Shown: positions 1 through 43,786 of the stretch, piece by piece
Layout of the letters: each line of letters begins with the position of its first letter
Position numbering within the stretch: position 1 is the stretch's first letter
DNA from: Candidatus Eiseniibacteriota bacterium
Lineage (GTDB): Bacteria; Eisenbacteria; RBG-16-71-46
Direction: 5' to 3'
DNA: 43,786 nucleotides
Assembly (NCBI GenBank): GCA_044222065.1
Contig: JBGAOA010000001.1
Location: forward strand, 125,715-169,500
The notes under the pieces: generated by a model
What the model was told of the DNA's origin: nothing
What the model saw: the letters and a program-made list of their open reading frames with translations, nothing else
Database searches by the model: none
Translations under genes and position numbers: made by a program

Positions 1-2
1 CG

Positions 3-2762
3 CGCGTCGGCTGGGCGTCCACGGCGGCGGCGACCGGCGAGGTCGATCTCACGTTCGCGGCGCAGGCGCTCGTGTATTCCGCGGACATGGGCGCGACGGT
101 CATCAACATCTCGTTCGCGACCACGAACCAGACCGACCTGCTCGCGGCGCTGCAGTACGCGCTCGCGCGCGGCGTCGTGGTGGTCACGGCTTCGGGCAAC
201 AACGGCACGCCGCACTACCTGTCCGACCAGCCGAACGTCGTGACGGCGGCGGCGACCGACAACGCCGACCGCGTGACGGCGTTCAGCAACCGCGGCTCGT
301 TCGTGGACCTGTGCGCGCCCGGCTATCTCATCGCGACGACGTCGCTGCAGATCCCGCGCGTCGGCACCGACAGCCTGACGATGCGCCAGCCGGGCTACAC
401 GGCCGGGGCGACGGGCACGTCGTTCGCGGCGCCGATCGCCGCCGGCACCGCGGCGCTCGTGCAGAGCTGGCGCAAGGCGCACGGACTCGCGCCGCTCAGT
501 TCGGCGTTGATGGAGCTCCGGCTCTCCGAGACGACCGACGACATCTCGAACCTGAACTCGCTCACGAACTACGGCTCCGGCCGGATCAACGCCCAGCGCG
601 CGATCTCCGATCCGCCGACGTCGTTCCCGTTCGCGTTCGGCGGCCGCACGGTCGGCTCGCCGCTCGTGCTGCGGATGTACGACGGCACGGTGCGAGCGGC
701 GTGCGTGACGGACGCCGGCGCCTACCTGCTGCTCGACGCCACGACGGGCGACACGCTCGTGCACGCCGCGCTGCCCGGCATTCCCGCGGGCGCGCTCGCG
801 ATGGCGGACCTCGGCCCGGGGCTCGGGCGCGGCCTGTTCGTCGCGCTCGAGGACGGCCGCATCGCGGGACTGTCGCCGGGTGGCGACGCGCTCGCGGGCT
901 GGCCCGTGGCCGCCACGACGGTGACGCAGCTCTCGGGCGCCACGCCCTCGCTCGGCGACCTCGACGGCGACGGCGTCACCGACGTCGTGTGGGGCGGCGA
1001 CGATGGCCGCGTGTACGCGTGGACCGCGCTCGGCGAGCGGCGCGCGGGGTTCCCGCGCACGGTCGGCGGTCCCGCGCGCAACGTGCTGGTCGCGCTGAGC
1101 GACCTGGACGGCGCGCCGGGCGTCGAGATCGCGGCCACGACCGCGAACGGATCGCTGCACGTGCTGCGCGGCACCGGGATCGAACTCGCGGGCTTCCCCG
1201 TGTCGGCGGGACTCGCGCCGGGCGGGCCGATCGTGATCAGCGCGCGCGCCGACACGTCCGATCCGCGCATCGTCGTCGCGTCGAACTACGAGATCCGCAG
1301 CTACGACCGCCTCGGCGGGCTCGCGTTCGACGTCGCGTCCGACGGCTTTCCGAACGGCGCGCTCGCGGCCGGCGATCTCACGGGCAGCGCGCTCGACGAA
1401 ATCGTGTTCCCGAATTCGAACGGACAGGCCGGGCTGACGCTGCTGCAGAACGACGGCACGCGCATCGTGACGAAGCGCTTCAACGCCGTGCGCGGCCCCG
1501 TCGTGATCGGCGGTCTCGCGGCGAACGGCCGGAACGCGATCGGCGTCGCCGTGAACGACGCCGCGACCGAGGCGTTCGCCGCCTACGACGCCGCGCTCGC
1601 GGCGGTGCGCGGCTTCGTGCTCAAGCGCGGCGCCTCGTCGTACGACGTGTCGCTCGACGACTCCGACGACGACGGCGCGACCGAGCTGCTCGCGGGCTCG
1701 CGCGACGGCATCTCGTTCTGGGTGTACGACGCGGGCCGCGGCACGCGCGGCGCCGCCGATCCCTGGCCGATGGCGGGCGCCAATCCCGGGCGCACGTCGA
1801 GCCGGCTGTACGCACCGCCGAACGGAACGCTCGACGCGGAGCCGCCGTCGACGGTCGCGGACCTGCGGGCGCGCGTCGTCTCGCACGCGTCGGTGACGCT
1901 CGACTGGAGCGCGCCGGCCGACGCGGGGCCGGTCGCGAACGCCGCGCGCTACGAGATGCGCATCGCGCCCTACGAACTCACGAGCGCGAACTTCGCGACC
2001 GGCGCGCTCGTTCCGCTCGCCGCGCCTCGGGCGCCGGGCGCGGACGAGACGGTCGTGATCCCGGGGCTCGCCGAGAACGGGCACTACTGGATCGCGCTGC
2101 GCACGCGCGACGCCGCCGGGAACTGGAGCGCGTGCTCGACGCCGCTCGAGATCGTCGTCGGGCGGTCGTTCCCCGCGCCCGTGACCGACCTGCGCATCGC
2201 CGCGACGAGCGACACGAGCCTCACGCTGCGCTGGACGGCGACGGGCGACGACGGACTCGTCGGACGTCCCGCGCGCTACCGCGTGCGGCTCTCGAACGCC
2301 CCGATCACGAACGCCGGCTTCGACGCGCTCGCGCTCGGCGCCGACGTCGCGGCGACCGTGAGCGCGGGCGGCGCCGAGACGCTGACGATCGGCGGGCTCG
2401 ACGCCGGCGGGCGCTGGTTCGCCGCGCTGCGCGCCGAGGACGACGAGGGCGGATGGTCGCTGCTGTCGAACGTCGCGAACACGCTGCTCGGCCGCTTCGC
2501 GAGCGATGCGACCGTGGCGCTCGCGCCGCGGCTCGTGCCGAGCGCCGCGCCGGTCGAGTTCGTGTGGCAGGGCGACGCGTCTCCCGGGATCGGCGCCGAG
2601 CTGCGCGTGCTCGACATCGCGGGCCGCGTCGTCGGACGCGTGCCGCTCGCGGGCGCGGGCGGACTCGCGCGCTGGGACGGGCGCGCGCCGGCTGGCGTCT
2701 ATTTCGCGGAGCTGCGCAGCGGCGCGAGGACGGCGCGCACGCGGTTCGTGCTGCTGAGGTAG
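3..2762 (+). CDS. S8 (subtilisin-like) serine peptidase with FG-GAP/VCBS repeats, two FN3-like domains and a FlgD/T9SS-like C-terminal domain; 5' truncated by the window edge
   Basis: The frame is open from base 3 (RVGWAS...AQALVYSADMGATVINISF). S8 motifs are the oxyanion ASGNNG, FSNRG..VDLCAPG and the catalytic-Ser motif GTSFAAP (Ser codon 420-422). These are followed by DLDGDG-type repeats, two FN3-like units ('V.DLR...S.TL.W.A..D') and the C-terminus LDIAGRVVGR...WDG...GVYFAEL. Confidence 0.9.
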   Translation, partial: RVGWASTAAATGEVDLTFAAQALVYSADMGATVINISFATTNQTDLLAALQYALARGVVVVTASGNNGTPHYLSDQPNVVTAAATDNADRVTAFSNRGSFVDLCAPGYLIATTSLQIPRVGTDSLTMRQPGYTAGATGTSFAAPIAAGTAALVQSWRKAHGLAPLSSALMELRLSETTDDISNLNSLTNYGSGRINAQRAISDPPTSFPFAFGGRTVGSPLVLRMYDGTVRAACVTDAGAYLLLDATTGDTLVHAALPGIPAGALAMADLGPGLGRGLFVALEDGRIAGLSPGGDALAGWPVAATTVTQLSGATPSLGDLDGDGVTDVVWGGDDGRVYAWTALGERRAGFPRTVGGPARNVLVALSDLDGAPGVEIAATTANGSLHVLRGTGIELAGFPVSAGLAPGGPIVISARADTSDPRIVVASNYEIRSYDRLGGLAFDVASDGFPNGALAAGDLTGSALDEIVFPNSNGQAGLTLLQNDGTRIVTKRFNAVRGPVVIGGLAANGRNAIGVAVNDAATEAFAAYDAALAAVRGFVLKRGASSYDVSLDDSDDDGATELLAGSRDGISFWVYDAGRGTRGAADPWPMAGANPGRTSSRLYAPPNGTLDAEPPSTVADLRARVVSHASVTLDWSAPADAGPVANAARYEMRIAPYELTSANFATGALVPLAAPRAPGADETVVIPGLAENGHYWIALRTRDAAGNWSACSTPLEIVVGRSFPAPVTDLRIAATSDTSLTLRWTATGDDGLVGRPARYRVRLSNAPITNAGFDALALGADVAATVSAGGAETLTIGGLDAGGRWFAALRAEDDEGGWSLLSNVANTLLGRFASDATVALAPRLVPSAAPVEFVWQGDASPGIGAELRVLDIAGRVVGRVPLAGAGGLARWDGRAPAGVYFAELRSGARTARTRFVLLR

Positions 2763-5700
2763 TGCGCGTGCGAAGTCGGCGGCTCATCCACGGCCCGGGA
2801 CTCGCGATCGCCCTCGCCGGCTTCGCGGCGCTGGCGCCGGGCGCGGCTCGGGGGCAGCTCCTGACTCCCGATCTCGTCGCGACGCTGCGCACGCCCTCGG
2901 CGTACACCTTCTTCGGCGCCGGACTCGCGATCGCGGACTTCGACGGCGACGGCCGGCTGGACCTCGCCCTGGGCGAGCCGTACGACAGCGGCGGCGTCGT
3001 GCGCTTCTATCGCGGCGGCGCGGCGACGGACACGATTCCCGCGCTCGAGATCCGCGTGCCCCAAGGAGGCTTCGATCTCGGCTGGCACCTCGATGCGCTC
3101 GACTACGACGGCGACGGCCGCGCCGACCTGCTCGCGACCTGGTCGGTGCCTCAGGTCGGAGGCACCACGACCCGCAGCGCGTGGATCCGCATCGGCGCCG
3201 ATCTCCGGTCGTACGAATGGCACGATCTGGCCGACCTCGCGACCCGGAACGAGCAGATCACACTCGCGCGCCTCGGCGACTTCAACGGCGACGGCTTCCA
3301 GGACTTCGCGCGCTCGCGTTTCGCCAACGGCTCGCGCGACGCACGCGTCGAGCTGTTCTTCGGCGGTCCGGGCGCGGACGCCCTTCCCGATGCGGAGCTG
3401 TTCCTTCCCGAGGCCGGCTCGGGCTTCGGCACCGCGATCGTCGGGCCCGGCGACGTGGACGGCGACTCGCTCGCGGACGTGCTCGTGGGCGCTCCGGCAT
3501 GGCCGAACGACGGCGGCATCGGACGGGTGTACCTCTACCGGGGAACTGCCGGACCGGTCGGGCCATCGAGCGCGACGATCGACGGCGAAGCGGCGTTCGG
3601 TGGCGGGTTCGGCAACGACCTGTTCTCCGTCGGCGACGTGAACGGCGACGGTCTCGCCGACGCGGGCATCGGCGCCTACGGCCTCACGAACCTGTATCTC
3701 GGAGTGGCCGGAGGCGCTCCCGAGTTCCGCACTTCGCTCGGCGGAATGTCCTCGATCGCGGCGCTCGGCGACGTGAACGGCGACGGCTTCGACGATTTCG
3801 CCGCGTCGGGTCTCGGTCGGGTCGTGCTCTACGCCGGAGCCGAGGCCGCGCCGGCTCCTTCGCCGGTCGAGCTCGTCTCCGACGATCCGTTCATTCTCTC
3901 GACCGCGACGCTCGCTTCCGGGAGGGAGTCGCCGGGACTCGCGCGGCTCGTGGTGGCGTGGCCGTTTCGTTACGGCGCCGGGATCGCCTCGCTCTACGAC
4001 CTGCGCGACTTCGGCCTCGCGTTTCCGGAGGGACCTCCCGACGCCTTGCTCTCGGGAGGCGACTTCCTGATGGCGTGGGCGGGACCCGAGTCGGTGGTGC
4101 TGGACTGGTCCTTCGACGCGGGCGCGACGTGGTCGAACGATCTCGACGTCTCGGGAGCCGGCCGGCACGTGATCCCCGTGCCCGGGAGCGCGGGCCCGCA
4201 AGCGTGGCTGCGCCTCCGCGACGGCCGGGGGCCGGACGCGCGCTCGGACGTCGCGGGTCCCTTCGCGCTTCGCGCGTTCGCGTTGCTCGGCGTCCACGTG
4301 TGGTCGGCCGGCGTCGCAGGCACGCCGTTCGAGATGGAATGGCGCGGCGGCGTTCCCGCCGACCTCGATCTCGTGCTCGACGACGGCGCACGCGCGGTCG
4401 CGCTCGCGCGCGGCGTCGAGCCGCCGCTGCCCGGTCAGTCGTTCTCGGGCGTGCTGCCCCCCGCGCGCGGATCCACGATGCGCTTCCGGCTCACTCGCGC
4501 GGGTGCCGTGCCCGATTCCGAATCGAGCGTGCTGTCGGACGACTTCGGCGCGATCGTGCCGTTCGTTCTCACGGAGCCGGTCGCGGGCGACGTGCGCAAT
4601 CTCGCCGACTCGCTCGCGGTCCGCTGGCGCGGCGATTGGCCGGCCGTCGCCGAGCTGAGCCTCGACGACGGTGCGACCTGGTCGCCGATGGGCCCGCCCC
4701 GCAACGAAGCCTCGAACCGGGCTGCATTCGCCAGCGTCCCGGCCCCGACCGAGGCCGCGCGCGTGCGCGTGCGCGCCGAGGGCGTGCCCGCCGACGACCA
4801 GTCGAGCGAGACGAGCGGCCGCTTCGCCGTGCGACGCGACGAGGTCGAACGCGGGCTCCCGGTCCAGACGTCGCGGCTCTTCGCGGGCACGCAGGCGCTC
4901 GAACGCTTCGGCGTGGCGCTGCTCGCGTGCGACTGGAACCGGGACGGCGCGCTCGACCTGTTCGCGGCCGCGCCGAACTGGGACCGGCAGGGCACGACGA
5001 CGATTTCGAGCGGGCGGATCACCGCGTACTTCGGTCCGGCCTCGCACGGCGACGTCGCCGACCTCGCGCACGAATCGCCTCCGCTCGGGGAGGCGATCGG
5101 GACCGCGCTCGCCTCCGGCGACTTCAACGGCGACGGCTGGCCGGACCTCGCCGCCTCGGCGGTGGGCGCGACGCTCGGACTCCAGGGGCGCGTGGCCGTG
5201 TTCCTCGGGGGACCGGGGGCCGCGCTCGAACCCGACACGAGCCTGAGCTCGTTGTTTGCCGGCCTCCGCTTCGGCCGCTCGATCGCCGCGCTCGACTGGG
5301 ATGCCGACGGCGCCGACGACCTGCTCGTCGGATTCAGCGCCTCGAACTTCTCAGGGCCGTCGCGGCCGTTCGCGCAGCTGTTCCGAGGGGGCGCGGTCGT
5401 CGGCGCGGGCGCCCCGACCCTGCTCTACGGAACGACGGAGTCCGGCTCGGGCACACTCGAGTTCGGCGTGTCGGTCGCGAATGCGGGCGACTTCAACGCC
5501 GACGGTTTCGAGGACGCGGTGATCGGCGCGCCCGCGTCCGTCGTCGCGTTCGGGGTCTCGAGCTACGCGGTCGTGCACTTTGGCGGCCCCGCGTCCGATG
5601 CCGAGCCCGATCTCGTGCTGCGGGGCAGCTCGTCGGACCGGCTCGGCGCCTCGGTCGCGGGCGGAGGCGACTTCGACGGCGACGGCTACGGAGACCTCGC

Positions 5701-8601
5701 CGTGGGCTGCCCGATGTGGCGCGACGGGCGGGGCGAGGCGGTCGGGCGCGCGCTCGTCTATCGCGGCGGGCCCGAAGCGGACGACGCGCCCGATTTCGAA
5801 TTTCGCGGCGGGCAGCCGGGCGAGGCCTTCGGTCTCCACGTGAAGTTCCTCGGCGACGTGAACGGCGACGGGCGCGCCGATCTCGGAATTTCCGCCGACA
5901 GCCTCGACGCGGGCGGCATCCGCGACGCCGGGCGGCTCGTCGTGATGTTCGGCTCGGAGCTGCGCAGCAGCGTGCCCGGGCTGACGATCGACGGCACCTA
6001 CCCGGGCGAGACGGCGGGCCTCGCGGTCGCCGCCGTCGGCGACTGGGACGGCGACGGCCTCGGCGACGTCGCGGTCGGGTCGCCCGCGGGACGCCTCGCG
6101 GGCTCGAACGTCACGTCCGGCCACGTGCGCGTGTGGGGCGCGCGCCGTCCGCGCGTCGTCGCGCCGATCGGAGGCGACACGTGGATCGCCGGCGAGCCGG
6201 CGACCGTGCGCTGGTCGAGCGCCGAACCCGTGGACGTCGAGCTGTCGCTCGACGACCGTGCGAGCTGGACGACGCTGCTCGCGAACGCTGCGGCGAGCGA
6301 CACGGGCCTCGTGACCTTCGTCGCGCCCGAGCTCGATGCCCCGCGCGCGTGGGTGCGCATCGCGAACCCGCGGCGGTTCGCGGGGCCGTTCGCGGCGGAC
6401 ACGACCGCCGGCGCGCTCCGCCTCGCGCGCCCCGCGCCGGTGCTGCCGTACGCGAACGTCGCGATCGCGCTCCCGCCCTCGGACGGCGCGCTCCGCGGAG
6501 CCGCGCTCGCGTGGGTCGGCGACGTGAACGGCGACGGACGCGACGACGCGCTCGTCGCGCGCGACGGAGGCGCGCGCCTCGAACGCTGGCGCGGCGGACC
6601 CGGAGGCCTCGAGTACGCGGGCGCGCTCGACGTTCCGGACGGCGGCTCGGGGTCCGATCTGGTGATCGCGGGCGGCGCCGATCTCGACGGCGACGGCTTC
6701 GACGACTGGGCGCTCGGCCAGCCGCGCGCGAACGGCGCGCGCGGCGTCGTGCGCGTGTTCCTGGGCTCCTCCGGCTGGGATGCCGTCCCCGACCTCGTGC
6801 TCGCGGGCGACCGCGCGGGTGCGCGCTTCGGTTCGGCGATCGCGTTCGGCGGCGACTACGGGGGCGACCTCCGCCCCGACTTCGCGGTCGGCGCGCCGGG
6901 TTCGGGCGCGGACGCGGGGCGCGTGTTCGTGTGGTTCGGCGGCGCGGGACTCGATGCGACGGCCGACCTCGAGCGTGCCGCGCCCGTGGACGCGATCGCG
7001 TTCGGCGCCTCGCTCGCGAGCGGGCTCGATCTCGACGGCGACGGCCGCGCCGAGCTCGTCGTCGGCGCACCCGGCGCGGACAGCGCGGGCGCGGTCTACG
7101 TGTATCGCGGGGGCGCGACGCTCGCCGGCGCGCCCGCCGCGCGGCTCGAGGGGCGCGCGCCCGGTGACGCATTCGGCGCCACGCTCGCGGCCGCGGGCGA
7201 CGTGGACGGCGATGGCCGCGAGGACTTCGCGATCGGGGCGCCCCTCGACGACGCGGCGGGACCCGACGCCGGCGCCGTGACGCTCGTGCGGGGCCGCGAG
7301 TCGCTGGCGTGGCTGCGCGCCGACCGCGTGACGCGCGGCGCGACCGCGGGCGAGCGCTTCGGCGCCGCGCTCGCCGGCGCGGGCGACGCCGACGGCGACG
7401 GCTTCGCGGACCTCGCGATCGGTTCGCCCGCGGATGGCGGCGGCCGAGTGACGCTGCGGTTCGGATCGGTCGCGGCCGACGGCGCGCGCACGCTCGCGTG
7501 GAACGCCTCGGCGCCGGGCGCGCAGTTCGGCGCGGCGCTCGCGGTCGCGCGCGGGGGTGCGCGCTGGCTCGCGGGCGCGCCGTTCGATGCGCCCGCGGGA
7601 TCGCTCGCGAACGCTTGGCGACCTTCGACCGCGCGCGTCTCGGCGGCGGACGGCGCGGGCGGCGCCGTGTACGAGCTGCGCTTCGCGCGCCACCTGCTCG
7701 TGGACACGTTCCGCGGGGCGCGCTGGTTCGCGGGCGCGGCCGAGACGCTGCGCTGGCTCGGCAGCGCGCCCGCGCGCGTCGAACTCGCGGGCGAGCGCGC
7801 GGCCGTGACGCTCGCCGAGTCTGCGGGCGGCGCGGCGTCGAACGCGTTCGTGTTCCGCGTGCCGGCGTCGGCGGGCGCGCGCGCGGTGCTGCGCCTCACG
7901 CCGGCGAACGCCGCACGCGGCGGCGTCGCGCCGAGCGACCCGAGCGCGCTCGCGAGCGCGGTGACGCTGCGGTCGTTCGAAGCCGGGGCGGCGTCGCGAC
8001 GAGCGACACGATCGCGATCGAGAGCGCGGTGACGCTGCGGTCGTTCGAAGCCGTGGCGCTCGCGGGCGAGGTCGAGCTGAGGTGGGCGACCGACCCCGCG
8101 CCGGGACCCACGGGGCTCGCGGGCTACCGGCTCGAGCGCCTCGCGGCGGACGGCGCGGCGACGACGCTCGCGGACTCGATCACCGCGACGTCGTGGCGCG
8201 GCCCCGAGCACGAGCGCGGCGTGCGCTACCGGCTCTCGGCGCTCGACGGACTCGGCCGGCGGCTTGAACTCGGCGAGGCCTCGATCGCGACCCTCGCCGA
8301 CGTGTTCCGCCTGTGGCCGCAGCCCGCGCGCGGCGGACGGTTCACGCTGGAACTCGCGGCGCCGGCGCTCGCCGACGGCCTCACGCCGCCCGACTTCGCG
8401 ATCGAGGCGTTCGACGTCGTCGGACGCCGCGTCGCCACACTCGCGCGCGGGCGGATCCCGACGGCGCTCGGGCTCGTCCGCTTCGATCATTCGAACCGCT
8501 CGGGCGAGTCGTGGCCCTCGGGCCTCTACTTCGTGCGCGCCCAGTCGCCTTCCCTGGGCTGGGTGCGGAAGCGCAGACTCTGGGTGCTCGAATCACCGTG
8601 A
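2762..8601 (+). CDS. Giant secreted FG-GAP (integrin-alpha-like) triple beta-propeller protein, paralogue 1; frameshifted by a 68-bp duplication (1923 aa if one copy is removed)
   Basis: GTG at 2762 overlaps the upstream TAG (TAGTG). Signal peptide RVRSRRLIHGPGLAIALAGFAALAPGAARG|Q; 19 D-x-[DN]-x-D-G-like motifs in three clusters. The reading frame stops at 8032, but the C-terminal VTLRSFEA...WPQPARGG...FDVVGRRVATLARG...SGLYFVRA module shared with the paralogues continues in another frame to 8601. Confidence 0.85.
7919..8058 (+). repeat. Imperfect 68-bp tandem duplication causing a frameshift
   Basis: 7919-7986 repeats at 7987-8054 (GGCGGCGTCGCG...GTGACGCTGCGGTCGTTCGAAGCCG) with six mismatches. 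All are A>C or T>G in the first copy relative to the second. Confidence 0.95.
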
Positions 8602-8645
8602 GCGCGGCCGCGCGACCCGACCGGGAGAGCCGAACGAGACATCCG

Positions 8646-11600
8646 ATGCAAGACTCCGATTCCACCGCACCGCGCCTGCGCGCGCCGCTTCGCGCGGGCG
8701 CCGCGCTCCTCGCGGCGCGCGCGCTCATCGCAGCGCTCACGCTCGCGACCGCGACGCTCGCGCACGCGCAGGCGCTCGGCGTGCGCGAGCTGCAGCGCAT
8801 CGACTCGCCCGCGTTCTACGACCGCTTCGGTCAGGCGATCGAGACCGGGGACGTGGACGGCAACGGCAAGCTCGATCTCGTGGTCGCGGCGCCTTCCTCG
8901 CTGACCGATGCCGGAGGCGTCGGAGCGTTCTACCTGTACCTCGATCGAGACCTCGGATTCGTCGCGCCGGCCTACAGCGCGAGGTTCGATGCGCCCGCGA
9001 ACGCGTTCTGGTCGGGAGAGGGTCTCGCCTCGCTCGACTTCGACGGCGACGGCCGTGCGGACCTGGTCTCGTCGTACTTCGGGTTCGAGGGCTTCCGAAG
9101 CTACGCGGGCGCACTGCTCCTGCTCTCGAGCCTCGGCACGCCGACGGTTCCGCTCGGAACGGCCACGATCGAGGGCGGCGGCCACTACGATTTCGCCACC
9201 GTCGCGCCGCTCGGCGACTGGAACGCCGACGGCTGGGACGACCTCGCGATCGCGCATCGCGACTCGGGCGAGACGGCGTCGAAGGTGAGCGTCTTCTTCG
9301 GCGGACCGGGCGCGGATCGCGTGGAGGACGTCGTGATCGCCGCGCCGAACGGGAGCGCCTCGCTCGGCTTCGCGCTCCTCGGCCCGGGCGACGTGGACGG
9401 CGATGGTGTGAACGATCTCGTCGTCGCCGACGCGGCGTGGCCCGCGTCGAGTTATCAGGGCATCGTGTACCTCTATCGCGGCGGGGCGTCCCCCGCGGTC
9501 GTGCCGGCCGATTCGCTGTCGGGAGACTTCGGCACGACGGGATTCGGCGCCACGCTCGGCCGCACCGGCGACGTGAACGGCGACGGTTTCGCGGACTTCC
9601 TCGTGAACACGTCGTCGGGCGTGCGCTTGGCGCTCGGCGCCACGGGGACTCCGAACCTCGCGGGCGACTACATCCCTCCGGGTGAATCCGCTCCGATCAC
9701 CGATCTCGAAGGCGATGGGTTGGGAGACTTCGCGATCGCGACTTCGTCCGGATTCCAGGGGGTCGCGCTCTACCACGGGACCGCCACGGGCGCGGGGCCC
9801 GCGGGCGAATTCCGCCCGACGACCGCCAGCAACCTGCAGTGCTCGGTCGCGCCCGGTCCGATCGGCTCGAACGGGCTCGGCCAGGTGTTCGCGGGCTTTC
9901 CGTTCGCGACCTCCGGGTCCGCACGCGGCGCGGTGTACCGCCTCGACGCGGGCGCGTTCTCGATCGTCTCCGGCGCTCCCGTGGGCGTCGCCCTCGCAGG
10001 CGATACGCTCGCGCTCGCCTGGAGCGGTCCGACTTCCGTGTTCGTGGACTGGTCCTACGACGCGGGCGTGTCGTGGGGCCTCTCGACGCTTCACGACGAT
10101 CCGTCGCGCGTCGCGCGCACGCCCGTTCCGGACTCGCTCGGCGATGCCGTGCTGCTGAGGCTGCGCGCCGCGACGTTCGTGCCGCCGGGCAGCGACACGA
10201 CCGCCGTCTCCGGCCCCTTCGCCGTGCGGGCGTTCTTCTCGCTCGGCGTGTCGCCCTACACCGCGCGGCTCACGGGCGACACCGTTCGCGCCGCCTGGCG
10301 CGGGCGCTTGCCCGCGGATCTCGAGGTGTCGCTCGACGGCACGAGCTACCGCACGATCGCGACCGGGCTCGGCGGCGCGAACACGAACGAGCACCGCTTC
10401 GCGCTGCCGCTCGGACGCAGCTCGTCGGTGTCGGTGCGCGTCACGCACGCCGGGCGCACGCCGAACCCGTTCGCGAGCGAGTGGCTCGGCTCGACCGGCT
10501 CGCTCGCGCCCGCGGCGATCACGCTCGCGCCGGGCGGCGTCCCGGTCTTCGCGGGCGACTCGGTGCGGCTCGGCTGGCGCGCGAACGTGCCGATGGACGC
10601 CGAATGGAGCGAGGACGACGGCGCCACGTGGAGCGTGATCGCGAGCGACGTCCGGGGTGCGGGCGAACACTTCGTCACGTGGCGGACCGGAGCGCCGACG
10701 AGCGCGGCGTTCGCGCGCGTGCGCGCGCACGGCGAGCCGCCGAGCGACGACGTCGTGGAGCGCACGCCGCGCTTCCGCGTGCTCTCGAGCGTCGGCCGGC
10801 CGTCGGACCTCGAGTGGGACGAGCGGCTCGCGAGCGCGGGTTGGAAGTCGCGCGAGCAGCTGGGCTCGGCGCTCGCGCACGGCGACTGGAACGGCGACGG
10901 CCGGGACGACCTTGCGGTCGGCGCGACGGGCTTCGGGCCGAACAGCCTCACGCCCAACGTGGGCCGCGTGTGGATCTACTTCGGCGGATCGGCGCGCGGC
11001 GACGTTCCCGACCTGACGATCAGCGGCGAATCGCAGAACGCGCGCTTCGGGCGCGCGATCGCGTTCGGGGACTGGAACGCCGACGGCTTCGACGACCTGT
11101 GCGTCGGCGAACTGAACGTGAACGGGAGTCCCTTCGTGCGCGTGTTCTTCGGTGGCCCCTCGCCCGACTCGCTCGACGACTACCGCGTGATGGCGCCGCC
11201 GGGCGCGGAGAACTTCGGCTCGGGACTCGCGTTCGGCGACGTGAATGGCGACGGATTGCAGGACCTCGTCGTGCGCGCGAGCATGCAGAGCGCGTTCGGC
11301 CTCGACTTCCCGGCCGCGACGGTGTGGGTGTACTTCGGCGGGCCGACGCCGCACGCGACCGCCGACCGCCGCCTCGAGGACGCACTCTCGAACGCGACGT
11401 TCTCGTTCTCGACCACGATGTACATCACGGCGCCGCTCGCGTGCGGCGACTGGAACGGCGACGGTCTCGACGACGTGCTCGCGGGCTATCCGGGCACGAA
11501 TACGAGCGGCGCCAACGGCTCCGCGTCGCTGTTCTTCGGCACCCGCGCCCCGGACTTCGAACGCGGGCCGGACCGCTACTTCGCCGGCCACCGCTACGCG

Positions 11601-14441
11601 GGAAGCGGCGAGCGTCTCGGCTTCGCGGTCGCGTTCGTCGGCGACCACGACGGCGACGGCTGGAACGAGATCGCGATCGGCGCGCCGTGGAGCTCGAGCC
11701 TCGGGAACCATCGCGGCCGCGTGTACCTCTACTCGGGCGGCGGCGACTGCGACACGATCTCCGAGTGGCGCCTCGATGGCGCGCGCGACAACAACGAGTT
11801 CGGCCACGCGCTCGCGCCGCTCGGCGACTTGAACCACGACGGCTTCGACGACCTCGCCGTCGGCGCGCCCTACGTGGATTCGACCGCGTTCGCCGCCGGC
11901 CGCGTGTACGTGTACTGCGGATTCTTCGCGCCCGACGCCGTTCCGGAGCTGACGGCGACCGGCACGTCCGTGAACGGCTGGTTCGGGGCGGTGATCGCGC
12001 CGGCCGGCGACAGGGACCAGGACGGCTTCACCGAACTCGCGATCGGCGAGATCAACTGTCCCGCGAACTCGGTCGGGGCCGCGGGGCGCGTGCACGTGCG
12101 CGGCCTCGTGCATCCGGTGCTCGACGCGCCGCTCGGAGGCGAGACGTGGGTCGCGGGCGAGAGCGCCGAAGTGCGCTGGCGCGGCCCGCAACTCGTGGAC
12201 GTGCAGTGGAGCGCGGACGGCGGCGCGAGCTGGAGCACGCTGCTCGCCGCGGCCGGCGGCGCGAACGCGAATCGCGCGACGGTCGCGGTGCCCGACGCGC
12301 CGACGGCGGCGGCGCTCGTGCGCATCGTTCGCAGCGGCCTCGCGCCGCTCGCGGCGAACAGCGCGGCGAGCGCGGATCCGTTCCGCATCGCGCGCCGCAC
12401 GCCGGTGCGCGCGTTCGCCGAGCGCGACGCGGTCGAGCCGGCGTCCGACGGCGCGCTCGTGCGACGCTCCGGCGGAGCGGGGGACGTGAACGGCGACGGC
12501 CGGCCGGACGTGTTCACGCTCGAGCGCTCGGGCGCGACGCTCGAACACGTGCGGCTCGCCGCGCACGGCCGGGACGCCGCGGGTGCGCCGCTCGCGCTCG
12601 GGGAAGCGTCGTTCGACGTCGCGCCGCGCGCGCGCGTCGAGGCGGTCGCGGCGGGCGACCTCGACGGCGACGGCTTCGGCGACCTCGCGGTATCGGAGTG
12701 CTTGGGCACCGATCCGGGGGCGCAGCGCGTGAGGATCTTCCGCGGCGGCGCCGCACTCGCGAGCGCGCCCGTGGTGCTCGAGCCGCCCCCCGGAGCCGCC
12801 GGCTTCGGCGCGGCGCTCGCGGGCGGCAGCGACCTCGACGGCGACGGTCGCGACGATCTCGCGGTCGGCGCGCCCGCGACGCGCGACTCGGGTTCGGTGT
12901 ACGTGTACGCGGGCGGCGCGGCCCTCGGCTCGCCGCCGGTCCTCGAGCGGCGCCCGCCGTTCGGCGCGCTCGGCTTCGGCGCGGCGCTCGCGATCGCCGG
13001 TGACCTCGACGGCGACGGCCGCGACGAACTGGCGGTCGGCGCCGTCACCGACGTCGACCCCGGACGCGTGCTCGTGTACCGCGCGGGCGAGGCCGTGCCC
13101 GCGCTCGACTTCGCGGGCGCCGGCGCCGGAGATCGCTACGGCGCGGTGCTCGCGCGCGGCGGCGACGTGGACGGCGACGGCTTCGACGACCTGTGGATCG
13201 GAGCGCCCGCGCTCGATGCCGGCGGACTCGCGGACGCCGGCGGCGTGGATCTTGTGCGCGGCCGCGCGCGGCTGCGGCCGATCGCGATGCCGATCGCTCG
13301 CGGCGCGCACGCCGGCGAAGCGCTCGGCGCGGCGATCGCGGCGGGGATCGACGTGGACGGTGACGGCTTCGCCGACGCGCTCGCCGGCGCTCCGTTCGCG
13401 GGCGGCGAGGAGCGCGGCGAAGTGCGGCTGTATGCCGGCGCCGTCGTGCCCGACACGCTGCCGCGCGCGCTCTGGCGCGGGGCGCGTGCGGGGAATCGGC
13501 TCGGCGCCGCACTCGCGCTCGCGCCGGGCGGCGCGACGGGCGAGTTCGCGTGCGCCTGGTTCGGCGGCGACGCGCCCGAGGAGCGCGCGCTCGCGATGCG
13601 CCGCTGGTGGCTCGCCGCCGGGGACGGCCCGTGGTACGCGGGCGGGCTCGCACACGCGGGCTGGAGCGGCGCGGAGCTCGCGCGCGTCGAGCTCGCGGGG
13701 CCGCTCGGGACGACGGTGCTCGCCGAATCCGCGGGCGGCGCGGACACGAACTCGATCGCGTTCCGCGTGCCGGTTTCACTCGGCACGCCCGTGCGCGTGC
13801 GGCTCGTCGCGGGCGCGGGGCCCGACGAGGCGTGGAGCGGTCCGGTGGACGTGATCGCCGCGATCGCGCTCGAGCGCTTCGAGGCGGCGCCGGTCGCGGG
13901 CGGCGTGCGGCTCGCGTGGACGACGACGCCCGGCGTCGGACCCGCGGGGTTGCGCGGCTACCGGCTCGAGCGCATCGCCCCGGACGGAGCGCGCGCCGTG
14001 CTCGCCGACACGCTCGTCGCGAACGAATGGAGCGGTGCCGAGCGCGAGCGCGGCGCCCGCTACGAGCTGTCCGCGATCGACGGCTACGGCGCCGTCACTC
14101 CGCTCGGGACCGCGTCGCTCCCGGCGCTCGACGACGCGCTGCGCGCGTGGCCGCAACCCGCGCGCGGCGGCGGCGTGACGATCGAACTCGCGGCCCCTCA
14201 GGACGCGGACGGCCGCACTCCGGCCGACTTCGCGCTCGAGCTGTTCGACGTCACGGGACGGCGCGTCGCGACGCTCGCCCGCGGCTCCCTCGCGACCGAG
14301 GTCGGCCGGCTGCGGGTCGAGTGGGGCGGCCGTTTCGGGGGCCGGGACGCGCCCTCCGGAATCTACTTCCTGCGCGCACATTCACCTTCGGCGGGCTGGG
14401 AGCGGCGGCGTAGAATCCTCGTCGCGTCTTCAGCCCCTTGA
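8646..14441 (+). CDS. Giant secreted FG-GAP triple beta-propeller protein, paralogue 2 (~1931 aa)
   Basis: ATG at 8646 (alternative GTG at 8598 overlapping the upstream TGA). Signal peptide ending TLAHA|Q, 19 FG-GAP Ca-binding-type motifs, 'GGETW...V.W...D.G.TW' Ig-like spacers and a FlgD/T9SS-like C-terminus (FDVTGRRVATLARG...SGIYFLRA). Confidence 0.9.
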   Translation: MQDSDSTAPRLRAPLRAGAALLAARALIAALTLATATLAHAQALGVRELQRIDSPAFYDRFGQAIETGDVDGNGKLDLVVAAPSSLTDAGGVGAFYLYLDRDLGFVAPAYSARFDAPANAFWSGEGLASLDFDGDGRADLVSSYFGFEGFRSYAGALLLLSSLGTPTVPLGTATIEGGGHYDFATVAPLGDWNADGWDDLAIAHRDSGETASKVSVFFGGPGADRVEDVVIAAPNGSASLGFALLGPGDVDGDGVNDLVVADAAWPASSYQGIVYLYRGGASPAVVPADSLSGDFGTTGFGATLGRTGDVNGDGFADFLVNTSSGVRLALGATGTPNLAGDYIPPGESAPITDLEGDGLGDFAIATSSGFQGVALYHGTATGAGPAGEFRPTTASNLQCSVAPGPIGSNGLGQVFAGFPFATSGSARGAVYRLDAGAFSIVSGAPVGVALAGDTLALAWSGPTSVFVDWSYDAGVSWGLSTLHDDPSRVARTPVPDSLGDAVLLRLRAATFVPPGSDTTAVSGPFAVRAFFSLGVSPYTARLTGDTVRAAWRGRLPADLEVSLDGTSYRTIATGLGGANTNEHRFALPLGRSSSVSVRVTHAGRTPNPFASEWLGSTGSLAPAAITLAPGGVPVFAGDSVRLGWRANVPMDAEWSEDDGATWSVIASDVRGAGEHFVTWRTGAPTSAAFARVRAHGEPPSDDVVERTPRFRVLSSVGRPSDLEWDERLASAGWKSREQLGSALAHGDWNGDGRDDLAVGATGFGPNSLTPNVGRVWIYFGGSARGDVPDLTISGESQNARFGRAIAFGDWNADGFDDLCVGELNVNGSPFVRVFFGGPSPDSLDDYRVMAPPGAENFGSGLAFGDVNGDGLQDLVVRASMQSAFGLDFPAATVWVYFGGPTPHATADRRLEDALSNATFSFSTTMYITAPLACGDWNGDGLDDVLAGYPGTNTSGANGSASLFFGTRAPDFERGPDRYFAGHRYAGSGERLGFAVAFVGDHDGDGWNEIAIGAPWSSSLGNHRGRVYLYSGGGDCDTISEWRLDGARDNNEFGHALAPLGDLNHDGFDDLAVGAPYVDSTAFAAGRVYVYCGFFAPDAVPELTATGTSVNGWFGAVIAPAGDRDQDGFTELAIGEINCPANSVGAAGRVHVRGLVHPVLDAPLGGETWVAGESAEVRWRGPQLVDVQWSADGGASWSTLLAAAGGANANRATVAVPDAPTAAALVRIVRSGLAPLAANSAASADPFRIARRTPVRAFAERDAVEPASDGALVRRSGGAGDVNGDGRPDVFTLERSGATLEHVRLAAHGRDAAGAPLALGEASFDVAPRARVEAVAAGDLDGDGFGDLAVSECLGTDPGAQRVRIFRGGAALASAPVVLEPPPGAAGFGAALAGGSDLDGDGRDDLAVGAPATRDSGSVYVYAGGAALGSPPVLERRPPFGALGFGAALAIAGDLDGDGRDELAVGAVTDVDPGRVLVYRAGEAVPALDFAGAGAGDRYGAVLARGGDVDGDGFDDLWIGAPALDAGGLADAGGVDLVRGRARLRPIAMPIARGAHAGEALGAAIAAGIDVDGDGFADALAGAPFAGGEERGEVRLYAGAVVPDTLPRALWRGARAGNRLGAALALAPGGATGEFACAWFGGDAPEERALAMRRWWLAAGDGPWYAGGLAHAGWSGAELARVELAGPLGTTVLAESAGGADTNSIAFRVPVSLGTPVRVRLVAGAGPDEAWSGPVDVIAAIALERFEAAPVAGGVRLAWTTTPGVGPAGLRGYRLERIAPDGARAVLADTLVANEWSGAERERGARYELSAIDGYGAVTPLGTASLPALDDALRAWPQPARGGGVTIELAAPQDADGRTPADFALELFDVTGRRVATLARGSLATEVGRLRVEWGGRFGGRDAPSGIYFLRAHSPSAGWERRRRILVASSAP

Positions 14442-14462
14442 TCCGCCGAGCGCGACGTTCCG

Positions 14463-14483
14463 GCTTCCCATCCCCCGGGAAGC
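14463..14483 (+). other. Intergenic stem-loop between paralogues 2 and 3
   Basis: GCTTCCC-N7-GGGAAGC, possibly extended by flanking GAGCGC/GCGCTC. There is no U-tract, so it may be an mRNA stability or processing element. Confidence 0.4.
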
Positions 14484-14505
14484 GGCGCTCTCCCGAGGTG
14501 CCCCG

Positions 14506-17500
14506 ATGAGCCTTCGCCGACCGCCGAGCTGCCGGCGCGCCGTCCGAATCGCGACCGCCTTCGCGCTGGCCGCCGCCGTCGTGTGCGTGCGCGCGGCGTC
14601 CGCGCAGAGTTCGAACGCGCTCGCGAGCGAGTTCCTCACCGTCTGGGGGCAGTACGCGAACGACGCCTTCGGCGCCGCGATCTCGGGCGGCGGCGACTTC
14701 GACGGGGACGGCGCCGCCGACTTCGCGGTCGGCGCGTACGGTTATCCGAACCGCACGTCCTTCGGACGGGTCGCGGTCTACCGCGGCGGCGCCGCGCTCG
14801 ACGGCGTGCCCGACTGGAGCGTGTCGGGGACGGCCTCGAACGACCTGCTCGGGTGGTCGTTGTCGCTCGCGGGCGATCTCAACGACGACGGCCACGCCGA
14901 CCTCGTGGTGAGCGCGCCGTACCAGTCGCACAACTGGACGCGCTCGGGCGAGGTGCGCGTGTACTTCGGCGGCGCGTCCCCCGACTCCGTCGCGGACCTC
15001 GTGATCTCGGGGGACGCGGTGAACGCGAACCTCGGCGTGCGCGTCGTCGTGCCGGGAGACGTGAACGGCGACGGTGCCGACGACCTGCTCGTCGGCGCGT
15101 ACAACGCGACGTCGCAGCGCGGCACCGTGTCGCTGTTCTTCGGCGGCGCGAGCCTCGACACCGTGCCCGACCTCGTGCTGCACAGCACGCGCGCCGCCGA
15201 CAACTTCGGCTTCGCGATCGCGCCCGCGGGCGACGTGAACGGCGACGGCTTCGCGGATTTCATCGTCGGCGAGCGCACGTGGTCGGCCTACACGCCGACG
15301 CGCTCCGAGGGCCGGGCCCGCGTGTACTTCGGCGGCGCCGCGCCCGACACCGTCGCGGACCTCGTGTTCGCGGGAATCGCCCAGGGGCAGCAGCTCGGCG
15401 TCGAGGTCGCGGGTGGCGGCGACTTCAACGGCGACGGTTACGCGGACGTTTTCGTGCGCGATGCGAGTCGCGACGCGCGCGCGCTGTTCGGAGGCCCCGC
15501 GCCGGACGCCACGCCGGACCTGCTGATCCGGGACGCGTTCTCGGTCGCGCTGATCGCCGACCTGAACGGCGACGCACTCGGCGAGCTCGTCGTCGGCGGC
15601 CGCGACCGGGCGAGCTTCTTCTTCGGCTCGACCCGTCCCGATTCGCTGCCCGACGTCGAGTTCGCGATCAGCGGCAGCGCCGCCGCCTCGGAGGCCACCG
15701 CCGCGGCGGTGGGGGACGTCGACGGCGACGGCGTCGGCGACCTCGCGCTCGGCTTCTACCGCGAGGGCACGTCGAGCCTTCCGCGCGGCGGCGTCCACCT
15801 GCTGCGCTTCCGGCGCTACGCGGTGCTCGAACCGAACGCCGCGACGGAGTGGGTCGCCGGCGCCGCGGCCGTCGTGCGCTGGGCGGGCGCGGATTCGGCC
15901 GATGTCGAGCTGTCGCTGGACGACGGCGCGCACTGGTCGCCGTTCGTGGCGGCCGGCGGCGGCGGTGGCGTGGTCGAGGTCCCCGACACGCTCGTCGAGC
16001 GCGCGCGCGTGCGCGTCGTCACGCCCGCCGGGCTCGGCCTCGCCGCGGCCGACACGAGCCAGCCGTTCGCGATCCGCTCCCACGTCGTCCTCGAGCCGGC
16101 GACGAGCGGGACCTTCCACGTGGGCGACACGCTCTCGACGCGCTGGCTCGGATCGCGGCTCGCCGACGTCGAGCTGGTGTCCACGGACGGCGCGACGCCG
16201 GTTCGCGTCGCGAGCGGCGTCGGAGGAGCGAGCGAGGACTCGGTGCGATTCGTCGTGCCGCTCGTCCACTCGGACTCGGTCCTCGTGCGCGTCCGCGCGG
16301 CCGGCGATCCGGCGGCGGTGGCGCACGCGGGCCGCTCCCCCGGGCGCATCCGCGTGATCCCGTTCGTGGTGCTCGCGCCGAACGGCGGCGAAGTCTGGGA
16401 GTCGGGCGGCACGGACACGGTGCGCTGGCTCGGCGCCACGACCGCCGACGTGCAGTACTCGCCCGACCACGGGGCGACGTGGGTGACGCTCGCGAGCCGC
16501 GCCGGCGGCGCGCCCGAGAACGCGCTGCCCGTCACGATGCCGCAGGTCTCGAGCCTGTCCGCGCTCGTACGCGTCGTCGCCTCGGGGTACTCGGCCTCGC
16601 CCGGCCACTTCGACGAGAGCGATGCGACGTTCATCGTGACCGAGATTTCGCGGCTCGTGGACCTGCCCACGCGGCGGCTGTTCGAGTTCGCAGCGAGCGA
16701 GGCGAACGAGCGCACCGGACTCGTCGTGGCGGACGCGGGCGACTGGAACGGCGACGGCTTTCGCGACGTCGCGATCGGCGCGCCGTTCGCGCGCGTCGGC
16801 GCGAACGCCGAGGCCGGGCGCGTCACCGTGCGCTTCGGCGGGCCGGAGCCGGGCGCGCTGCCGGACGTCGTGCTCGAAGGTCCGGCGGCGAGCTCGCTGT
16901 TCGGCTCGGCGATCGCGGGCGGCGGCGACTTCGACGGCGATGGCTTCGACGACCTGGTCGTCGGCGCGTGGAGCTACAACAACGGCCGCGGCTCGATCTT
17001 CCTCTACCGCGGCGGGCTCGTCCCGGACGCGACCGCGGACCAGCGCTTCTCGGTCACGGCATCGTCGGGAATCACGCGCCTCGGCCAGTCGCTCGCGTTC
17101 GTCGGGGACTGGGACGGTGACGGACGCGACGACTTCGTCGCGGGGCAGCGCTCGAATACGAACGGGACCTCCGAGGCGCCGATCTACCTCGGCAGCGCCC
17201 GTCTCGACTCGCTGCCCGACATCAAGCTGCGCAGTCCCGCGGTCAACGACCCTTCGTTCGCCACGCGCGTCGCTCGCGCCGGGGACTTCGACGGCGACGG
17301 CTGGCCCGACGTGTGGGTCACGCGCGTGCCGACCGTGAACGACACGTCCGGCTACGCCTACCTCTACCGTGGCGGCCCGGGGTCGGACGTTTTCATCGAC
17401 CGGGAAATCCGCGGGAGCCGCGCGTACGGATTCGCGAGCTACGGCCTCGACGGCGTCGGCGACGTGAACGGCGACGGCTACGACGACCTGGCCGTCGGCG

Positions 17501-20247
17501 TGCCGTACCTGGACACGGGGGAGGTGCGGATCTTCCTCGGCGGCCCGGGAGCGGTGCGCGGCTTCACCGTGCACGGCCGGAACTCCTCGGACGCCTTCGG
17601 TCTCTCGGTGGCGGGCGGCGGCGACATCAACAACGACGGCTTTTCGGACGTCCTGATCGGCGCGGTCGGATACGACGCGGCGGGCACGGACTACGGCGCC
17701 GCGTTCGCGTGGTACGGATTCCTCGTGCCGGACGAGTCGCTCGGACTCACGTTCCTCGGCGCCTCGAACGGACAGTTCGGCGCCGCGACCGCGGTCGTCC
17801 CGAGATTCCGCGACGCGCTGCTCGCGACGATGTTCGTCGGCGCGCCGTACGACTCGCGCGTGAACAACTACGCCGGATCGGTTGCGGCCTACGAGATCGC
17901 ACGTCCCCGGCTGCTCGAGCCGCGGGGCGGCGGCACGTGGATCGCCGGGCGCCCGGCGACGGTGCGCTGGCGCGGCGAGCGCGCGGTGACGATCGAGCTG
18001 TCGCTCGACGACCGCCGAACGTGGACCGTGCTCGCGACCGGCGCGGGAGGATCGGCCGAGAACGAGTGGACGTTCACGGTGCCGGACGCGGCGACGCTCG
18101 AGGCGCGCGTGCGCCTCACGCTCGACGGCTACCGCGCGCTCGCGTCCACGTCCGAGACGAGCACCGGGACCTTCCGCATCGCGCCCGACGTGCCGATCCC
18201 CGCGAGCGCGTGGAGCGCGGCGACGGCCTCCGAGCACGGCGCGGCGCTCGGCACCGGCGCGCGCGTCGCCGCGATCGGCGACGTGAGCGGTGACGGCCAC
18301 GGCGACTTGCTCGTGCTCGAGGACGCGGCGGAGTCGCGCTTCGCGTGGCTGTGGCTCGCGGGGGAGGCGGCGGCGCGCGGGCCGTTCCTGCGCACCACTC
18401 CGGGCGCCGAGGTGTTCGCCGCGCCGGTCGGCGACTGGGACGGCGACGGCTTCGGCGATTTCGCGCTGGGACTCCCGGCGCTCGAAGGCACGGGCGTCGT
18501 GCGCCTGTATCGCGGCGGCGCCGACCCGGACACGGCGGCGTTCGTGACGCTGCGGGGCGCGGTGCCGGGCTCGCGCTTCGGCGCCGCGATCGCGGGCGGC
18601 GACCTCGACGGCGACGGCGCGAGCGACCTCGTCGTGGGCGCGCCCGGCGTGCGCAACAGCGCGATCCCGGGCCGCGTCGCGCTGTTCCTCGGCGGCGAGC
18701 ACGCGGACGCGATCGAAGACGGCGCACTCGCGATCGGTGTGGCGGGGGACGAGTTCGGCGCGGCGCTCGCGCTTCCCGGCGACCTGAACCGCGACGGCTG
18801 CCCCGAGATCGCCGTCGGCTCACCCGCGCGCGACAGCCTCGACGCCACGACGGGACGCGTCTACCTCTACTGCGGCGCGGCGACGGGCGGCGCGCCCCAG
18901 TTCACGCTCACGGGCGAGCGCGCGGACGACCGCTTCGGCGCGGCCGTCGCCGCGGCGGGCGACGTGAACGGCGACGGGTTCAACGATCTGATCGTCGGCG
19001 CGCCGGGCGCGGACGTCGAAGCCGCGCCCGAGCCGATGCGCGTGGACGCGGGGCGCGTGTCGCTGTTCTTCGGCGGCACGAACTTCGACCGCACCGCGGA
19101 CTGGACGATCACGGGTGCCGGTGCGGGCGCGCAGCTCGGCGGCGCGATCGCGGGCGGCGTGGACACGAACGGCGACGGTTTCGCCGACTGGCTCGCCGGC
19201 GCCGAATACTCGGGCGGCGACGAGCGCGGCGGCGCGTCGTTGTTCCAGGGCGGGATCCTGCCGGACACGCTCGCCGACGCCGCGTGGGACGGCGCGCATC
19301 CCGCGGCGCGTCTCGGCGAATCGCTCGCGCTCGTCGCGGAGCCGGGCGGATTCGCGCGCGTCGCGATCGCCTCGCCCGGCGCGAGCGGCGCCGTCGCGGT
19401 GCGCGAGTACGCGTCGTCGCGGTGGTGGGTGAGCGTGGCGGACACGGCGTGGCCGGTGGGCGCGACGCGCGCGGTGTCGTGGACGGGAGCGGAGCGCGCG
19501 GACGTGTGGCTCGAGCGCGCGGACGGCACGCGCGTGAAGCTCGCGGACGACGCGGGTGGGGCGGCATCGAACGCGCTCGAAGTGACGGTGCCGGCGGGCG
19601 CGGGCGAGTGCCGCGTGGTGCTGACGGCGAGTGCGAGCGGCGTGAGCGGCGAGGCGAAGAGCGCGCGCGTGCGGCTCGTGAGCACGGTGACGCTCGCGTC
19701 GTTCGAGGCGGCGACCTCGGGCGCGGCGGAAGTGCGGCTCGCGTGGGCGACGACGCCGAACGTGGCGGACGGCGGCGTGCAGTTCTACCGCGTGTACCGG
19801 CGCGCGCCGGGGATGGCGGCGGGCGAGCGCGTGGCGGATCGGGTGAGCGCGAACGAGGTGCGGCTCGAAGAGCACGCGCGGGGGGCGACGTACACGCTCG
19901 CCGCGGTGACGGCGGCGGGCGAGGAGTTCGTGCTCGGGGAGACGGCGACGCCGGCGGGGCCGCGCGGCCTCGTGGCGTATCCGGTGCCGGCGAGAGGCGA
20001 CGGGGTGACGATCGAGCTGACGGCGGCGACGCGCGGGGACGGCTGGACGCACGCGGACTTCGCGGTGCGGGTGTACGACGTGATGGGGCGCGAGGTGGCG
20101 ACGCTGGCGCGCGGGGCGCGCGCGACGGACCTCGGCGTGGTGCGGCTCACGTGGCCGGCGCGGGTGAAGGCGGGGCTCTATTTCGTGCGCGCCGAGACGC
20201 CGTCCCGGGGCGAGCGCCTCGAGCGGCGCGTCGTCGTGGTGAGGTGA
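14506..20247 (+). CDS. Giant secreted FG-GAP triple beta-propeller protein, paralogue 3 (1913 aa)
   Basis: GAGGTG SD-like sequence precedes the ATG. Signal peptide ending RAASA|Q, 19 FG-GAP motifs in three clusters, PNGGEVW-type spacers, a VTLASFEA domain and the C-terminus YDVMGREVATLARG...AGLYFVRA. Confidence 0.92.
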   Translation: MSLRRPPSCRRAVRIATAFALAAAVVCVRAASAQSSNALASEFLTVWGQYANDAFGAAISGGGDFDGDGAADFAVGAYGYPNRTSFGRVAVYRGGAALDGVPDWSVSGTASNDLLGWSLSLAGDLNDDGHADLVVSAPYQSHNWTRSGEVRVYFGGASPDSVADLVISGDAVNANLGVRVVVPGDVNGDGADDLLVGAYNATSQRGTVSLFFGGASLDTVPDLVLHSTRAADNFGFAIAPAGDVNGDGFADFIVGERTWSAYTPTRSEGRARVYFGGAAPDTVADLVFAGIAQGQQLGVEVAGGGDFNGDGYADVFVRDASRDARALFGGPAPDATPDLLIRDAFSVALIADLNGDALGELVVGGRDRASFFFGSTRPDSLPDVEFAISGSAAASEATAAAVGDVDGDGVGDLALGFYREGTSSLPRGGVHLLRFRRYAVLEPNAATEWVAGAAAVVRWAGADSADVELSLDDGAHWSPFVAAGGGGGVVEVPDTLVERARVRVVTPAGLGLAAADTSQPFAIRSHVVLEPATSGTFHVGDTLSTRWLGSRLADVELVSTDGATPVRVASGVGGASEDSVRFVVPLVHSDSVLVRVRAAGDPAAVAHAGRSPGRIRVIPFVVLAPNGGEVWESGGTDTVRWLGATTADVQYSPDHGATWVTLASRAGGAPENALPVTMPQVSSLSALVRVVASGYSASPGHFDESDATFIVTEISRLVDLPTRRLFEFAASEANERTGLVVADAGDWNGDGFRDVAIGAPFARVGANAEAGRVTVRFGGPEPGALPDVVLEGPAASSLFGSAIAGGGDFDGDGFDDLVVGAWSYNNGRGSIFLYRGGLVPDATADQRFSVTASSGITRLGQSLAFVGDWDGDGRDDFVAGQRSNTNGTSEAPIYLGSARLDSLPDIKLRSPAVNDPSFATRVARAGDFDGDGWPDVWVTRVPTVNDTSGYAYLYRGGPGSDVFIDREIRGSRAYGFASYGLDGVGDVNGDGYDDLAVGVPYLDTGEVRIFLGGPGAVRGFTVHGRNSSDAFGLSVAGGGDINNDGFSDVLIGAVGYDAAGTDYGAAFAWYGFLVPDESLGLTFLGASNGQFGAATAVVPRFRDALLATMFVGAPYDSRVNNYAGSVAAYEIARPRLLEPRGGGTWIAGRPATVRWRGERAVTIELSLDDRRTWTVLATGAGGSAENEWTFTVPDAATLEARVRLTLDGYRALASTSETSTGTFRIAPDVPIPASAWSAATASEHGAALGTGARVAAIGDVSGDGHGDLLVLEDAAESRFAWLWLAGEAAARGPFLRTTPGAEVFAAPVGDWDGDGFGDFALGLPALEGTGVVRLYRGGADPDTAAFVTLRGAVPGSRFGAAIAGGDLDGDGASDLVVGAPGVRNSAIPGRVALFLGGEHADAIEDGALAIGVAGDEFGAALALPGDLNRDGCPEIAVGSPARDSLDATTGRVYLYCGAATGGAPQFTLTGERADDRFGAAVAAAGDVNGDGFNDLIVGAPGADVEAAPEPMRVDAGRVSLFFGGTNFDRTADWTITGAGAGAQLGGAIAGGVDTNGDGFADWLAGAEYSGGDERGGASLFQGGILPDTLADAAWDGAHPAARLGESLALVAEPGGFARVAIASPGASGAVAVREYASSRWWVSVADTAWPVGATRAVSWTGAERADVWLERADGTRVKLADDAGGAASNALEVTVPAGAGECRVVLTASASGVSGEAKSARVRLVSTVTLASFEAATSGAAEVRLAWATTPNVADGGVQFYRVYRRAPGMAAGERVADRVSANEVRLEEHARGATYTLAAVTAAGEEFVLGETATPAGPRGLVAYPVPARGDGVTIELTAATRGDGWTHADFAVRVYDVMGREVATLARGARATDLGVVRLTWPARVKAGLYFVRAETPSRGERLERRVVVVR

Positions 20248-20278
20248 GGGGCGACACTAGGCCGGGAGATCCGGGACG

Positions 20279-20306
20279 GGGCCGGTTGGCGGCCGGCCCG
20301 TTGTTC
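20279..20306 (+). terminator. Possible intrinsic terminator after the FG-GAP gene array
   Basis: GGGCCGG-N7-CCGGCCC hairpin followed by GTTGTT, about 30 nt after the stop codon. The U-tract is weak. Confidence 0.45.
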
Positions 20307-20563
20307 CGTCGAGTGTGCTGGAGGTGGGTCGGGGTGGGGAGAGGTGGTGCGGAGGATGAGGTGGGGTCCCGGTACTCCGCGGGAGCCGCGCAAGCCGCAT
20401 TCCATCGCGCGACGCGTCCAACTCGCGCCGTTTCACCGCGCCGCGTGCGCTCCGGCGTCCACGGATCGCCGCGCGCGTCGAGCCCTCGACGAAAGGACGC
20501 GCGCGCGGCGACCACGAAGCGCGCAACCCGTTGCGATTGGGCGCACAAGCGCGGCCGCGATTC

Positions 20564-20592
20564 TTGACGCTGCCGGAGGCCATTCCTATACT
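20564..20592 (+). promoter_or_regulatory. Sigma70-type promoter of the beta-barrel gene (and possibly guaB)
   Basis: TTGACG-N17-TATACT, near consensus in a very GC-rich background. SD AGAGGAG at 20641-20647. Confidence 0.8.
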
Positions 20593-20657
20593 GCCGCGCT
20601 CATTCAACGCACCGGGCAATCCCTCCTACCCGCTCGGATCAGAGGAGTCCCGTCCGC

Positions 20658-21419
20658 ATGTCCCTTCGCGTTTCCTGCGTGAGCGCCACCGTTCTCGCGC
20701 TGCTCACGCTCGCCTCGGCGTGCTTCGCCGCCGATTCGCTCACCGTGATCCAGCGGGGCAAGGCCTCGCTCGGCGGCCAGCTCGGCCTCTCGCGGTTCCT
20801 GAGCGACGAGGACTACACCAAGTCGCGCGACGCCGGCGGTGCGTTCGGTTCGTCGGACGTGCGCCAGCGCTTCGCCTTCGCCGCCAACTTCCGCTACACG
20901 ATGTCGCCGAGCTGGCGCTGGCAGATCGCGCCCGGCTACACGTGGACCGGCTACCAGAAGGACTCGCCGGTTCCGTTCCCGGATCCGAACTACCCCGGCG
21001 ACACGACCAAGGAGAAGTACCTGACGCAGGCGATGCCGGTGTCGGCGCAGATCCACTACGTCCACCGGCTCGGCAAGTGGTACTGGCACTTCGGCGGTGG
21101 TCCCAACGTGACGCGCGTGTGGATCGAGAACCGCCGCAAGGTCCTCAAGGATCCGGTGTCCAAGAAGCTCCACAAGGGCTTCTATCCCGGCGCCTCGTTC
21201 GAAGTCGGCGCCGAGCGCTACCTGAAGTCGCTGCCGAGCGTGACGCTCGAGTTCGCGGCCAGCGGCCACTACGCGATGGCGCAGCGTGACGAGCAGTTCC
21301 CGTCGGGATTCAACAGCGCCCTGTCGTGGGCCGAGCTGCGATTCGGAGCGAACTACTACTTCGACCCGGTGAAGAGGTTCGCGAAGAAGGACAAGTCGGC
21401 CGGGCCGGCCAAGAAGTGA
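20658..21419 (+). CDS. Small outer-membrane beta-barrel protein (putative, 253 aa)
   Basis: Signal peptide (...LASACFA|A), alternating amphipathic strands rich in aromatic residues and Gly, and a last strand [10 protein letters not shown] followed by a Lys-rich tail. Confidence 0.7.
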
Positions 21420-21420
21420 A

Positions 21421-21452
21421 CGAGAGGCCGCAGCGCGCGCTGCGGCCTCTCG
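21421..21452. repeat. Perfect 32-bp palindrome between the beta-barrel gene and guaB
   Basis: CGAGAGGCCGCAGCGC|GCGCTGCGGCCTCTCG, followed by CGTTTC and the guaB SD. Confidence 0.9.
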
Positions 21453-21472
21453 CGTTTCGGAGGGAGGCGACC

Positions 21473-23032
21473 GTGAACGAGCGCGTGGCGTGGAGCGAGA
21501 AGGTGCCGGCCGAGGGCGCGGCGCCGAAGAGCGGAACGAACCCGGTCGCGAACGCGGTGCCCTGGAACGCGAAAGTCGGCGCGGAGGCGCTGACGTTCGA
21601 CGACGTGCTGCTCGTGCCGCGCCTCTCCGAGACGCATCCGCGCGACGTGGACACGCGCACGCGCTTCTCGCGCGGCATCACGCTCAACGTCCCGATCGTC
21701 AGCTCGGCGATGGACACCGTGACCGAGTACGCGCTCGCGATCGCGCTCGCGCGCGAGGGCGGAATCGGCGTGATCCACAAGAACCTCACGATCGAGGACC
21801 AGGTCGCGCAGGTGGACCGCGTGAAGCGCAGCGAGAGCGGCATGATCGTGGACCCGGTCACGCTGCCGCCCACGGCGACGCTCGGCGAGGCGCACGACCT
21901 GTGCGCGCGCTTCCACATCTCGGGTGTCGCGATCACCGAGAACGGGCGGCTCGTCGGCATCCTGACGAACCGCGACATGCGCTTCGAGACGGACCGCTCG
22001 CGGCGCGTGAGCGAGTTGATGACGTCGCGCGATCTCATCACCGTGCCGGTCGGCACGACGCTCGAAGAGGCGCGCGGCATCCTCGCGAAGCACCGCATCG
22101 AGAAGCTGCCGGTCGTGGACGGCGACATGCGGCTCAAGGGGCTCATCACCGTCAAGGACATCGAGAAGCGCATCAAGTACCCGAACGCCTGCAAGGACGC
22201 GCTCGGGCGGCTGCGCGTCGGGGCGGCGGTCGGCGCGGGCGGCGACTACTTCGAGCGCGCGCAGGAACTCGTGCGCGCCGGCGTGGACGCGCTCGTGGTG
22301 GACAGCGCGCACGCGCACTCGCGCGGCGTGCTGGACGCGGCGACGAAGCTGCGCGAGGCGTTCCCGAATTGCGAACTGGTCGTCGGCAACGTCGGCACGG
22401 CCGAAGGTGCGAAGGCGGTGGCCGCGACGGGCTGCGACGCCGTGAAGGTCGGCATGGGCCCGGGCGCGATCTGCACGACGCGCGTCGTGAGCGGTGCGGG
22501 CATGGCGCAGGTCACGGCGATCCTCGAGGCGGCGCGCGCGCTCGAACCGCTCGACGTGCCGATCGTCGCCGACGGCGGCATCAAGTACTCGGGCGACATC
22601 GTGAAGGCGCTCGCCGCGGGCGCGCACAGCGTGATGATCGGATCGCTGTTCGCGGGCACGGAGGAGAGCCCGGGCGAAGTCGTGCTGCTCGAAGGGCGCT
22701 CGTTCAAGGTGTACCGCGGCATGGGGTCGCTGTCGGCGATGGCCGCGGCGAAGGGCAGCCGCGAGCGTTACTTCCAGGAAGCGACCGATCAGATCTCGAA
22801 GCTCGTGCCCGAGGGGATCGAGGGCCGCGTTCCGTTCAAGGGCCCGCTCGCGAGTTCGGTGTTCCAGATGGTCGGCGGCCTCAAGGCGGGCATGGGCTAC
22901 TGCGGCGTGGCCTCGATCGAGGAGCTGCGCACGCAGACGCGCTTCGTGCGGGTGAGCGGCGCGGGGCTTCGCGAGAGCCATCCGCACGACATCAAGATCA
23001 CGAAGGAAGCGCCGAACTACGAGATCCGGTAG
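21473..23032 (+). CDS. guaB: IMP dehydrogenase (with CBS pair)
   Basis: Motifs [28 protein letters not shown], catalytic [32 protein letters not shown] and LRESHPH. GTG at 21473 follows the SD GGAGGGAGG. Confidence 0.97.
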
Positions 23033-23150
23033 GGGGCCGTCCGGCGCGACCCCGCCGTCCGGCGTCTCGCGTCGGATCCCGCGCCGTTCCGTCAACGCGC
23101 GGGTCCGCCCCGCGGCCTGCGCGCGCCGTGCGCCCTGCGCCGGCAGCCCC

Positions 23151-23178
23151 TTCAGCGTCCCGCCGGCTTCGCCGATAC
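23151..23178 (+). promoter_or_regulatory. Candidate sigma28 (FliA/WhiG-type) promoter
   Basis: (T)TCAG-N15-GCCGATAC, compared with consensus TAAA-N15-GCCGATAA. It lies 50 nt upstream of the kinase ATG. Confidence 0.45.
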
Positions 23179-23228
23179 CGGAGTGCGGTCCGCCGCGTCG
23201 TGCGCGGGCCGGCTCAGGGAGCGAGCGG

Positions 23229-26039
23229 ATGAAGCCACCGTTCGGAGCGGACGGTTCCCACGATGCAGCGGGCGGGCGCGAACCGCGGCCTTCCGACGGC
23301 GGCACGCCGGCGTTCGATCCCGCGCGCTACGTTCTCGGCGCCGAAGATTCGGGCGAGCGAGCCTCGCGGCTGGCGTTCCTTGCGGCGCGCACGCGCAGCG
23401 CGGTGATGCTGCTCTCGCCGGTCGGCGAGATCGAGTGGGTGAACGAGAGCTTCGAGCGCATCACCGGATGGAGCGCCGCCGAGGCGATCGGCCGGCATCC
23501 GCACGACCTGCTCGCGCACCCGGACCTCGATCCGGCGGCGCTCGAGGCTCTGTACGCCGCGCAGCGCGACGGCCGTCCGATCGTCACGGAGATCGTCAAT
23601 CGCCAGCGCGGCGGCCGCACGTTCTGGCTCGACCTCGAACTGCTGCCGGTCCGCTCCGCAGACGGCGAGCTGCGCGGATTCGTCGCGATCGCGAACGACG
23701 TCACCGAGCGCCGCGACCTGCAGCAGCGCCTCCGGCTCTCGGACCAGATCCTCCAGCGCGCGAACGCGCTCGTGCTCGCCGCCGGCGAAGACGGTCGCAT
23801 CGTGTTCGCGAGCCCGGCGATCGAGAGCGTGCTCGGCTTCTCGTCCGGCGACCTGCTCGGCGACGGCTGGTGGCGCCTCACGTTTCCCGACGATTCCGAG
23901 CGGCGGCGCGCGCTCGAATGGCACGCGCGCGCGGCGCGCGGCGAGGTGCCGGCACACGAGCTCGGCCGCCGCTACGAGCGGCAGATCGCGCACCGCGACG
24001 GCTCGCCGCGCTGGATCCTGTGGCAGGACTCGCGGGTCTCGGGCGGCATGATCGTCGGCGTGGGACAGGACATCACCGCGCGGCGCGAGGCCGAGGAGCA
24101 GCTGCGCATCGCGCAGGAAGCGGCGCTCAACGCGGCGCGCGTGAAGGCGCAGTTCCTCGCGAACATGAGCCACGAGATCCGCACGCCGATGAACGGCGTG
24201 CTCGGCATGCTCGAGCTGCTGCTGGACACGCCGCTCGCGGAGGAGCCGCTCGAGTACGCGCGGCTCGCGCGCTCGAGCGCGACGAGCCTGCTGCAGGTGC
24301 TGAACGACATCCTCGACTTCTCGAAGATGGAAGCGGGCCGGCTCGAACTCGAACGCACGGCCTTCTCGCTGCGCGCGACGCTCGCGGATCTCGTGAAGCC
24401 GCTCGCGTACCGCGCGGGGCAGAAGGGGCTCGAACTCGCGCTCGACGTCCCGCCCGCGGTGCCCGACGCGCTGGAGGGCGATCCCGGCCGGCTGCGGCAG
24501 GTGCTCGTCAACCTGATCGGGAACGCGATCAAGTTCACGACCGAGGGCGAGATCGTCATCGCGGCGGAGCTGCGCGATCACGACGACGACGCGGTCGTGC
24601 TGCACTTCGCGGTTCGCGACACGGGGATCGGCGTGCCGCCCGAGCAGCACGCGAGGATCTTCGAGGCCTTCACGCAAGGGGACGGTTCGACGACGCGGCG
24701 CTTCGGCGGCACCGGGCTCGGCCTCGCGATCTCGTCCCAGATCGTGCAGCAGATGGGCGGCGAGATCTGGGTCGAGAGCGAGCCCGGCCACGGCTCGACG
24801 TTCCACTTCACCGTGAGACTCGGCCGCTCGGCGTCGGCGCCGGCCGCGCCCGCCGTTCCGGACGGCCTGCGCGGTGCGCGCGTGCTCGTGCTCGACGATC
24901 ACCGCACGAACCAGCGCATCCTGCGAGAATTGCTGCGCGGCTGGGGCCTGCGGCCGACGGTCGCCTCGACCGGGGCCGAGGCGCTCGAGACCGCGCGCCG
25001 CGCGAAGCTCGCGGGCGAAGCGTTCGCGCTCGCGCTGCTCGACGTGCAGCTGCCGGACACCGACGGGCTGACCGTTGCCGAGGGGCTGCGCCGCGAGCAC
25101 GGCGCCGCGTTCCCGATCGTGCTGATCGGCTCCGCCGGCCGCTCCGACGAGCCGGCGCGACGGAGCGCGCTCGGGCTGCGGCACGCGCTCGCGAAGCCGG
25201 TCACCTCGGGCGATCTGCTCGCCGCGATCCAGCGCGCGTGCGCGTCCGGCGACGCGCCCGAGGCAGCCCCGGACGCTCCGCGCACGCCGCGCGGGCGCGT
25301 GCTCGTCGCCGAGGACGATCCGATCCAGCAGGCCGTGTGCGTGCGCCAGCTCGAGAAGCGCGGCCTCGAGGTGCGCCACGTCGCGGACGGCGAGTCGGCG
25401 CTCGCGCTGCTCGAGCGTGAAGCGTTCGACCTCGCCGTGCTCGACCTCGAGATGCCGCGGCTCGACGGCCTCGCGACCCCCGCGCTGCTTCGCGCACGCG
25501 AACGCGCGGACGGCAGGCGCACGTTCGTGGTCGCGCTCTCGGCGCACGCGAGCGCGGGCGAGCGCCGGCGCTGCCTCGATGCCGGCATGGACGAGTTCCT
25601 CGAGAAGCCCGCGAGCGCCGAGGCGCTCGACGCGCTGCTCGACCGCGTGCTCGGGAGCCGCATCCGGCCCGCCGCGCCCGCGGCGCCGATCGAGAAGCCG
25701 GTCGTGGACGCGCGCGGGTTGCGGCTCGCGCTCGGCGACGACGAGTCGCTGCTCGAGGACATGGCGCGGCTCTACGAGAGCGAGACGCCGCTCCAGCTCG
25801 AGTCGCTCCGCGGCGCGCTCGCGGCCGGGGATGCCGGCGCCGTGAAGCTCGTCGCGCACCGCATGCGCGGCGGGTTCCAGGTGCTGCACGCGCCGCGCGG
25901 CGAGGCCGCGGCCCTTGCGCTCGAACAGGCCGCCGTCCGCGGCGAGCGCGACGCGTTCGCGGCCGCGTTCGAAACGCTCGAGCGCGAGGCGCGTGCGGTC
26001 GGCGGCGCGCTCCGCGAACTCGCGCGCCGCGCGGCCTAG
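23229..26039 (+). CDS. Cytoplasmic hybrid sensor histidine kinase (PAS-PAS-HisKA-HATPase-REC-REC-HPt)
   Basis: Two PAS/PAC units (WVNESFERITGW...DVTER; FASPAIESVLG...DITAR), H-box SHEIRTPMNG, N-box NLIGNAIKFT, DTGIG and GGTGLGL. Two REC domains (LLDVQLP, VLDLEMP) and HPt AHRMRG. No transmembrane segment. Confidence 0.95.
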   Translation: MKPPFGADGSHDAAGGREPRPSDGGTPAFDPARYVLGAEDSGERASRLAFLAARTRSAVMLLSPVGEIEWVNESFERITGWSAAEAIGRHPHDLLAHPDLDPAALEALYAAQRDGRPIVTEIVNRQRGGRTFWLDLELLPVRSADGELRGFVAIANDVTERRDLQQRLRLSDQILQRANALVLAAGEDGRIVFASPAIESVLGFSSGDLLGDGWWRLTFPDDSERRRALEWHARAARGEVPAHELGRRYERQIAHRDGSPRWILWQDSRVSGGMIVGVGQDITARREAEEQLRIAQEAALNAARVKAQFLANMSHEIRTPMNGVLGMLELLLDTPLAEEPLEYARLARSSATSLLQVLNDILDFSKMEAGRLELERTAFSLRATLADLVKPLAYRAGQKGLELALDVPPAVPDALEGDPGRLRQVLVNLIGNAIKFTTEGEIVIAAELRDHDDDAVVLHFAVRDTGIGVPPEQHARIFEAFTQGDGSTTRRFGGTGLGLAISSQIVQQMGGEIWVESEPGHGSTFHFTVRLGRSASAPAAPAVPDGLRGARVLVLDDHRTNQRILRELLRGWGLRPTVASTGAEALETARRAKLAGEAFALALLDVQLPDTDGLTVAEGLRREHGAAFPIVLIGSAGRSDEPARRSALGLRHALAKPVTSGDLLAAIQRACASGDAPEAAPDAPRTPRGRVLVAEDDPIQQAVCVRQLEKRGLEVRHVADGESALALLEREAFDLAVLDLEMPRLDGLATPALLRARERADGRRTFVVALSAHASAGERRRCLDAGMDEFLEKPASAEALDALLDRVLGSRIRPAAPAAPIEKPVVDARGLRLALGDDESLLEDMARLYESETPLQLESLRGALAAGDAGAVKLVAHRMRGGFQVLHAPRGEAAALALEQAAVRGERDAFAAAFETLEREARAVGGALRELARRAA

Positions 26040-26077
26040 TCCGCCCGCTTCGGCCGGCCCGGGGCCCGAAAAGTCCC

Positions 26078-26105
26078 CGGCCCCCGGTCGGAAGTCCGGG
26101 GGCCG
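26078..26105. terminator. Hairpin between convergent genes, possible bidirectional terminator
   Basis: CGGCCCCCGG-N8-CCGGGGGCCG; a GAAAA run upstream gives a short U-tract on the minus strand. Confidence 0.5.
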
Positions 26106-26160
26106 TTGCGTCACCCGCGGGGTGGACAGGACCCGAGTGACGTCGCTCGCGCCGTCGCGC

Positions 26161-26925
26161 TCAGCGCTTCGGCAGTTCGAAGCGGAATTCGGGGTTGATC
26201 TGGCGGATCTCGCCGACGACGCGCTCGAGCGACTCCTCCGTCGCCTCGCTCGGCTCCTTCTTCCACGCCGAGTACAGCTCGAGCAGCTCGTCCTGCTTGA
26301 GGCGCAGCAGTTCCGCCTGCTGGTGCTGATTCACCGAGCGCTCGAGGTGGTAGACCTCGCCGTTCGAGAGCCGCTGCACGAGGTCCAGGTATTCGCCGCG
26401 CATGTGCGACAGGATCTTCAGGTACTTCTCGAATCCGACCGAGAGCTTCTCGAGCACTTCGGCCACGCCCTGGTTCTTGCGCGGCATCTGCTGACTGTAG
26501 GTGTAGGCGAAGTGGTAGTAGGTCTTGCCGCGGCCGACGTAGGCCTCTTCGCTCGGCTGCGCCTTCGCGCGCGCCGACTCGGCCATGGACGGATTGTCGA
26601 AGATGCCGATCGAGACCAGCAGGAAGTCGGCGTTGGTCTTGTAGATCTGGTACTTGAGCCGCGCGTCGCCCGAGTTCGACAGCCGGTGGAACACGTCGGT
26701 GTCGTACTTCGAGAGGAAGCGGCGGGACTGCTCCACGTAGTCGGGATTGATGAACGAGTGGAGCAGGTGCGCGAGGTAGACGTTGACGTCCTCGTCGTAG
26801 AAGTCCTGGTTGGACACGAGGCCCGTCTCCATGCGGCTGTACAGGAGGCAGTTGACCATGAAGTAGTAGGTCGGCTGCAGGTTCCTGCTCGTGTCCTTGA
26901 GATCCACGTAGTGACGGGGGTTCAT
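26161..26925 (-). CDS. Hypothetical protein, Tyr-rich and predicted all-helical (254 aa)
   Basis: ATG at 26925 with SD GAGGAGAGG. The composition is protein-like (many Y/N/K/F) and the GC content is visibly lower than in neighbouring genes. No recognised catalytic motif. Confidence 0.88.
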   Translation of the reverse strand: MNPRHYVDLKDTSRNLQPTYYFMVNCLLYSRMETGLVSNQDFYDEDVNVYLAHLLHSFINPDYVEQSRRFLSKYDTDVFHRLSNSGDARLKYQIYKTNADFLLVSIGIFDNPSMAESARAKAQPSEEAYVGRGKTYYHFAYTYSQQMPRKNQGVAEVLEKLSVGFEKYLKILSHMRGEYLDLVQRLSNGEVYHLERSVNQHQQAELLRLKQDELLELYSAWKKEPSEATEESLERVVGEIRQINPEFRFELPKR

Positions 26926-26993
26926 GCGACCTCTCCTCGCGAGCGCTCCACCCGGGTTTCGGGCGGTCGAACGCTCTTCCCGCGATTCCATCG

Positions 26994-27009
26994 AGCAGCC
27001 GTCGTGCCA
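26994..27009 (-). promoter_or_regulatory. Sigma54 (-24/-12) promoter of the hypothetical gene
   Basis: The minus strand reads TGGCACGACGGCTGCT, i.e. GG-N10-GC, matching TGGCACG-N4-TTGCW at all but one fixed position. It lies about 70 nt upstream of the ATG. Confidence 0.72.
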
Positions 27010-27406
27010 CGCGGCCGCGGGCGCGACGAATCGCGCCCGGACGCGGCACGCGCACGAGTTTCGGCCGCGCGCGGTCGCGATGAAGCCGCGTTCGGACAGC
27101 GCGTTCGCGCCGCGGGCCGCAGGCATTGGGGCGAATGCCCCGACCGGCGGCGCCTCGGACGTCCTCGCGGACGCCTGCGGAGGTCAGCGCACCCGTCCGG
27201 GTGCCTCGTGCGGATTTCGCAATGGATTTGAGGAACGAGAAAGGGTTTTGATACCGCCCGTGCTCTCGAACCCGTGCTCCTGCGCCGACTTCGCGGCCGA
27301 CGTGCGATTTGCGAGCGGCATGCGGCGCGCACGCGAGGGTCGTGGCGGACTCGCCGCGACCGCGCGCGAGCGACGCGGCCGCGGCCGCGGAGCGCGAGGC
27401 GCTGGA

Positions 27407-27422
27407 GGGCATGGGACTTGCC
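27407..27422 (+). promoter_or_regulatory. Sigma54 (-24/-12) promoter of the chemosensory-like operon
   Basis: GGGCATGGGACTTGCC, i.e. GG-N10-GC with GGCA and TTGC cores, 55 nt upstream of ATG 27478. Confidence 0.62.
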
Positions 27423-27477
27423 TGAACCTCCGCCGTCCTCGCCGCTCCCGCAGCGTCCCGAACCCGATCGCGCATCC

Positions 27478-28932
27478 ATGTCCACCGCACCTCGCTCCAC
27501 TTCCCGCGCGGACTCGGAGCCGGAGGCTCGACTGAGCCTCCGGCTCCGGCGCTGGTTCGCCTGCCTCGGCGGCGCGCTCGTCACCGCGCTCGGCGTGTGG
27601 TGGATCGTCGGCACGCAGTTCGGCCCGACGGTCGCCGATCCCGCGGTCGCCGTCGTGTCGCTGCTCGGCTCCGTGGCGGCCGGGGTGCTGCTCGGGCTGC
27701 TGCTCGCGCTGTGGCTCGACCGCCACGTGCTCGCGCAGCTGCGCGGCGTCTCGCGTTCGCTGCGCGACCGCGACCCGTACGCGCTCAAGGGGCTGCCGTC
27801 GAACTCCGGCTGGGGCGAGCTGAGCGACCTGACGTCCGAGGTCTCGCTGCGCATCGCGCGCGAGAAGCAGCTCGAGCGCATCGCAGCCGAGGCGAACGTG
27901 CTCCGCGAAGGTCTCGACGAGGCGCGCCAGCGCATCGAACGCTGGTCGCGCACCGAGGCATGGGAGCCCTTCGGGCCCCGCACCGGCCCGGTGGCCGCGC
28001 TCGCCGAGTCGCTCGACCGCGCGTTCGAACGCGACCTCGAGGCGCGCGACCAGAACCTGGAAGCCGCGCGGCAGATCAAAGGCGCGCTCACCGACGCGCG
28101 CGGCGACGCGCGCGAGTCCGTCGAGCAGGCGGAGCGCGGCTTCGTCGAATCCACGGCCCTGCTCACGACCGTGCGCGAGCTGCAGCGCCTCTCGGGCGAG
28201 CTGCGCATCGCGCTCGAAGCCGCCGGCGTCGAGCCCGTCGCCGCGGGCGGGAGCGCGCGCGAGGCGGCGGCGGCGGCGATCGAGGAGCTGGTCGCGGCGT
28301 CGGCCGAGAGCGTGGAGCACCTGTCGGCCGGGCTCGCGCGCGTGCGCGAGATCTCGGATCACGTCCAGCTCGTCGCGAACCGCGCGACGCTCGTCGCGCT
28401 CCAGGCGGCGAGCACGGGCGGCGCGCCCGAGGGCAGCGAGCGCTTCGAGGAACTGCGCCGGCTCACGCGCGACGTGCGGCTCGCGAGCGAAGGCGCGGAA
28501 TCGGTCGCGCGCACCGTCGCGCGCGCGGCGGCGGCGGCGAACGAGCGCATGCACGCGGTCCGCGCGAGCGTGGGTTCGCGGCTCGCAGGGCTGCCCGCCG
28601 AGGCGTCGGGCACGGCGCGTCCGAACGACGACGCCGCGCGGCTGCTCGAGCGCGTGCGCGAGATGGTCCAGGACGCGACCCGCAAGGGCGAGCGGCTGTC
28701 GGCCGCGGGCGAGCGCAGCTCGCGCGCCGCCGAGCGGCTCGCGCGCCGGCTCGACGACCAGTGCGCCGAGATGGAAGGCCTCGTCGTGCGCCTGACGCGC
28801 GCGACGCCGGACACGGCCGCCGAGGGCGGAGCGGGCGAGCCGCTGCGCCTGCTCGAGACCGAGTCCACGACCGAAGCGCTGCTCGAAGGTCCGGACGACG
28901 CGCGCCGCGGGCGCAGCGAGGAGCGGCCGTGA
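27478..28932 (+). CDS. Divergent methyl-accepting-chemotaxis-protein-like membrane protein (484 aa)
   Basis: Two closely spaced N-terminal TM helices, a HAMP-like segment (LAQLRGVSRSL...GELSDL) and long coiled coils. VANRATLVALQAA resembles the MCP signature IA.QTNLLALNAA, but the following tip motif is degenerate. Confidence 0.7.
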   Translation: MSTAPRSTSRADSEPEARLSLRLRRWFACLGGALVTALGVWWIVGTQFGPTVADPAVAVVSLLGSVAAGVLLGLLLALWLDRHVLAQLRGVSRSLRDRDPYALKGLPSNSGWGELSDLTSEVSLRIAREKQLERIAAEANVLREGLDEARQRIERWSRTEAWEPFGPRTGPVAALAESLDRAFERDLEARDQNLEAARQIKGALTDARGDARESVEQAERGFVESTALLTTVRELQRLSGELRIALEAAGVEPVAAGGSAREAAAAAIEELVAASAESVEHLSAGLARVREISDHVQLVANRATLVALQAASTGGAPEGSERFEELRRLTRDVRLASEGAESVARTVARAAAAANERMHAVRASVGSRLAGLPAEASGTARPNDDAARLLERVREMVQDATRKGERLSAAGERSSRAAERLARRLDDQCAEMEGLVVRLTRATPDTAAEGGAGEPLRLLETESTTEALLEGPDDARRGRSEERP

Positions 28933-31028
28933 GCGATCCCGAACGCGACGATCCGGCGCGCGAACTGGCGCGCGGGCTCGCGCGCGCGCTCGAAGAAGCG
29001 CTCGCGCCCGGAGCCGATCCGCTGAAGCTCCGCGCGGCGCGTGAAGTCGCGGCCCTGCTCGGACTCGAGGCGACGGCGAACGCGCTCGCCGCGTTCGAGC
29101 CGCACGCCGGCAAGCCCTGGCCCCAGGAGCTGTCGCCGCTGCGCGACCGCCTGCTGCGCACCGCCGAGCGCTGCGCCGCCGCGGGCGACGCGCGCGCGTT
29201 CCGCGCGGCGGATGCCGAGATCGCCGGGCTCGCCGAGGAGACGGGCGCGCTCGAGTGGACGCGGCTCCCGTACGCGCCGGCGCTCGCCACCGTGTCGGCC
29301 GCGCGCACGCTCGAAGACCTGCCGCTCGACGACTCGACGATCGCGCGGCTGCACGCGGCGCGGCTCTCGACGCCGGGGGCGGCGGCGCTGCGCGCCGCGC
29401 TCGACTGGCTCGATGCGCCGTCGGCCGGCACGCGCGTTCGCGTGCGCACCGACGACGCCGTGCTCGACGTGAAGCTCCCGCTCGCCGCGCCCGACGGGCT
29501 CGACGCCGCGGCCGACGTGCTCGCCGAGGCCGAGGGCGCGCTGCTGCCGCCCGCCGCGGGCGACGCCACGTGGACGATCCGCCTGCCGCTCGTCGGCACG
29601 CGCGAGACGTTCCTCATGGTCGAGCGCGAAGGCGTTCCGGTCGCGATTCCCTGGAGCGCGATCGCACAGCTCCAGATCGTGCCCGCCGGGGACCTCGAGG
29701 CGCGCGCCGAGGCGGTCGAGATGCCGATCCTCTGGACGCCGCCGGCGCCGCGCCCCGCCGAACTGCCGGTCGCGACGCTCGTGCGCGGTCTGCGGCGCGC
29801 GTGGTTCCCCGCCACGCGCATCGTGTGGCGGCTCCCGGCCGAGCCCTGTCCGTCGGAGGGCGCGGTGCTCGACGCCGGCTTCCGCGACGCGGTCCGAACG
29901 AGCGACGGCGAGGTCTACGGCCGGCTCGACGTGACCGAGGCGCTCGCGCGCGTGCCCGCGACGCCGTTCACGCGCGACGCGTTTGCAGCGCCCCCGCCCG
30001 CCGAGCCGCCGCGCGCTCCGCGCGTCGCGGCCCCCGCGCCGCGTCCGTCCGCGCGCATCGTGCCGGCGCCGCCGGCGCCGCTCGCGCTTCCGAGCGACGC
30101 CGTGACGCCGATCGAAGCGGACGTGCCGCCGGTGATCGCCCCGCGTGCGCCGCAGTGGCTCGGCCGCGAGGCCGTCACGCCGCTCGAACCCGCGGCGCCG
30201 CCGCCGCCCGCGGAAGCGACCGCGGGCGACTCGACCACGGAACTCGACGCCGCGCTCGACGCGTTGCTGCCGTCGGTGTCCGGGTCCGAATCGGGCGCGC
30301 CCGAACCGGCGGCGGCTCCGGCCGCGCCCGCTCGAGCGGATGCGCCCGGCCGCGAACGCGAATCGGCGCCCGCGAGCGAACCGCCCACGCGCGCGCCCGA
30401 ACCCGTGATCGTGACGCGCGCGGAGTCGTCCGCCGGTGCCGAGGCCTTCGTTCCGCCTCCGGCGCCGGCCGCGCCCGCAGCCACCGCGCGGGAGGCCATC
30501 GTTCCGCCTCCCGCGCAGGCTCCGCCGGCGTTGTTCGCCGCGCCCGAGGCGGGCTTCGCGCCGCCGGCCGCGGCCGAGCCGCCGGCGCCGCGGCCGTTCG
30601 ACGACGCGCGCCGCGGCTTCGCGCTCGCGCCCGAAGCGCCGGCGCCCTCCCGCGGGCGCGCGCTGGTCGCGGAGGACTCGCTCGTCGCGCGCACGTTCCT
30701 GCAGCGGCTGCTCGAGCGCGAAGGCTACGCGGTGCGCGGGGTCGAGCGCGCGTCGGAACTGTGGTCGGCGCTCGAGGCCGAGCGCTTCGACCTCCTGTGC
30801 GTGGACGTCGAGCTGCCCGACGCCCGCGGCGAGGCGCTGCTGCACGCCGCCGTCGGCGCGGCGCAGGCGCACGGCGTGGCGCTCGTCGTGCCGCTCACGC
30901 GCGACGCCGACGACGACCGCATCGCCGCGTGCGCCGGGCTCACGCGTGCGTTCCACAAGCCGTTCGACGGCGACGAAGTGCGCGCCGTGCTCGAGCGCGC
31001 GGGGCTGCCGCGCCGGGAGATCGCGTGA
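28929..31028 (+). CDS. Degenerate CheA-like hybrid: pseudo-HPt, pseudo-HATPase, CheW-like domain, Pro/Ala-rich linker and REC (699 aa)
   Basis: GTGA overlap with the upstream stop. LRAAREVAALLGL resembles AHSLKGAAALLGL; GLDAAADVLAEAEG...WTIRLPL resembles GMDVV...GG...FTIRLPL; FLMVEREGVPVAIPWSAI resembles a CheW start. C-terminal REC: LVAEDS...FDLLCVDVELP...KPF. Confidence 0.72.
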   Translation: MSDPERDDPARELARGLARALEEALAPGADPLKLRAAREVAALLGLEATANALAAFEPHAGKPWPQELSPLRDRLLRTAERCAAAGDARAFRAADAEIAGLAEETGALEWTRLPYAPALATVSAARTLEDLPLDDSTIARLHAARLSTPGAAALRAALDWLDAPSAGTRVRVRTDDAVLDVKLPLAAPDGLDAAADVLAEAEGALLPPAAGDATWTIRLPLVGTRETFLMVEREGVPVAIPWSAIAQLQIVPAGDLEARAEAVEMPILWTPPAPRPAELPVATLVRGLRRAWFPATRIVWRLPAEPCPSEGAVLDAGFRDAVRTSDGEVYGRLDVTEALARVPATPFTRDAFAAPPPAEPPRAPRVAAPAPRPSARIVPAPPAPLALPSDAVTPIEADVPPVIAPRAPQWLGREAVTPLEPAAPPPPAEATAGDSTTELDAALDALLPSVSGSESGAPEPAAAPAAPARADAPGRERESAPASEPPTRAPEPVIVTRAESSAGAEAFVPPPAPAAPAATAREAIVPPPAQAPPALFAAPEAGFAPPAAAEPPAPRPFDDARRGFALAPEAPAPSRGRALVAEDSLVARTFLQRLLEREGYAVRGVERASELWSALEAERFDLLCVDVELPDARGEALLHAAVGAAQAHGVALVVPLTRDADDDRIAACAGLTRAFHKPFDGDEVRAVLERAGLPRREIA

Positions 31029-32500
31029 GCAGCGCCTCGCCCTTCTCGCCGCTGCCTCGCGAGCTGCCGTGCGTGCTGATCGTGGACGACGACCGGCGCG
31101 TCGTGGAGCTGCTCGACTTCGCGCTGACCTCGCAGGGCTTCCGCACGCTCACGGCGAGCGATGGCGACGAGGCGCTGCAGCGCGTCCGCGAAGGCCGCCC
31201 CGACCTGGTCGTGCTCGACGTGCGGCTGCCGAAGCGCAGCGGTCTCGACGTGTGCGACGCGATGCGGCGCACGCCCGAGCACTCCGCCGTGCCCATCATC
31301 GTGGTGTCCGCGGCCTCCGAGACCGAAGCGCGGCTGCAGGCGCTCGCCCGCGGCGCGGACGACTACCTCGCGAAGCCGTTCTCGCCGAAGGAACTCGTCG
31401 CCCGCATCCAGCGCCTGCTCGCGCGCTCGGCCGAGGGCCGCGCGGCGCGCGACCGCAACGCGCAGCTCGAGCGCGACCTCGCGCGTGCGCTCGACGAGCG
31501 GAAGCGCGCGCTCGATCGCGCCGGACGCGAGCAGGAGCTGCGCGAGATCGCGCTCGAGCTCGGACCCGAGATGCGGCGCACGCTCGACGCCGAGGGCGTC
31601 GCGCGCCGCCTGCTCGATGCGACGCTGCGCCGCCTGCGTGCGCCGGGCGCGGCGTTGTTCGTGGCGGGGCGCTCGGGGCGCTTCGAGCCATTCGCGGCGC
31701 GCGGGACGAGCGCGCGGATCGAGACGTTGTCGCTCGCGAGCGACGGCGAACTCGCCGCGTACCTGGCCGCGCTCGCGCGTCCGGTCGAGCGGGCGGAACT
31801 CGAGCGCGTGCACGAACTGGAGCTCGAGCTGCGCGCGCTCGCGCCCTCCGCCGCCGCCGTGCTCGTGCCGCTCCCGGACGATTCCGGCGCGCCGGCGCTG
31901 CTCGTGCTCGCCGAGCGTCCGGACGGCCGCCTGGCCGCGGCGGAACGCGAATCGCTCGCGGCGCTCGCGCGCATCGGCGCCGAGGCGTTCGCGACGGCGC
32001 TGCGGCTCGAACGGCTCGAGCGCGATGTCGTGGACGTGCTCGCGCTGCGCGCCGAGTCGGAGCGCGACGAAGCCGAACGCCTCGCCGCGGACGAAGCGGC
32101 GTTGCGCGCGCTGCGCGCCGGACTCGAGTGCGGGCTCGACGGCCGCACGCTCGAGCGCCTCGATCGTGCGGTGCGGCTCGGCGCGTGGCTCGATGCGCCC
32201 GAGGGCCTGCTCGCGCTCGACCGTTTCCGCGTCGCGGCGCCATCCGGGCTGCTCGCGCGGCTCGCCGCGCTGTGCACGGCCGCCGCCGACCTCGCGCACT
32301 GCGCCGACGATCCGTTCACGTGCCGCGCCGCGACGCTCGTCGCGCTGGGCCGCGCCTACGCGGCCGCGCGCTCGTCCGGTGCGGGGCGCGAGACCGCGCT
32401 CGTGCGCGCCCTCGCGAGCGCGGCCGCCGGCGAACCGACGGCGCTGCGGCGCTTCGCCGAGGCCGGGACACCGTCCGCCGACGAGGGACGCGCGGCCTGA
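31025..32500 (+). CDS. Response regulator: REC, coiled coil, GAF and a degenerate HD-GYP-like helical domain (491 aa)
   Basis: GTGA overlap. Intact REC (VLIVDDD, LVVLDVRLP, VSA, YLAKPF) and a GAF-like region (TLDAEGV...VLVPL...LLVLAER...ERESLAALA). The C-terminal helices follow HD-GYP spacing but lack the HD and GYP residues. Confidence 0.8.
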   Translation: MSSASPFSPLPRELPCVLIVDDDRRVVELLDFALTSQGFRTLTASDGDEALQRVREGRPDLVVLDVRLPKRSGLDVCDAMRRTPEHSAVPIIVVSAASETEARLQALARGADDYLAKPFSPKELVARIQRLLARSAEGRAARDRNAQLERDLARALDERKRALDRAGREQELREIALELGPEMRRTLDAEGVARRLLDATLRRLRAPGAALFVAGRSGRFEPFAARGTSARIETLSLASDGELAAYLAALARPVERAELERVHELELELRALAPSAAAVLVPLPDDSGAPALLVLAERPDGRLAAAERESLAALARIGAEAFATALRLERLERDVVDVLALRAESERDEAERLAADEAALRALRAGLECGLDGRTLERLDRAVRLGAWLDAPEGLLALDRFRVAAPSGLLARLAALCTAAADLAHCADDPFTCRAATLVALGRAYAAARSSGAGRETALVRALASAAAGEPTALRRFAEAGTPSADEGRAA

Positions 32501-32521
32501 CGCGGCCGCGCCGCAAACGCG

Positions 32522-32554
32522 CGAGGGCGGAGGCACGGCCTCCGCCCTCGTTTC
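32522..32554. terminator. Bidirectional intrinsic terminator between convergent operons
   Basis: 13-bp perfect stem CGAGGGCGGAGGC-ACG-GCCTCCGCCCTCG, followed by TTTC on the plus strand and CGCGTTT on the minus strand. Confidence 0.7.
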
Positions 32555-32564
32555 GCTTCCGCGG

Positions 32565-33146
32565 CTACTTGTTCTGCCGCAGGCCGCTCATGTCCACCTT
32601 GGGAACCTCGCGTTCCGCCTCGGGGACTTCGTAGTACTTCGACTCGGAGTAATTGAACATGCCGGCGAAGATGTTCGTGGGGAACCGCTTCACCTTCACG
32701 TTGTAGCTGCGCACCTCGTCGTTGTAGCGCATGCGCTCCGTCGCGATGCGGTTCTCGGTGCCGGCGATCTCGTCCTGGAGCCGCAGGAAGTTCTCGTTGC
32801 TCTTGAGCACCGGGTAGTTCTCGACCACGACGAGGAGGCGCGAAATCGCGCTGTCCATCGCGCGCGCGGCGTCCACCTGCTCGTCCTGCGTCTTCGCGCC
32901 GGACATGCGCGCGCGCGCGTCGGCGATCGCGCCGAACACTTCCTGCTCCTGGATCGCCGCGCCCTTCACGGTCTCGACCAGGTTCCCGATGAGGTCGTTG
33001 CGGCGCTTGAGCTGGTTGTCCACCTGCGCCCAGCGGTTCGACACCGCCTCCTTGGCCGAGACGAGGCCGTTGTAGTTGCCGACGACCCAGCCGCCGATCG
33101 CGAGCACGACAACCGCGAGGACACCGAGCACCACCGCTGCCTTCAT
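32565..33146 (-). CDS. lemA: LemA family protein (193 aa)
   Basis: N-terminal TM helix and motifs YNGLV, WAQVDNQLKRRNDLI, ENYPVLKSNENFLRLQDEIAGTENRI, YND and FPTNIFA. SD AAGGAG. Confidence 0.95.
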   Translation of the reverse strand: MKAAVVLGVLAVVVLAIGGWVVGNYNGLVSAKEAVSNRWAQVDNQLKRRNDLIGNLVETVKGAAIQEQEVFGAIADARARMSGAKTQDEQVDAARAMDSAISRLLVVVENYPVLKSNENFLRLQDEIAGTENRIATERMRYNDEVRSYNVKVKRFPTNIFAGMFNYSESKYYEVPEAEREVPKVDMSGLRQNK

Positions 33147-33195
33147 TCCTGTCGCTCCTTTCGTGAACGCCCGCGGGTCACGCGGGCGGGGGAAA

Positions 33196-34044
33196 CTACC
33201 ACGAGCCGCCGCCGCCGCCGCCGCCGCTGCCGAAGCCGCCGCCGCCGCCGAAACCGCCGAACGAGCCGCCGCCTCCGCCGCCTCCTCCTCCGAAGCCGCC
33301 ACCGCCGAAGCCGCCACCCCAGCCGCCACCCCAGCCGCCGTCGTACCAGCCCGACCGGCGCCGGCGCCGGCGGCCGAGGTACGGCCCGCCGAGCGGCATC
33401 CCGGAAGCGGTCGCGTAGCGCTGCGCGCTCACGCCGATCACGAGGATCGCGATGAGCAGGAACAGGACGAGCGCGACGACGAGGCGCGGCAGTTTCGGCG
33501 AGCGCGTCCGGTAGCGGGGCTCGCTGCCGTTCCATTCGAGCGTCACGCCCTTCGCCTTCGCGATGCGCTGCGCGCAAGCGAGCACGCCCTGCGTGATGCC
33601 GCTCTCGTAGTCGCCGTCGCGGAAGCGCGGCGCCATGCGCTCGCGCACGACCGAGGACTCGAAGCCGTCGGTGAGCGTGCCTTCGAGGCCGTAGCCGGTC
33701 TCGAATTCGACGCGCCGCTCCTTCACGGCGACGAGCATCAGCAGCCCTTCGTACGGCTCCTGGTTCGCGAGTTTCCACTCGTGGTAGACGCGCGTCTTGT
33801 AGGCGCGCGGATCGTCCGGCGCCGTCGTCGGCACGGTGAGCACGGCGAAGTACGCGCCCGTCTTCTTCTGCACCTGCACGAGGAACGACTCGAGCTTCGC
33901 GCGAGCGGCCTCGTCCATCAGGCCGGCCGTGTCGTTCACGTACCCGACGGGCGCGGGGATCGGCGCCTCGTCGGCGAACGCGGCGGAAGCCGTGACGAGG
34001 GCGACGACGAGCAGCAGCGTGCGCACGAGGCGCGGGGCGCTCAT
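33196..34044 (-). CDS. TPM domain membrane protein with Gly-rich tail (282 aa)
   Basis: Signal peptide; VNDTAGLM, ETGYGLEGTLTD, PRFRDGDY..GI; a C-terminal TM helix, an Arg run and a GGFGGG...GGSW tail. The start overlaps the upstream stop (ATGA). Confidence 0.92.
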   Translation of the reverse strand: MSAPRLVRTLLLVVALVTASAAFADEAPIPAPVGYVNDTAGLMDEAARAKLESFLVQVQKKTGAYFAVLTVPTTAPDDPRAYKTRVYHEWKLANQEPYEGLLMLVAVKERRVEFETGYGLEGTLTDGFESSVVRERMAPRFRDGDYESGITQGVLACAQRIAKAKGVTLEWNGSEPRYRTRSPKLPRLVVALVLFLLIAILVIGVSAQRYATASGMPLGGPYLGRRRRRRSGWYDGGWGGGWGGGFGGGGFGGGGGGGGGSFGGFGGGGGFGSGGGGGGGSW

Positions 34045-34793
34045 GAAACGCGGAACGTGTCGATGCCGGCGATGAGCCGTTCGAGCGCCTCGAGGAACCG
34101 GAGATAGCCGCCGGCGACGTCGCCGTGCGGGGCGCCGCCGCCGTGGCGCACGAGGTGCGGGACGAGCAGCGCGCTCGCGTCCACGTGGAACGCGTCCGCG
34201 ACGCGCTCGACGACGTGCGCGGAGGACGCCGGCGGCTGGTCCCCGCGCAGCCGCAGCAGCGTGCGGAACAGGGTCGCGAAGCCGCTCGCGGACGCGGCGA
34301 GCGTCTCGGCGAGCGCGGCGGAATCGCCGTGCAGCGCGAGGTAGCTCTGGCGCAGGCGGATGTGCTTGGAGCGCAGTTCGTGCTCGCACTGGAGCCGCAG
34401 GTTCGCGCGCGGCACTTCGAACTTCTCGACGACCGGCTCGCCCTCGAGCAGCAGGTGCCGCTCGCGGATCTCGAGCCACTCGATCGGGAAGACGTCGAGC
34501 GACTTCTCGATCTGCGCCTCGGTGAGGAACAGCGGGTCCACGAAGGGCGGCTTCTTCGGCCGCGGCGCTGCGCTCGCGACCGCGCGCAGCGCGTCGGCGC
34601 CGAGCTCGGAGGCGATGACGAGCAGGTTCACGCGCGAGCGCTTGGGATCGAAGCCGTCCACGAGCGCGCTGCCCGTGACGTACGCGGCGCGGAAACGGCC
34701 GCCGAGCGCCTGTCGCACGGGAGCGAGCCAGGCGCGGAGGGCCTCGAGCGTCGAGGCGTCGGGTTCGATTCGGAGTTCGCGGAGTTCGTTCAT
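34041..34793 (-). CDS. Nucleotidyltransferase-fold protein with degenerate active site (250 aa)
   Basis: YVTGSALVDGFDPKRSRVNLLVI follows the GS-x(n)-SD-x-D NTase pattern with both Asp residues replaced. It also has DVFPIEWLEI and LRLQCEHELR and is the first gene of the TPM-LemA operon. Confidence 0.75.
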   Translation of the reverse strand: MNELRELRIEPDASTLEALRAWLAPVRQALGGRFRAAYVTGSALVDGFDPKRSRVNLLVIASELGADALRAVASAAPRPKKPPFVDPLFLTEAQIEKSLDVFPIEWLEIRERHLLLEGEPVVEKFEVPRANLRLQCEHELRSKHIRLRQSYLALHGDSAALAETLAASASGFATLFRTLLRLRGDQPPASSAHVVERVADAFHVDASALLVPHLVRHGGGAPHGDVAGGYLRFLEALERLIAGIDTFRVS

Positions 34794-34803
34794 GGCGTGT
34801 CGG

Positions 34804-34831
34804 ACGCTAGCACTCTACGGGGGGTGGTCAA
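34804..34831 (-). promoter_or_regulatory. Sigma70-type promoter of the NTase-TPM-LemA operon
   Basis: Minus strand TTGACC-N16-TAGCGT with an extended -10 TG. Only 10 nt separate it from the ATG, and there is no SD. Confidence 0.55.
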
Positions 34832-34892
34832 GCCGGGTTGCCCCCGCTCGGCCGAAGGCGCCTGCGCGCACGCCGCCCCGACTCGCGCGGCG

Positions 34893-34922
34893 TTGACGCC
34901 CGCGGCGCCCTCTACTTAGTGT
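34893..34922 (+). promoter_or_regulatory. Sigma70-type promoter of FNR, probably giving a leaderless mRNA
   Basis: TTGACG-N18-TAGTGT, 8 nt before ATG 34931, with no SD. Confidence 0.55.
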
Positions 34923-34930
34923 GCGCCGCC

Positions 34931-36331
34931 ATGAACGTCCGAGGAACGCCGGAGCGTCCGCTGCGCGTCGCGATCGTAGGCTCTGGTCCGGCCGCGTTCT
35001 ACGCCGCCGAGCACCTGCTCAAGCAGCCGAACCTGGTCGCGCAGGTGGATCTGATCGAGCGCCTTCCCACGCCGTACGGACTCGTGCGCGGCGGCGTCGC
35101 GCCGGACCACCAGAAGATCAAGACCGTCATCGCGATCTACGAGAAGATCGCCGCGCACCCGAACTTCCGCTTCTACGGGAACGTCGAGTACGGCCGGCAC
35201 CTCGGGCGCGCGGACCTCGAGCGCCACTTCGACGCCGTGCTGTTCGCGACCGGGGCGCCGAGCGACCGGCGCCTCGGCGTTCCGGGCGAAGACCTCGCCG
35301 GCAGCCACTCCGCGACCGAGTTCGTCGCCTGGTACAACGGGCACCCCGACTACCAGCACCTCGAGTTCGACCTCTCGTGCGAGAGCGCCGCCGTCGTCGG
35401 CGTCGGCAACGTCGCCGTGGACGTCGCGCGCATCCTGTCGCTGTCGGCCGACGAGCTGCGCACGACCGACATGACCGACCGCGCGATCGAGGCGCTCGCG
35501 GCGAGCCGCGTGCGCGAGGTGTTCGTGCTCGGCCGCCGCGGCCCCGTGCAGGCGGCGTTCACGACGAACGAAGTGAAGGAGCTCGGCGAGCTGCACGAGG
35601 CCGACGTCGTCGTGCGCGCGGACGAAGCGGCGCCCGACGCGCTGAGCGCCGAGGAACTGGGGCCGTCCGCGCGCCCCGCGCTCAAGCAGAAGGTCGAGAT
35701 CCTTCAGGGCTTCGCCGCCCGATCGCCCGGCGGCAAGCGCAAGCGGCTCCACCTGCGCTTCCTCGTCTCGCCGCTCGAAGTGCTCGGCGAGAACGGCCGC
35801 GTCGCGGGGCTGCGCGTCGCGAAGAACGCGCTCGTGCGCGACGAACGCGGCGGGCTCGCGGCGCGTCCGACCGGCGAGACCGAGACGCTCGCGTGCGGCC
35901 TCGTGTTCCGCTCCGTGGGCTACAAGGGCACGGCACTGCCGGAGCTGCCGTTCGACGAGAAGTCCGGCGTGCTCCCGAACGCGAAGGGCCGCGTGCTCGT
36001 CGCGCCCGGCGGCGAACCGCTGCGCGGCTACTACACCTCGGGCTGGATCAAGCGCGGACCGAGCGGCGTCATCGGCAACAACAAAGCCGACTCGGTCGAG
36101 ACCGTGAACCAGCTCGTCGAGGACGTCGCCGCGGGCGCGCTGCTCGATCCCGCCGCACCCGACGCCGCGGCGTTCGAAGCGTGCGCGCGTGGCTGCGGCT
36201 CGCGCATCGTGACGTTCGCCGACTGGAAGCGTCTCGACGCGATCGAGGTCGCGCGCGGCGCGGCGTCGGGGCGTCCGCGCGTCAAGTTCACGAGCGTCGG
36301 GGCCATGCTCGAGGCGCTCGCCGGCGCCTGA
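34931..36331 (+). CDS. Ferredoxin-NADP+ reductase, adrenodoxin-reductase/FprA-like (466 aa)
   Basis: VAIVGSGPAAFY, PTPYGLVRGGVAPDH, FVAWYNGHP, GVGNVAVDVAR, GRRGPVQAAFT and GWIKRGPSGVIG. Confidence 0.93.
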   Translation: MNVRGTPERPLRVAIVGSGPAAFYAAEHLLKQPNLVAQVDLIERLPTPYGLVRGGVAPDHQKIKTVIAIYEKIAAHPNFRFYGNVEYGRHLGRADLERHFDAVLFATGAPSDRRLGVPGEDLAGSHSATEFVAWYNGHPDYQHLEFDLSCESAAVVGVGNVAVDVARILSLSADELRTTDMTDRAIEALAASRVREVFVLGRRGPVQAAFTTNEVKELGELHEADVVVRADEAAPDALSAEELGPSARPALKQKVEILQGFAARSPGGKRKRLHLRFLVSPLEVLGENGRVAGLRVAKNALVRDERGGLAARPTGETETLACGLVFRSVGYKGTALPELPFDEKSGVLPNAKGRVLVAPGGEPLRGYYTSGWIKRGPSGVIGNNKADSVETVNQLVEDVAAGALLDPAAPDAAAFEACARGCGSRIVTFADWKRLDAIEVARGAASGRPRVKFTSVGAMLEALAGA

Positions 36332-36372
36332 TTCGCGCGCCGAAACGCGCGCGCGCCGCGCGCGCCGCATGC

Positions 36373-36402
36373 TTGACCCTCCGCGCGCCCGCGGCATACG
36401 GT
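36373..36402 (+). promoter_or_regulatory. Possible sigma70-type promoter upstream of the DinB-family gene and korAB
   Basis: TTGACC-N18-TACGGT; SD GAGAGGAG at 36445-36452. Confidence 0.4.
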
Positions 36403-36458
36403 CCCGCTCCGCCGCGTTTCGCGGCCCGCGGGTGCCGACCACGCGAGAGGAGTCCCCG

Positions 36459-36969
36459 ATGAACTGGCGTCAGGCGCTCATCGCCGAATTCGAGCAGGAA
36501 ATGGCCAACACGCGCCGCGTGCTCGAGCGCGTCCCGATGGACCGGCTCGAGTTCCGGCCGCACGCGCGCTCGTACACGATGGGCAAGCTGGCGCTGCACG
36601 TGGCGACGCTGCCGTCGTGGATCCATCACACGTTCGCGACGACCGAACTCGACATCCAGCCGGGCGGCTCGGCGCCCCCGGCGCCGCCCCTGCCGGCGAC
36701 GAGCGAGGAGCTGCTGCGGACGTTCGACGACGGCGTCGCCCAGGCGCGCTCGACGCTCGAGCGCCTCGAGGAGAGCGACCTCGGCGTGCCGTGGTCGCTG
36801 CTCGCGAACGGGAAGACGATCTTCACGCTGCCGCGCGCGGCCGTGCTGCGCGGCTTCTGCCTCAGCCACCTCATTCACCATCGCGCCCCAGCTCGGCGTG
36901 TACCTGCGGCTGAACGACGTGCCCGTGCCGGGGATGTACGGACCGAGCGCGGACGACACCTCGTTCTAG
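36459..36969 (+). pseudogene. DinB/YfiT-family protein with a +1 frameshift (169 aa if corrected); sequencing error or recent pseudogene
   Basis: E...TRRVLERVP...FRPH..S.TMG.LA.H and SHLIHHRA. The family C-terminus QLGVYLRLNDVPVPGMYGPSAD continues in the +1 frame after CCCC at 36886-36889, ending at TAG 36967-36969. Confidence 0.85.
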
Positions 36970-37003
36970 AGGAAAGGACGCGAGGGGCGCGGCCCCCGAT
37001 CCC

Positions 37004-38821
37004 ATGACACGCATCGTCAACGACTTCACGATCACCGTCGCGACCGTGAACGGCTCGGGCAGCCAGACCGCGAACACGGTACTGCTGCGCGCGATCTTCC
37101 AGATGGGCATCCCGGTGAGCGGGAAGAACCTGTTCCCGTCGAACATCGCCGGCCTGCCGACGTGGTTCTCGATCCGCGCGAACAAGGACGGCTACATCGG
37201 ACGCGGCCGCGCGGCCGACATCACCGTCGTGATGAACCCCGAGACCGCGAACGACGACGTCGGCCGCGTGAAGCCGGGCGGCCTGATCGTGACGACGGAC
37301 CAGATCAAGCTGCCCGCCGTGCCGCCGGATCGCACGCTCGTGTCGGTGCCGATGGGCAAGCTGATGGAGCCGATCACGAAGGACGTGAAGCTGCGGCGGC
37401 TCGTCGTGAACATGATCTACGTCGGCGTGCTCGCCGAGCTGATCGGGATCGACGCCGACGAGATCGAGCGCGCGCTGCTCGCGCAGCTCGGCCACAAGCC
37501 GAAGGCGCTCGACCTGAACCGGCAGGCGGTTGCCGCCGGGCGCGAGTGGGCGAAGGCCAACGTCACGACGAGCGTGCCGTACGCGCTCGAGCGCATGAAC
37601 GCGACGGCGGGGAAGATCCTGATCGACGGCAACACCGCCGCGGCGCTCGGCACGATGTTCGGCGGCGTCACGGTCGTGTCGTGGTATCCGATCACGCCGT
37701 CGTCGAGCGTGATCGAGGCGCTGATCGCGAATCTCGAGAAGCACCGTCGCGATCCCGCGACGGGCCGCGCGACGTACGCCGTGATCCAGGCCGAGGACGA
37801 GATCGCCGCGATCGGCATGGTGCTCGGCGCGAGCTGGGCCGGCGCGCGCGCGATGACCGCGACGTCGGGCCCCGGGATCTCGCTCATGGCGGAATTCGCC
37901 GGCTACGGCTACTACGCCGAGATTCCGGCGGTCGTGTGGGACATCCAGCGCGTCGGGCCCTCGACGGGCCTGCCGACGCGCACGGCGCAGGGCGATCTCG
38001 CGTTCGTGCGCGCGCTGTCGCACGGCGACACGCGCCACCCGATCCTGCTGCCGAGCTCGGTCGCGGACTGCTTCGAGTTCGGCCACCGCGCGTTCGACCT
38101 CGCCGAGCGGCTGCAGACGCCGGTGTTCGTGCTGAGCGACCTCGACCTCGGCATGAACAACTGGATGAGCGATCCGTTCGCCTACCCCGACAAGCCGTGG
38201 GACCGCGGCAAGGTGCTCGACGAGGCGCAGCTCCAGTCGCTCGCGAAGTTCGAGCGCTACCGCGACGTGGACGGCGACGGCATTCCGTACCGCACGGTGC
38301 CTGGCACGAAGGACCCGCGCGCGGCGTACTTCACGCGCGGCTCGGGCCACGACGAGGCGGCGCGCTACACCGAGAACCCCGAGAGCTACATGCGCGTCAT
38401 GGAGCGGCTCAACCGCAAGTGGGAGACGGCGAAGTCGCTCGTGCCGGCGCCGGAATTCCACGAGGACGCGGGCGCCGAGATCGGCATCGTCGCCTACGGA
38501 ACGTCGCACTGGGCCGTCGTCGAAGCGCGCGACGCGCTGCGCGCTCAGGGCATTCCGTCCGCCTACGCGCTGCTGCGCGCGCTGCCGTTCGCGGACGACG
38601 TTCCGCGTTTCCTCGGCCGCTACCGCCGCATCTACGTCGTCGAGCAGAACCGCGACGCGCAGATGGCGGACGTGCTGCGGCTCGAGGCGCCCGCGGCCGC
38701 GGCGAAGATCACGCCCGTCCTCCACTGGGACGGCCTGCCCATCACCGCGCAGCACGTCGCCGACGCGATCCTCGAGCACGAGCGATCCGGCGCCGCCGTC
38801 GCGCAGGGAGCCTCGCGATGA
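37004..38821 (+). CDS. korA: 2-oxoacid:ferredoxin oxidoreductase alpha subunit (fused gamma-alpha)
   Basis: NGSGSQTAN, KNLFPSNIAGLPTW, WYPITPSS, QAEDEIAA, TATSGPG, QRVGPSTGLPT and VVEQNRDAQ. Confidence 0.93.
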   Translation: MTRIVNDFTITVATVNGSGSQTANTVLLRAIFQMGIPVSGKNLFPSNIAGLPTWFSIRANKDGYIGRGRAADITVVMNPETANDDVGRVKPGGLIVTTDQIKLPAVPPDRTLVSVPMGKLMEPITKDVKLRRLVVNMIYVGVLAELIGIDADEIERALLAQLGHKPKALDLNRQAVAAGREWAKANVTTSVPYALERMNATAGKILIDGNTAAALGTMFGGVTVVSWYPITPSSSVIEALIANLEKHRRDPATGRATYAVIQAEDEIAAIGMVLGASWAGARAMTATSGPGISLMAEFAGYGYYAEIPAVVWDIQRVGPSTGLPTRTAQGDLAFVRALSHGDTRHPILLPSSVADCFEFGHRAFDLAERLQTPVFVLSDLDLGMNNWMSDPFAYPDKPWDRGKVLDEAQLQSLAKFERYRDVDGDGIPYRTVPGTKDPRAAYFTRGSGHDEAARYTENPESYMRVMERLNRKWETAKSLVPAPEFHEDAGAEIGIVAYGTSHWAVVEARDALRAQGIPSAYALLRALPFADDVPRFLGRYRRIYVVEQNRDAQMADVLRLEAPAAAAKITPVLHWDGLPITAQHVADAILEHERSGAAVAQGASR

Positions 38822-39933
38822 ACGACATCCTCCGCGCGCGCCGCTTCATGTCCACCGAGCCGTCGGGCGAGTCCGCGACGGCGACGCTCAACCGCGTCGG
38901 TCTGCCCAAGGCCGAGTACGACGGCTCGAAGACGACGCTCTGTCCCGGTTGCGGCCACAACGCGATCACGGGCGGCATCATCCAGGCCGCCTGGGAAGCG
39001 GGGCTCGAGCCGCACCGTGTCGCGAAGCTGTCGGGCATCGGCTGCTCGAGCAAGACGCCCGCCTACTTCCTCGGCCACTCGCACGGCTTCAATGCCGTCC
39101 ACGGCCGCATGCCGAGCATCGCGACCGGGGTGCGCGCCGCGAACCGCGATCTCACGCTCATCGGCGTCTCGGGCGACGGCGACACCGCGAGCATCGGGCT
39201 CGGCCAGTTCATGCACCTCGTCCGCCGCAACGTGCCGGTCGTGTACATCGTCGAGAACAACGGCGTGTACGGACTCACGAAGGGGCAGTTCTCCGCGACC
39301 GCCGACGTCGGCAGCACGCAGAAGAGCGGGAAGGTGAACGAACTGATGCCGATCGACCTGTGCGCGATGGCGATCGAACTCGGCTGCGGATTCGTCGCGC
39401 GCTCGTTCAGCGGCGACCAGAAGCAGCTGCGCCCGCTCCTGAAGGCCGCGTTCGCGCACCACGGCACGGCGGTGCTCGACGTCATCAGCCCGTGCGTGAC
39501 GTTCGCCGACCACGTCGGCTCGACGAAGAGCTACGCCGCGGTGAAGGAGCACGACGCGCCGCTGCACGACATCGAGTTCGTGCCGTACTTCGAGGACATC
39601 GCGGTGGACTACGAGCCCGGCACGACCCGCGAGGTCGAGATGCCGGACGGCTCGTACATCTACCTGAAGAAGCTGCACGAGGACTACGACCCGACGAGCC
39701 GCGAACGCGCGCTCGACCTGATCCACGAGGCGCAGCGCGAGCGCAAGATGATCACCGGGCTCCTGTACGTGAATCCGCAGGACGTGCCGTTCGAGGAAGA
39801 GATGAAGCTCGTGGAGGAGCCGCTCGTCTCGCTGCCGCTCGAGCGAGTGCGGCCGCCGAAGAGCGTGCTCGAACAGATCATGGAGCAGATGCGCACGGGC
39901 CGCGGCCTCGAGGCGGCGGGCGGCGGGGGATGA
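38818..39933 (+). CDS. korB: 2-oxoacid:ferredoxin oxidoreductase beta subunit (TPP-binding)
   Basis: ATGA overlap with the alpha subunit (alternative start 38848). LCPGCGH, SGIGCSSK, HGR, SGDGD...NNGVYGLTKGQ and SPCVTF. Confidence 0.93.
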   Translation: MNDILRARRFMSTEPSGESATATLNRVGLPKAEYDGSKTTLCPGCGHNAITGGIIQAAWEAGLEPHRVAKLSGIGCSSKTPAYFLGHSHGFNAVHGRMPSIATGVRAANRDLTLIGVSGDGDTASIGLGQFMHLVRRNVPVVYIVENNGVYGLTKGQFSATADVGSTQKSGKVNELMPIDLCAMAIELGCGFVARSFSGDQKQLRPLLKAAFAHHGTAVLDVISPCVTFADHVGSTKSYAAVKEHDAPLHDIEFVPYFEDIAVDYEPGTTREVEMPDGSYIYLKKLHEDYDPTSRERALDLIHEAQRERKMITGLLYVNPQDVPFEEEMKLVEEPLVSLPLERVRPPKSVLEQIMEQMRTGRGLEAAGGGG

Positions 39934-39951
39934 GCGGCGCGGCGCCGTGCG

Positions 39952-40347
39952 CTACGGCGTGAGGTCGAACGCTGGCGCGAGCGCACGTCGCGCCTCGTCG
40001 ATCCGGTCCTCGCGCACGAGCACGAGATCGGTGTCGAACGTCGAGAGCGCGAGGATCGGAATGCCGGCGGCGGCGAGCGGGGCGGAGAGCGAGGCGAGGA
40101 TGCCGACGGCGTCGAACGGCAGCGGGCCCGCGACGGCGAAGGCGCGGAAGCCGCGCTCCACGCGCGACACCGCGGGCGGCACGTCGTCCTCCGGGCACAC
40201 GATCGACAGTTCGTCCGGCGTGCGCGTGACGCTCCACAGCGTCGCGCTCTCGTGCAGAAGCCAGGCCGGGAACGGCGCGTCGGGGGCGAGGCGGCAGACG
40301 GCGAGCCGGTCGTCGAGGAGTCGAAGCGCGAGTCGGGCGTGCGTCAC
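39952..40347 (-). CDS. ACT-domain protein (ACT_7/CASTOR-like, 131 aa)
   Basis: SVTRTPDELSIVC, GPLPFDAVGILASL and LSTFDTDLVLV. Confidence 0.88.
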   Translation of the reverse strand: MTHARLALRLLDDRLAVCRLAPDAPFPAWLLHESATLWSVTRTPDELSIVCPEDDVPPAVSRVERGFRAFAVAGPLPFDAVGILASLSAPLAAAGIPILALSTFDTDLVLVREDRIDEARRALAPAFDLTP

Positions 40348-40372
40348 GGTCGGGACCGCGGGCGTGGGCCGG

Positions 40373-40582
40373 TCAGCCCACGAGGATCGTGCCGTCGTCG
40401 TCCTCCACGACGATCGCGCGGCACGGGCAGGCTTCGGCGGCCTCGATCACGGTCTCGCGCGGCGCGGCTTCCGCGTCGAGCACCGTGCTCTTCTGCTTGC
40501 TGTCGAGCGCGAACACGGCAGGCGCGATTTCCGCGCACTGTCCATTGCCACAGCACTCGTTTCGGAGGATGCGTAGGTTCAT
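40373..40582 (-). CDS. Small single-cluster ferredoxin, likely [3Fe-4S]-type (69 aa)
   Basis: MNLRILRNECCGNGQCAEIAPAVF...AAEACPCRAI matches C-x2-N-x2-C...CP. Confidence 0.9.
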   Translation of the reverse strand: MNLRILRNECCGNGQCAEIAPAVFALDSKQKSTVLDAEAAPRETVIEAAEACPCRAIVVEDDDGTILVG

Positions 40583-40690
40583 GGTCGGTCGCACGCTCGG
40601 ACGAGCGGCGGCCCATCCAAGCAGATCGATAGGGGTGGGGCAAGCACTCGCTCGCGCGCCGACGCGCGACGACACCGTTCGGAGGACGAC

Positions 40691-41344
40691 ATGCCGGTTC
40701 GCAAGGTAGGAGTGCTGGGTTCGGGAAGCGTCGGTGAAGCGCTCGCCAACGGCTTCCTTCGTCACGGCTACGAAGTCACGCGCGGGTCGCGCGATCCGCG
40801 CAAGCTCGATGCGTGGCGCACGAGCGCCGGAGAGCGCGCCGCGAGCGGATCGTTCGCCGACGCGGCGCGCGCGGCCGACCTCGTCGTGCTCGCGGTGAAG
40901 GGCACGGCGGCCGAAGACGCGGTGCGGCTCGCCGGAACGTCGAACCTCGCGGGCAAGATCGTCGTGGACGCGACGAACCCGATCGCGGAGGTCGCGCCGA
41001 CGAACGGCGTGCTGCACTTCTTCACGACGCTCGAGGACTCGCTCATGGAGCGCCTGCAGCGGCTGTGTCCCGACGCGCGGTTCGTGAAGGCGTTCTCGTC
41101 GGTCGGCAACGCGCTCATGGTCAATCCCGATTTCGGCGGCGTGAAGCCGACGATGTTCATCTGCGGAAACGACGCCGAGGCGAAGCGCGAGGTGACGGCG
41201 ATCCTCGAGCGCTTCGGCTGGGAGGCCGAGGACTGCGGCGGCGCCGAGGGCGCGCGCGCGATCGAGCCGTTGTGCATGCTGTGGTGCATTCCGGGGTTCG
41301 CGCGCAACGAGTGGACACACGCGTTCAAGCTGCTGCGGAAGTAG
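40691..41344 (+). CDS. NADP oxidoreductase of the F420-dependent (F420_oxidored) family (217 aa)
   Basis: Rossmann motif VGVLGSGSVG, GSR, VVLAVK, KIVVDATNP, VKAF and ARAIEP. SD GGAGGA. Confidence 0.85.
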   Translation: MPVRKVGVLGSGSVGEALANGFLRHGYEVTRGSRDPRKLDAWRTSAGERAASGSFADAARAADLVVLAVKGTAAEDAVRLAGTSNLAGKIVVDATNPIAEVAPTNGVLHFFTTLEDSLMERLQRLCPDARFVKAFSSVGNALMVNPDFGGVKPTMFICGNDAEAKREVTAILERFGWEAEDCGGAEGARAIEPLCMLWCIPGFARNEWTHAFKLLRK

Positions 41345-41398
41345 CGGCGACGCGCGTGCTAGATTGCGCGCGACGAACCCACTTTCCGGAGACTCCGC

Positions 41399-42769
41399 AT
41401 GGATCCCATCGCCCGCTATCTCGACGACCATCGCGAGCAGCACCTCGACGACCTGAAGGCCGTGCTCCGCATTCCGAGCGTGAGCGCGCAGCCCGAGCAC
41501 AAGGACGACTGCGCGCGCTGCGCGCGACACGTCGCCGAAGACCTGAAGCGCGCCGGCATGACGAAGGCCGAAGTGCTCGAGACCGGCGGCCACCCGATCG
41601 TGTACGCGGAGTGGCTCGGCGCCCCGGGCAAGCCGACCGTGCTGCTGTACGGCCACTACGACGTCCAGCCGCCCGATCCGCTCGACCAGTGGAAGTCGAA
41701 GCCGTTCGAGCCCGTCGTGCGCGACGGCGGCCTGTACGCGCGCGGCGCCGTGGACGACAAGGGCCAGGTCTACATGCACCTGAAGGCCGTCGAGGCGCAC
41801 ATGAAGGTGAACGGCGCGCTGCCCGTGAACCTGAAGGTGATGATCGAGGGCGAGGAAGAGAGCGGCAGCGAGTCGCTCGATCCGTTCATCGCGGCGAACA
41901 AGCAGAAGCTCGCCGCCGACGTGATCGTCGTGAGCGACACGGGCATGCTCGGCCCCGACCTGCCCGCGCTCACGTACGGTCTGCGCGGAATCCTCTACAC
42001 GCAGGTCGAGGTGTACGCTTCGCCGCAGGACCTGCACTCGGGGCACTGGGGCGGCACGGTCCAGAACCCGTGCAACGCGCTCGCGTCGATCATCGCGGGG
42101 CTCAAGGACGCGGACGGGCGCATCACCGTGCCGGGCTTCTACTCGAAGGTGCGGCCGCTCGGCGAGCGCGAGCGCGAACTCATGCGTTCGTCGCCGTTCG
42201 ACGAGAAGGGCTTCCTGGGCGCCGCCGGCGCGACCGAGAGCTACGGCGAGAAGGGCTACTCGACACTCGAGCGCAAGGGCGCGCGCCCGACGCTCGACGT
42301 GAACGGGATCTGGGGCGGCTACCAGGGCGAGGGCGGCAAGACGATCATCCCCGCGTGGGGCAAGGCGAAGATCAGCATGCGCCTCGTGCCCGACCAGGAC
42401 CCGACCGAGCTGTTCGCCGCGTTCGAGGCGCACGTGAACTCGCTCGCGCCTCCCGGCGTGCGCGTGAAGGTGCTCGACCTGCACGGCGGCACGCCGTGGG
42501 TGATGGACCCCGAGCACCCGATGCTTCAGAGCGCGCGCCGCGCGCTCGCCCGCGCGTGGCCGAAGCCGGCCGCGATGCTGCGGGAAGGCGGCTCGATCCC
42601 GGTGATGGCGACGTTCCAGAAGCACCTCGGGCTGCCCTGCATCCTGATGGGCTTCGGCCTCGACGACGACAACGTGCACTCGCCGAACGAGAAGTTCTCG
42701 CTGACCTCCTACTACGGTGGCGCGAAGAGCGCCGCGTACCTGTACGAGGAGCTGGCGAAGAACGCCTGA
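41399..42769 (+). CDS. M20 family metallo-dipeptidase (456 aa)
   Basis: YGHYDVQP, ARGAVDDKGQ, EGEEESGS, DLHSG, GGSIP and HSPNEK. SD GGAGA; extended -10 TGCTAGATT at 41357-41365. Confidence 0.93.
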   Translation: MDPIARYLDDHREQHLDDLKAVLRIPSVSAQPEHKDDCARCARHVAEDLKRAGMTKAEVLETGGHPIVYAEWLGAPGKPTVLLYGHYDVQPPDPLDQWKSKPFEPVVRDGGLYARGAVDDKGQVYMHLKAVEAHMKVNGALPVNLKVMIEGEEESGSESLDPFIAANKQKLAADVIVVSDTGMLGPDLPALTYGLRGILYTQVEVYASPQDLHSGHWGGTVQNPCNALASIIAGLKDADGRITVPGFYSKVRPLGERERELMRSSPFDEKGFLGAAGATESYGEKGYSTLERKGARPTLDVNGIWGGYQGEGGKTIIPAWGKAKISMRLVPDQDPTELFAAFEAHVNSLAPPGVRVKVLDLHGGTPWVMDPEHPMLQSARRALARAWPKPAAMLREGGSIPVMATFQKHLGLPCILMGFGLDDDNVHSPNEKFSLTSYYGGAKSAAYLYEELAKNA

Positions 42770-42804
42770 AAGAGGCGTCGTCCCGACCGGCGCGCGGCCG
42801 CCCG

Positions 42805-42840
42805 AGCCGCGCGCCGCGTGACGCCGGGCGGCGCGCGGCT
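42805..42840. terminator. 13-bp GC hairpin downstream of the dipeptidase gene
   Basis: AGCCGCGCGCCGC-N10-GCGGCGCGCGGCT; no U-tract, and it abuts the next -10 element. Confidence 0.4.
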
Positions 42841-42858
42841 GGTATGCTTCCCGCCCCC

Positions 42859-43786
42859 ATGACACGCACCCCCGCGCCCCCGATGCGCTGGCTCTCCGCC
42901 GCGCTCCTCCTGCTCGCGCTCGCCGCCTTCGGCGCGCCCGCGCACGCCGGACTGTCCGACCGGAAGGAACTCGTCGTGCGCGGCGTCGTGCGCGACGCCG
43001 CGGGCGCGGCGGTCGCGGGCGCCGAAGTCGCCGCGAGCGGACCCGGCGGCGCCCTCACGCTCACGAACGACGAAGGGCGTTACACGCTCGTGCTCGATGC
43101 GGGCTCGGTCGGGGAGTGGCGCCGGCATCCCGCGCACTTCACGATCGAAGCGCGGCGGCGCGGTTCGCGGCTGCCGCTCGCCGCTGGCGCGCCGCGCCTC
43201 GAGATCGATCTGCGCGCGACCTCCGACGACGACGACGCGCGGCCCGCGATCCTTTGCAACGTTCCCGACCTCGAGCGCGCGCTGCGCGAGCAGTTCGACG
43301 TCGAGGGTCCGTCCGGCGTCGTGATCGAAGTGGACTTCGGCCGCGCCACCACCGCCGCGCCGAAGCCCGACGACGTCGCAACGACGCGGACCTCGCCGAA
43401 GTCCGCGGCGGCGGCGAAGGCCACCGCGCCGGAGCGCACGCCGAACCTCGCGAAGCCGCAGGCTCCGAACGCCGCGCCGAAGTCCGCGCCGAACGAGACG
43501 CCGAAGCCCGCGCCCGCGACGCCCGCGCCCGCGCGGCCGACGGCGGCGCGTGAGTCGGCCCCGCGCACGGACGCCGTCGCGCGGCCCGCGCCCCCGGCGC
43601 CCGCGACGCCGCCGCCGGTCGAGCCGCTGCGGCGCGAGGGCGACGTGAGCGCGCTCGAGGTGCTCGAGCAGGTGAAGCGCTTCGGCAGCCTGACCGCCGC
43701 GGAGCGCTATGCCGACAGCGTGCGCGTCGAGGCGCGCGAGCGCGCGCACCGCGAGGCGCTCGCGCGCCGTGCGGCCGAGCGCGACG
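42859..43786 (+). CDS. Secreted protein with a carboxypeptidase-regulatory-like beta-sandwich and Pro/Ala-rich linker; 3' truncated and absent from the ORF track
   Basis: Own translation: MTRTPAPPMRWLSAALLLLALAAFGAPAHA|GLSDRKELVVRGVVRDAAGAAVAGAEV...TNDEGRYTL..., then a P/A/K/T-rich stretch. The frame is open to the window end. Extended -10 TGGTATGCT at 42840-42848. Confidence 0.8.
   Translation, partial: MTRTPAPPMRWLSAALLLLALAAFGAPAHAGLSDRKELVVRGVVRDAAGAAVAGAEVAASGPGGALTLTNDEGRYTLVLDAGSVGEWRRHPAHFTIEARRRGSRLPLAAGAPRLEIDLRATSDDDDARPAILCNVPDLERALREQFDVEGPSGVVIEVDFGRATTAAPKPDDVATTRTSPKSAAAAKATAPERTPNLAKPQAPNAAPKSAPNETPKPAPATPAPARPTAARESAPRTDAVARPAPPAPATPPPVEPLRREGDVSALEVLEQVKRFGSLTAAERYADSVRVEARERAHREALARRAAERD

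Follow-up and report, generated by a model that had tools for sequence, protein, structure and literature searches.

A conserved chemosensory-like operon with apparently non-catalytic kinase and phosphodiesterase homologues in Candidatus Eiseniibacteriota

Hybrids of CheA with a receiver domain are known from ACF/Tfp chemosensory systems such as Wsp, Chp and Frz, and share a C-terminal receiver and the lack of P2 with the pseudo-CheA described here—although 40 of 91 long CheA relatives also end in a receiver, a feature that thus assigns no class. For CheA in general, a survey of 13,673 proteins gives P1, P3, P4 and P5 as the minimal functional unit and mentions one dead-kinase case, dependent on an active partner (PMC10782961). 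The same source describes CheA3 of Rhodobacter (Cereibacter) sphaeroides, in which a shrunken, non-functional HATPase_c domain lies beside P5 and the phosphorylatable histidine is retained (PMC10782961); its HPt is phosphorylated, and an active CheA4 is encoded in the same operon. On the output side, a c-di-GMP enzyme, WspR, serves Wsp, and the orphan MCP PA2573 of Pseudomonas aeruginosa is linked to PA2572, a REC protein with an inactive YN-GYP domain that acts by protein contact via the REC (PMC3411652). Finally, the N-terminal CheY-docking peptide of FliM/FliY carries an EIDALL motif (PMC9126983).

Here we describe a three-gene operon from Candidatus Eiseniibacteriota bacterium (GTDB Bacteria; Eisenbacteria; RBG-16-71-46; assembly GCA_044222065.1, contig JBGAOA010000001.1), for which no published description was found in the literature searched. 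The window, i.e., the whole stretch of DNA analysed, comprises 43,786 nt of the forward strand (contig positions 125,715 to 169,500), with the trio at 27,478 to 32,500. The features, numbered within the window, are:

26161..26925, minus strand: divergent anchor gene (254 aa, function unassigned), behind which the operon lies phylum-wide
26995-27009: the anchor gene's own sigma54-like site, its strict pattern present in only 2 of 31 loci
27407..27421, plus strand: sigma54-type -24/-12 motif, 71 nt upstream of ORF1, a putative promoter
27478..28932, plus strand: ORF1 (484 aa), sensorless MCP homologue
28378..28401, plus strand: receptor tip, descending half with the conserved, derived motif NRATL (residues 301-308); the hairpin turn that follows is eroded
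28843..28866, plus strand: ORF1 tail motif (residues 456-463)
28929..31028, plus strand: ORF2 (699 aa), pseudo-CheA with HPt-like bundle, lidless P4, P5/CheW-like domain, Pro-rich linker and receiver, without P3
28953..29246, plus strand: HPt-like helical bundle (residues 9-106), Arg35 at the phospho-His site in the probable register
29286..29594, plus strand: HATPase_c remnant (about residues 120-222) lacking the G1-G2 lid and with Ala156 in place of the N-box Asn
29595..29963, plus strand: P5/CheW-like domain (residues 223-345), whose presence follows that of the receptor tip from locus to locus
30087..30182, plus strand: linker peptide motif in two variant copies (residues 387-394 and 411-418), candidate docking site
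30654..31004, plus strand: ORF2 receiver (PF00072, E 1.3e-11), D626 and K677 kept, T/S position variable
31025..32500, plus strand: ORF3 (491 aa), REC, coiled coil, GAF and truncated, dead HD-GYP
32521..32551, no strand assigned: 14-bp hairpin between ORF3 and convergent lemA, likely terminator

As the original prediction held, the three reading frames are uninterrupted and joined by GTGA stop/start overlaps—the translations are free of stops and both overlaps are present. The attendant argument that 5 kb without stops speaks against decay carries less weight: the frames are open, but long shadow ORFs occur everywhere in the window at 76-80% GC, so the absence of stops is weak evidence alone, and conservation and dN/dS constitute the real evidence. 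Pfam recognized only two REC domains in the window's trio. No CheW, CheR or CheB gene lies within the window, again as predicted, and the f1 operon (families of the phylum are numbered f1, f2 and so on) differs from canonical chemosensory operons in having no CheW, CheR, CheB or CheY; of the four-part chemosensory core of receptor, active CheA, CheW and CheY-type regulator, the active CheA is absent. Four sludge RNA runs from two studies yielded near-identical contigs spanning both junctions and part of each of the three ORFs, and one also spans the inter-promoter region; the contigs are strandless, and expression is therefore not established.

The predicted sigma54-like promoter before ORF1 proved to be a conserved sequence element in f1. 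Its motif (GG-N10-GC), searched as GG[CT]A[CT]-N5-[TC]TGC, lies upstream of the operon in 23/23 f1 loci and 0/8 f2/f3 loci, with a shuffled expectation of 0.68 across all 31 loci, and rpoN is present in 5/5 genomes examined. At the distal end, the hairpin folds better than 200/200 shuffles (z -3.6) and, judged from sequence, is a likely terminator; its U-tract is short and it is absent from the terminator-scan listing. The anchor gene was found in 148/151 phylum genomes; its product had no match in Pfam or NCBIfam, and the ESM Atlas returned clusters without names. An adjacent hybrid kinase (23229-26039) was considered as the cognate phosphodonor and rejected because its position beside the operon is not conserved; across loci, no kinase gene is conserved there.

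ORF1 is a receptor homologue whose family profile matches the Thermotoga maritima MCP 2ch7 (E 2.5e-8); PF00015 scores above cut-off in the f10 and G009 orthologues, and the window's ORF1 alone has no match. Read from its sequence, the protein has two hydrophobic helices (about residues 26-46 and 57-80) separated by a loop of about 10 residues, with no periplasmic sensor domain, followed by a HAMP-like linker, a signalling coiled coil and a disordered tail. The predicted erosion of the MCP tip applies to one half only: the canonical second half is found in 2/128 ORF1 proteins and GFxVVAxE in 0/128, leaving no complete hairpin for trimer or array contacts (the tip is largely kept in f4, f10 and f12), but the descending side is strongly conserved (N301 in 122, R302 in 123, T304 in 121, L305 in 121 and A307 in 126 of the 128), with the derived NR[AS]T in 118/128. 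In the tail, [LM]R[LV][LIV] recurs in 101/128 proteins, against 0.46 in shuffles. CheR was detected in 2/5 carrier genomes.

ORF2 shares the P4-P5 fold of canonical CheA (T. maritima 1b3q/2ch4/3ur1 and Escherichia coli 6s1k), the HATPase_c and CheW-like domains standing in tandem; the f10 pseudo-CheA shares P1 and P3 as well. The ORF2 model (pLDDT mostly >90 for residues 11-340) retrieved CheA chains as its best seven Foldseek matches (E 1.7e-9 to 1e-7). By hhalign, ORF2 aligns with the f10 pseudo-CheA (prob 97.5), whose profile matches CheA chains exclusively. Against canonical CheA alone, profile proof failed: residues 1-110, with the bundle, matched the canonical P1 (HPt) weakly (prob 1.4, E 0.036) and 116-224 matched P4 with prob 2.5, and canonical P3 gave no match. 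A wide structure search with the full model returned receivers only, which speaks to the receiver part and not to the N-terminal part; in the ESM Atlas, residues 1-345 matched unnamed clusters first and then Hpt+CheW clusters at 0.90.

The predicted loss of the CheA phospho-His, N box and G boxes extends across the f1/f3 orthologues. H[ST]xKG occurs in 0/36 f1/f3 and 0/55 f10 proteins (a His occupies that column, with the motif absent, in 2/36), and the N-box position is Ala in 35/36 f1/f3 and Glu in 48/55 f10 proteins, with Asn in neither; among 91 long CheA relatives, 74 keep H[ST]xKG and 73 the N-box. The f10 bundle matches P1 chains at Z 12-13, with Arg at the His site in 55/55, and 127 residues of its HATPase_c remnant align to 188 of CheA P4 1i58 (Z 14.6), some 60 P4 residues being missing. 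The HPt-like domain is deleted in loci L004, L009 and L011. ORF2 further differs from canonical CheA in lacking the P3 dimerisation domain, for which the model leaves no space between bundle and P4 (f10 retains it). In contrast to CheA3, which its shrunken HATPase_c beside P5 resembles, ORF2 has lost the histidine, and many genomes have no active partner. Complex prediction for two copies of ORF1 258-372 with ORF2 118-346 scored 0.55 against 0.38 for the control and is not counted for or against contact.

Between P5 and the receiver, the linker carries the motif L-x-x-x-[DE]-V-x-P, with Ala instead of D/E in the window's copies. Its strict form occurs in 17/36 linkers (0.56 shuffled) and a loose form in 26/32 f1 rows (6.6 shuffled); it is missing from 4 f3 linkers. 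Together with the ORF1 tail motif, these are candidate receiver-docking sites. A by-eye likeness to the FliM/FliY peptide lies in the Leu, acidic residue and hydrophobics within a disordered region near receivers, but the ORF2 motif ends in V-x-P-L, which would break a FliM-type helix.

ORF3 begins with a receiver (Pfam E 8.6e-31) that is the most conserved domain of the operon. GAF and HD_5 were matched in its orthologues, and hhalign against intact REC-GAF-HD-GYP orthologues, which occupy the same operon position, gave prob 100 and E 4.8e-71 over 376 columns, stopping just before the HD motif. The predicted erosion of HD/GYP residues was borne out: the HD motif is found in 0/41 near-full f1/f3 proteins, and HHE, GYP and the Arg-containing segment downstream of them are either missing or substituted, leaving a remnant with almost no invariant residue. 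The HD, HHE, GYP and D metal ligands, which ORF3 lacks, are all kept in f2, f10, f12, f17 and f18—so that the losses sought in relatives are shared by f1/f3 but not by these families, a pattern that dates the catalytic loss and does not refute it. Orthologues in f11, f13, f14 and f15 retain most of the HD domain. Compared with Wsp, the c-di-GMP output enzyme is an HD-GYP, dead in f1/f3. PA2572/PA2573 offers a precedent, by analogy, for a dead REC-HD-GYP protein binding an MCP as proposed for ORF3 and ORF1; that pair has no pseudo-CheA, and its HD domain is far less reduced than that of ORF3, which also contains a GAF. As for the claim that both receivers keep acidic pocket, phospho-Asp, T/S and Lys, it is true in the window and weaker among orthologues: in ORF2 (n=50), Asp is kept in 49, Lys in 46 and Thr in only 15, and in ORF3 the phospho-Asp gives way to another residue in 6/46 f1/f3 and 11/87 total orthologues, the 11 coming from several lineages and having G, S, N or E at this position. 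The postulated control by phosphorylation in trans is weakened accordingly, as many carriers also have no CheA; most receivers keep the Asp, and such control appears optional.

Gene order is conserved among relatives, and the MCP, CheA and HD-GYP homologies all hold in structure and profile comparisons. ORF1 was detected in 34/41 genomes and, within f1, in 23/24; 19 of these 23 carry the full trio, the remaining 4 being interrupted by contig ends. In close pairs—unsaturated, one duplicate dropped, drawn from lineages other than the window genome's own—dN/dS was 0.09-0.40 for ORF1 (13 distinct pairs), 0.13-0.42 for the N-terminal part of ORF2 (6), 0.15 and 0.25 for the dead HD (2) and 0.07-0.19 for the f10 pseudo-CheA (5), values well below 1 that indicate purifying selection. 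The anchor gene ranged from 0.00 to 0.19, several-fold below the trio. Another 25 more distant pairs (medians 0.47-0.73) were set aside on account of saturated dS and included duplicates. Reading frames stay intact at 40-50% protein identity, and the f10 pseudo-CheA has many invariant derived residues.

Across the phylum, the fullest form is CheW-MCP-pseudoCheA followed by two HD-GYP genes; the f10 operon shares the order CheW-MCP-CheA-output with ACF/Tfp systems. The operon shrinks differently in each family, no single ORF2 domain is kept by all, and ORF3 alone is left in f7 and f17. CheW lies inside the operon in f10 and f12 only, weak f7/f8 matches (L167-L171) falling in loci without it. 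Receptor tip and P5 are, at the level of sequence profiles, retained or lost together across families: both were detected in 11/11 f1, 4/6 f3, 4/4 f10 and 3/3 f12 loci, and both went undetected in the other 2 f3 loci and in f2, f7, f8, f9, f11, f13, f14, f15, f17 and f18, although the profiles were built from f1 and f10, distance alone depresses both scores and kin are not independent. Weak P5 scores of up to 13 bits persist in f11/f13/f15, and f4 is an exception, keeping the tip without ORF2 or CheW in the operon. Five genomes that are 98-100% complete (G009, G017, G013, G010 and G026) carry the trio and have no PF02895, no PF01584 and no further PF00015 match. The trio is therefore no helper of a normal kinase. 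No CheW match was found in 8 trio-bearing f1 genomes.

Several explanations compete for these observations. An unrelated histidine kinase phosphorylating both receivers could be the real input, with ORF1 and ORF2 merely a tether or phosphate sink; retention of the ORF3 phospho-Asp in 76/87 orthologues and of Asp and Lys in ORF2, the conservation of the ORF3 receiver and the phosphate-sink role of CheA receivers (PMC10782961) all fit, yet the Asp replacements, the unconserved ORF2 T/S, a pseudo-receiver paired with an intact HD-GYP in f7 and the lack of a conserved adjoining kinase gene make it an unlikely account, albeit one to be taken seriously. Slow reductive decay would have whittled down a once-catalytic pathway in which only ORF3 matters and weak selection or translational coupling maintains the rest. 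The family-specific losses, the dN/dS above that of neighbours and the distant-pair medians are as expected of such erosion and point against a scaffold; set against them are the close-pair dN/dS values, the invariant f10 residues, the derived tip, the promoter motif and the intact frames, and we regard decay as improbable in general and largely refuted for f1 and f10.

Two further alternatives appear weaker still. The dead HD of ORF3 might be a c-di-GMP receptor and the module a c-di-GMP effector platform, in keeping with a remnant under selection in a genome with 5 GGDEF and 7 HD_5 matches; with HHE, GYP and the Arg-containing segment gone or replaced in f1/f3, and hardly any invariant residue left, this is very unlikely, and it fits f11/f13/f14/f15 better than f1. 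Hardly credible, in turn, is that ORF2 forms half of a split kinase, like CheA3, within a normal array encoded elsewhere: the window's genome does contain two intact CheA clusters, and a normal chemosensory cluster lies a few kb off in some f10 genomes, but CheA3 retains the phosphorylatable His that ORF2 lacks, none of the five near-complete carriers has a CheA dimerisation domain, and the eight f1 genomes noted above lack CheW.

We therefore favour, with somewhat better than even confidence, the view that this chemosensory operon, its kinase and phosphodiesterase homologues stripped of catalytic residues, persists under purifying selection and probably works as a membrane-anchored scaffold that positions and controls ORF3 by protein contact. 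Catalytic residues and the sensing domain are lost, yet conservation is family-wide, so that the set likely signals as a scaffold and not by enzymes of its own. The original reading of a maintained, non-catalytic scaffold repurposed from a chemosensory array is thus supported by homology, synteny and purifying selection, from which we infer the scaffold role. Under the scaffold model, ORF1 would dimerise in the inner membrane and, as the periplasmic domain is missing, receive input from the membrane itself or from a partner within it; ORF2 P5 would be held by the half of the ORF1 tip that is conserved, and in the absence of CheW and the hairpin residues hexagonal arrays would not form. Peptide motifs in the ORF1 tail and the floppy ORF2 linker might dock a receiver, most likely that of ORF3, which could act on some target via its REC/GAF surfaces, much as its ancestor directed where c-di-GMP was broken down. 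An unrelated histidine kinase may modulate the scaffold by phosphorylating the receivers, an input that would be dispensable in some lineages. A bolder proposal, possible but rather doubtful at this stage, is a phylum-core, enzyme-free platform: a sensorless receptor would hold a monomeric pseudo-CheA, repeated FliM-like peptides in receptor tail and pseudo-CheA linker would capture a receiver, and a membrane signal would pass by docking alone, the Eisenbacteria families representing successive stages of conversion.

The operon presents a CheA without the histidine, the ATP site or, in f1, the dimerisation domain that is kept under selection in genomes lacking any other CheA. Since the pseudo-CheA escapes Pfam-based surveys, such surveys may have missed a class of kinase-free chemosensory modules. 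Moreover, the loci of the phylum grade from a near-complete operon to a single gene, so that a handful of expressed domains would allow direct tests of catalytic loss and of what receptor-P5 contacts do non-catalytically.

The operon is real and maintained, and lies among the following features:

311–8032, 8313–14441 and 14506–20247 (+): three tandem giant FG-GAP repeat proteins, 1900–2570 aa
23229–26039 (+): hybrid kinase with the domains PAS-PAS-HisKA-HATPase-REC-REC-HPt, transcribed towards the anchor gene
26161–26925 (−): anchor gene, 254 aa, without Pfam/NCBIfam family
27407–27421 (+): sigma54-type motif upstream of ORF1
27478–28932 (+): ORF1, receptor (MCP) homologue, 484 aa
28929–31028 (+): ORF2, pseudo-CheA with C-terminal receiver, 699 aa
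31025–32500 (+): ORF3, REC-GAF regulator with truncated HD-GYP, 491 aa
32565–34793 (−): convergent block of lemA, a gene for a TPM-domain protein whose tail is Gly-rich, and a 250-aa gene with no Pfam match

The GTGA overlaps linking the three ORFs were present as claimed, and the frames are intact; however, because the window is 76–80% GC and long open frames are common there by chance, their intactness is weak proof of maintenance. Pfam and NCBIfam searches of the trio matched the two receiver domains only. Its homologues belong to Candidatus Eisenbacteria, with ORF1 in 34/41 genomes, including 23/24 of f1 (the window genome's family), at a single locus per genome (two matches were split). 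The syntenic trio sought in relatives was complete in 19 of the 23 f1 genomes with ORF1; four loci stop at contig edges. In genome G011 (L018:6566–10009, −), ORF1 and ORF2 share one frame and ORF3 is short—the joining may be a real fusion but is more probably the product of assembly indels. The operon sits behind the divergent anchor gene and, in families f1–f3, usually ahead of convergent lemA, whose whole block is conserved downstream in these families; the position of the hybrid kinase is not conserved among relatives. The anchor gene, found in 148/151 phylum genomes, encodes a protein ~80% identical inside f1, is duplicated in f10, and remains beside the regulator even in loci without MCP and pseudo-CheA; the protein, which has Atlas look-alikes in Omnitrophota, may be ORF3's target or partner. 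The sigma54-type motif precedes ORF1 in 23/23 f1 loci and 0/8 f2/f3 loci (0.68 expected across all 31), and rpoN occurs in 5/5 genomes tested, consistent with the promoter predicted. The intergenic region 26926–27477 contains two sigma54-like sites; conserved short boxes near 27105–27141 (with a small inverted repeat) and at 27320–27333 are possible activator sites. As for the proposed terminator, a 14-bp hairpin follows ORF3 but is absent from the terminator scan's list.

The ORF1 profile (128 orthologues) matched the T. maritima MCP 2ch7 (E 2.5e-8). Its two hydrophobic helices are separated by a loop of only ~10 residues, and we therefore read it as lacking a periplasmic sensor. The tip, NRATLVALQAASTGG against EQTNLLALNATIEAARAG in a normal receptor from the window genome, is eroded in its second half (canonical in 2/128), as the original prediction held; its first half, however, forms a motif that is both derived and strongly conserved (NR[AS]T in 118/128).

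The ORF2 structure model, confident at residues 11–340 and in the receiver, had CheAs as its best seven Foldseek matches (E 1.7e-9 to 1e-7), supporting the predicted CheA fold. ORF2 168–347 aligned (prob 97.5) to a fuller pseudo-CheA in f10, the model of which matched CheA P1 (Z 12–13), P3-P4 (Z 14.2), P4 (Z 14.6, with 127 residues aligned to 188) and CheW (Z 11.2); its profile matched only CheA in the PDB, and its nearest relatives among 1.84 billion representatives were ordinary CheAs. Among 91 long CheA relatives of this form, 74 have the His motif and 73 the N-box motif; in pseudo-CheAs, with registers set partly by eye, the His motif and N-box Asn occur in 0/36 f1/f3 and 0/55 f10 proteins. 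The phospho-His site is Arg in the window ORF2 and in 55/55 f10 proteins, and the N-box Asn position is Ala in 35/36 f1/f3 rows, which agrees with a putatively kinase-dead CheA. Four core domains are defined for CheA in the available text of PMC10782961; P3 is absent from f1 ORF2, the HPt-like part is missing in three f1 loci, and ORF2 1–110 matched HPt weakly (prob 1.4).

ORF3 aligned to intact REC-GAF-HD-GYP orthologues (prob 100), stopping just short of the HD motif. Across 88 distinct orthologues, HD-GYP is complete in f2, f10, f12, f17 and f18 and at least nearly complete in f7/f8, where the receivers have degenerated. It is partly degenerate in f4, f9, f11, f13, f14 and f15, and f1/f3 have lost it (HD in 0/41)—as the motif count suggests, a dead domain there, as predicted.

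These losses form a graded series. The f10 operon reads CheW-MCP-pseudoCheA-STAS/GAF/HD-REC/GAF/HD-GYP and that of f12 CheW-MCP-P5 only-regulator; f2 has a tipless MCP, an HPt-like part with pseudo-receiver and an intact regulator, f4 MCP-regulator, and f7 and f17 the regulator by itself. No operon fetched contained a catalytic CheA; loss of the kinase is therefore likely older than the families sampled, with loss of the phosphodiesterase likely following it. The receptor tip is nearly whole in f4, f10 and f12. Among 57 chosen loci, tip and P5 were both detected in 11/11 f1, 4/6 f3, 4/4 f10 and 3/3 f12 loci and both undetected in the rest except f4 (tip only), although the profiles were built from f1/f10 and distance contributes to non-detection elsewhere. 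In f14 (L129:9842–10969 and L130:9742–10803, −), an unrelated gene of ~350 aa, its start resembling a signal peptide, occupies the pseudo-CheA's place between MCP and regulator. In f10 (L138:4435–6891 and L145:4928–6808, +), an extra STAS-GAF-HD-GYP paralogue, with RD replacing HD, lies beside the intact enzyme; downstream of the pseudo operon in six f10 loci (L153–L158), at a distance of a few kb, is a convergent normal CheA-CheW-MCP-CheY cluster, partial in L158.

Slow decay is improbable: Nei-Gojobori dN/dS in unsaturated pairs (one duplicate dropped), all from relatives and none close to the window genome, was 0.09–0.40 for ORF1 (13 pairs), 0.13–0.42 for the ORF2 N-part (6), 0.13–0.35 for its receiver (3), and 0.15 and 0.25 for ORF3's dead HD (2)—0.09–0.42 overall, well below 1—and 0.07–0.19 for f10 pseudo-CheA (5) and 0.00–0.19 for the anchor gene; distant pairs of trio parts were saturated (medians 0.47–0.73). 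Phosphorylation as the main input is a rather unlikely but more serious contender. The receiver residues said to be kept are so in part among orthologues: the ORF2 receiver retains Asp in 49/50 and Lys in 46/50 orthologues but Thr in only 15/50, and the ORF3 phospho-Asp, present in most, is replaced in 11/87, including 6/46 within f1/f3. A c-di-GMP receptor seems a distinctly poor prospect. The window genome has two intact CheAs, 7 MCP, 5 GGDEF and 7 HD_5 matches. Half of a split kinase is the least probable reading: CheA3, the dead-kinase case, has an active partner in the available text of PMC10782961, whereas the trio needs no kinase partner, as carriers without CheA exist—five, 98–100% complete, had no CheA dimerisation domain and no MCP besides ORF1. 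A CheW match was absent in 11/20 f1 genomes, 8 of which have the trio.

What we observed is homology, catalytic loss, conservation and selection; the scaffold role is our proposal, and one we moderately favour. In this membrane-anchored scaffold, the ORF1 tip would hold ORF2 P5, peptides of the ORF2 linker and ORF1 tail would dock a receiver, and ORF3 would act by contact on a target, with outside phosphorylation possibly tuning the assembly. The Pro-rich ORF2 linker (31–228 residues) is unalignable; by patterns picked after viewing the sequences, L-x-x-x-[DE]-V-x-P occurs in 17/36 linkers (0.56 in shuffles), a looser form in 26/32 f1 rows (6.6 shuffled) and [LM]R[LV][LIV] in 101/128 ORF1 tails (0.46 shuffled), with the fuller L-x-x-x-D-[VLF] in tails of f2, f3 and f12. 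As a lead only, they recall the FliM CheY-docking peptide EIDALL (available text of PMC9126983). An extra short helix in the linker (residues 438–447; 30240–30269, +) also resembles EIDALL; L006 and P0257, with no main motif in their linkers, have similar stretches. PilT was found in 5/5 and FliG in 2/5 genomes tested, which, should the output be motility, would make pili the likelier target. We found no published description of the operon in the literature searched, mostly without subscription papers, nor in the available part of 10.1101/2025.11.25.690425. By defining residues, ORF2 falls outside CheA kinases and ORF3 outside HD-GYP enzymes; the trio would work like a chemosensory receptor-adaptor-regulator module.
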